Assembly: GCA_964291625.2 (NCBI GenBank)
Contig: OZ220090.1
Location: 928,001 to 992,000, forward strand
Direction of reading: 5' to 3'
Length of the DNA stretch: 64,000 bases
From: Candidatus Latescibacterota bacterium
GTDB lineage: Bacteria; Latescibacterota; UBA2968; UBA8231
A program made the translations under genes and the position numbers. A model generated the notes under the pieces. It was given only the letters and a program-made list of their open reading frames with translations. It had not been told where the DNA came from and ran no database searches. The first letter of the stretch is position 1. Each line of letters begins with the position of its first letter. Positions 1 through 64,000 of this stretch are shown in pieces.

Positions 1-8962: not shown

Positions 8963-10576
8963 TTGACAGGCTCATCCGGCCGCCGGGCGGACCTCGTGCT
9001 GCGGGGCGGCACCGTCGTGGACGGCACCGGGGCGCCGCCGGCCATCGCCGACGTGGCCGTGACGGGCGGACGCATCCTCGATGTCGGGCCGGCCATCGGG
9101 CTGACCGCCGCCGAGACCCTGGACGTCTCCGGCCTCCTCGTGACGCCCGGGTTCATCGACATCCACAGCCACTCCGACTTCACCCTCACCGTCGATCCGA
9201 GGGCCGTCAGCTCCATCGCCCAGGGGGTGACCCTGGAGGTGGTGGGCAACTGCGGCCACGGCTGCGCCCCCGTGGTCGACCCGAAGGCCGTCAAGGGCAA
9301 CGTCTACGGGTACTCGGAGGAGCATCCCATCCGCTGGGGCACGGTGGCCGAGTACCTCGACGTCCTCGAGGCCGGAGGGCCGGCGGTCAACGTGCTGACC
9401 CTGGTGCCCAACGGCAACCTGCGCCTGGCCGCCGCCGCCGACCTCGACCGTCCGAGCACCGCCGCCGAGCTGGCCCGCATGGAGAGCCTGTTGGAGCAGG
9501 GGCTGGAGGAGGGCGCCTTCGGGTTCTCCACCGGCCTGGAGTACGGCCCCGAGCAGGCCTGCTCCGAGGAGGAGGTGACCCGCCTGTGCCGGGTCGCGGC
9601 CCGGGCCTGGGGCTTCTACGCCACCCACACCCGCAACCGCGCCGGTCAGGCGCGGGAGACCGTGGCCGAGGCGGTCCGCACGGCCGAGGCCGCCGGCGTG
9701 CCGCTGCAGATCTCCCACATCTCGGTCGTGGCGCGGCTGGCCGAGGACGGGGGCCGGGCGGTGGCTGAGGCGGTCGAGCAGGTCGAGGCGGCGCGGCGCC
9801 GGGGGGTGGACGCCGGCTTCGACATGCACACCCGCCTCTTCGGCACGACCAACCTGAGCGCGGTGCTCCCCCCGGAGGCCCTGGCCGGCTCACGGGGCGA
9901 GATCGCCGGGCGGCTGTCCGGGGTCTCCGCCCGCCGGGAGCTGAAGCGCTACCCGAGCATCGTCCACGCCCTCGCCCGCGGCGACTGGAGCCGCATCCTG
10001 CTGGCCGAGTGCCGGGATCCGGCGCTGGCCCACCGGAGCGTGGCCGAGGTCGCCGAGGCCCGCGGCCAGGAGCCCCTCGACGCCGTCTACGACCTGCTCC
10101 TGGAGGAGATCGACGACCTCCACCGGCCGATGATCCTCGCCTTCTGCTACCGCGAGGAGGAGATCCGCCCCGCCTTCCAGCACCCGGACTGCATGGTCGG
10201 CTCCGACGCCACCGCCCTGGCCCCGGACGGGCCGCTGGCGGGGTCCGTCTTCCACGGCGCCTACACCTGGGCCGCCTGGTTCTACCGCCACTTCGTCACC
10301 GACCTCGGGCTGCTGCGGCCCGAGGAGGCGGTCCGGCGCCTCACCTCCCTGCCGGCGGAGCGCCTGGGGCTGTCCGACCGTGGCCGCATCCGCCCCGGGG
10401 CCTGGGCCGACCTGGCGGTGCTGGAGCCGGAGGGCTTCGCCGAGCGGGGCACCACCCGCGACCCGAACCGCACCGCCGCCGGCGTGCGCCACGTCTTGGT
10501 CAACGGCCGCTTGGCCCTGCGCGACGGCGCCCTCACCGCCGAGCGCGCGGGTCGGGTCCTGCGCCGGGTGGCTTGA
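8963..10576 (+). CDS. N-acyl-D-amino-acid deacylase (D-aminoacylase, amidohydrolase family)
   Basis: PGFIDIHSHSD, GNCG, GFSTGLEY, ADLAVL. The start is probably TTG 8963 (GAGGT upstream) rather than 8774. Confidence 0.88.
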   Translation: MTGSSGRRADLVLRGGTVVDGTGAPPAIADVAVTGGRILDVGPAIGLTAAETLDVSGLLVTPGFIDIHSHSDFTLTVDPRAVSSIAQGVTLEVVGNCGHGCAPVVDPKAVKGNVYGYSEEHPIRWGTVAEYLDVLEAGGPAVNVLTLVPNGNLRLAAAADLDRPSTAAELARMESLLEQGLEEGAFGFSTGLEYGPEQACSEEEVTRLCRVAARAWGFYATHTRNRAGQARETVAEAVRTAEAAGVPLQISHISVVARLAEDGGRAVAEAVEQVEAARRRGVDAGFDMHTRLFGTTNLSAVLPPEALAGSRGEIAGRLSGVSARRELKRYPSIVHALARGDWSRILLAECRDPALAHRSVAEVAEARGQEPLDAVYDLLLEEIDDLHRPMILAFCYREEEIRPAFQHPDCMVGSDATALAPDGPLAGSVFHGAYTWAAWFYRHFVTDLGLLRPEEAVRRLTSLPAERLGLSDRGRIRPGAWADLAVLEPEGFAERGTTRDPNRTAAGVRHVLVNGRLALRDGALTAERAGRVLRRVA

Positions 10577-11081
10577 GGCCGGGGAGCACCGATCCAAGAG
10601 GGAGGAAGAGCCTGCTTCGCTGTCCCACCAATGGCTTGAAGCCGAAGCTCCGGTAGAACCGCGAGGCCCGCTCGTCCTTGGCATCGACGACCAGAGCATA
10701 GATGGCGATCTCTTCACTGACCGCCAGCGACCGCTTGACGGCATCGGCGAGGAGCAGCCTGCCGATGCCTTGTCCCTGGACGCCTTCAGACACAGCCAGC
10801 CGGCCGATCAGGGCGGCGGGAACCGGATGCCGGGGCAACCTGCGCGCCTTGTCCTCGGGCAGGCCGCTGAGCGCGATCGACAGCGAACTCAGGGTGTAGT
10901 AGCCGAGGACCGCCTCGGAGCCCTGCTCACAGCACACGAAGACGCGAGCGACACGGCGCCGCTGGTCTTGTCCGGCCTGCGTTCGGAGGTAGGAATCGAG
11001 GGCCTCGACCCCGCAGGAGAACGCCGCCCGGTCATGGACTCTGGCGAGCGGCGAGATGGCAAGTGGGGTGGAGGGCGTCAC
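10533..11081 (-). CDS. GNAT acetyltransferase toxin (AtaT/TacT-like), type II TA
   Basis: HDRAAFSCGVEALDSYL, LIGRLAVSEGVQGQGIG, LVVDAKDERASRFYRSFGF; translationally coupled to the upstream antitoxin. Confidence 0.9.
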   Translation of the reverse strand: MTPSTPLAISPLARVHDRAAFSCGVEALDSYLRTQAGQDQRRRVARVFVCCEQGSEAVLGYYTLSSLSIALSGLPEDKARRLPRHPVPAALIGRLAVSEGVQGQGIGRLLLADAVKRSLAVSEEIAIYALVVDAKDERASRFYRSFGFKPLVGQRSRLFLPLGSVLPGLKPPGAGPDPRARR

Positions 11082-11365
11082 TCCGGGGAAACGCGGAGGG
11101 CATGCTCCTTCAGGGCCGCGGCAAGCCTGGAGTTCATCGCGGACGGCTGAAGGAGAGCATCGAAGAACACCTCCGCATCCCGACGTTTCAACACCATGGT
11201 CTCGTGTTTCCGGATCGTCTGCTCCGCCTGGGCCAGCGCACTTGACAGAATGAAGCTGCTCGTGGTCTTGCCCTCGAAGCTGGCTGCCTGCTCGATCCGC
11301 TCCTTGGCCGCCGGGTCCAGGCGAATGTTGAAACGCTCGCTCTTGGCTGTGGACGTCTGCGACAT
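11078..11365 (-). CDS. DUF1778 family RHH antitoxin (TacA/AtaR-like)
   Basis: 95 aa; ERFNIRL...KERIEQAA...SSFILSSAL...FFDALLQP...L..A; 4-bp overlap with the GNAT gene. Confidence 0.9.
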   Translation of the reverse strand: MSQTSTAKSERFNIRLDPAAKERIEQAASFEGKTTSSFILSSALAQAEQTIRKHETMVLKRRDAEVFFDALLQPSAMNSRLAAALKEHALRVSPE

Positions 11366-11407
11366 GTGAATCCTCCCGTCGGTGACCCCGAGTTGGTCCG
11401 TGGTGGC

Positions 11408-11436
11408 AGTGTACGTCGATATGGTGCCTTGGTCAA
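11408..11436 (-). promoter_or_regulatory. Sigma-70-type promoter of the TA operon
   Basis: TTGACC-N17-TACACT on the minus strand, about 40 bp upstream of ATG 11365. Confidence 0.6.
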
Positions 11437-11642
11437 CAGCCCGCCATTCAGCCGGCCGTTCTCGGAGGCCGTGGGTCAGCCGTCGTCGCCCCCCAACGAC
11501 CTGCGCAGCGGCAGCAGGTCCGGCGCAGGAACGCTGGACGGAGCCTCACCGTGCCTGTAGAGTGTCCCGTGAAGGCGGCAGAGTTGATCGGATCTCCCTA
11601 CCCGCGCGGTGGCCGGAGCCCGGCGGCGAGGCGGAGGACGAG

Positions 11643-11810
11643 GTGACCACTGGACGGATCATTCGGGATCGCATCTCGCGCACCGACCTGGCGAGCCTGG
11701 CCGAGGAGCAGTTCGGGGACTGGATCGAGTTCGACTCGATGACCAACCTGCGGCCGAGCCAGGGCAACCGAGGCCGAATCCGGGAGGTCGTCGAATCCCT
11801 GGTTCCATGA
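11643..11810 (+). pseudogene. DUF5674-like protein with internal in-frame deletion(s)
   Basis: 55 aa joining the N-terminus (RIIRDRISRTDLASLAEEQFGD) directly to the C-terminal motif WIEFDSMTNLRPSQGNR; the family's central segment is missing (family recalled from memory). Confidence 0.6.
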
Positions 11811-12196
11811 CCAGAGTCCTGCACAGGAACGCCGCGGAGGGCTGGGCGCGGCTGGAGCTGGTGGAGCAGCTCGGGAACGTGGGCAGCGAGGTGGAGCGCG
11901 CGATCCGGGCCCACGAGGCCGGCCGCACTGCCCGGTTCGAGAGCGCCCTCGAGCGGGCCCTGGAGCTGTTCGATCTGACCGCCACCGACCCCCGCTGGCG
12001 AGGTCACCGGTGCCAGGAAATCCTGCGCGCACGCGAGCAGTTCTGCCGCCTCTTCTTCGATCCCCACGTGCCGCCCGACTCGGCCCCAGGGCTCAGACGC
12101 TACTTCTTCGGATTCGCTTGGGCGGCCCGGGCGCTTCATCATCGCCGGCAGTCCGGGGATTCCCGGGTCGAAGGCCAAGCCGGCCCCGGGGCATAG
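11807..12196 (+). CDS. Conserved all-helical hypothetical protein, partner of DUF5674
   Basis: ATGA overlap; EQLGNVGSEVERA...ERALELFDLT...EILRARE...RYFFGF. Confidence 0.7.
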   Translation: MTRVLHRNAAEGWARLELVEQLGNVGSEVERAIRAHEAGRTARFESALERALELFDLTATDPRWRGHRCQEILRAREQFCRLFFDPHVPPDSAPGLRRYFFGFAWAARALHHRRQSGDSRVEGQAGPGA

Positions 12197-12198
12197 AG

Positions 12199-13713
12199 GT
12201 GTCCGGCAGCCCGACAGGGGGGGAAGGCGGTCCAGGCGGCGCCGGCCTGCTCCGGCCCGCCGCCGTGACCCTGCTCGCGGCCGGCTTCTACCGCCTCCTG
12301 CAGCAGCTCCTCACCGTTCCGGGTCTGGACCCGTCGGTCCTGGCCGAGTACGGACTGGACCGCCCCTCAGGGCTGCCCGGGGGCGGTCCGGTGCACCTCG
12401 TGGCGCCGTGGATGCCCCACGCCGTCTCGGGGACCGCGGCCATCGGCACCTATGTCAGCGCCTCCGTCCTCGTCGTCCTCCTGAGCGGCCTGATCCCCTC
12501 CCTGCGGCGCCTGCGGGAGGCGGGCGTCTCGAACCAGGCCGGCTTCCAGTGGGTCATCGCCGCGGCCACCGCCCTCCTGGCCGCGGGCCACGCGCTGGTG
12601 ACGGCCCTCTACCTCGAGGGAATCCAAGGCCCGCTGTCCGGGCTGCCCGCGGTCCCGGCCCCGGGGTGGGCCTTCCGCGCGGGGACGATGCTGACCGCGA
12701 CCGCCGCCGCCCTGCTGGTCCTGTGGCTGGCCCGGCAGGTCACCGCCCGGGGTCTCGGCAACGGCGTGGTCATGCTGCTGGCGGCCGACATCCTCGGACG
12801 GTGGTACGCGGCTGCGCCGGCCCAGTGGCTGGACTGGACCGGGGCCATCGATCCCGTCCATCAGGGAGTTCGGGCGGCCCTGTTCCTCCTGGCCCTGCTG
12901 GTGCTGGCCATAGTCCTGCTGAAGGCGCGGCGCCTCGTGCCCCTGGAGCGGACCTCCGGCCCCGCCGGAGCGGAGGCGGAAGCGGCTCCGTCCCTGCCTC
13001 TGCGGATCAATCCCTGCGGCGCACTGCCCGCGGTGGCGGCCCCTGTGTGGCTCTTCACCGGCTTCGACCTGGCCGCGGGTCCGTCCCTGGTTGCCGCCGC
13101 CATCGCCACCTGCCTGCTCGTGGTGCTGGCCGCCCACCTCTACGCTGTCGAGGTCTTCCATCCCCGCGACGCCGTCGAGCGCCTCGGGTGGCTCGGGTTC
13201 CGCCTCACCGAGGCCGCTTCCCCCGAAGACGCCGTCCGTCGTCTGCGCGGCGCCCAGCAGCGTGTCATGGTGCCCGGCACGCTCGGACTCTGCGCGCTGG
13301 CCCTGGCCCCCTGGATCGCCGGCAGCGGACTGGACCTGCCCCCGGACTGGAGCTTCATGTGCGGTCTCGACGCCCTCGTCCTGGCAGCCGCGGGCCTCCA
13401 CCTGCGGCAGCAGATCCGCAGCCGGAGGTCCCTCGCCGGCCGCGAGGTTGCCCCGGTGCTGGTTGCCGAGACCCGGTTCGAGCTCGACCTCGCCGCCGAC
13501 GTCCTGCGCCGGGCCGGCATCGACAGCCGGATCCGCGACGACCGGGTGATCGCCGCCACCGGCACCCACGCCCTCTGGGAGGTCAGCCGGCCGCGGTGGC
13601 CGAGCCTGGCCGTGTACCCGCACCTCGGCGGCGGCCAGGCCCTGCTGCTGGTGGACGCCGCCGAGGCCGAGGCGGCCGAGGGAGTGCTGCGGGAGGCCGG
13701 GCAGGAGGTTTAG
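12199..13713 (+). CDS. Divergent SecY paralogue with C-terminal DUF2007-like domain
   Basis: SecY-like segments in canonical order: FYRLL..VPGLD, YVSASVL, IPSLRRLREAG, WLARQVTARGLGNG, RRLVPL, LPLRINPCGALP, FHPRDAVERL. Extra soluble tail FELDLAADVLRRAGIDSRIRDD...LLVDAAEAEAAEGVL. Confidence 0.8.
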   Translation: MSGSPTGGEGGPGGAGLLRPAAVTLLAAGFYRLLQQLLTVPGLDPSVLAEYGLDRPSGLPGGGPVHLVAPWMPHAVSGTAAIGTYVSASVLVVLLSGLIPSLRRLREAGVSNQAGFQWVIAAATALLAAGHALVTALYLEGIQGPLSGLPAVPAPGWAFRAGTMLTATAAALLVLWLARQVTARGLGNGVVMLLAADILGRWYAAAPAQWLDWTGAIDPVHQGVRAALFLLALLVLAIVLLKARRLVPLERTSGPAGAEAEAAPSLPLRINPCGALPAVAAPVWLFTGFDLAAGPSLVAAAIATCLLVVLAAHLYAVEVFHPRDAVERLGWLGFRLTEAASPEDAVRRLRGAQQRVMVPGTLGLCALALAPWIAGSGLDLPPDWSFMCGLDALVLAAAGLHLRQQIRSRRSLAGREVAPVLVAETRFELDLAADVLRRAGIDSRIRDDRVIAATGTHALWEVSRPRWPSLAVYPHLGGGQALLLVDAAEAEAAEGVLREAGQEV

Positions 13714-13734
13714 ACGCCGGCCGAGGCTGGGGCG

Positions 13735-13845
13735 CGGCGCGAGGACCGCGTTCGATTCGTCGGCGATCGCGCGGCGCGGGACTGACAGCCGTTCGCTGGG
13801 GGCGAGCCACCACAGCAAGGCATGGGTGTCCAGCAGGACACGCAC
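13735..13845 (-). pseudogene. Truncated PIN-domain (VapC) toxin
   Basis: MRVLLDTHALLWWL...AIADESNAVL; similarity is lost after about 35 codons, next to the 3' end of the secY-like gene. Confidence 0.75.
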
Positions 13846-13846
13846 G

Positions 13847-14082
<236 letters not shown>

Positions 14083-14195
14083 TCAGATTGCCAGGATCGA
14101 CAGGGTCAAGGCCAGCGTCCCACATCGCCCGGACATCCATCGCCAGGCACGGGGATTGGCCCGCTCCGTCCGATGGCCTATGATGAGCCACCCCC

Positions 14196-14564
14196 ATGCA
14201 AGCCCGATCTCCCCTCTTCATCCACTACGTCGCCGACATGGACAGGGCGATCCGGTTCTACACCGGCGTCTTCAAGGCCCCCGTCGCCTTCCGGTCCTCC
14301 GGCTGGACGACCCTGGAGTTCGACGGCTTCCAGCTCGCCCTGCACGTCTGGTCCGCGGACCGGCTGCAGGAGGTGCTCCTGCCGAACGCCGGACTCTGCC
14401 TGCTGGTCGACTCGATCGAGGAGTTCCAGCGGTCGATCGAGTCCCACGGCGGCTCGATGGAGAGCCTCCGGGAGCCCAAGGAGGGCGTGCCGGTGCGGGT
14501 CGCTTCCTTCCTCGATCCGGAAGGCAACGGCTTCGACCTCCGGCAGGAGGTCCGCTCCGGCTGA
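14196..14564 (+). CDS. VOC / glyoxalase family protein
   Basis: YVADMDRAIRFYTGVF ... FLDPEGN. Confidence 0.85.
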   Translation: MQARSPLFIHYVADMDRAIRFYTGVFKAPVAFRSSGWTTLEFDGFQLALHVWSADRLQEVLLPNAGLCLLVDSIEEFQRSIESHGGSMESLREPKEGVPVRVASFLDPEGNGFDLRQEVRSG

Positions 14565-15592
14565 TGTCCCGGGTGCGACTGGCCCTCGTCGGGTGCGGCG
14601 GCATGTCGAGGTCGCACCTGCGCCGCTTCCACGTCCTCTCCGACCGCCTGGAGCTGGTCGCCGCGGTCGACGTCGACGCCGGCAAGGCCGCCGCCGTGGC
14701 CGAGATGATGCCCGGTGTGCACTCGGCCGCCGACTACCGCGAGGTCCTCGACGAGGTCGACGCCGTCCTCCTCGTCCTCCCCCACCACGAGCACCACCCC
14801 GTGGGGCTCGCCTGCCTGCGGGCCGGCAAGCACGTCCTGTTGGAGAAGCCGATGGCCATCGGCGAGGCCGCCTGCCTGGAGCTGATCGACGCCAGCCGCG
14901 CCGCCGGGCGGGTGCTGATGATCGCCTACTGCATGCGCTTCCACCCCCTCGTGTCGGGCATGAAGCGGCTCATCGACGACGGCGCCTGCGGCGACGTCTT
15001 CCAGGTCTCCATCTGGACCGAGCAGCTCACCCGCTACCACGAGGGGCACTGGGCCCTGAAGGAGGCCACCCTCGGCGGCGGCCAGTTCTTCAGCCACGGC
15101 TGCCACTACGTCGACATCCTGCTGTGGTACCTGGGACGGCCGGTGCGCGGCGTGCACTTGGGCACCAACCGGGGCACCCCCTGGATGGAGCGCGAGGGGA
15201 CGAGCAACGCCGTCCTCGAGTTCGAGGGCGGCCGCCTGGGCTACCACTTCGGCACCTGGGGCGCCCGCGGCACGCGCCTGGGCTACGCCTTCCACGCCCA
15301 CGGCACCGAGGGCATGATCGAGGCCGACATCCGGGGCGGCGAGCTGCGCCTGCTGAAGGGCGGGGAGACGGAGGTCGTGGCCCGCCACGAGACCGGCAAG
15401 CACACGGAGAACGAGATGGCTCACTTCCTCGACTGCATCGAGAGCGGCACCGAGCCCCTCACGGGCGGGCCGGCGAGCCTGCAGAGCCTGCGGGCGATCT
15501 GGCGCATGTACGAGGCCGAGGTCGCCGGCGGCATGGCCGACCTGAGGGGCCTGGGCCTGGACCAGGTCGACGACCGCGGGAGGCTGACGTGA
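14564..15592 (+). CDS. Gfo/Idh/MocA family oxidoreductase
   Basis: LALVGCGGM, GKHVLLEKPM, GCHYVD; TGATG overlap with the VOC gene. Confidence 0.9.
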   Translation: MSRVRLALVGCGGMSRSHLRRFHVLSDRLELVAAVDVDAGKAAAVAEMMPGVHSAADYREVLDEVDAVLLVLPHHEHHPVGLACLRAGKHVLLEKPMAIGEAACLELIDASRAAGRVLMIAYCMRFHPLVSGMKRLIDDGACGDVFQVSIWTEQLTRYHEGHWALKEATLGGGQFFSHGCHYVDILLWYLGRPVRGVHLGTNRGTPWMEREGTSNAVLEFEGGRLGYHFGTWGARGTRLGYAFHAHGTEGMIEADIRGGELRLLKGGETEVVARHETGKHTENEMAHFLDCIESGTEPLTGGPASLQSLRAIWRMYEAEVAGGMADLRGLGLDQVDDRGRLT

Positions 15593-16863
15593 GAGTCGGA
15601 GCCGCCCGCGTCGACATCACCCCCCGGGAGCCGGTGTGGCTCACCGGGTACGCGAACCGCGACCACCGCTCGGAGGGCTCGTACGCCCCCCTCTTCGCCG
15701 GCGCCCTCTACCTGGAGGGGGATGGGGACCGCGCCCTGGTGATCACCGCCGACGTCATCGGCTTCTCGCCGCCCTGCGACGCCGAGGCCCGGCAGGCGGT
15801 CTGCGACGCCACGGGCCTGCTGCCGCGGCAGGTGGTGCTCACCGCCACCCACACCCACTGCGCGCCCTTCCTCTCGCCCTGGAACATGCCCGGCGAGGTC
15901 GAGGCCGGGTACGCCGACTGGCTGATCGGGCGTCTCCAGGGGGCCGCGGTCACCGCCGCCGGCGCCGCCGTCGAGGGGCGGGTCGAGTTCTCCCGGGGGC
16001 GCTCGACCTTCGGCGTCAACCGCCGCCTTCCCGACGGCCACGGCGGCGTCAGCTTCGCGCCGAACCCCGACGGACCGATCGACCGCGACCTGGACACCCT
16101 GTGGTTCCGCGGCGCGGGGGGAGACCTGCTCGCCTCGCTCACCGTGTACGGGTGCCACCCCACCAGCATCGGCGGCTACCTCGTGGGCCCGGACTATCCC
16201 GGCTTCCTCTGCCGGCACCTGGGGGCGCGCACCGGGGCCCCCGCCCTCTTCGCCACCGGCTGCGCCGGCGACGTGCGGCCCTGGTTCGGCGCCGGCGACC
16301 ACGACGGCTTCGCGCGGCCCACGCTGGAGGAGCTGGAGGAGGCCGGGGCGGGCATGGCGGCCGAGGTCCTGGAGACGCTCCCCGCGGCCGAGGCCGTGGC
16401 CGCCGACGGGCTGTGCGTAGACCACCTCCACCACCGGCTGCCCTACGCCGGGCTGCCGTCGATGGAACAACTGGAGGAAGCGGCGGGCAGCGGCGACGAC
16501 CACTGGCGCCGCTGGGGCGAGATGATGCTGCCCCGGGCCCGCGCCGGCGGCCTGGCCGACGCCTGCGTCCACGAGATCCAGATGCTGCAGCTCAACCCCG
16601 ACTTCCGCGTCGTCTTCCTCGGCGGCGAGGTGCTCTCCGAGATCGGCCTGCACATCAAGAAGGCCCTCGCCCCCGCCACGACGGTGACCGTGGCCTACGC
16701 CAACGGCCTGATCGCCTACGTCCCCAGCGCCGCCGCCGTCCCCCTCGGGGGCTACGAGGTGGACGGATCCTTCCACTACTTCCAGAGGCCCGCCCCCTTC
16801 ACCGCCGACTGCGAGAGGCTCCTCGTCGAGGGGACCGCCTCCCTGGCCGCCCGCCTGAGCTGA
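15589..16863 (+). CDS. Neutral/alkaline ceramidase-like amidohydrolase
   Basis: GAARVDITP, ATHTHCAP, GVNRR, YGCHPT, DYPG, GCAGD, GGYE; GTGA overlap. Confidence 0.8.
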   Translation: MRVGAARVDITPREPVWLTGYANRDHRSEGSYAPLFAGALYLEGDGDRALVITADVIGFSPPCDAEARQAVCDATGLLPRQVVLTATHTHCAPFLSPWNMPGEVEAGYADWLIGRLQGAAVTAAGAAVEGRVEFSRGRSTFGVNRRLPDGHGGVSFAPNPDGPIDRDLDTLWFRGAGGDLLASLTVYGCHPTSIGGYLVGPDYPGFLCRHLGARTGAPALFATGCAGDVRPWFGAGDHDGFARPTLEELEEAGAGMAAEVLETLPAAEAVAADGLCVDHLHHRLPYAGLPSMEQLEEAAGSGDDHWRRWGEMMLPRARAGGLADACVHEIQMLQLNPDFRVVFLGGEVLSEIGLHIKKALAPATTVTVAYANGLIAYVPSAAAVPLGGYEVDGSFHYFQRPAPFTADCERLLVEGTASLAARLS

Positions 16864-16867
16864 GGAC

Positions 16868-17776
16868 ATGCGCTACGACCCGGAGAACCGCACCTTCGAC
16901 TGCGACCCCACCCTGAACGACTCCCAGGTCCTCGAGTTCTGCCGCGAGGGCTACCTGATGCTCCACGGCGCCGTCCCCGACGAGATCAACGAGCGCACCT
17001 GCCGGTACCTGAACGGCGAGATCCCCGTCAGTCCGTCGTGGTTGCCGGAGGGTGTGACCATCGCGGAGGTCGAGCGCATGCGCGAGACCCACGAGCCGAG
17101 CGGGATCCTGCTCGAGGACTGGTTCGTCGAGCACGTGCTGCTGAACCCGGCCCTGGCCGGGGCCATGCGCTCCCTCCTCGGCGCCCATACGGGGCTGCCC
17201 GTGCTGGTGAGCAACCACCGGGTCGAGTGTCCCGCCGAGGCCCAGGGCTGGCACCACGACGCCGACCGGGTCTTCGGCCCGGAGCTGGAGTTCGCCGAGG
17301 TCTTCTACTTCCCCCAGGACACGCCGCCGGAGCTGGGGCCCACCGAGATCGCCCCCCGCACCCACATCTCCCGCAGCGACGGCGACTTCACCGGCGAGAG
17401 CGTCCTCGCCGGAGGGCCCGCCGGCACCCTCGGCATCCACCACCAGAGCATCCTGCACCGCCGCGGCGCCTCCACCGCCTCGGGGGTGCGCCACATGCTC
17501 AAGTACAACTACTGGCGCACCTCGCCCCCCTGCCGCGACTGGATCGAGGACCCGGCCTTCGACCCGCGCACCGCCTGGTACGGCGGCCACGCCCACTGCC
17601 AGTACGTGGCCCACATGCTCTGGTGGCTGCAGGGCCGGGGGGACGAGTACCGCATCCTCGGGGGCCAGGGCTGGCCCTTCCGCACCCCGAACCAGATCGG
17701 CCCGTCCTACGGGTACGGACGGCCGGACGGGTACCAGCCCGACTGGCGCCGGAACCCGGACGGGTACTCGCGCTGA
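16868..17776 (+). CDS. Phytanoyl-CoA dioxygenase (PhyH) family Fe(II)/2OG enzyme
   Basis: QGWHHD (HxD), YFPQDT, GPT, ILHR. Confidence 0.8.
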   Translation: MRYDPENRTFDCDPTLNDSQVLEFCREGYLMLHGAVPDEINERTCRYLNGEIPVSPSWLPEGVTIAEVERMRETHEPSGILLEDWFVEHVLLNPALAGAMRSLLGAHTGLPVLVSNHRVECPAEAQGWHHDADRVFGPELEFAEVFYFPQDTPPELGPTEIAPRTHISRSDGDFTGESVLAGGPAGTLGIHHQSILHRRGASTASGVRHMLKYNYWRTSPPCRDWIEDPAFDPRTAWYGGHAHCQYVAHMLWWLQGRGDEYRILGGQGWPFRTPNQIGPSYGYGRPDGYQPDWRRNPDGYSR

Positions 17777-17913
17777 GGCTGGACAATCCCGCGCCTCTGC
17801 GCGACAACTCTTCCCCAGCCGGGTAACTCGACACGGAGACCCCGGGGCGTCCCGAACTGACGACTCCGGGGCTGTGTCTACGAGATCAGGCGCCGTGGCA
17901 CGAGCGGCGCTCC

Positions 17914-20900
17914 CTACCGGATCAGGGCGATCTTGCCGACGCGGACCTGGCCGCCGGCGATCAGCCGGTAGAGATAGAGGCCGGAGGCCGCCGGCCGGCC
18001 GTGCTCGTCGATGCCGTACCATTCCCGGGCGTGCCGCCCGGCCTCCAGGATCTCGCCTCCCACCAGCTCGGCCACGACCTGGCCGGCCACGTTGTAGACG
18101 GTCAGGGTCACCGGGCCCGCCTCCGGCAGCTGGAAGTGCAGGGTGGTGCTCGGGTTGAAGGGGTTGGGCGCAGGCCGACCGCCAAGGAGCCGGCCGGCCC
18201 CAGTCCGTCCATCCCGCCGACGGCCACCGGCTTGGCGACGACCACCACTTCGTCTTCGCCGGGCTCGGGGACCTCGCCCTCGGGCATCAGTTCGTCCTCG
18301 GTCTCTTCGTGGACCCCCCGGGCTCCTCCGGAGGCGCCGGGACCCAGGGCCGACGCCGAGACCTGGGCGGTGGTGCCGTAGCCGACAGCGTTACGGGCCC
18401 GCACGTGGAAGACGTACGAGGCGCCGTCGTCGAAGTTGCTCCACGACTTGCTGCGGGCGTCGGCCCCGCCGGCGCGGCGGTACCAGCCGCGCCAGTTCTC
18501 GTCCCCGGTCTTCTTGTAGCGGTAGTAGTAGTGCAGGACGGGCGAGCCATTGGCCGGCGCCGCGCCCCAGGTCAGCTCCATGAATCCGTTGCCGCCCTGC
18601 CGGTCGGTGGCCAGGTTCGTCGGCGCCCCGGGCAAGGTGGCCGGCGTCGCCGAGGCGCTGGAGGCGGCCCCGTCGCCGACGCTGTTGTGGCCCCGCACCT
18701 CGAAGGCGTACGACGTGCCGTTGGTCAGCCCGGTCACCGTCGTGTCGCGGGCGCTGCCGGCGCCGGGCACGGCCGTCCAGCCCGCGCCCGCGCGGCGGAT
18801 GTCATAGCGGTCGACGGCGGCGCCCCGGCCGTCGGCCGCCCCCCAGGAGAGGGCGACCTGCGCGTTGCCGCGCACGGCGCGGAAGCTTGGCGGCGCCTTG
18901 GGCGTGTTCGCCCGCACGACGCCGGACCGGCCGGCCGCGCTCTTGCCCGAGCCGTGGTTGTCCGTGTAGCTGACCGACGCCTCCAGACGCTTGCCGACAT
19001 CGGAAGCCGGCACGGTGTAGCGGTACGACTGCACCGAGGAGGCCTGGCCGGCGGCGCCGCTTTCGGTACTCCAGGACCAGGTCGGCCCGGTGATGCCTCC
19101 GTCCTCGTCGGTGAGGGTGGCCGTGACATGCTCTCCCACCTTGGGACGGCCGCGATCCAGGGTGACGACCCCCGGGTCGTCGGCGTTGGTCACCGTCACC
19201 GTCACCGGACGACTCGCCGACGCCGACCCGTCGGTGACCTGCACGGTCACGCTGTAGGAACTCTTGGCCTCGAAGTTGGGCGCACTGTTGAATCTCAGCG
19301 ATCGGGACGACCCGGTACCGGACAGCTCGCGGAAGTCACTGGCGTCGGTCCCCGCCCGCGACCACGTGAGCGGGAGCGTCGCATCGCAGGCGCTCGAACG
19401 CGTGACCCTGTAGGTGCCCACCGATCCGGTGCCGTTCTCGGCGTAGTTCACATCGGTCGAGCCCGACAGAGACAGGACACAGGGCACCGGGGTCCCGTCG
19501 ATGCCCGCCGCCAGGCTCCGGCCGGCGCCGTTGGCGGCCCGGATCTCGAAGCGGTAGGGCACGTCGTTGTCGAGCCCCGGAACCGTCACCGACGTACCCG
19601 CCGCGCCCCCGCTGTCCTCCCACGCCGTCTGCGACTTTTTCCGGTACCAATACCGATACCCCGTGATCGTCGAGCCGCAGTTGTCCGGGGCTCTCCAGGA
19701 CAGCGAGACCCGCCGGTCGGCCCCCGTCGATCTCAGACCGGTCGGCGTTCGCGGGGTGTTGGCGGCCACCGCCGCCGAGGTCAGGGTGGCCGTATTCCGG
19801 TCCGAGGCCCGATCCCCGTACCTCACGGTCACCCGCAGGGTCTTCCCCACGCTCGAATTGGCCGGCAGGTAGCTCCGGGTCGTGGAGGTCCCGGCCGAAC
19901 CGCTGGCCGCCGCGACCTGCGGCTCCCACTCCCATCCGTAGGTGAAAGTCGGCGGAGTCGTCGGAGATGCGGAAGCCTCCGTATTGATCCCGGCGTCCTC
20001 GTCCTTGAGGGTGGCGTTCACATGGGCGCACGTCATCGGCGTGGATGGGGACAGGGTGATCGTGCCCGCCTCGGGCCGGTTGGTCACCGTCACCGTCACC
20101 GGCTTGCTCGAGGACGCCTCCGGCGAGCCGTCGTCGGTGGCCACGACCGTGACCTTGTAGCTGTTGTCGGTGTCCGCATCGTCGGCCGACTCGAAGTTTG
20201 GTATCGAGCCGAAGCGCAAAGCGCCGCTGTCGGAGGGATCCTGGAAGTCGGCGGCGTCCGCGCCCAAGAGACTCCAGGTGACGCTGTCCTCTTCCGGGTC
20301 GGTGGCGGTGTAGCTGGCCACCGTAGCCGTGGTGGGGGTGTTCTCGGGCACCGACTTGCTGGACGGCCCCGTGATCACCGGCGGCTCGTTGACGTCGGTC
20401 ACCCGCACCGACCTCGGGAAAGTGCCCGCGCTGCCGGACGGATCGCTCACCCGGATCGTGACGGAATAGATGCGCTTCGCCTCGTAGTTGGGCGCCGAGA
20501 CGAAGTGCAGGGACCTCTGGTTGGGGTGCCCGGTCACAGCGCGCAGCTCCTTGAAGCTGCTGGCGTCCGAGCCCGTCCGGCTCCACGTCAGAGGGCCGCA
20601 GAGGGAACTGGCCGACGCCTCGTACACCCCGACCGTGGGCGTCGAGTTCTCCGGTACGTCCGTCTTTGAGACTTCCGAGACCGTGATCACGCATTCCGGG
20701 TCCGCCTCCGGCGTGGCCGAGGCCGGGCTCGAGGCCGGCCCTTCGCCCACCGGATTGACGGCCCGCACCTCGAAGGTGTACCCGGTGCCGTTGTCCAGCC
20801 CCGTGACGGGGTGGCTCGTGGCATCGCCGGCGATCGGCGGGGTCTCGGGCCACGCCGACCAGGTGGACCCGGCCGTGTGGGCGCTGTCCCGGTAGGCATA

Positions 20901-23900
20901 CCCGGTGATCCACGCCCCGTTGCTGTCGGCCGCGGTCCAGCGCAGGGTCACCCGGCCGTCGCCGGCCGTCGCCTGCAGAGACCCAGGCGCCCCCGGCACG
21001 TTGGCCCGCACCGCCGCCGTGGTGTCGCTGACCGCCCGGTCCGGACCATGCCCGTCGGTATAGGTGACCTTGGCCAGCAGGCGCTGGCCCTTGACCCGGT
21101 CCTCCACCGTGTAGCGCTGGCTCTGCGCCGGGGCCTGCCTCCGCTGCCGGGTGGACGACGCGCCGTCCAGCTCTTCCCAGCTCCAGCGGTCGTTGGTCAC
21201 GCCTTGGTCCGGGTCGGTCAGGGTGGCCGTCAGGTGCATGCCCACCCTCGGCTCCATCGTGTTCAGGGTCACCCGCCCCGCCTCCGGCGCGTTGGTCACC
21301 GCCACCGTCATGTCGTGGGAAGCCGAGGCCGCCGGCTCCCCGTCGTCTTTGACCGTGAGCGTCACCTCGTAGAAGTTGTCCTCGTCCGCGTCGTCCGGCG
21401 CCTCGAAGTCGGGCGCCGTCTCGAAGTAGAGGGTGTCCCCCCGCACCTTGAACAACCCGACATCGGCCCCCGCGTGCGACCAGGCGATGGCCTGGCCTTC
21501 CGGGTCCGTGGCCGACAGCGTGGCCACCGAGTCGGTGCGGTGTTCGGCGAACCACACCGTGTCAGGTTCCGTGATCACCGGGGGCCGGTTGCCGCGGTTG
21601 CCCTGCGGCGTCGCCCGGACACTGTCCGCCCGGCCGTAGCCCTCGCCATTGTGGGCCCACACCTGGAACACGTACTCGATGTCGTTGTCCAGAGCCGTCA
21701 CCGTCGTGTCCCGGGCGCTGCCCCCGCCCGGGACCGCCGACGAGTCGCGGCCGGCCCAGTTCGGGCCGCTGCGGTAGCGCAACTCGTAGCGGTCGATGGC
21801 CGAACCGTGGGCCGCCGCCGCCGTCCAGGTCAGCTCCACCTGCCCGTCGCCCGCCTCGGCCTGCAGGTCGCCTGGAGGGCCCGGCACGTTGGCCCGCACC
21901 GCCGCCGTGGTGTCGCTGACCGCCTGGTCCGGACCATGCCCGTCGGTATAGGTGACCTTGGCCAGCAGGCGCCGGCCCTTGACCCGGTCCTCCACCGTGT
22001 AGCGCTGGCTCTGCGCCGGGGCCCGCGTCCGCTGCCGGGCGGACGAGGCGCCGTCCAGCTCCTCCCAGCTCCAGCGGTCGTGGGCCACGCCTTGGTCCGG
22101 GTCGGTCAGGGTGGCCGTCAGGTGCATGCCCACCCTCGGCTCCATCGTGTTCAGGGTCACCCGGCCCGCCTCCGGCGCGTTGGTCACCGCCACCGTCATG
22201 GCGTGGGAGGCCGAGGCCGCCGGCTCCCCGTCGTCGGTGGCCGTGAGCGTCACCTGGTAGAAGTTGTCCTCGTCCGCGTCCGCCGGCGCCTCGAAGTCGG
22301 GCGCCCTGAAGGCGGGCGTCATCTTGAAGGAAAGGGTGTCCCCCCGCACCTTGAACAACCCGACATCGGCCCCCGCGTGCGACCAGGCGACGGCGTCGTC
22401 TTCCGGGTCGGAGGCCGACAGCGTGGCCACCGAGTCGGTCCGGTTTCGGCGAACCACACCGTGTCCGGCGCCGTGATCACCGGGGGCCGGTTGCCCCGGT
22501 TGCCCTGCGGCGTCGCCTCCTTCTCGGCCGGGGTCCCGAGGTTCACCCGGTTCCGGGCGGCCACCCGAAACCCATACGGCGTGCCGTTGCTCAGCTCGGT
22601 GATCGTCGTGTCCCGCGCTGTCGAATCCCCCGGCACCACCGACCAGGTCACGTCCGACCAGTCCACCTCGGCCCCCGAGTGGCTCTTGGGGGCATACTGA
22701 ACCTCGTAGGCGGTGATCGGTGCGCCGTTGGAGTCGGCCGCGGTCCAACTCAACGCCAACTGCCCGTCGCCGGGCTCCGCCGTGAAGTCCCCCGGCGCCC
22801 GAGGCGCCCCCGCCGGCGTGACCGTCGTGTCCACCGACGCCCCCGCCGCCGCCCCGGTGTAGGCCCGCACCTCGAAGGTGTGGGCCACCCCGTTGCTCAG
22901 TTCCTGGGGCAGATAGCGAGTCCAGCCCTTCAGGAAATCGAACCAGGCCGTCGTGTCCCCGGGGACGATCTCGCGGTAGTGATAACCCAGCAGAGGCGAC
23001 CCGCCTGTCGTCCCCGCCGCCGCCCAGGTCAACAATACCTGTCCGTCGCCAGCCTCCGCTTTGAAATTCCGCGGCGCCGACGGCCCCACCGGGATGTCCG
23101 TCGACCAGGCCCCCGCCGGGCGCGACCGCACCCGGTACCGGTAGCGGTACTTCACGTCCAGGGGGTGGCGCTCCGTGGACGGGGTGTGCTGGAAAGTGAC
23201 TCTCATGTCGGCCGACGGCAGGCTCTCGTTGGCCAGCGTGGCCAGCCAGGCATACTCCGACCATCCGGACGTCCCTCTGACCAATTGCCGCTGGAACTCC
23301 AGCCGGTACCCGGCCGCGGCCGGGACCGCCTTCCAACGGACCTCGATCCCTTCGGCGCTTGCGTGAGCGCTCCCCTCTTTCGGGGCCGCAACCGGCGGCG
23401 GCAGCTTGGCGAAGCCGTGGCCCCAGGTGTTGTCCGGACTAGAGTGACGATCTGCCTTGGACTTCAGGTAATCGGCGATCTTCTTCGGGGTATCGTGGAT
23501 GTCGCCCAGCTCCTGGATCACCAGCGCCGCCAGACCCGCCACCCGGGGGGCGGCGATGCTCGTGCCCGACTCACCGCTCTCCAGGCCGCCGACGAGGTCA
23601 GGCTTGATGCGGCCGTCGGGTGTGGGCTCGGGGGCGGGGCCTCGGGCGCTGTAGGCCTTGATTCCAGGGGGATCGGACAGGTCGGCGGCCCCCACGGCCA
23701 GCATGCCCGTATTGGCGCTCTCCGCGGGATTGCCGATGCTGCCGGTCATACTGGCGTCCTGCCAGGGATCGGATCGACCCGAGAAATCTTGCAGTTGAAC
23801 CCATCCGGGAGAGCTGCCACGGAGTCTCCTCACACTCAACCAGTATTGGCCCGCCGACCAGATGGGGGACTCGGTATCCATTAGAATCTCCATCGGAACG

Positions 23901-25579
23901 GCACGATCTCCGGTCTGGGAGCCCGTTGCACTCCCAGCCAATCGCAGCCCCGATCCGGGTACATTGTGATACAGGAAGAGATCCAGATTGATCGCCGGGC
24001 CCGTCCAGGCGTCCTTCCAGCGCAACGCGAATCGGGGACCAGACGCATTCACGCGGATAGGGAGGCTGACTGTTGGTCCAGGAAACACCAGGTACCCGTC
24101 CGAGTCGAAGTTGGGTGAGTTCGAATACCAGGTGCGCTGAGCATCATTGCCCGCCGCGTTGACCCAGACGATCCCGGAGTTCACGGCGGTATCCACCAGC
24201 TTCAGGGGGCTGGCCATATTGGGCGACGTCCCATCTCCAGGTCCGTCCCAATGATTGTTGACCGAGTAATTGATCACCTGTACCCCATTCCGGATCATCC
24301 AATCAAGAGCCTGATTATTCTGAACTTGTCCCATTGTCTTGTGCGTCTTCGATATGTACAACTCCACATTGGGCGCAATGTCCAGAAGCGCTCGTGTGAC
24401 ACCTGTGCCATGTGGGTCCTCTCCGCAATCCCCAAGACCCGTGGAGTCAGCAACCGTATCTTCCTCGTTCGCATAGCAGTAGGTATGGTACGACGGGTTC
24501 AGGTCCTCCAACGCCTCCATCAGGTCGCCGAAGCCATGGAAGCCAATGTCGAGGACACCCACCTTGATGCCGTCACCCCGGATCCCGGCGGTGCGCCAGG
24601 CCGTGGCCCCGTGCGCCGTCGAGGCCGTCGTTGACGACGACCCCTCGGACCGGCTATGCTGGGGGACGGCCTCCAACACCTCCCGGAGACGGATCACACC
24701 GGGCTGTTCCGACAGACGCACGAGGAGCGACACCGGCACGCGGGCCCAGAGAAGTCCTTGCACGCCATCCCCGCCATCGCTCCGCCAGGTGTTCGAGGCG
24801 ATGCCCCGGCCCTTGAGAAAGCGGGCTACCGTGTCGACGCTGTCCCGACTGTTCGTTTGTATCCTCACCGGAACGGTTGGGGTCGACCCTGGCCCGCCCT
24901 GACCGCTGACCGCCGACTGCCCCCCCGGGGACGAGGCCTGGTAGCCCTCGACACGGCTGTTGAGGGAGGACCCGAGCTCGGGATACTGGAGAGGCCGGGG
25001 CAGATCGTGCACGCTGAGGCCGGTCAGACCCGACAGCGATGACGCGTCTCGAAGCGGGTTGAAGGCGAGATACAGATCAGCGAGGTCGGTCAGACCCGAC
25101 AGCGACGACACGTCCGCGACCTCGTTGACCTGGAGGTTCAGAAAGGTCAGGTCCGTCAGACCCGACAAGGGCGTCACGTCCGCCACCGAGTTGCCCGCCA
25201 GGTGCAGCCACGTCAAGCCGGTCAGCCCTGACAGCGGCGACAGGTCGGAGACGTCATTGCGGTTGGACCAGGGCAATTGCTCGGGCCTCGGCCCAAGGTG
25301 CAGCCGGGTCAGCCCGGTGGCGTGCTCCAGGCCGGTCAGGTCGACGATGCCCGCGTCCGGTGCTTCCAAGGTGGTCAGCTCCGCCAGGGAGGCCGCGGGG
25401 ATCGGGTCGCCCGACGACAGGCCGAGGCTGTCCTCCAGCACCGCCCGCAGGGCGGCGTCCGGGACGGTGACTTCGTCTGCAGGGTCGTCCTGCGCCCACC
25501 CGGCCGGCAGGCCCGTCCAGGTCAGCCCGAGGGCCAACAGAATCGCAAAGCAATGCATGGTCTTCCTCTTCGGATGCAT
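17914..25579 (-). CDS. Giant secreted protein: signal, LRR, prodomain, S8 subtilisin protease, Fn3 and cadherin-like repeats, FlgD-Ig/T9SS-like C-terminal domain (two apparent 1-bp frameshifts at ~22445 and ~18175)
   Basis: Joins ORFs 22319-25594, 18108-23336 and 17914-18111. S8 triad VGVLDIG / HGTGV / GTSIAAP plus AAGN. Fn3 motifs (YTFEVRA), cadherin motifs (APDFEAP, TDVNEPP), tail PNPFNPSTT...SGLYLYRL...GKIALIR. The internal duplicate reads WFAEHRTD in frame where the first copy lacks one base. Alternative start 25558. Confidence 0.82.
20990..22513. repeat. Near-identical internal duplication (~620 bp x2) of a cadherin-like + Ig-like module
   Basis: ~20990-21613 and ~21880-22513 both encode GNRPPVIT...TLNTMEPRVGMHL...AVRANVPG. 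Confidence 0.85.
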
Positions 25580-25612
25580 GTTGTGGATTCTCAACGGCAG
25601 CTGCTCCCCGCC

Positions 25613-26755
25613 CTACGGGAAGAGGCTCTTGATCGCGCCCCAGGACGATGCTTCCACTCCGGTGCCAGGAAGGTCGGAACCACACCCGTCCTGGCCACCC
25701 GCACCGGAATCACCGCTTTCGCCTCCAGTTGACGTGGCAGGAACCGACTCCAGTATCGTCTCGACGCGAGCCACGGAGGGCAGTTCGGACAAAGGCACCA
25801 GCAGCGGGATGGGTACACAGGCCCAGACCGTGTTGCGCACCCAGTCGGCGTCTTCGCTGCTGCGACGGCCGATGTGCACTCTGGTGATACAGTGGTCCTC
25901 CAGGAAACGGACGGCTCGGTCGATGCTGCTCTCTTCCGTGCCCAACAGAATACCCACGGGGACTGAATGGGGGGGCTTCGACGGGTCCCAGCTGTAGAAA
26001 TCCGGCTTTGACGGGTCCCAGTCGTCGGAAGTCGGAAATCGCGAGACGCAGCGACCTGGATCGATTTCGTCCGTCGTCCGGCCCCACCGGAGCGCCTCCT
26101 TGTAGCTATAGACAAGACCGTTCAAGGAACTATCCAGCTTCGGCCACAGGTTGGGACCCGCGAAAATGGGATAGATCCACAGCGTTCCCGTTCCCGTCCG
26201 CGGCAGCCAATCGTCCAACTCCAACGTCGGGATGAGATTGTACCCCATATGCAACTCCCTGAGCCTGGTCAGGCCCGACAGCGACCTCAGGTCCGAGATC
26301 CTGTTTACTTCCACGTTCAGCGACCTCAGGTTGACCAGGCCCGACAGGGGCGTCACGTCCTCCACCGAGTTGCCCGCCAGGTCCAGCCAGGTGAGGCCGG
26401 TCAGTCCCGACAGCGGCGACAGGTCGGAGACGGCGTTGGTGTTGGTCCAGGGGTCTCCGTTGGTGTTGGTCCAGGGGTCTCTCGTGATGGCCCCCGGCCC
26501 CAGGTCCAGCCGGGTCAGCCCGGTGGCGTGCTCCAGCCCGGTCAGGTCGACGATGCCCAAATCGGGCGCCTCCAGAACGATCAGCTTCGCCAAGGAGGAC
26601 GCCGTGATCGAGTCGCCCGCCGCCAGACCGAGGCTGTCCTCCAGCACCGCCCGCAGGGCGGCGTCGGGCACCGTCACCTCGGCCGGGGAGTCGTCCTGCG
26701 CCCAAGCGGCCGGCAGGGCCGTCAAGATCGTCAGGAGACAGATGCGGATACGCAT
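25613..26755 (-). CDS. Secreted LRR + prodomain-like protein with SWGAIK tail (type A)
   Basis: Signal MRIRICLL..AWAQ, LRR cap VPDAALRAVLEDSLGL, internalin-type LRRs, DDWDPSKP domain, ends SSWGAIKSLFP. Confidence 0.85.
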   Translation of the reverse strand: MRIRICLLTILTALPAAWAQDDSPAEVTVPDAALRAVLEDSLGLAAGDSITASSLAKLIVLEAPDLGIVDLTGLEHATGLTRLDLGPGAITRDPWTNTNGDPWTNTNAVSDLSPLSGLTGLTWLDLAGNSVEDVTPLSGLVNLRSLNVEVNRISDLRSLSGLTRLRELHMGYNLIPTLELDDWLPRTGTGTLWIYPIFAGPNLWPKLDSSLNGLVYSYKEALRWGRTTDEIDPGRCVSRFPTSDDWDPSKPDFYSWDPSKPPHSVPVGILLGTEESSIDRAVRFLEDHCITRVHIGRRSSEDADWVRNTVWACVPIPLLVPLSELPSVARVETILESVPATSTGGESGDSGAGGQDGCGSDLPGTGVEASSWGAIKSLFP

Positions 26756-26846
26756 GGGATCATCCTCCCGGGGCAAGGACAGTCGTGGGACCCACTTGCC
26801 GGGCCCTTGAATGGTGCGTCACAAGCAAGACCATCGCCGCGCTCCC

Positions 26847-28146
26847 CTACCGGATGAGGCCCAGCTTGCCGAATGTACAGCTCCACGTCCGGGGCGATGT
26901 CGAGCAGGGCTTGCGTCACATTCGTGCCATGCTCGTTCCTCAAGCGTACACCTTCCATGGCTCCGCAGTTGGCAAGACTCGCGTTGTTCCCGTCGAATGC
27001 CTGAGCATCCGGGCCCGAAAAGCAGTAGGTATGCCACGACGTACTCTGCTTGCCGAGTTGCGTCATCCGCGCTTGGAAGTCATCGAAGCCGCCGACATCG
27101 ATCACACCCACCTTGATACCGGCGCCACGGATCCCGGCCTCGCGCCACGCGGTGGCCCCGTGCGCCGGGGCGGCCGTGATCGTCGACGGCGTCGACGGCG
27201 GCGTCCCGGATCCGCCCTGGTGAGGGATGGCCTCCAGCACTTCCCTGACACTGATCACCCCCGGCTGCTCCGACAGACGCACCAGAAGCCGCAAGGGCAC
27301 ATGGGCCCAGAGAAGTCCCTGCACGCCGCTTCCTCCATCGCTCCGCCAGGTGTCCGAGGAGATACCCTGGCCATCGAGAAAGCGGGCGACCGTATCGACG
27401 CTGTCCCGGCTGTTCGTGCGGATTCTCACCGGGACAACGGAGTCCGACCCTTGGTGACCCTGGCCCCGGGCGGACCTTCCCTCGGATGACGAGCCCTCGC
27501 TCTCCCCCACCTGACGGCTGAGCGAGGAACCCAACTTGGGATGCCGGGGAGGCCGGGGGAGGTCATACACGGTGACGTCGGTCAGGCCCGACAGCGACGA
27601 CGCATCCTGCAAAGGATTGAAGGCGAGATACAGATCGGTGAGGCCGGTCAGACCGGACAGCGAGTCAGCGTCCGTAATTTCGTTGACCTGGAGGTTCAGA
27701 AAGGTCAGACCGGTCAGGCCCGACAGGGGCGTCACGTCCGCCACCGAGTTGCCCGCCAGGTGCAGCCACGTCAGACCGGTCAGGCCGGACAACGGCGACA
27801 GGTCGGAGATGGCGTTGCGGTTGGCCCAAGGGTCCCCCGTGTCGACCGGCCCCAGGTTCAGCCGCGTCAGCCCGGTGGCCGAGTCCAGCCCGGTCAGGTC
27901 GACGATGCCCTTGTCCGGCGCCTCCAGGGCGGTCAGCTTCGACAGCGAGGCCGCAGTTATGGGCTCGCCCGCCGACAGGCCGAGGCTGTCCTCCAGCACC
28001 GCACGAAGAGAGGCGTCCGGGACCGTCACCTCGTCCTGGGATTCGCTTTGCGCCCAACTGGCCGGCAGGCCGGTCAAGCTCAGCCCAAGAGTCACCACAA
28101 TCCAGAAAGCGTGCATGATCTTCGTATGCTGATTCATCATCTTCAT
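26847..28146 (-). pseudogene. Internally deleted paralogue of the giant LRR-S8 gene
   Basis: LRR + prodomain + S8 Asp (VGVIDVG) and His (HGTNV) motifs. Homology stops at ELYI (~26875); the next bases read GKLGLIR* in another frame, matching the last residues of the FlgD-type tail. Confidence 0.75.
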
Positions 28147-28180
28147 CTATAGCGGGTGAGGGTGGGCAATTCGGTCCGGC

Positions 28181-29256
28181 CTACCGGAAAACGGTCCTTG
28201 AGCGCGCCCCAGGACGCCCCTCCGACCGAGGAGATATCAGGGGGAGCGTCCCCGGAGGGGTAGACGGAATTGTGCACGTACTCGATCAGTGCGACCTGGG
28301 ACAGTTCGGACAAGGGCTCCACCAGGGGCAGGGGCAAGCAAGCCCAGACGTGGTGGGAGTAGCGGGGGGGGGCCGTGGATGAGGAAGCGAGTGATGCCGT
28401 GGTCCTCGAGCCAGCGGACGATCACGTCGACGCTCTCCTGCGTCTCTGGATCTACGAAAATGTCCGTGGCGAGCGAGGGGGCCGGCTTCGAGAAGTCCCA
28501 AGGAGGGAATCTTGTGACGCAGGGCCCCTCGGGATCGACCCGGTCCGTCACCCAGCCCAAGCGGAGCGCGTTCTTGTATTCATGGACCGCGTTTTCGCAA
28601 CGGCCGGACAGCTTGGGATTCAGTCGGACACGGGGGAGAATCCAGCGCCCGGAGAAAATCAGATAGGTTGTTCCTGCCACCCGCGCCATGCGATCCTCCG
28701 GCAAGGGCCACTCGTACAGAATCGGGTTGAAAGCGACAAACAGATCCCTGAGCTTTCTCAGGCCGGACAACGACGAGAAATCCGAGATGTAGTTGACTTC
28801 CAGGTTCAGCCACCTCAGCTCGCTCAGGCCGGCCAGCGGCGTCACGTCCGCCACCGAGTTGCCCGCCAGGTCCAGCCAGGTCAGAGCGGCCAAACCTGAC
28901 AGCGGCGACAGGTCGGAGACGGCGTTGGTGTTGGCCCAGGGATCCGCCATGGCCCCCGGCCCCAGGTTCAGCCGCGTCAGCCCGGTGGCCGAGGCCAATC
29001 CGGTCAGGTCGACGATGCCCTTGTCCGTGGCCTCCAGCGCGGTCAGCGTCGCCAGCTCGGACGCAGTGATCGGATCGCCCGCCGACAGGCCGAGGCTGTC
29101 CTCCAGCATCGCACGAAGAGAGGCGTCCGGGACCGTCACCTCGTCCTGGGATTCAGGTTGCGCCCACCCCGGCGCCAAGCCTGTCAAGGTCAGCCCAAGG
29201 GTCACGGCAATCCAGAAAGCGAGCATGGTCGTCGTATGCTGATTCATCATCTTCAT
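28181..29256 (-). CDS. Secreted LRR + prodomain-like protein with SWGALK tail (type B; frameshift at the G-run 28363-28372)
   Basis: Near-identical to 29296-30357 through EWPLPEDRMARV...; the C-terminus CLPLPLVEPLSELS...SWGALKDRF lies in a shifted frame. Confidence 0.75.
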
Positions 29257-29295
29257 TCTTCATCAGAGTGGGTGAGGGAGTAGACGGGGTCCGGC

Positions 29296-30357
29296 CTATT
29301 GGGAACGGTGCTTGATTGCGCCCCAAGACACCCCTCCGAGGGAGGAGGGAACGGGGTAGAAGTACGGAGACCAATAGATCAGGGCGACGCTGGGCAGTTC
29401 GGACAAGGGCTCCACCAGCGGCAGGGGCAAGCAAGGCGAGACCCAGGGGGAATCGGGGTATCTGCGCCTGGGCTCGTGGATGACAAAGTCCGTGATGCCG
29501 TGGTCCTCGAGCCAACCGACGACCACGTCGACGTTCTCCTGCGGACCCGGGTCTACATAGATCTCCAAGGAGAGCGCCGGGGCCGGCTTCGAGAGGTCCC
29601 AGGCAGGGAAACTGCCGAGGGCGGTGACGCAGGGCGCCTCCAGATCCACCCGGTCCGTCACCCAGCCCAAGCGGAGCGCGTTCTTGTATTCGTGGACTAC
29701 GTTTTCGCAACCCTCGGACAGCTTGGGATTCAGTCGGACACGGGGGAGAATCCAGCGCCCGGAGAAAATCAGATAGGTTGTTCCTGCCACCCGCGCCATG
29801 CGATCCTCCGGCAAGGGCCACTCGTACAGAATCGGGTTGAAAGCGACAAACAGATCCCTGAGCTTTCTCAGGCCGGACAACGTCGAGAAATCCGAGATAT
29901 AGTTGACTTCCAGGTTCAGCCACCTCAGCTCGCTCAGGCGGGCCAGCGGCGTCACGTCCTCGATCGAGTTGCCCGCCAGGTCCAGCCAGGTGAGAGCGGC
30001 CAAACCTGACAGCGGCGACAGGTCGGAGATGGCGTTGGTGTTGGCCCAGGGATCCGCCATGGCCCCCGGCCCCAGGTTCAGCCGCGTCAGCCCGGTGGCC
30101 GAGGCCAATCCGGTCAGGTCGACGATGCCCTTGTCCGTCGCCTCCAGCGCGGTCAGCTCCGCCAGGGAGGCCGCGGGGATCGAGTCGCCCGACGACAGGC
30201 CGAGGCTGTCCTCTATCACCGCCCGCAACGAGGCGTCCGGGACGGTGACTTCGTCTGCAGGGTCGTCCTGCGCCCACCCGGCCGGCAGGCCCGTCCAGGT
30301 CAGCCCGAGGGCCAACAGAATCGCAAAGCAATGCATGGTCTTCCTCTTCGGATGCAT
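29296..30357 (-). CDS. Secreted LRR + prodomain-like protein with SWGAIK tail (type B)
   Basis: Signal peptide, LRR cap, LRRs, NPKLSEGCENVVHEYK, ends VSWGAIKHRSQ. Confidence 0.85.
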   Translation of the reverse strand: MHPKRKTMHCFAILLALGLTWTGLPAGWAQDDPADEVTVPDASLRAVIEDSLGLSSGDSIPAASLAELTALEATDKGIVDLTGLASATGLTRLNLGPGAMADPWANTNAISDLSPLSGLAALTWLDLAGNSIEDVTPLARLSELRWLNLEVNYISDFSTLSGLRKLRDLFVAFNPILYEWPLPEDRMARVAGTTYLIFSGRWILPRVRLNPKLSEGCENVVHEYKNALRLGWVTDRVDLEAPCVTALGSFPAWDLSKPAPALSLEIYVDPGPQENVDVVVGWLEDHGITDFVIHEPRRRYPDSPWVSPCLPLPLVEPLSELPSVALIYWSPYFYPVPSSLGGVSWGAIKHRSQ

Positions 30358-30390
30358 GTTGTGGATTCTCAACGGCAACTGCTCCCCGCC

Positions 30391-31553
30391 CTACCGGAAA
30401 AGACTCTTGATCGCGCCCCAGGACGACGCTTCCACTCCGGTGCCAGGAAGGTCGGAACCACACCCGTTCTGGCCACCCGCACCGGAATCACCGCTTTCGC
30501 TTCCAGTAGAGGTTTGAGGAAAGGACTCCGATGGCGGCCAGACCCGAGCCACGGAGGGCAGTTCGGACACGGGCACCAGCAGCGGGATGGGTAGGCAGGC
30601 GTATACTGCAGTGCGCACCCAGTCGGCGTCTTCGCTGCTGGGTCGGCCGATGCGCACTCTGGTGATACAGTGGTCCTCCAAGAAACGGACGACCATGTCG
30701 ATGCTGCTCTCTATGTCGATGCTGCTCTCTTCCGTGTGTAACAGACGGATGCGCACGGGGACTGAATGGGGTGGCTTCGACGGGTCCCAGACGTAGAAGT
30801 CCGGCTTCGACGGGTCCCAGTCGTCGGAAGTCGGAAATCGCGAGACGCAGCGACCTGGATCGACCTCGTCCGCGTCCGGCCCCACCGGAGCGCCTCCTTG
30901 TAGCTATAGACAAGATCGTTCAAGGAACTATCCAGCTTCGGCCACAGGTTGGGACCCGCGAAAATGGGACAAATCCACATCGACGTTCCCGTCCGCGGCA
31001 GCCAATCGGCCGACTCCAACCTCGGGATGAGGTTGTACCCCATATGCAGATCCCTGAGCCTGGTCAGGCCCGACAGCGACCTCAGGTCCGAGATCTTGTT
31101 GACTTCCACGTTCAACCACCTCAGGTTGACCAGGCCCGACAGGGGCGTCACGTCCTCCACCGAGTTGCCCGCCAGGTCCAGCCAGGTGAGTGCGGTCAGG
31201 CCCGACAGCGGCGAGAGGTCGGAAACGTCATTGCTGTTGGTCCAGGGGTCTCTCGTGATGGCCCCCGGCCCCAAGTCCAGCCGGGTCAGCCCGGTGGCGT
31301 GCTCCAGCCCGGTCAGGTCGACGATGCCCGCGTCCGGTGCTTCCAATGAGGTCAGCTTCGCCAGGGAGGACGCCGTGATCGGGTCGCCAGCCGACAGGCC
31401 GAGGCTGTCCTCCAGCACCGCCCGCAACGAGGCGTCCGGCACCGTCACTTCTGGGGTGTCGTCCTGCGCCCAACCGGCCGGCAAACCCAGCAGGGTCAGC
31501 CCAAGGGCCAGCAGTATCGTACTGCAGTGCATTTTCTTCCTCTTCGGTTGCAT
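30391..31553 (-). CDS. Secreted LRR + prodomain-like protein with SWGAIK tail (type A; 1-bp frameshift ~30873)
   Basis: Joins ORFs 30711-32003 (from ATG 31553) and 30391-30885. The paralogue at 26070 has tccgtcgtcc where this copy has tccgcgtcc. Confidence 0.78.
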
Positions 31554-31599
31554 TGTGTGGAGTTCCAAAGGGCAGCTGCCCGCCCTACCGGAAAAGACT

Positions 31600-32727
31600 C
31601 TAGATCGCGCCCCAAGACGACACCTCCACTCCGGTGCCAGGAAGGTCGGAACCGCACCCTTCCTGGCCACCAGCACTAGCATCGCTGCTCTCGCTTCCAG
31701 TGGAGCTGGCAGGAAAGGAGCCCGGTGGCATCCTGACGCGAGCCACGGAGGGCAGGTCGGACAGAGGCACCAGCAGGGGCACCGGCACACAAGCGTAGAC
31801 TGTGTTCCAGCCCTGCTCTCCGCTGGGGACTCGGGAGATGAAGAAGTCCCTGACGATGATGCAGTAGCCCTCGAGGAAGGCGACGACTCTGTCGATGCTG
31901 CTCTCTTCCCTGTCAAGCAGATTCTTGATGCGGACCGAAGCTGAATGGGGTGGCTTCGATGGGTCCCAGATGAAGAAATCCGGCTTCGACGGGTCCCAGT
32001 CATCGGAAGTCGGAAATCGCCGGAAGCAGCGACTTGGATCGACCACGACCTCGTGCGTCGTTCGGCCCCACCGGAGCGCCTCCTTGTAGCTCATGACCAG
32101 ACGGTTCAAGGGACCGTCCAGCGTCGGCCACAGATCAGAGCCCGAGAAATCGAGATAGACGTCCACTCTCTGCTGCCACGGCGGCAGCCAATCGGCCAAC
32201 TCCCACGTCGGTACAAGGTTGTACCCCATATACAGCTCCCGGAGCTTAGTCAGGCCCGACAGCGACCTCATATCCTGGATCTTGTTGACTTCCACGATCA
32301 GCACGGCCAAGCGGGTCAGGCCGGACAGCGGGGTCACGTCCTCCACCGAGTTGCCCGCCAGGTCCAGCCAAGTCAGTGCGGTCAGACCCGACAGCGGCGA
32401 GAGGTCGGAAACGTCATTGCTGTTGGTCCAGGGATCCCTCGTGACGGCCCCCGGCCCCACGTCCAGCAACGTCAGCCCGGTGGCGTACTCCAGCCCGGTC
32501 AGGTCGACGATGCCCAGGTCTCTCGCCTCCAGTTTGGTCAACGCCGCCAGCGCCGCGGCCGTGATCGGAGCCCCTTCCACCAGGCCGAGGCGGTCTTCCA
32601 GCACCGCCCGCAGGGCCGCGTCCGGCACCGTCACCTCGGCCGGGGGGTCGTTCTGCGCCCAGGCGCCGGGCAGGCCCAGGTGAATCGAGGCGAACACCAA
32701 AGGGAGTAGAATCCGGAAACCGTGCAA
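31600..32727 (-). CDS. Secreted LRR + prodomain-like protein (type A) whose tail is cut by an AAG->TAG change
   Basis: TTG 32727 with GGAGG. Ends SSWGAI-TAG-AGT CTT TTC CGG-TAG, whereas paralogues read WGAI-K-SLFR*. Confidence 0.82.
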   Translation of the reverse strand: MHGFRILLPLVFASIHLGLPGAWAQNDPPAEVTVPDAALRAVLEDRLGLVEGAPITAAALAALTKLEARDLGIVDLTGLEYATGLTLLDVGPGAVTRDPWTNSNDVSDLSPLSGLTALTWLDLAGNSVEDVTPLSGLTRLAVLIVEVNKIQDMRSLSGLTKLRELYMGYNLVPTWELADWLPPWQQRVDVYLDFSGSDLWPTLDGPLNRLVMSYKEALRWGRTTHEVVVDPSRCFRRFPTSDDWDPSKPDFFIWDPSKPPHSASVRIKNLLDREESSIDRVVAFLEGYCIIVRDFFISRVPSGEQGWNTVYACVPVPLLVPLSDLPSVARVRMPPGSFPASSTGSESSDASAGGQEGCGSDLPGTGVEVSSWGAI

Positions 32728-32794
32728 GGTCTTTCCTCCGGTAGATGGTTTGCAGGAGTTTCTCGGGGCCGTCACGGCGCGTGACCTCCCCGTG

Positions 32795-33989
32795 CTACTT
32801 GAATCGGTCCTTCACCGCGCCCCAGGATACGCCTTCGAGCAGCGTGGGAGAGAGGGACTCGAACGGAATCACCACTTCGATCCTTCGGACGCCGGCCAGT
32901 TCGGACAGGGACGCCAGCAGCGGCAGGGGCACGCAGGCCTGGACATAGTAGTAGCTGACCCAGTAGGGGATGCCGTGGTCCTCCAGGAGGACCGTCACCA
33001 GCTCGACGGCCTCGTACTCCACTATGACCTCCACGTAGATGGAAGGAGCCGGCTTCGACGGATCCCAATCCCCGAAGTCGACGGGGAACTCGTCCTCGAA
33101 AAAGCAGGGCCCTCCCCCGACCCTGCTGGTCACTCTCCCCGCCTCGAGGGCCGCCTCGTACTGCTCGACAAAATGGTTCAGCCGGCCACGGAGCTTGGGA
33201 TACTTGTAAGGGGGGGCATCCGAACCGTATAGCTGGGCCTGCCCGGCCAGGGCGTGAGATCCACGTCCAGGTCGACATACAGCTCGGTCAGGCCGGTCAG
33301 GCCGGCCAGGGGGACACATCCACCACCGAGTTGTGCGCCAGATCCAGCATCAGCAAGCTGGTCAGGCCGGCCAGGGGCGATACATCCGAAATCTCGTTGC
33401 CTCTCAGGTCCAGCCAGGTCAGGCCGGTCAAGCCCGCCAAGGGCGACAAGTCCGAGATCTCGTTGCCTCTCAGGTCCAGCTTGGTCAGGCCGGTCAAGCC
33501 GGCCAAGGGAGATAAATCCGAAATCTCGTTGTCTCTCAGATTCAGCTTGGCCAGGCTGGTCAAGCCCGCCAAGGGAGACAAATCCGAAATCTGGTTGTCC
33601 CAGAGCGACAGAACGTCCAGGCCGCCCAGGCCGGCCAGGGGCGACAAGTCCGCAATCTCGTTGCCATAGAGTGACAGGACCTTCAGGCCGGTCAAGCCGG
33701 ACAAGGGAGCCAGACGCGAAATCGAGTTGCCCAAGAGGATCAGCCGTCTCAGCCCGGTGGCATGCTCCAACCCGGTGAGATCCACAATTCCCTTGTGGCG
33801 CGCATCAAGGACGGTCAGCTCGGCCAGATCAGCCGCCGTGATCGGCTCGCCCGCCACCAGACCGAGGCTGTCCTCCAGCACCGCCCGCAGGGCGGCATCC
33901 GGCACCGTCACCTCGGCCGGGGCGTCGTCCTGCGCCCAGGCGCCGGGCAGGGCCGTCAAGATCGTCAGGAGACAGATGCGGATGCGCAT
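32795..33989 (-). CDS. Secreted long-LRR + prodomain-like protein with SWGAVK tail (type C; apparent frameshifts ~33311 and ~33251)
   Basis: Joins ORFs 33297-33989 and 32795-33319; both shifts lie in C-runs. YPKLRGRLN..., GDWDPSKP, QACVPLPLL, VSWGAVKDRFK. Confidence 0.78.
33300..33760 (-). repeat. 66-bp tandem repeats encoding 22-aa internalin-type LRRs
   Basis: Repeated unit LTGLTxLxLRGNEISDLSPLAG. Confidence 0.88.
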
Positions 33990-34087
33990 GGGATCATCCT
34001 CCCGTGGGCAGGACAGTTGTGGGACCCACTTGCCGGGCCCTTGAATGGTGCAGGATGCGTCACAAGCAAGACCATCGCCGCACTCCC

Positions 34088-34649
34088 CTACCGGATGAGG
34101 TCCAGCTTGCCGACGTGTACTCCTTCGAGTGCAATTCCCGTTTGCCCGGCATCTCGGCCGGCGTCTCCGGCCCGCTGCACGTCGGGGCCCGGTTCACCGG
34201 CTTGGCGGTCTCCGTGTCGGGCTCGCCGTAGCCCTCCCGGTTTTGGCCCGCACCTCGAAGGTGTAGAGGGTGCCGTTGCTCAGACCCGTCAGCGTCGTGT
34301 CCCTGGCGGCGCCCTTGCCGGCGACCCTGTGCCAGTCGCGGCCCGTCCATCCCGACGCGCTGCGGTAGCGGTACCGGTACAGCTTCACCTCGGCCCCGTT
34401 GGGCGCCGCCTCCGTCCAGGTCACCACCTGCCGGTCGCCGGGATCGGCGGCCAGGGTCGCCGGGCCGGGCCCTCCGGCCGGCGCGACCTCTGCCGAGGCG
34501 GCGGCCCCGGCGCCTTCGCCCCACGCGCGCGCCTCCGCCTCTGTCGGTGGGACTCTTGCCCCTTGCATCCCCGGAAACCAGGCCCCGGCCCAGAGGACGC
34601 TCGATACCAGAAACACGGCCGCCAGGAACCACCATCCGCGAGCGCTCAT
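34088..34649 (-). pseudogene. Collapsed Fn3/cadherin surface-protein gene (signal + one Fn3 + terminal tail residues)
   Basis: Signal MSARGWWFLAAV, Fn3 (DTTLTGLSNGTLYTFEVRA), frameshift, VNRAP (start of a cadherin module), then VGKLDLIR* in another frame. Confidence 0.65.
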
Positions 34650-34984
34650 TGGCCTTTGATCCTTCCCAGGAGTTCCCTTCTATATCAGAAGGGCCAGGGG
34701 GGAGTGTGCCCGAAACCCGCTCCGCCTTGAGAGATTGGAATGGCGCCGCGGGGCTTCAAGCCCCCGGGGGGCCCTGCCCAGGAAGTCGGCCAAGTAGCCA
34801 TGCGCCGGGGGGTCGCTGGTCGATGTGACGCAGTCCCCTTGAATGTACTCCCATCCAAGTGTGAAACCGATGGAAATAAGCCCATTGGTTACGGTATTTT
34901 GATGAAAAAGTGACTTTCTGGAGATTCCACTTGGATAACCAGGCCGCGACCTGTTTCCTCTTTCCCCCTCCTGAGGCGACGACT

Positions 34985-37363
34985 ATGGAACGTGACCACG
35001 AGGTCCTGCGGGAGCGCCTGAGCCGGTTGAGCCAGGCCAGCCTGCGCATCAACGAGAGCCTCGACTACCCCACGGTGCTGCAAGGGGTCCTGGACTCGGC
35101 CCGGTCGCTGACCGGAGCCCGCTACGGGGTGATGACCTTCCTGGACGATTCGGGTTGTCCCCGGGACTTCCTCTCCTCCGGGATGACGGCCGAAGAGGAC
35201 CGGCAGCTCTGGGACGTGCCCGAGGGGGGGCGGCTCTACGAGTATCTCGGCGGCTTTTGCGCCCCCCTCCGGCTGCCGGACCTGCTCGGCCATCTCCGGT
35301 CGCAGGACCTTCCCGAATTGGGGCCGGTCCTGCCGGGGGATCCGGTCCTCGCCTTTCTGGCGGCGCCGGTGCTCCACCGGGGCGAACGGGTCGGCAACCT
35401 CTTCCTGGCCGGCAAGCAAGCAGAGCAAGCCGGCGAAGAGTTCAGCCGGGAAGACGAGGAGACCCTGGTCATGTTCGCCTCCCAGGCGGCCCTGGTGATC
35501 GCCAACGCCCGCCGCTACCGGGACGAGCAGCGGGCCCGGGCCGACCTGGAGACCCTGATCCACACCTCCCCGGTGGGCGTGGTGGTCTTCGACGCGAGGA
35601 CGGGCGCGCCCAGATCGCTGAACCGGGAAGCGAAGAGGATCGTCGAAGGCCTGCGGCCGGCGGACCCGTCGCCGGAGGATCTGCTGAAAGACCTGACCTT
35701 CTGGCGCGGCGACGGGCGGGAGGTCTCCCTGGAAGAGTTCTCCCTGGCCCAGGCCCTGAGCGCCGGGGAGACGGTGCGCGCCGAGGAGATCGTCATGCAG
35801 GTGCCCGGCGGAGAGTCGGTCACCACTCTGGTCAATGCCACGCCCATCCCCTCGGAGGAAGGGGGGATCGACTCCTATGTCGTGACCCTGCAGGACCTGA
35901 CCCCGCTGGAGCAGCAGGAGCGGCTGCGGGCCGAGTTCCTGGCCATGGTCAGCCACGAGCTGCGCGTGCCCCTGACCTCCATCAAGGGGTCGGCGGCCAC
36001 CGTGCTGGACGATCCGTCCGTGGTGAACGCCGCCGGGATGGCCCTCCCGTTCTTCCGCATCATCAACCAGCAGGCCGACCACATGAGCCGGCTGATCGAC
36101 GACCTGCTGGACGTGGCCCGCATTCAGACCGGCACCTTGCGGGTCAATCCCGAGCCGACGTCCGTGGTCGAGCTGGTGGAACAGGCCCGCCACAGCTTCT
36201 CGGGCAGCGAGGCAGCCGACAACCTGCGGATCGAGCTGCCCCCCGATTTGCCCCCCGTGATGGCGGACCCGCAGCGCGTCGTCCAGGTCCTCGGCAACCT
36301 GCTGTCCAACGCCGCCTGCCATGCGCCCCGGGCCACACCCATCCGGCTGTCGGCGGTGAGGGAGCAGGTCCACGTGGCCGTCACGGTTTCCGACCGGGGC
36401 CGGGGGGTGCCGGCCGAGCAGCTGCCCCACCTGTTCCGCAAGTTCCCCCGCCTCGAGGCACCCGACCGGGAGGAGGGCAATGAGGGGTCCGGGCTGGGCC
36501 TGGCCATCTGCCGGGGCCTCGTGGAAGCCCACGGAGGCCGCATCCGGGCGGCCAGCGACGGCGCCGGCCGGGGCACCCGCATCACCTTCACCCTGCCCAT
36601 CGCCGAGGAGACCGGCCTGGCGGCCCTTCCGACTTCCGGCCGACGACGGAAGCGCCGGGGGAAGGAGACCCGGATCCTGGTGGTGGACGACGACCCGCAG
36701 ACCCTGCGCAAGGTGCGCGACGCCCTCTCGAAAGCCGGCTACCTGTCCATCGTGACCGGCGACCCGGAGCAGGTCTCCTCGCTCATGGAGGAGCACCGCC
36801 CCCACCTGGCGCTGCTCGACCTCGTGCTGCCCGGCGCCGACGGCATCGAGATGATGCAGGAGCTCTTCCACAAGGCCCGCGTGCCCGTCATCTTCCTGTC
36901 CGCTCACGACCAGGACGAGGGGATCGCCCGGGCCTTCGACGCGGGGGCGGCCGACTACGTGGTCAAGCCCTTTGCCCCGACCGAGCTGACGGCCCGCATC
37001 CGCGCCGCCCTGCGCCGTCGGGCCGCCCCCGGACGGGACCAGCCCACGGAACCGTCTGTCTTCGGAGAGTTGACTCTCGACTACGCCCGGAGAAGGGTGA
37101 CCCTGGCCGGACGGCGGGTGCCGTTGACGGACACCGAGTACCGGCTGCTGGTGGAGCTGGCCATCGATCTGGGAACCCCGGTGACCTACGAAGACCTGCT
37201 GCAGCAGGTCTGGGGCCTCGAGCCTTCCGCCGACCGCAGGACGTTGCGCTCCACCGTCAAGAGCATCCGCCGGAAGCTGGGAGACGAAGCCCGGAACCCC
37301 ACCTACATCTTCAACGAGTCAAAGGTCGGCTATCGACTGGGAGGCGCCGAGCAGGGGGCCTGA
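34985..37363 (+). CDS. Cytoplasmic hybrid regulator: GAF-PAS-HisKA-HATPase-REC-OmpR wHTH
   Basis: SHELRVPLTSIKG, LGNLLSNA, DRGRG, GSGLGL, LVVDDD, LLDLVLP, KPF, LTDTEYRLL...GYRL; no TM segment seen. Confidence 0.9.
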   Translation: MERDHEVLRERLSRLSQASLRINESLDYPTVLQGVLDSARSLTGARYGVMTFLDDSGCPRDFLSSGMTAEEDRQLWDVPEGGRLYEYLGGFCAPLRLPDLLGHLRSQDLPELGPVLPGDPVLAFLAAPVLHRGERVGNLFLAGKQAEQAGEEFSREDEETLVMFASQAALVIANARRYRDEQRARADLETLIHTSPVGVVVFDARTGAPRSLNREAKRIVEGLRPADPSPEDLLKDLTFWRGDGREVSLEEFSLAQALSAGETVRAEEIVMQVPGGESVTTLVNATPIPSEEGGIDSYVVTLQDLTPLEQQERLRAEFLAMVSHELRVPLTSIKGSAATVLDDPSVVNAAGMALPFFRIINQQADHMSRLIDDLLDVARIQTGTLRVNPEPTSVVELVEQARHSFSGSEAADNLRIELPPDLPPVMADPQRVVQVLGNLLSNAACHAPRATPIRLSAVREQVHVAVTVSDRGRGVPAEQLPHLFRKFPRLEAPDREEGNEGSGLGLAICRGLVEAHGGRIRAASDGAGRGTRITFTLPIAEETGLAALPTSGRRRKRRGKETRILVVDDDPQTLRKVRDALSKAGYLSIVTGDPEQVSSLMEEHRPHLALLDLVLPGADGIEMMQELFHKARVPVIFLSAHDQDEGIARAFDAGAADYVVKPFAPTELTARIRAALRRRAAPGRDQPTEPSVFGELTLDYARRRVTLAGRRVPLTDTEYRLLVELAIDLGTPVTYEDLLQQVWGLEPSADRRTLRSTVKSIRRKLGDEARNPTYIFNESKVGYRLGGAEQGA

Positions 37364-37393
37364 GACCGCCGGCCTCCGCTCAGGCGTCTCTGA

Positions 37394-38212
37394 TCAGCCC
37401 GCCAGGCCGGCGGCCACGTCGGCGCTGTCGACGCTCCAGCACCAGAACTTCTCCGCGTACTCCACCACCAGCCGGGTGCCTTCGTCGTGGTCGACGTAGG
37501 GCGGCCGCGCCGGGCTGTACATGGTGTCGGTGAGGTCGCGGATCAAGGCCGTCTCCACGCCCCACTTCGTCATCTGCTTGATCCCGAAGCTCCGGTGGAG
37601 GACGCACATGTTGGTGTGCACGCCGAGGATCAGCATGCGGGTCACGCCGCGGGCCTGCAGGCAGGCGTAGACCACGCGGCCGTCGTCGGAGATCAGGTCC
37701 CGCTCCGGGTCGATGTCGATGCCGGGGTGCTGGCTCGTCCAGGCCTTGTAGGAGTCGTTCTCGGCCACGGTGGTGCCGTTGTCGGCGGCGTCCACCGGCA
37801 GGGGCGGATCGTACTCGGCCGCCTCGCCGCCGGGGGCGAAGAGCTGCCCCACGAGGGAGTCGGGGTCCCGCGCCGCCGGCGGCAGCCCCTCCGGGGGATC
37901 GGCGGGCGTCGCCTCCAGGGCCCGGAGGCGGGCCGGATGCTCCGCGTAGAACTCCATCGTACCCGAGGGCGCGTGGACGATCTGCACCCCGGCCTCCCGG
38001 GCCACCCGCACGGTCTCGTTCATGCGCGGCACCAGCGGCTCCATGCGCTCCCGGGCGCCGCGGCACCAGTGGCTGTCCCAGACGTCGCACAGCAACAGGG
38101 CCGTGGCCGCAGCCGGCCAAGCCGCCTCCTCGGTGACCGTGCGCCACACGCGGTGCCCGCCCTCGTCGAGGGTCAGCCGCTGGCGGCGCAGGTGCAATCG
38201 CAGGTCGCCCAT
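37394..38212 (-). CDS. Isochorismatase / cysteine hydrolase family protein
   Basis: TALLLCDVWDSHWC, IVHAPS, GVHTNMCVL; start ATG 38212 with GGAG. Confidence 0.85.
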   Translation of the reverse strand: MGDLRLHLRRQRLTLDEGGHRVWRTVTEEAAWPAAATALLLCDVWDSHWCRGARERMEPLVPRMNETVRVAREAGVQIVHAPSGTMEFYAEHPARLRALEATPADPPEGLPPAARDPDSLVGQLFAPGGEAAEYDPPLPVDAADNGTTVAENDSYKAWTSQHPGIDIDPERDLISDDGRVVYACLQARGVTRMLILGVHTNMCVLHRSFGIKQMTKWGVETALIRDLTDTMYSPARPPYVDHDEGTRLVVEYAEKFWCWSVDSADVAAGLAG

Positions 38213-38226
38213 CGTTCTCCCCCTGC

Positions 38227-39384
38227 TTAGAACGAGTCCTTCACGTCCATGGTCCGGCCCGGCCCCTCCTTGACCTTCGACGTGGCCACGCGCTCCTGCA
38301 GCTCGTCGTGGTAGAGGTCGGCGTCGACGGGGATGTCGACCCAGCTGTCGGTCCAGGTGGACAGGAGCATGGCGTTGAACAGCTCGACGCTGTGGATGCC
38401 GTCGAGGCCGGGGGCCAGCAGCTCGGTCTCGCCGCCGTCGAGGATCGACTGCACCCAGTTGGCGGTGATCGTGCGGTGCTCGCCGTCGCCGCGGGCGGCC
38501 GGCACCTGGCAGGTCCACACGTCGGGGCTGCCGAAGCCGCCGGGGTACTCCTTGAGGAAGCGGCTCACCGACTGCTCGGTGCGGTGGAAGACGATGCCGC
38601 CGTTCTCGGCGACGATCTTGCCGCGGTCGCCGGTGATCTCGAGGCGGTTGGTGCCCGGGGCGTCGCCGGTGCCGGTGACGAAGACGCCGGTGGCGCCGTT
38701 GGGGTACTCGACGAAGGCGGTCACGTCGTCCTCCACCTCGATCTCGTGGTGCTTGCCGAAGTAGCAGAAGGCGCGCATGCGCGAGGGCATGCCGCAGACC
38801 CACTGCCAGAGGTCGAGGTTGTGGGGGCACTGGTTGGCCAGCACGCCGCCGCCCTCGCCGGCCCAGGTGGCCCGCCAGCCGCCGGAGTCGTAGTAGCTCT
38901 GGGCGCGGAACCAGTCGGTGATGATGTAGTTCGTGCGCTGGATCTCGCCCAACTCGCCGGAGGAGACCAGCTCGTGCAGCTTCCGCGTCTGGCCGCGGGC
39001 CCGCTGGTTGAGCATCAGGGCGAAGACCTTGCCGGACTTCTCGGCGGCGGCGTTCATCTCCTTCACCTGGCGGGTGTAGACCCCCGCCGGCTTCTCGGAC
39101 ATGACGTGGAGGCCGGCCTCGAAGGCGGCCACGGCGATCGGCGGGTGCAGGTAGTGGGGGGTGGCGATGAGCACGGCGTCGATCTCCCCCGACCCGATCA
39201 TCCCCTCGGGAGTGTCGAAGCGCTTCACGTCCCCGAGGGCGCTCTCGGCCCACGTGAGCCGCTCGGGGCTGGCGTCGGCCACCGCCGTCAGGCGCCCCGA
39301 CGGGACCGCCCCCTTCGACAGGTACTCGCAGTGATTGCCCCCCATGCCGCCGATGCCGGCGACGCCGATCCGTACCTCGTCCAT
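38227..39384 (-). CDS. Gfo/Idh/MocA family oxidoreductase
   Basis: IGVAGIGGMG, IATPHYLH, MSEKP, GGGVLANQCPHNLD. Confidence 0.9.
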   Translation of the reverse strand: MDEVRIGVAGIGGMGGNHCEYLSKGAVPSGRLTAVADASPERLTWAESALGDVKRFDTPEGMIGSGEIDAVLIATPHYLHPPIAVAAFEAGLHVMSEKPAGVYTRQVKEMNAAAEKSGKVFALMLNQRARGQTRKLHELVSSGELGEIQRTNYIITDWFRAQSYYDSGGWRATWAGEGGGVLANQCPHNLDLWQWVCGMPSRMRAFCYFGKHHEIEVEDDVTAFVEYPNGATGVFVTGTGDAPGTNRLEITGDRGKIVAENGGIVFHRTEQSVSRFLKEYPGGFGSPDVWTCQVPAARGDGEHRTITANWVQSILDGGETELLAPGLDGIHSVELFNAMLLSTWTDSWVDIPVDADLYHDELQERVATSKVKEGPGRTMDVKDSF

Positions 39385-39416
39385 CGGTCTCTCTCCTTTG
39401 GTCTCTTCGGTGTGGG

Positions 39417-40307
39417 TCAGCCGGCGGCGGAGCCGAGGCGTTCCGGCGCGCCGACCGGTCGGCCGGAGCGGCAGACGACCGGGAAATGGGGTCCCGCCCC
39501 GGCCATCGGGGCGCCGTCCGGCAGCTCGACGAACTGCTTCATCACGTGGTTGCCGCTGGCGTCGAAACGGGCCTCGCCGGTCATGTAGTGGATGGCGATC
39601 GCCCGCCTTGGACGCCCCGAGGTGTTGTGGGGGGAGCCGTGCCAGGTCAGGGAGTGGTGGAAGGAGATCTCCCCCCGACGCACCGGCCAGGCCCGCGGCC
39701 TCACCCGGGTCACGTCGGTGCCGTCGGGCGGCTCGAAGCCCTCGATGGCCGAGAAGTCGGCCAGGTCTTCCAGGTGGCGCTGGGTGCGCAGGAACCCCAT
39801 CTGGTTGCCCCACCGGTGGCTGCCGGGGACCATCCACATGCAGCCGTTCTCCTCGTCGGCGTCGTCCATGGGGATCCACGCCGAGACCGGGGTCATGGGC
39901 TTGATGATCGGCCACAGGGGCGCGTCCTGGTGCCAGTTGGTGGGGCCCCCCGCCGACGCCGGCTTGTACTGGATCTGGTCGTGCCACACCTGCAGGTCCC
40001 GCTGGCCGGTGAGCTGACTGACCGCCTTGACGACGAAAGGGTGGTAGATCAGCCGCTCGAAGGCCGGATGGGCCTCCCAGATGTTGACGATCTGCCACAC
40101 CGGCGACGGGCTCACGCCGCCGCCGCGGGACTTCATGTCGTGGAACAGCACCGGCCGCGGCCGGCCCTCGGCAAAGCCGTCGGGGCCGATCTCCAGGACC
40201 TCCTCCAGGCCGGCGGTGATCGCCTCGACCTCGCCATCCGGCAGGACCGGTCCGCTATTCAGGAAGCCGTCCTCGTGGAACCGCTGGATCTGTTCGGGAG
40301 TGAGCAT
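39417..40307 (-). CDS. Phytanoyl-CoA dioxygenase (PhyH) family protein
   Basis: MLTPEQIQRFHEDGF, WHQD, ENGCMWMVPGSH, HHSLTWHGS..RRA. Confidence 0.9.
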   Translation of the reverse strand: MLTPEQIQRFHEDGFLNSGPVLPDGEVEAITAGLEEVLEIGPDGFAEGRPRPVLFHDMKSRGGGVSPSPVWQIVNIWEAHPAFERLIYHPFVVKAVSQLTGQRDLQVWHDQIQYKPASAGGPTNWHQDAPLWPIIKPMTPVSAWIPMDDADEENGCMWMVPGSHRWGNQMGFLRTQRHLEDLADFSAIEGFEPPDGTDVTRVRPRAWPVRRGEISFHHSLTWHGSPHNTSGRPRRAIAIHYMTGEARFDASGNHVMKQFVELPDGAPMAGAGPHFPVVCRSGRPVGAPERLGSAAG

Positions 40308-40334
40308 CCGCCTCTTCGCCTCGGGTGGCGGGCA

Positions 40335-40363
40335 AGTGTACGCGCGCGGGATGGGATCTTCAA
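40335..40363 (-). promoter_or_regulatory. Sigma-70-type promoter candidate
   Basis: TTGAAG-N17-TACACT upstream of ATG 40307. Confidence 0.45.
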
Positions 40364-40495
40364 TCGCCGGGGCCGTCCCTTGAATCCCCCGGTGGCGCGG
40401 CCCTTCCTTCTCCTCGCTCGGGGACCGGAGCCGCGGGGCACCGCGGCCTGGACGGACGCCCCACTCTCTCAACCATTCCCGACGAAAGGCCTCCC

Positions 40496-42442
40496 GTGAC
40501 CGAATCGGACTGGCTCCGCTACCTGTTGCCCCTGCCCCGGCAGGTGAAGATCCCGGGCTCCGTGACCTGCTCTCGGAAGGCGGTCCGGGTGGCCGTCGCG
40601 GGACCCGCCGATGAGGTCCTGGACGAAGCCGCGGCTCTGCTCACCGAGGCGGTGGGCCACCGCTGCGAGGAGGAACCGCAACTGACGATCACCCTCGGCC
40701 GCGTCGCGGATCTCGACGCCGTGGAGGAGGACCGCCTGGCCGATGCCCGCCATCCCGGGCAGGCGTACGTGATCACCTGCCCCTCGGAGGCGGAGATCGT
40801 CGTCGCCGGGGGCTCCAGCGTGGGCGCCCTCTACGGCGCCGTCACCCTGGCCCAGCTGTTCGAGGCGTCGGCCGGGGCCGAGTCGCTCGAGGCGCCCCTC
40901 GCCGAGATCACCGACTGGCCGGAGATCGAGGAGCGCGGCGTCTGGAACTTCCCCGACGAGCAGAGCTGGGTCCCGTGGATGGCCGGCCTCAAGCTCAACT
41001 ACGGGAAGATGGCCGGCACCGGCCTGGGCCGGGTCGAGCGCGGCCGGCCGGTCTCGGCGGAGATCGACGCCGACCTCATGGTCCGGGCGCGGCGCCGGGG
41101 ATTCGCCTATGTCCCCATGATCTCGCACCTGAACTTCCTCCACGACACCGGGATCTACCGGGCGTACCCGGAGCTGGCCGGCCGGGGGGACGCCGCCCTG
41201 GCGGGGCGCTACTTCGCCCACAAGCTCGGCAACCAGCACCGGGCGCCCTGCGCCTCGCAGCCGGTCCTCGTCGACCTGCTGACCGGGTGGATGCTCTCCA
41301 TCTGCGAGCAGGGGGCGGGCGAGATCAGCTGCTGGCTGAGCGAGCGCCCCTGCCAGTGCGAGTGCGAGCGCTGCACCCCCGTGGGCCAGTTCGTGCTGGA
41401 GACCCGTGCTTTCCTCGAAGCCTGGGAGCGCGCCCGCCGGGACTACCCGGGCCTGGTGATCCGCATCTTCTCCTCCACCACCACCCCGGAGCAGGACGAG
41501 CGCGTCCTGGCGGAGATGCCCGGGGAGGTCCGCTTCGAGCGCGCCTGCGCCACGGCCATGGAGCGCTGGCGCAGCCTGCGGCGGGACCGCTTCGCCAACC
41601 CCTGCCTCGACGAGGCCGCCGCCGCCGGCCGCTGGATCGCCAGCTACGACGTGCCCCTGCAGGCCTACGGCAACGTCGACACGCCGGAGTTCAAGGTGCC
41701 CCAGTTCTCGGCCCAGCGGGTGCGGGACTTCGTCGAGCAGCTGGCGCGGCGGGGGTACGCCGGCGCCTACGGCATGATGGCCTGGGGCAACATCACCCGC
41801 GAAACCAGCGGCTTCTCGGTCTCCGCCCTCGCCGAGTACGCCTGGAACCCCGGGGGGCGCACCGTCGGCGAGTTCGCCGAGGCCTGGGCCACCCGCGAGG
41901 GCCTGTCGGACCCGGCCGCCGTCGGCGCCTGGGCGGAACTCCTGGGAGAGGTCGAGTTCGACGTGTACGACTCCGACTTCCCCATGTGCTGGTCGTGGGG
42001 CCACGCCGCGGCCATGGTGGAGGAGGGGCGGGCGCCGCGCTTCGGCGACGGCATGTTCCGCCACTTTTCCGGCGAGGAGGACTTCGAGGCGAAGCTGGAG
42101 AGTTGCCGCAGGGCGGCGGAGCTGGTGAAGGGGCTGGAGCGGGAGGACCTGGCCCTGGCCGCCGAGGTGGTGGGGTCGTACGTGGCGCTGATCCGCGCCG
42201 TGTGGAGGACCGCCCACGAAATGGCCCACGCCGACCGGACCTCGGAGGCCGGTCAGCGCGGGCTCATGAACCGCGTGGAAGAGCTGGAGGAGGCCGGGAA
42301 GGCCAACGTCGAGGCCATCCGGGCCTGGCGCTCACACCTGGGGCCGGAGCCGTGGAACCAGCGCGTCCACGACGCCATCGCCGGCACCCGCGACACGGTG
42401 GAGCGCATCGCCCGCCACGTGCGCGACCGCTACATCTACTGA
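40496..42442 (+). CDS. Protein with N-terminal GH20 domain-2 (zincin-like) fold, putative glycoside hydrolase
   Basis: LLPLPRQV, QAYVI, GALYGAVTLAQL, EITDWPEIEERG; CQCECERC motif; AEYAWNP. Confidence 0.7.
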   Translation: MTESDWLRYLLPLPRQVKIPGSVTCSRKAVRVAVAGPADEVLDEAAALLTEAVGHRCEEEPQLTITLGRVADLDAVEEDRLADARHPGQAYVITCPSEAEIVVAGGSSVGALYGAVTLAQLFEASAGAESLEAPLAEITDWPEIEERGVWNFPDEQSWVPWMAGLKLNYGKMAGTGLGRVERGRPVSAEIDADLMVRARRRGFAYVPMISHLNFLHDTGIYRAYPELAGRGDAALAGRYFAHKLGNQHRAPCASQPVLVDLLTGWMLSICEQGAGEISCWLSERPCQCECERCTPVGQFVLETRAFLEAWERARRDYPGLVIRIFSSTTTPEQDERVLAEMPGEVRFERACATAMERWRSLRRDRFANPCLDEAAAAGRWIASYDVPLQAYGNVDTPEFKVPQFSAQRVRDFVEQLARRGYAGAYGMMAWGNITRETSGFSVSALAEYAWNPGGRTVGEFAEAWATREGLSDPAAVGAWAELLGEVEFDVYDSDFPMCWSWGHAAAMVEEGRAPRFGDGMFRHFSGEEDFEAKLESCRRAAELVKGLEREDLALAAEVVGSYVALIRAVWRTAHEMAHADRTSEAGQRGLMNRVEELEEAGKANVEAIRAWRSHLGPEPWNQRVHDAIAGTRDTVERIARHVRDRYIY

Positions 42443-42465
42443 GAGCGGCGGCGGCGGACGGCCGG

Positions 42466-42903
42466 TCAGCCGGTGACGGCGGCGTGCATCTCCGTCCAGT
42501 CGTCCAGGTTGTTGAGGTTCACCGCGTCGAGGATCGAGCCGTCGTCGGCGACCCCGGCGGCCGACAGGATCGAGCCCCGGGTATCGTCGTCGTGGTCATA
42601 CCCGCGGATGGCGGCGTTGGAGGCGTCGATCTCGTCCTGGGGGATGCTGCCGCCCCGCTGCTGCACCACCCAGGCCTCGAACTGGGCATAGGTGGGCAGG
42701 TTGGACTTGATGTAGCCCACGGCCGAGTCGCGGTCGATGCCGAGCCCGTCGAGGACCATCTGGTCGAAGCCCTGGCCGCACTCGTCGTACCCGTCCTCGA
42801 GCTGGCCTCGGGCGCTCAGCAGCACCTTCGACCACAGCCTCGGCAGGTGGATCGCTCCGAGGGGGCCGGCCAGGTCCGAGCTGATCAGTGGAATCGTACC
42901 CAT
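42466..42903 (-). CDS. DUF5069-like protein
   Basis: GPLGAIHLPRLWSK, GFDQMVLDGLGID, NNLDDW; GGAGG RBS. Confidence 0.7.
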   Translation of the reverse strand: MGTIPLISSDLAGPLGAIHLPRLWSKVLLSARGQLEDGYDECGQGFDQMVLDGLGIDRDSAVGYIKSNLPTYAQFEAWVVQQRGGSIPQDEIDASNAAIRGYDHDDDTRGSILSAAGVADDGSILDAVNLNNLDDWTEMHAAVTG

Positions 42904-42967
42904 TGTCGTTCCTCCGTGTGAGTGGGGGCGGAGATATAGGGCGGCCCCGTTTCGGGCGTCAAGCGGG

Positions 42968-42996
42968 TTGCCGGCCCTGTGCCGGCCGGCTATGCT
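42968..42996 (+). promoter_or_regulatory. Sigma-70-type promoter candidate for the uxuA-like gene
   Basis: TTGCCG-N17-TATGCT upstream of ATG 43039. Confidence 0.4.
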
Positions 42997-43038
42997 GCAC
43001 GGCCACCGGATACCGAACCCGACACCAGGAGCGCGGAG

Positions 43039-44019
43039 ATGCACGTCGGCACCCAGCAGTTCAGCACCAGCGATCACGACCTGGAGTTCCTCGCCCGCCA
43101 CGGCGTGACCGCCAAGAACGAGAACAACATCACCTTCCATCGCGAGTACGGGTGGGACGTGAAGGAGCTGATCGAGAAGAAGGAGAGGTGCGAGCGCTTC
43201 GGCGTCGACATGGAGATGGTGGCGATCCCCGTCCACTCCCTCGGCGTCGACGGGTGCAGCACCCCCCACTACATGCGCGGCCGCTACGACGAGGGCGACA
43301 AGGAGATCGAGCTGGTCTGCAACATGATCCGCCAGGCTTCCGAGGCCTGCATCCCGGCGGTGAAGTACTTCCTGTGCGAGATGGAGAACCAGCGCACCGA
43401 GTCGGTCCCCCTCGGGCGGGGCAACTCGCGCTACAGCACCTGGGACCTGGAGAAGGCCGACGACTCGCCGCGCTACGACGAGCCGCTCACGGCGGAGCAG
43501 AACTGGGAGCGCATCACCTACTACCTGGAGCGGGTCGTGCCGGTGGCCGAGGAGTGCAAGGTGCGCATGGCCTGCCACCCCTGCGACCCGTGGCTGCCGC
43601 CGGGCTTCAAGGGCGTCGACCGCGTCCTCGGCGGCCCCGAGGGCTTCCGGCGCTTCATCACCATCTGCGAGAGCGACTACCACGGCGTCAACCTCTGCCT
43701 GGGCTGCATGGCCGAGGCCTCCACCGACCCGCGCAACGAGGTGCCCGAGATCATCCGCTACTTCGGGTCGCGCAACAAGATCTTCCTCTGCCACTTCCGC
43801 AACATCGTCGGCGGCCGCAACAAGTTCCAGGAGGTGTGGCCGGACGAGGGCGTCATGAGCATGCACCGCAACATCCGCGCCCTGCAGGAGGTCGGCTACC
43901 CGCACATGGTCGTGCCCGACCACGCCCCCGGCCATCCCGACTCCGACGCCTACCAGGCCTGGGCATACGAGTTCGGCTACATCCAGGCCATGATCCAGTC
44001 GGTGACCGACGAGGACTGA
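43039..44019 (+). CDS. uxuA: Mannonate dehydratase (UxuA) family protein
   Basis: YYLERVVPVAEE, ACHPCDP, HFRNI, PDEG, VPDHAP, FGYIQAM; divergent family member. Confidence 0.75.
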   Translation: MHVGTQQFSTSDHDLEFLARHGVTAKNENNITFHREYGWDVKELIEKKERCERFGVDMEMVAIPVHSLGVDGCSTPHYMRGRYDEGDKEIELVCNMIRQASEACIPAVKYFLCEMENQRTESVPLGRGNSRYSTWDLEKADDSPRYDEPLTAEQNWERITYYLERVVPVAEECKVRMACHPCDPWLPPGFKGVDRVLGGPEGFRRFITICESDYHGVNLCLGCMAEASTDPRNEVPEIIRYFGSRNKIFLCHFRNIVGGRNKFQEVWPDEGVMSMHRNIRALQEVGYPHMVVPDHAPGHPDSDAYQAWAYEFGYIQAMIQSVTDED

Positions 44020-44040
44020 GCGCCCCGGGAGGCGCCGCTG

Positions 44041-46575
44041 CTACAGGGCGGCGGCCCTCCTCATCAGCTCGGCGCGGGCCTCGCCGAAGAGGGCGATCAG
44101 CCGCGCCCGCACGTCCTCGCCGCCGAAGACGCCGATGCGCTCGGCCCAGGCGGTGCCGCCCTCCATGTGGGTGAGCAGGTACTCGCCGTCGGCCTCCTCG
44201 TAGGCGGCCCTGCGGCCGACGTCGACGTAGACCGGCGACGAGTGGGCCATCACCGGGCCGGCGTCGGTGAAGTGCGGCCCCCAGCAGCGCGCCGCGATCC
44301 AGCAGGGGTGGCCGCACTCGATCTCCGTCTCGAGGGTGATCGCGCGCTCGCCCTCGTCCGCCGTCTCCCGCTCCCGGGGGACACCGTTGACCACCAGCTC
44401 CACCGCCGTCAGGGGCCAGACGCTCCAGGCCCGGGCCTCCACCTCCACGGTGCCGCCGTTGCCGGGCAGGTCGAGCTGGCCGCCCATGGGCACGCCGTCG
44501 ACGCGCAGGTCGATCATGGCGCCGGTGCTGGCGAAGGTCTGGCCCGAGCGCACCGCCCGGCACCAGTTGTCGAAGGTGAACTCCCGGCCCTCGGGGATCC
44601 GGGCATAGGTCCGCGAGCCCCCGAGGATGCGGCCGTTGGACATCTTGTCGGTGCCGCCGACGATGGGCAGCTTCTGGCCCACGTTCAGCCAGCGGTAGTA
44701 GCCGCGCTCGCCCTGGCCGATCTCCTCCCCCTCCCAGATCCAGCACATCTCCGCCGCATCCGCCTGGCCGAGGACGATGTTGGCGGCGTTCTCGAAGTCG
44801 GGCACCGGCATGTGGGGCATGATCACCAGGCCCCCCTGGGCGCGGCACTGCTCGGCCCAGTCCGCCATCAGGGCCTGGACCTCGCCGCCGACCCAGTCCT
44901 CCTGGGGGCCGCCCGTGCACATGGGGGCCACCAGCTCCCGCAGGCCCAGCAGGCTGATGTGGCCGAGGACGTGCTGGCGGTTCTCCTGGCTCACGTAGAC
45001 GAGGTGGTTCTCCGTCGACGTGGGGGCCACGCCGCCTGTGAACTCCTCCCAGCTGGTGAACAGCCGCCCCCACTGGCTGGCCAGCAGGTGGACCACGTTC
45101 AGGTCCTCCCCCTCCGCTTCGAGCGTGCTCGACTGGGAGGAGAGGAAGTGGACGTGGGTGTCCCCGGAGTAGAAGCCCTCGGCCTTCATGTCGAAGGCGC
45201 GCTCCACGGACAGGGTCAGGTGCCGCTGTCCCGGCTTGATCTCCACCTGGCGGCGGGCCGGCTCGTACTCGAAGCCGCGCACCACCTCGACGAAGCTGGC
45301 CCCCACGGGCAGCTCGATCTGGCAGGTGCCGTCGATGTAGGCGTACGGGGTGCCGCCGGTCTTGCAGTCGCCCCCCATGTCCTCGAACCAGGCGATGTTG
45401 ACGTCGGCCTGGTGGCCGTGGGGAGCGAGGTAGACCCCCTCCTTCGAGCGGAAGTGGACGCGGCAGCCCACCGGGTCTCCGGTGTCGGCGTCGACGACGC
45501 GCACGTGCACCCACTGCCGGCCCCCGCCGTCCACCACCTGGACGCGCACCGGTCCGGACTCGGCCTCGCCCCGCTCCAGGACCTCGCCCCAGCGGAAGCC
45601 GGCGCCGGCCTCCCCCGAGGTCACCTCCAGGTTGGCCAGGGGCGAGCCGTGGACCTCCACCTGCCCTCCCGCCACGACCTGCTGTCCGCCGCGGCCCCAG
45701 CCGGCCTCGTCCGTGGTCAGGAAGTCGCCGCCGGGGACGAAGAGGTCGTCCTGGCGCGCGACCACCCCCCGGTCGACGCCGATCTCCGGGGCCTCCCCGC
45801 CGCCCTCCACGGTCACCGCCACGGTGCGCCGCCGCTCCCAGTGGAAGGGGTCCTCCTCCTCGTGGCAGAGGGTGATTCCGCCCAGGACCAGCGGCGTCGG
45901 TGTCGCCGCCTCGAGGACGACCTCGGCGATCTCCGTCTCCGGACGGTCCACGGCCAGGTCGAAGAGCCACCAGCCGGTCAGGTCGCCGCCCATGGCGCCC
46001 GGCCCGCCGGCGGGACGGCCGTCGGCCCGGTCGTAGCGCGAGTACACGCCCACCTGGGCGCCGCCGTACCCGAGGGCCGGCTCGTGGAGGCTGGTGGAGT
46101 CGAAGTGGCGGCAGTTGCGGCAGAGGAAGGGATGGTGTCCCCAGGGCGCGTTGATGTCGTGGATCTCCCAGCGCCGGCGCAGGGGCTGCGACTTCTCGGA
46201 ACCGTCGGCGAAGCGGACCACGTAGCGGCCGAGGTCCTCGCCGGCCCCCTCGAGGGTAGCCCACTCCCCGTCGGCGGTGGCGCAGAGGTGGGCGAAGAGC
46301 AGGCGGCGGGCCCGGGCGCCCACGGGGATGGTGACGCTCGACACGGTGCCCTCCCCGGCCGCGGCGGCGACCACGAAGCGCCGGTCCGCGGCCTCTCCCG
46401 CCAGGTGGAAGGGGACGCCGAGGAAGAGGCACTCCCCCGCCGGCAGGCCGTCCAGGGCCGTCTCGTGGGGGTCGGCCCCGTGGGGCCACATCCAGCGGCC
46501 GCCGCCGAGATCGACGTTGCGCGTTCCGGCGTTGCAGAGGCTGGTCAGGTCCAGGGGCTGGAAGGAATCGTTCAT
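44041..46575 (-). CDS. CehA/McbA family PHP-like metallohydrolase
   Basis: YSGDTHVHF, QENRQHVLGHI, YYRWLNVG..GGTD, SRTYA, AHSSPVYV. Confidence 0.8.
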   Translation of the reverse strand: MNDSFQPLDLTSLCNAGTRNVDLGGGRWMWPHGADPHETALDGLPAGECLFLGVPFHLAGEAADRRFVVAAAAGEGTVSSVTIPVGARARRLLFAHLCATADGEWATLEGAGEDLGRYVVRFADGSEKSQPLRRRWEIHDINAPWGHHPFLCRNCRHFDSTSLHEPALGYGGAQVGVYSRYDRADGRPAGGPGAMGGDLTGWWLFDLAVDRPETEIAEVVLEAATPTPLVLGGITLCHEEEDPFHWERRRTVAVTVEGGGEAPEIGVDRGVVARQDDLFVPGGDFLTTDEAGWGRGGQQVVAGGQVEVHGSPLANLEVTSGEAGAGFRWGEVLERGEAESGPVRVQVVDGGGRQWVHVRVVDADTGDPVGCRVHFRSKEGVYLAPHGHQADVNIAWFEDMGGDCKTGGTPYAYIDGTCQIELPVGASFVEVVRGFEYEPARRQVEIKPGQRHLTLSVERAFDMKAEGFYSGDTHVHFLSSQSSTLEAEGEDLNVVHLLASQWGRLFTSWEEFTGGVAPTSTENHLVYVSQENRQHVLGHISLLGLRELVAPMCTGGPQEDWVGGEVQALMADWAEQCRAQGGLVIMPHMPVPDFENAANIVLGQADAAEMCWIWEGEEIGQGERGYYRWLNVGQKLPIVGGTDKMSNGRILGGSRTYARIPEGREFTFDNWCRAVRSGQTFASTGAMIDLRVDGVPMGGQLDLPGNGGTVEVEARAWSVWPLTAVELVVNGVPRERETADEGERAITLETEIECGHPCWIAARCWGPHFTDAGPVMAHSSPVYVDVGRRAAYEEADGEYLLTHMEGGTAWAERIGVFGGEDVRARLIALFGEARAELMRRAAAL

Positions 46576-47553
46576 CCGTCTCCTCCGCCGGCGAGCACGC
46601 CGGCATAGTAGTCAAGGGGAAGGTTGCCGCCGCTGAGGACGCCCACGACCCGCTTCCCCGCCAGGCGCTCCCCCAGCCGGGCCGCCGCCGCCAGGGGCGC
46701 CGCCGCCGCGCCCTCGGCCACGAGCCGGGCGTCGCGGGCGTACCAGCGGATCGCCGCCTCGATCTCCGCGTCGTCCACGAGGACGAGGTCGTCGAGGTGG
46801 CGCCAGAGGATCTGCAGCGGCATCTCGAAGGGCACGCGCGTGGCCAGGCCCTCGTGGGCGGTCCCCATCTCCGCCTCCACGTCGAGGCGGCGCTGGGTCC
46901 AGGCCCGCCAGACCGCCGGAGCCGCCGAGGACTGCACGCCGATGACCTCGATCTCCGGGTTCCGGGCCTTGGCGACCAGGCAGGTCCCGGCGGCGCCGCT
47001 GCCGCCGCCCACCGGCACCAGGATCACCTCCGTGTAGGGGGCGGCCTCGAGGATCTCCACGGCCATGGTGCCGGCCCCGGAGATCAGCTCGGGCTCGTTG
47101 GCCGAATGCACGTAGCGGCGCCCCTCCCGCCGGGCCACCTCCTCCACCTCGACCCTCGCCTCGTCGAAGTCGCGGCCGTGGCGGCGCACCTCGGCCCCCA
47201 GCCGCTCCATGGCCTCCAGCTTGGCGGGGTTGGCGCCCTCGGCCGGGGCGTAGATCACCACCGAGGCGCCGAAGCGGGTGCCGGCCCAGGCCATGGCCTG
47301 GCCGTGGTTGCCGGTACTGGCGCTGATCAGGCCGCGGGACTCGCTCCTCCTGGGACAGGTGGCCCACCACGTTGAGGGCGCCGCGCACCTTGAAGGCGCC
47401 CACGGGCTGGAAGCTCTCGCACTTGACGCGGTAGTCGCAGCCGAGCCGCTTCGAGAGGGTTTCGCTGCGCACCAGGGGCGTGGGCGCCAGATGCCGGGCG
47501 ATGAAGGCCCGGGCCGCGTCGACGTCGGCCGCCGTGGGAGGAGGCCGGGTCAT
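46572..47553 (-). CDS. Threonine/serine dehydratase family PLP enzyme (apparent frameshift ~47345)
   Basis: KCESFQPVGAFKVRGA, SASTGNHGQ, VPVGGGSG, LSGGN, split over ORFs 46612-47553 and 46572-47294. Confidence 0.82.
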
Positions 47554-48329
47554 GGCCGGTGCTCCCGCACGGCGGCCAGGGCTTCGCCCAGGTGGCGGCG
47601 GTAGAGGTCGAGGTCGAGGCCGACGGCGAGGATGCGGTAGCCCTTGTCGAGCAGCTCCCGCGCCTCCTCGGCGGTGGCGGCGAGGCGGCCCAGGGCCTTG
47701 CCCTCGGCCTCGCAGGCGCGGCGCACCTCGTCCTCGGCGGCGAGGTAGTCGGGGTGGTCGAAGAGGCCCGGGCGGCCGCTGAAGTTGGCCAGGTCGAACT
47801 GGCCGATCCAGAGGACGTCGATCCCCTTGACGGCGGCGATCTCCGGGGCGTTGCGGACCCCCCAGGGGCTCTCGATCTGGGCGATGACCAGGGTGCGCTC
47901 GTTGGCCTGGCGCATCTTCTCCTCCAGCGGCTCGCCGGTGCGGTAGTCGTCGTGGGCGACTCCGAAGGCGGCTCCCCGGCGCCCGGTCAGGGGATAGCGG
48001 CAGAACCCGGCCAGGCTCCGGGCCTGGTCGGCGTCGTCGATCATCGGCGCCATGACCCCGAGGGCGCCGGCGTCGAGGACCCGCGCCGCGAAGTGGTACT
48101 CGGCGGTCGGGATGCGCACCAGGGGCACGGCGCCGGTGCAGCCGCAGGTGGCGACGAGGCCGCGGATCGTCTCCATCGACCAGGCCGTGTGCTCCATGTC
48201 GAAGAGGACGAACTCGGCGCCGGCGTTGTCGGCGAGGCGGGCCACGCCGGTGGTCCCGAACTCCATCACCATGGTGCCGAAGGACCGGCCGCCCTCCTGG
48301 AGGCGGCGCTTGACGGGGTTCTCTCTCAT
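47550..48329 (-). CDS. HpcH/HpaI aldolase family protein
   Basis: DMEH, LVRIP, LDAGALG, GRRG, AQIES, IGQFDL. Confidence 0.9.
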   Translation of the reverse strand: MRENPVKRRLQEGGRSFGTMVMEFGTTGVARLADNAGAEFVLFDMEHTAWSMETIRGLVATCGCTGAVPLVRIPTAEYHFAARVLDAGALGVMAPMIDDADQARSLAGFCRYPLTGRRGAAFGVAHDDYRTGEPLEEKMRQANERTLVIAQIESPWGVRNAPEIAAVKGIDVLWIGQFDLANFSGRPGLFDHPDYLAAEDEVRRACEAEGKALGRLAATAEEARELLDKGYRILAVGLDLDLYRRHLGEALAAVREHRP

Positions 48330-49378
48330 CCCTCCCTCCTGCGGCAGGCGCAGGCCGCCAGCTTCGAACGGAAGCTCTCCGTCTCCAGCACCTCGCCGTT
48401 GACCACGTGGCCCGGGGCGCGCCCCTCGGAGACGGCGAGGATCCCGGCGAAGGCGCTCTCCCCCATGAGGCGGAAGCTCTCGTCCGTCCAGGCCAAGGCG
48501 TGGGGCGCCACGATCACGTTGTCCAGCCCGAGGATCGGGTCTCGCCGGATCGACGGGCTCCTCCTCGAAGACGTCGAGTAGCGGCGCCGGCGATGGCGCC
48601 TTCCCGCAGGGCCGCGGTCAGGGCCGCCTGATCGACGATCGGTCCGCGGGCGACGTTGATCAGGTGGGCCGTCGGCTTCATCCGGCTCCAGCTCCGCGGG
48701 GCCGATCAGATGGCGCGTCTCCTCGAAGTCAGGGTGCAGCAGATCAGGACGAAGTCCGCCCCGGCGAGCAGGTCCGGCAGCGATACCAGCCGCGCTCCCA
48801 GTCCCGGCGACGGTCTCCTCGGCGACGGCGGGATCGGCGGCCAGCAGGTCCATCTCGAAGGGCGCGCACAGGCGGCAGACCTCGCGGCCGATGTTGCCGA
48901 GACCCACCACGCCGAGGGTGCGCCCCCGCAGGCCGAGGCCCATGTGGTCGATCCTCTCCCCCCAGCGCCCCTCCCGCGTCAGCCGGTCCTTGGCCGGCAG
49001 CCGGTGGGCGAGGGCCAGGAGGAAGGCCATGGCGGCGCTGGCCACCGGCCGCCGCACCCCGTCGGGGGTGATCGTCAGGGCCGCCGCCGCCCGCGTGCAG
49101 GCGTCCACGTCCACCGAGTCGTAACCGACGCCGATGCGGGCCACCAGCGCCAGGCGGCCGGCGTCCTCCAGGGTGGCGGCCGAGATCCGCGGCCCCAGGA
49201 CGAGCAGGGCGTCGCAGTCGGCGGCGGCCTCGGGCGGGACCTCGTCGGCGCCCGTCTCCAGGCAGTGCCACTCTACGCCCGCGGCCCGGTCGAGGGGACC
49301 CAGGTCGATGTCGGGAAAGGCCTGGCGGCCGTCGGGCCGCAGGAAGTCGACGGTGAGGCCGACGCGGAACATCCTCAT
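48326..49378 (-). CDS. D-isomer-specific 2-hydroxyacid dehydrogenase (several compensating indels ~48540-48800)
   Basis: RIGVGYD, GVVGLGNIG, INVARG in a shifted frame, NVIVAPH. Confidence 0.82.
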   Translation of the reverse strand: MRMFRVGLTVDFLRPDGRQAFPDIDLGPLDRAAGVEWHCLETGADEVPPEAAADCDALLVLGPRISAATLEDAGRLALVARIGVGYDSVDVDACTRAAAALTITPDGVRRPVASAAMAFLLALAHRLPAKDRLTREGRWGERIDHMGLGLRGRTLGVVGLGNIGREVCRLCAPFEMDLLAADPAVAEETVAGTGSAAGIAAGPARRGGLRPDLLHPDFEETRHLIGPAELEPDEADGPPDQRRPRTDRRSGGPDRGPAGRRHRRRRYSTSSRRSPSIRRDPILGLDNVIVAPHALAWTDESFRLMGESAFAGILAVSEGRAPGHVVNGEVLETESFRSKLAACACRRREG

Positions 49379-50169
49379 CCTCCTCCGGAGCGGATCCGGG
49401 CCTCGGCCTCGCTTAGAGCCGCGGGGTTGTCCCAGGCGGCGATCAGATCCGCCCGGGCCTGCTCGGTCGCGCCGCCCAGGCTCCCGCCCGCGGCGATCCG
49501 AGCCGCGCGGGCCTGCCCGGTTTCTCCGCCAAGTCGCTCGGTCTCCGCGATCAGGGCGGGCAGGGCGCGGACGACGTTGTCGACGATGGTCACGGTGGCG
49601 GCGCGGGCCGTGCGCGACAGCGGGTTCAGGTCGACGGTCAGGACCTGCCGCCCCATGCGGCGCAGGGCCTCGCAGCGGTCGCCGTCCTCGAGGGGGACGA
49701 AGATCACGTCCGCCCGCAGGAGTCCCTCGGGGTGGACGTAGCGGCGGTTCGAGTCCAGCCCCTCCAGGGCCGTCCCGGCCTCGGGGAGCAGGACCCGGTC
49801 GGCGCCATGGTCCTCCAGGTGGGCGGCGACGGCGCCCTCGCGCTCGCGGGAGCCGTGGAAGATGTTGACCTCCAGGGGCGCCCCGGTGATCCGCGAGAGC
49901 CGCACCAGCTCGCCGGGGACCAGGGCGGCGGCGTTGCCGTTCACCGAGAGCACCGGATGTTCGGCGGCCAGCAGCCAGGCCGCCGCCGCCTCGCAGGCGC
50001 GCAGGGCCCAGGGACCGCTCTCCTCCCCCAGCAGATAGTCGTAGGCCTCGCCGCGGCCGTGGGCGATCAGCCCGTGGGGCGAGGTGATCCCCGCCTCGAC
50101 GCCGGCCACGATCAGGTCCCGCGTCAGCAGGGAGGCGCGGCGCGGATGGCTGTCGGGGACGTCGGTCAC
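49375..50169 (-). CDS. pps: Archaeal-type 4-phosphopantoate--beta-alanine ligase (phosphopantothenate synthetase, COG1701)
   Basis: SHPRRASL, GLIAHGRGEAYDYLLGE, SVNGN, EVNIFH, VPLEDGDR, DLNPLSRT; GTG 50169 overlaps the upstream TGA. Confidence 0.9.
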   Translation of the reverse strand: MTDVPDSHPRRASLLTRDLIVAGVEAGITSPHGLIAHGRGEAYDYLLGEESGPWALRACEAAAAWLLAAEHPVLSVNGNAAALVPGELVRLSRITGAPLEVNIFHGSREREGAVAAHLEDHGADRVLLPEAGTALEGLDSNRRYVHPEGLLRADVIFVPLEDGDRCEALRRMGRQVLTVDLNPLSRTARAATVTIVDNVVRALPALIAETERLGGETGQARAARIAAGGSLGGATEQARADLIAAWDNPAALSEAEARIRSGGG

Positions 50170-59082: not shown

Positions 59083-62000
59083 TCACGAGATCGCCTCCGC
59101 CGCCGGCTCGAGCTCCACCTCGGCCGCCGCCATGGCCACCTCGCGGCAGTGGGCGGCGTGCTCCTCCTGGATGTCGTGCTTCAGCGTCTGCCACACCAGG
59201 AACTGCTTCCGCAGCTCCAGCATGAAGCCGAGGTTGAGGCGCTGCCAGAAGGCCACGGGCCCGCTGATGCGCTCGATGTAGAGGTCGATCTCGCAGATCC
59301 GCGGATGGTCGGTGGGCGCGATGGTGAACTGCAGGTACTGGCTCACCCCCATGTCGAAGGGCGCCAGCCACAGCAGCAGTTGCACGGTGTGCACCTTGGC
59401 GCCGTCCCCTTCCTCCACCAGGACGCGGGTGCGCTCGGTGTACATGCGTCCCACCGACTCGTGGCCGTACGAGGTGAAGAAGGTGTGGAGGTACCCGCAC
59501 AGGGACTCCACGGCGTTGACGTTCACCGTGAAGGGGAAGGGGAAGCGCCAGACGTCGTCCACCGGATCGGGCAGCTGCCAGCGGCGCACCACGTCGGGCA
59601 CGGCCATCTGCGACGCCGTCCGCGCCGGGTAGACGGTGGACAGCAGCACGACGGCGATCACCAGCAGGGCCGAGCTGATGGCCGCCGTCGAGGAGTAGTT
59701 GAGGGAGACCCCGCCCAGCAGATCGAGGGCCAGGAGCACCCGCCCCCCCACCTGGCCGAGGACGTAGCCGATGACCACGCCGAGGACGCCGTAGACGCAG
59801 GACTCGGCGATGAAGAGGAAGGCGATGTGGACCGGCGCCAGGCCCACCGAGGAGTAGACGCCGATCTCGCGGAAGCGCTCGTACACGGCGCCCATCATCG
59901 TGTTGAGGACGATGAGGGCGGCGATGAGCATGGGGATGACGAGGGCGCCCAGGCCCTCCACGCTCGTGGCCCCCATGCTGCTGTAGGCGTAGGTCCTGAG
60001 CTCCCCCTCCTCGTCGGGCATGCCCACGAAGAGGCGGAAGGTCGCCCGCGTGAGGTACTCCTCGATCAGCTCGCGGCTCGGCACCTCCTCGTCGAAGGCG
60101 ATGGCCACCGACATGAGCTCCGCCCCCAGGCTCTCCAGCCGGCCGTAGGGCATGACCGCCAGCCGCGCCGAGGGCAGGTGCTCGTAGCCGACGTCGATGT
60201 CGGCGTCGAGGAAGAAGTTGTTCATCATGAACATCTGGTCGAGGCCGGGCATGTTGAACTGCTCGAACTTCTCCTTCGCCGGCGTCAGGGGCTCGTTGTT
60301 CAGGTCGCGCACGTCCTCGAAGAGATCGGGGTCGTAGATGCCCACGACCTTCCACCCCTGGCCGAAGACGCGCACCAGCGGCCCCTCCCCGCGCTCCACC
60401 GCCTCCACCGGGACGCCGAGCTGCTCGGCCACCGGCGCCGCCAGGATGGTGCTGCTCTCCCCGGGGTCGTCGAACCAGCGGCCGGCGACGAGGGCGCGGT
60501 CGATGCCCGTCACCTCGGTCTCCTCGGGGGTCAGGCCGAGGACGCCGAGGGCGGCCGCCTCCCGCCCCTGGAAGCGCATGGGGATGTAGCCCTCCTCCTC
60601 GAAGCCCATGGTCATCCAGGTCCGCGCCGCCACGGTGCCGGACCCGCCGAAGTGGGAGAACAGGTAGTCGTAGACCGGCGGCTCCCAGGACCACCAGTGG
60701 ATGTCGTGCATGAGGACGCCGCGGTAGAGGGGCTCCCAGTCCTTCTCGAAACCGACGAAGCGGATCGCCGGCTTGAAGGAGGTGAAGGAGAGGACGGTGA
60801 AGGTGAGCATGGTGATCGTCGTCAGCGTCAGGCCCGTGCGCAGGACGCGGCGGCGCATGTTGGAGATGCCGAGCATGAAGGCCACGTAGGCGGTGCCCGA
60901 GCGGCTGAGGTCGCCGCTGGCCGTGCCCGCCGCCCGCTGGCGCAGCTCGGCCATGTAGCTGTTGAACCGCGACATGACGAGGGTGATGACGAAGACGGCC
61001 ATGACCATCACCATGAGGGCCAGGAGCACGATCACCGGGTGGGCCAGCTCGAAGGCCGGGTGCACCTGGGCGAGGATCATCCAGATGACGAGCATGATCG
61101 CCGTGAACCAGACGATCTGGCGGCGGATGTCGGGGGCGGCGAAGAGCAGGCGCTCGGCGAAGAACGCCGCCGGCACCAGGAGGGCGACGAAGAACACGAG
61201 GCCGAGGATGATGTCGTCCTGGGTGCCGCGCACGTCCGGGTAGGCGCGGTACTCCAGGCCGATCGCCTCGCGCACGTACTTGGCGTAGCGGTCCCAGTCG
61301 AGGCCGGCCATCGCCTCCTCGGCCTTCTCCAGGGCGGTCCGCGAGCGCTGGTGCAGGGCGTCGAGGCGCGGGTTCTCGATGGCGAACTGGCGCATGCGCT
61401 CCATGCGCACGTCGTCGAGGCGCCACATGTCCTTCGTCGACTGCAGGCTGGCGTACGGGATCAGGCGCCGCTGCGACAGGTCGAAGCCGGCCCCCTGGGC
61501 GGTGAGCTCGTCCACGGCGCCGGCGTTGTTGAGCAGCACCATCGACTTGTCCACCATGCGCAGCGGCTCCCCGGGCTCGCCGTAGAGGACCATCATCCGC
61601 TCGAGGTAGTCGCCCATGACGAAGCCGTACTGGCGGGGCACGGCGCCGCGGTCGTCGAGGACCTTCATGCTGCGGCTGGAGTTGCCGAAGGTGAAGTGGA
61701 ACCCGGCGTGGATGCGGTCGTGGATCTCGACGCTCTCGGCCTCGAAGAGGATCGTCGTCCACACCGTCTCGGCCTTGGTCAGGCCCTGCTCCCAGGCGCC
61801 GATCTTCTGGGCCCGCTCGCCGTGGTCGGTGGCGAAGGTGACCTCGCCGGTCTCCTTGTCGAGGAGGAAGCCGCGCACCCCGACCTTGCCCTTGGAGAGG
61901 CCCTTGACGGTGTAGTTGCCCGCCTCGTCGGCGAGGGCGATCCACGGCCGCCACATGTCGCCGTAGTAGTCGTGGAGGATGACGACGGTGCCGTGGGGCA

Positions 62001-63870
62001 CCGGGTCCTCGGGGGTGGCGGAGCGCCTCGGCAGGAGCCGCAGCCGGCCCTCGATGGCGACGCGGCGGTCGGGCAGGTTGCGGTCGTGGGCGGGTCGGAG
62101 CTTCTCCCACTCGGACCCGAAGAGGCCGGGGTCGGCCAGGGCCCGGGTGAGGACCTGGTTGATCATCTCGCTCTGGCGCTGCACGTTGCCGAAGTCGACC
62201 CGGTCGGGCCGGTCCAGGGGGCTGTCGAGGACCGCCCGGCGGTCGGTGGTGGTCACCAGGTTGAGGGTCACCAGGCCCACGTCGCGCGCGATCCGGCCGT
62301 CCTCGATGAAGACGTCGTCGTCGAGGTAGCTGTCCCACGACAGGCCCTTGATGGGGCTGACGAGGTTGACGAGACCGTGAGGCTCCCGCCCCAACGCCGC
62401 GGCGGCCCCGGCGGCGTGGCGCGAGAAGCTGCGCCCGAGGGAGACGAAGAACCGGCGGTGGGCGGAGATGCGGGCGCTGTGCACGAGACCGACCTGGTCG
62501 GACTGGCTCGACAGGTCGAGGGCCAGGAAGAGATCGATGTCGAGGCTGTCCGGCTCCAGGCGGATGCCGAGGGAGTCGGGCTTGATGCGCCGGCGCTTGA
62601 GCTGCGCCCCGAGACGCTCCAGGTCGACGGACTCGAGGACCGGCCCGCCCCCCGAGTCGCCCAGCCGCACCCCCAGGGTGTCGAGAGGGATCCCGAGGGC
62701 GGCGGTCTGCCGCACCAGCTTGTCCACCTTCAGCGAGTCGGCGACGAAGCGTTTCGGCATGCGGTTGCGGAACAGGGGCAGCCGGCGCGCGTGCCGGTCG
62801 AGGAACTGGAACAGCCCCTGGTCGCCCTGGAAGTGGGAGCCCGTGGCCACCAGCACCATCGAGCGCGCCGGCGGATGGTCGCGCAGGTGGCGGGCCAGCT
62901 CCAGGAGGGCGGCGACGCCGCAGGCGGCCTCGGCGGCGGGCGCATCGGACGGCACCACCGAGAGGCCGTCGTAGTAGGCGTGGACGGCTACCAGCTCCTC
63001 CGAGAGCTCCGGGTCGACGCCGGGCACGCGGCCCCAGATCGCCCAGGTGGTGTGGCTCTCGAAGTCCATGCGCGCCCGCAGGCGCACCGGGAGCTCGCCG
63101 TCGCCGAGGCGCTGCCGCAGGCCCAGGGCCGCCTGCCGTCCGAGCCAGAACCGGGGTACGTCGACGGGGGTCCAGCTCCACTTGGTGCGCGACTCGAAGT
63201 TCGTCGTCTCCTCGGGCTCGACGAAGACGATCGCCCCGGCGCCGAGGGCGGCGGCGTTCTTCCAGTTCGTCCAGGTGTTGTACTCCATGAGGACGACGGC
63301 GCCGTCCATGACGTGTCCGTTGAAGTCGGCGTGCTCCCCGGCGCCGCCGTAGAACAGGTGTCCGCGCCGGCCCTCGGGCCCGAGGGTGTTGGTGCGCACG
63401 AGGTTCGGCCACATCGACTGCAGCGGGATCGTCTCCACCACGCCGCCGGACTCGTCGAGGAGCTCCATCGAGGCGCCGTGGTCCATGGGCACGACGATGT
63501 CGTAGGGCTCGCGCTGCACCTCCCGTACCCCGGCGGCGCGCAGCTCCCGCTCCACGAAGTCGGCGGCGAAGCGGTCCCCCGGATAGCCGGCGATCCTCGA
63601 TCCGTGGGAGGAGAGCTGGCGGATGGTGTGGGCGATCCGGCCGAAGGCGTCGTCTGCGGCCGTTTCCTGGACTAGCGCGGGGACCGGCGGAGCCGCGTCC
63701 GGCGGGACTTCCGCGGGGGCCGGTGACGCTTCTGTCGGCGGCGCGGCCGCCAGGGCCAGCGCCGGCAGGAGCGGCCAGCGGAACCTCGGGCCTCCTCGGA
63801 GGCGAGACCCGCGAGAAGCCCGCGGCACCAGCGCCGCCAGGGCCGCCAGGCCGGTGAGGACGCTGCGCAT
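59083..63870 (-). CDS. Large membrane protein: PA/M28-peptidase-like N-terminal region fused to FtsX-like permease domains
   Basis: HGSRIAGYPG, VHAYYDG, GVAALLELAR; ISNMRRRVLRTGLT; AVYERFREIGVYSSVG. Start uncertain (ATG 63870; the frame is open to the window edge). Confidence 0.8.
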   Translation of the reverse strand: MRSVLTGLAALAALVPRASRGSRLRGGPRFRWPLLPALALAAAPPTEASPAPAEVPPDAAPPVPALVQETAADDAFGRIAHTIRQLSSHGSRIAGYPGDRFAADFVERELRAAGVREVQREPYDIVVPMDHGASMELLDESGGVVETIPLQSMWPNLVRTNTLGPEGRRGHLFYGGAGEHADFNGHVMDGAVVLMEYNTWTNWKNAAALGAGAIVFVEPEETTNFESRTKWSWTPVDVPRFWLGRQAALGLRQRLGDGELPVRLRARMDFESHTTWAIWGRVPGVDPELSEELVAVHAYYDGLSVVPSDAPAAEAACGVAALLELARHLRDHPPARSMVLVATGSHFQGDQGLFQFLDRHARRLPLFRNRMPKRFVADSLKVDKLVRQTAALGIPLDTLGVRLGDSGGGPVLESVDLERLGAQLKRRRIKPDSLGIRLEPDSLDIDLFLALDLSSQSDQVGLVHSARISAHRRFFVSLGRSFSRHAAGAAAALGREPHGLVNLVSPIKGLSWDSYLDDDVFIEDGRIARDVGLVTLNLVTTTDRRAVLDSPLDRPDRVDFGNVQRQSEMINQVLTRALADPGLFGSEWEKLRPAHDRNLPDRRVAIEGRLRLLPRRSATPEDPVPHGTVVILHDYYGDMWRPWIALADEAGNYTVKGLSKGKVGVRGFLLDKETGEVTFATDHGERAQKIGAWEQGLTKAETVWTTILFEAESVEIHDRIHAGFHFTFGNSSRSMKVLDDRGAVPRQYGFVMGDYLERMMVLYGEPGEPLRMVDKSMVLLNNAGAVDELTAQGAGFDLSQRRLIPYASLQSTKDMWRLDDVRMERMRQFAIENPRLDALHQRSRTALEKAEEAMAGLDWDRYAKYVREAIGLEYRAYPDVRGTQDDIILGLVFFVALLVPAAFFAERLLFAAPDIRRQIVWFTAIMLVIWMILAQVHPAFELAHPVIVLLALMVMVMAVFVITLVMSRFNSYMAELRQRAAGTASGDLSRSGTAYVAFMLGISNMRRRVLRTGLTLTTITMLTFTVLSFTSFKPAIRFVGFEKDWEPLYRGVLMHDIHWWSWEPPVYDYLFSHFGGSGTVAARTWMTMGFEEEGYIPMRFQGREAAALGVLGLTPEETEVTGIDRALVAGRWFDDPGESSTILAAPVAEQLGVPVEAVERGEGPLVRVFGQGWKVVGIYDPDLFEDVRDLNNEPLTPAKEKFEQFNMPGLDQMFMMNNFFLDADIDVGYEHLPSARLAVMPYGRLESLGAELMSVAIAFDEEVPSRELIEEYLTRATFRLFVGMPDEEGELRTYAYSSMGATSVEGLGALVIPMLIAALIVLNTMMGAVYERFREIGVYSSVGLAPVHIAFLFIAESCVYGVLGVVIGYVLGQVGGRVLLALDLLGGVSLNYSSTAAISSALLVIAVVLLSTVYPARTASQMAVPDVVRRWQLPDPVDDVWRFPFPFTVNVNAVESLCGYLHTFFTSYGHESVGRMYTERTRVLVEEGDGAKVHTVQLLLWLAPFDMGVSQYLQFTIAPTDHPRICEIDLYIERISGPVAFWQRLNLGFMLELRKQFLVWQTLKHDIQEEHAAHCREVAMAAAEVELEPAAEAIS

Positions 63871-64000
63871 GCGCGGCCTGGGAGAAACCGGCGCCGCGGG
63901 TGCCGGCGTGGCCGGTGCCGAGAGAAGCGGCCTGCAGCTTGCGCCCGCGCCTCTGCGGAGCCGAGGTCCGCGTGAGGCCGGCGGCACCAGCGCGGCCAAG

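Follow-up and report, generated by a model that had tools for sequence, protein, structure and literature searches.

We propose that the short LRR proteins encoded beside a giant S8 protease in this window (the whole 64-kb stretch of DNA that was analyzed) form a two-module family derived from the pro-region of an LRR-propeptide-S8 protease, that they would control the neighboring giant in trans, and that their locus is partly decayed; we hold this combined reading tentatively, at a probability of about 45%. Its parts differ in firmness. The identification of the variable C-terminal domain of the short proteins as a homologue of the N-terminal propeptide of subtilases is supported by sequence, by position before S8 and by predicted fold, and the domain is an uncatalogued propeptide family. 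The short proteins are likewise supported as complete products with a C-terminal tag of their own, and the array in this genome is partly decayed or switched off, with intact versions in relatives. A trans-acting propeptide role for the short proteins, as inhibitor or chaperone, is plausible, with weak support from a co-fold.

The array and its giant protease

The whole co-oriented array lies on the minus strand, running from 34649 to 17914 in the ORFs and frames, and comprises a small gene for a signal peptide and FN3 protein at its head, six short LRR genes, the p471 remnant (26731-28146) and the giant gene (Table 1). The six short paralogues and the giant LRR-S8 protein listed in the initial annotation were all located at their positions by ORF and Pfam analysis, with LRR_4/LRR_8 present in each short paralogue. 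That list was sound as regards the existence of the six genes, but it had missed p471 as a seventh member, the extents of two genes were corrected (to 28143-29256 and 31600-32775), and just two of the six, 25613-26755 and 29296-30357, are fully intact. An ankyrin protein is encoded in the same window.

Table 1. Positions in the window of the array genes and of the domains discussed in the text.
Feature	Position	Strand	Evidence or remark
Giant: signal peptide, LRR, propeptide, S8, FN3/cadherin-like repeats, T9SS type-A domain	17914..25579	-	ORFs, Pfam, TIGR04183
T9SS type-A sorting domain of giant	17929..18168	-	TIGR04183; out of frame with body
S8 catalytic domain of giant	23360..24577	-	Pfam, PDB sequence alignments
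Propeptide segment of giant, pre-S8	24587..25000	-	Profile match 3.3e-42 and AF2 topology
p387, short paralogue, intact: signal peptide, LRR, class I propeptide-like domain, SWGAIK tag	25613..26755	-	
Class I propeptide-like domain of p387	25616-26161	-	
p471: LRR and propeptide, then an S8 domain cut after its first third (retains Asp and His motifs only)	26731..28146	-	
Short paralogue, class II domain, frameshifted	28143..29256	-	C9 run near 28383
p360, short paralogue, intact: class II domain, SWGAIK tag	29296..30357	-	
Short paralogue, class I domain, 1-bp deletion near 30893	30391..31553	-	
p391, short paralogue, class I domain, premature TAG inside tag	31600..32775	-	
Short paralogue, longer LRR array and class III domain, two frameshifts	32795..33989	-	
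Small gene at array head, signal peptide and one FN3 domain	34194..34649	-	Pfam fn3 3.5e-7

The description of the giant as an LRR-S8 protease-adhesin was borne out by Pfam matches to LRR, Peptidase_S8 (5.5e-21) and fn3/Cadherin and by a TIGR04183 tail, the latter matching its last piece (17917-18390) with 31.8 bits, where the cut-off is 23. In a PDB sequence search the S8 domain aligns to subtilisin BPN' at its His, Asn and Ser motifs, and an Asp motif read from the sequence precedes them, which gives the Asp-His-Ser triad and the oxyanion Asn in S8 order; a long insert separates the Asn and Ser motifs. Downstream of the S8 domain, two 1-bp frameshifts, near 22445 and near 18165, break the reading frame and spread the giant over three frames. 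The genome holds 102 TIGR04183 matches and two PorU-type sortases over the cut-off (572 and 537 bits versus 420), and the giant with its TIGR04183 ending thus resembles T9SS type-A cargo, whereas the short paralogues end in a short SWG tail instead. The LRR of the giant is N-terminal to the propeptide and would therefore depart with it on maturation, and for that reason is not simply the targeting domain of the mature protease.

The C-terminal domain of the short proteins

It had been claimed from visual alignment that the C-terminal domain of the short proteins corresponds to the segment preceding the S8 domain of the giant, and that this domain is a subtilisin-prodomain homologue. Both claims held. 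In BLASTP the pre-S8 segment matched the C-terminal domain of p387 with 31% identity over 142 aa (E 7.6e-12), the C-terminal pieces of 30391-31553 (E 1.2e-8) and 32795-33989 (E 5.7e-7), and p391 (E 3.4e-7), while p360 gave E 0.38 directly and was linked through p387 at 2.8e-19, all of these E-values being computed against a tiny database; the motifs quoted in the initial annotation are also present. The best conserved part in the alignments is the beta3-alpha2-beta4 core. A profile of the domain retrieved 243 cluster representatives at E<=1e-3, and Peptidase_S8 was found in 35 of the 149 representatives scanned, with the domain copy N-terminal to S8 in all 35. The domain also stands immediately before S8 in the giant, in p471 and at loci L010-L018.

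The stand-alone domains nevertheless differ from their cis counterparts. They are 22-35% identical to the cognate propeptide, fall into three divergent classes (I, II and III) within one array, and carry an insertion and a Cys pair that are both without counterpart in cis propeptides, the two Cys being nearly invariant in the stand-alone subfamily. According to the alignments, only some stand-alone copies retain the acidic beta4 residue that cis propeptides conserve; a capping role of that residue is known only from other subtilases (PMC6993865). Pfam gave no Inhibitor_I9 (PF05922) match at E<=0.01 in any of 12 proteins, and neither the C-terminal domain nor the tail matched any Pfam or NCBIfam family. 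Searched against PDB sequences, the domain profile gave nothing significant (best E 0.32), with no HMM-level link to solved propeptides. Non-significant matches in that search were to procarboxypeptidase activation domains.

The AF2 model of the p387 C-domain has a pLDDT of 77.5, with the core above 90, and predicts the topology E66-73, H77-88, E95-100, E109-117, H118-125, E130-135. The predicted topology of the cis pro-region of the giant (H11-23, E42-49, H52-64, E69-73, E82-89, H90-97, E102-107) has the same element order. Foldseek found no match against the PDB at E<=1e-3 and its top rows were ACT and PII domains; VIA-align was used because Foldseek could not discriminate between ferredoxin-like folds. 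The top of 48,161 PDB chains was then the propeptide part of ProN-Tk-SP (3afg_B; Z 8.3, rmsd 3.4, 87 aligned), a score that is about typical for a best match by the tool's own account and gives a modest margin in a common fold. It was the sole chain with Z of at least 8, the runner-up having Z 6.5; model residues 1-137 matched chain residues 11-108. Also among the matches listed were the PCSK9 prodomain (2w2n_P, Z 5.7; 2p4e_P, Z 5.6), PAM protease chain B (Z 5.2), CspB and pro-subtilisin E (Z 5.1 each) and POIA1 (1v5i_B; Z 5.2, rmsd 4.7, 72 aligned). Among the matches that cover the leading helix were the prodomains of Tk-SP, PCSK9, PAM and CspB, together with some PII-type regulators. The structure comparison with prodomains proposed in the initial annotation came out in its favor, with the propeptide order predicted and 3afg_B at the top: the modeled domain appears closer to subtilase propeptides than to other ferredoxin-like folds, by a modest margin. 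The domain thus has its best structural match in Tk-SP, and its homologues directly precede S8 in relatives; differences from Tk-SP and from subtilase propeptides generally are the sequence (13-19% identity) and, in the short proteins, that no catalytic domain follows.

Tags, lesions and history of the array

The short proteins had been described as ending in a short tail with no protease domain. They do lack a protease domain, but the tail is a defined tag, [ST]WGx[IVLM]K, situated within the last ~16 residues of exported proteins and present in p387, p360 and the 30391 and 32795 pieces. The SWG tail spans ~10-18 residues without a domain fold and is absent from Pfam and NCBIfam. Genome-wide, the tag occurs in the last 16 aa of 53 ORFs versus two interior occurrences (7.7 M aa), and in the representative search 19 distinct 50%-identity clusters end in it, drawn from 21 tag rows of P0006 and P0010-P0158; P0020, P0064 and P0021 have a domain match and the motif near the end, without ending in the tag. 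In p391 a TAG stop within the tag removes the K and four following residues, and in 28143-29256 another 17 residues come after it.

In total, 16.7 kb contain six frameshifts, one nonsense codon and one truncated gene. Two frameshifts are in the giant, one each in 28143-29256 and 30391-31553, and two in 32795-33989 (at C5 near 33315 and at C7 near 33205); four of the six fall in C runs (C9, C7, C5, C3). Frame lesions cluster at the array, since only 2 of the 102 T9SS-tail matches genome-wide lie in open frames of <200 aa, one of them being the tail piece of the giant. A diversity-generating or programmed-frameshift mechanism was considered for the breaks; the homopolymers being the sole supporting feature, it is retained only within the improbable reading of interchangeable heads given below.

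The initial annotation had named an assembly artefact of the array as one refuting outcome. The array is not such an artefact, and we regard as very improbable the wider reading in which errors of assembly or polishing in repeat-rich sequence produced the array or its frameshifts. The concentration of frameshifts in C runs, a typical site of long-read error, would fit such an origin, as would the fact that no single public record spans the whole stretch. However, Logan contigs of run X1 match unique sequence in the giant, in p471 and in five of the six short genes with 0 differences, and the independent run X2, like X1, covers the C9 site in 28143-29256 without a gap. In the related strain X3 an additional C behind 22445 restores the frame of the giant, and X1 does not show that C. 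Similar tandem arrays moreover occur in two other MAGs. Apparent contig "joints" were discarded as rearrangements, their sides being short (20-30 letters) and lying between paralogous repeats, and were treated as repeat cross-matches. Contigs of the RNA library X22 cover 31834-32082 and 20199-20361 with 0 differences; they give no strand or level and DNA can occur in such libraries, and they were not counted as transcription.

Related genomes were searched for the same array, as had been suggested, and similar arrays were found: at four further loci (L003, L004, L005 and L006), from two related MAGs, one to four short LRR-pro-tag genes immediately precede a long LRR-pro(-S8) frame in the same orientation, and in L005 that frame is open for >3,667 aa (5,092 aa). 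Counting the present array, this placement directly upstream of an LRR-pro-S8 gene is seen at five loci from three genomes. Outside the lineage, a short domain-ending ORF was seen just upstream of a pro-S8 ORF in two distinct arrangements among 11 metagenome loci (L008/L009, which are alike, and L010), the stand-alone copies there being LRR-less. Each of the three domain classes has intact orthologues in relatives, and the dN/dS of the short genes versus their orthologues is 0.40-0.48. The locus is patchy: of 41 related genomes, 3 have a match, and G000 is one of these. GC content is 63-66% at the locus versus 70-75% in the flanks, and horizontal transfer was considered as a cause of this dip and of the patchy distribution.

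The sequences also bear on how the family may have arisen. The propeptide of p471 is 68% identical to that of the giant. At ~26872 p471 breaks off and gives way to the leader of a short-gene cassette, and this junction shares 92% identity with the leader found upstream of 33989. The first 45 aa of p360 are 98% identical to those of the giant, and the class I domain of 30391-31553 is 80% identical to that of p387. We suggest that two modules, an internalin-like LRR and a free-standing propeptide homologue, were copied from the pro-region of an LRR-propeptide-S8 protease, and that the resulting short proteins are Sec-exported with a short, putatively sorting-type SWGxIK tag in place of the protease. 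On this view the 5' part of the protease gene underwent segmental duplication and recombination, which gave rise to the family and still reshuffle it, as the truncated p471 and the mosaic 5' ends show.

Function and alternative readings

Trans-acting propeptides are a classic way of subtilase control. In the reading that we favor, the propeptide-like domain would dock on the S8 domain of the neighboring giant as the cis propeptide does; in trans it would inhibit the protease tightly and/or help it fold, and so set when and where the protease is active, and the LRR part would serve as a second binding surface. The co-fold proposed in the initial annotation gave a pass in the weak band: the giant S8 with the p387 domain scored 0.45, against 0.00 for the best of three controls, with runs agreeing in at least 68% of contacts and a partner pLDDT of at least 72. 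The mark is reached by 116 of 157 solved complexes and by 2 of 215 mismatched pairs, but at 0.60 or under are only 18 of the 157 complexes and both passing mismatches. As propeptide-subtilisin complexes have already been solved, the pass may reflect likeness only, and it lends weak support to the predicted docking. Counted against our explanation, from sequence comparison, are the distance of the domains from the cognate propeptide, the insertion and added Cys pair, the beta4 acidic residue kept in some copies only, the patchy locus and the lack of a match to I9 or to PDB sequences; from structure comparison, the ACT and PII domains ranked first by Foldseek also count against it. The genome has one S8 of this clade for six or seven domain copies, a number that simple 1:1 regulation would not explain, and the gene for the presumed target is itself frameshifted twice in this genome.

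A different possibility, which we consider unlikely though deserving of weight, is that the short products are eukaryotic-like LRR proteins with which a sponge symbiont binds its host or another surface, the propeptide-like domain being an inherited, non-regulatory stalk or binding module. The runs that hold the stretch are labelled as sponge metagenomes and the relatives are sponge-type MAGs; LRR, ankyrin, WD40 and FN3 proteins are reported in PMC12993501 as typical of sponge-associated Latescibacterota, a repertoire that the ankyrin protein of the window would fit. In a C1 paralogue the LRR-pro unit is fused to a YWTD propeller, and no S8 lies nearby; the strong divergence from the cis propeptide, the added Cys pair and the many copies per protease are also in keeping with host binding. 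This account, however, leaves unexplained why the beta3-alpha2-beta4 core should be the best conserved part, why the upstream position is kept at five loci in three genomes, and why LRR-less copies stand alone before pro-S8 genes in other metagenome contigs. Appreciably less probable, in our estimation, is a role as secreted inhibitors of foreign subtilases, either proprotein-convertase-like enzymes of the host or those of competitors, to which the LRR would bring them. The host-associated habitat, three divergent domain classes that would fit several targets, a dN/dS that is high for housekeeping proteins and a fold that is a proven inhibitor scaffold (PMC6993865) are all compatible with foreign targets, but the conserved adjacency to the cell's own S8, a member of the same clade, speaks for a self target, and the domains derive from that clade's own propeptide.

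Two further readings seem improbable to us. One is that the short genes are non-functional, decaying by-products of segmental duplication of the 5' end of the protease, as might be supposed from the number of lesions and their clustering here, from the patchy distribution, and from the p471 junction, which shows a route by which truncated copies arise. Yet all three classes have intact orthologues with a dN/dS of 0.4-0.5 rather than ~1, a C-terminal tag and Cys pair of their own were acquired and kept, the tag ends 19 clusters, and in strain X3 the giant carries the base that restores its frame. The other builds on PCSK9, whose prodomain is made in cis and stays bound for good: LRR-propeptide units would be interchangeable heads that dock non-covalently on the S8 of the T9SS-anchored giant in a phase-variable system of host interaction. 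A docked unit would replace the cis LRR-propeptide after autoprocessing, gating the protease while swapping the LRR and variable surface shown to the sponge host, and cassette recombination (mosaic 5' ends) together with poly-C slippage (C9, C7, C5) would vary the heads made. PCSK9 provides a model for a docked propeptide that turns a complex into a binding device, and its prodomain chains are among the structural matches; in contrast to that cis arrangement, a trans-encoded, LRR-bearing copy would putatively have to dock here.

The initial annotation knew of no described system with this architecture. This has to be qualified, in that stand-alone propeptide-like subtilase inhibitors are known in eukaryotes (POIA1 of Pleurotus, PBI2 of yeast, SPI-1 of Arabidopsis, TgMIC5 of Toxoplasma and SUB1-ProM of Plasmodium, assigned to MEROPS I9), and the gene for SUB1-ProM adjoins subtilase genes, as in the array (PMC6993865). 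Those inhibitors are eukaryotic, small and single-domain, whereas the module described here is bacterial, is fused behind an LRR domain, is extended by an N-terminal helix, by a loop insertion that bears a Cys pair and by the SWGxIK tag, and occurs as tandem paralogues of three classes with no Pfam I9 sequence match. What does stand of the claim is that no LRR-propeptide fusion, bacterial tandem array or SWG tag was found in the literature searched, which was mostly outside subscription journals. The N-terminal cap and 22-residue LRRs, with LRR_4 and LRR_8 over cut-off, are shared with internalins and with the eukaryotic-like proteins of sponge symbionts, LRR proteins being also reported from sponge Latescibacterota MAGs (PMC12993501); unlike internalins, the proteins have no LPXTG or GW anchor and their C-terminal half has a predicted propeptide fold. 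The class 1 internalin models (NCBIfam NF033186-NF033190) gave at best 64.9 bits against cut-offs of 1050-1700, and in the LRR region only.

Giant multidomain S8 proteases of one clade, seen in metagenomes, are served by a large uncatalogued propeptide family, and the propeptide has repeatedly been released as a separate bacterial gene product, which in this array is fused to an LRR domain and a new C-terminal tag and kept beside the protease gene; p471 and its cassette junction capture one stage in the origin of such genes. Should the trans-inhibitor reading be true, the array would provide a testable model for how uncultured sponge symbionts silence or target very large surface proteases, as well as a source of natural, modular protease inhibitors. 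If it is wrong, the family would still be a distinctive marker of the surface biology of host-associated Latescibacterota.

A propeptide-like domain shared by the short proteins and the giant protease

The last gene of the array encodes the giant LRR-propeptide-S8 protein, in which Pfam identified LRR_4, Peptidase_S8 (5.5e-21), at least five fn3 domains and one Cadherin domain, and the His, Asn and Ser motifs of its S8 domain line up with subtilisin BPN'. A T9SS type-A tail lies in its last 80 residues (31.8 bits, above the cut-off), and T9SS export is credible because 102 of these tails, and two sortases of PorU type above the cut-off, are encoded in the genome (G000, 5.9 Mb in two contigs, with the window at C2:928001-992000). 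There are five S8 genes in this genome, and a propeptide of the array type was found only before the S8 domain of the giant.

The initial annotation had aligned the C-terminal domains of the short LRR proteins by eye with the segment preceding the giant's S8 domain, and this alignment was borne out. With the giant's 140 residues between LRR and S8 as the query, p387, encoded next to the giant, matched at 31% over 142 aa (E 7.6e-12) and three further short proteins matched at E 1e-8 to 6e-7, all E-values being from a small database; the domain of p360 was joined to the segment via its paralogues. In the alignment an N-terminal helix motif is conserved; it is followed by beta1-alpha1 and by a beta3-alpha2-beta4 block with strong conservation. 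A profile built from eight domain copies and run against 1.84 billion cluster representatives matched 243 proteins at E ≤ 1e-3, 45 at ≤ 1e-10 and 12 at ≤ 1e-30. Among the matches listed, 149 new proteins were scanned with Pfam, and Peptidase_S8 was identified in 35 of them (18 of 91 at E ≤ 1e-4 and 17 of 58 at E ≤ 1e-5), every one with a copy of the domain upstream of S8, often two in tandem. The remainder were short fragments, LRR-plus-domain proteins or proteins with two to six tandem copies. Five metagenome proteins (P0015, P0023, P0036, P0052 and P0059) have three to six tandem copies and no Pfam-detectable protease. No Pfam family, Inhibitor_I9 included, matched the domain itself in the window proteins or the 149 scanned, and judged by sequence it is an uncatalogued family.

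An AlphaFold2 model of the domain from a 47-sequence alignment had a pLDDT of 77.5 and a pTM of 0.73, and the giant's own pro-region has the same predicted fold. Foldseek gave zero matches in the PDB at E ≤ 1e-3; it placed ACT and PII domains on top, gave the PCSK9 prodomain E 0.07–0.1 and did not separate ferredoxin-like folds. VIA-align was applied to the 1000 best Foldseek matches and, in an independent run, to 48,161 representative chains, and the best match of the predicted model in both runs was the propeptide part of ProN-Tk-SP (Z 8.3, rmsd 3.4, 87 aligned), the only chain with Z ≥ 8, although a Z near 8 is about the typical best score. The matches also included the PCSK9 prodomain (Z 5.6–5.7), PAM protease chain B (5.2), POIA1 (5.2), CspB (5.1) and pro-subtilisin E (5.1). 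Because a Z of this size is about typical, the propeptide assignment draws jointly on the fold, the homology and the location ahead of S8. Taken in this way, the common C-terminal domain of the short proteins and the giant was shown to be a subtilase propeptide homologue with a predicted propeptide fold, as the initial annotation had expected.

Gene order, C-terminal tag and conserved neighbourhood

The whole array is on the minus strand with spacers of 0–50 nt between genes, and a candidate for its regulation is the hybrid kinase encoded divergently from its head.

Genes of the array and the divergent kinase gene, in window positions
Feature	Positions	Strand	Place in transcription order
Small gene, signal peptide + FN3	34649-34194	-	first
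Short LRR gene	33989-32795	-	second
Short LRR gene p391	32775-31600	-	third
Short LRR gene	31553-30391	-	fourth
Short LRR gene p360	30357-29296	-	fifth
Short LRR gene	29256-28143	-	sixth
p471, 471-aa LRR gene entering start of S8 domain	28146-26731	-	seventh
Sixth short LRR gene, p387	26755-25613	-	eighth
Giant	25579-17914	-	last
GAF-HisKA-HATPase-receiver-winged-helix hybrid histidine kinase	34910-37363	+	divergent from array head

The short tail described in the initial annotation does lack a protease domain after the propeptide, but is better described as a defined tag: each short protein carries, or formerly carried, [ST]WGx[IVLM]K at its end, with a few residues between motif and stop codon (window 25613-25660, 29296-29340, 30391-30440 and 32795-32840). 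When the complete genomic set of 26,431 stop-to-stop frames ≥ 100 aa was scanned, the motif occurred 53 times in the last 16 residues and elsewhere twice in 7.7 million residues, and it was therefore designated a C-terminal tag. In this genome it is often preceded by TAVE-like residues and is borne by many unrelated secreted proteins. The array paralogues have swapped tails, with the T9SS tail on the giant and the SWG tail on the short proteins.

The stand-alone subfamily has two nearly invariant Cys and an inserted loop; the cis propeptides are without these Cys. Its domains fall into classes: I (p387, p391 and the gene ending at 30391), II (p360 and the gene ending at 28143) and III (the gene ending at 32795 and a copy on the other contig, C1). 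A low-complexity linker between domain and tag, with a lone Cys in G-C-G-S-D, is found in class I (25640-25720, 30420-30500 and 31630-31700) and is kept in the relatives P0001-P0008; the other classes are without it. Against orthologues in a related MAG, dN/dS was 0.40–0.48 (0.36–0.50 for the propeptide-like part), which indicates constraint, though loose. The short proteins are independent products. The C1 copy (L001, G000:C1:3996001-4006000; frame 3998629-4001604, +) is a further LRR and propeptide-like unit, fused behind dockerin-like and YWTD-propeller repeats; a second LRR cap begins after the unit, and there is no S8 in the vicinity. This open frame also contains, close to its start and in-frame, a T9SS tail, and three genes of a different family in the neighbourhood have an SWG-type tag at their ends.

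The same arrangement was found in related genomes, with short LRR-propeptide-tag genes directly upstream of, and co-oriented with, long LRR-propeptide frames. One short gene precedes the long frame in L005 (open for >3,667 aa), L004 (1,268 aa) and L003 (>1,111 aa, with the S8 Ser motif), and four, one of them frameshifted, precede a frame of 781 aa in L006; in L002 three short genes stand in tandem at a contig end, with no long frame seen there. Among 11 loci on unrelated metagenome contigs, two distinct arrangements have a short ORF without LRR that ends right after the domain and is followed, ~60 nt downstream, by a long propeptide-S8 ORF (L008/L009, alike, short ORF 3114-3746 and long ORF from 3809; L010, 947-1939 and from 2002). 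Placement of stand-alone copies beside the protease may be more widespread in this S8 clade.

The related MAGs are Candidatus Latescibacterota plus one labelled Gemmatimonadaceae, and the runs containing the window sequence are labelled sponge metagenomes. The domain was present in three of the 41 related genomes searched, G000 counted, and in one of nine other genomes of the genus, and the locus is therefore considered accessory. Its GC content is 63–66% over 24–34 kb of the window, versus 70–75% in the flanks, which together with the sparse distribution agrees with an accessory island, possibly acquired by transfer. A second low-GC stretch (64–67%, 52–58 kb) encodes an ankyrin-repeat protein (52614-53552, +; Ank 2.4e-57), a further 'eukaryotic-like' protein of a type common to sponge symbionts.

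Lesions and recombination in the window copy

Eight lesions were identified in 16.7 kb: six frameshifts (at about 18165, 22445, 28383, 30893, 33205 and 33315), one stop inside a tag, a TAG at 31600-31602, and one truncation. The giant's frame shifts at a 1-bp gap near 22445, within a repeated FN3/cadherin unit, and a second gap, at a CCC run near 18165, splits its T9SS tail from the body; its orthologue in a related MAG is open over 5,092 aa. Our interpretation is that in this strain the locus is in decay or has been switched off. A possible source of the frameshifts is faulty polishing of a repeat region, four of the six being in poly-C tracts within coding sequence (28383, C9; 33205, C7; 33315, C5; 18165, C3), where homopolymer error would fall. 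However, Logan contigs from two runs, X1 (which is probably the source sample) and the independent X2, extend gap-free across the C9 site; contigs of this kind cannot reveal minor length variants of such tracts. At 22445 the X1 contigs are the same as the window, and run X3, of a related strain, has an extra C behind the site that restores the frame. Frameshifts are also no general property of the assembly, since only two of the 102 T9SS tails are in frames <200 aa, one of them the giant's. The four frameshifts in poly-C tracts, which lie in genes for surface proteins, could also be slipped-strand phase variation.

The cassettes have recombined, because the first 45 residues pair otherwise than the domain classes (giant with p360, 98% identity; p387 with the gene starting at 33989, 93%; p471 with that starting at 29256, 80%). 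The p471 propeptide is 68% identical to the giant's and is followed by S8 Asp and His motifs. From about 26872 its sequence becomes a ~120-nt leader that stands before two short genes (26756-26875 and 33990-34110, 92% identical) and runs to the p387 start codon, which identifies p471 as a protease gene truncated at its junction with a cassette. The leader is probably a promoter or 5' UTR of the duplicating cassette.

Putative docking in trans

Homology and synteny of the short proteins are solid, and the conserved adjacency of short genes to S8 genes of the same clade was shown, as was the separate C-terminal tag. We infer that the C-terminal domain would dock in trans on the S8 catalytic domain. 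Co-folding of the giant's S8 domain (431 aa) with the p387 domain (150 aa), a check proposed earlier, gave a score of 0.45 (runs 0.56, 0.45 and 0.38; best of three controls 0.00), with at least 68% of contacts alike between runs and a partner pLDDT of at least 72. This lends weak support: 116 of 157 solved complexes and two of 215 mismatched pairs reached the co-fold mark, but only 18 of the 157, together with both of those mismatches, did so at ≤ 0.60. The score may reflect likeness to solved propeptide-subtilisin complexes alone.

The initial annotation had regarded the LRR as a targeting part. In the giant, however, the LRR precedes the propeptide, and autoprocessing would therefore free the two together; it is the entire pro-region that the short proteins mimic, not a domain that targets the mature enzyme. 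The initial annotation was also aware of no described system of this kind. We found no description of bacterial LRR-propeptide proteins in the literature searched, which lay largely outside subscription journals, but in eukaryotes subtilase inhibitors that mimic propeptides and stand alone are included in MEROPS I9, and the gene for SUB1-ProM is a neighbour of subtilase genes (PMC6993865). The nearest known kinds are these eukaryotic I9-type inhibitors and the cis propeptides of Tk-SP and PCSK9, from which the short proteins differ in being bacterial, LRR-fused and SWG-tagged, in their tandem multi-class array and in their uncatalogued family.
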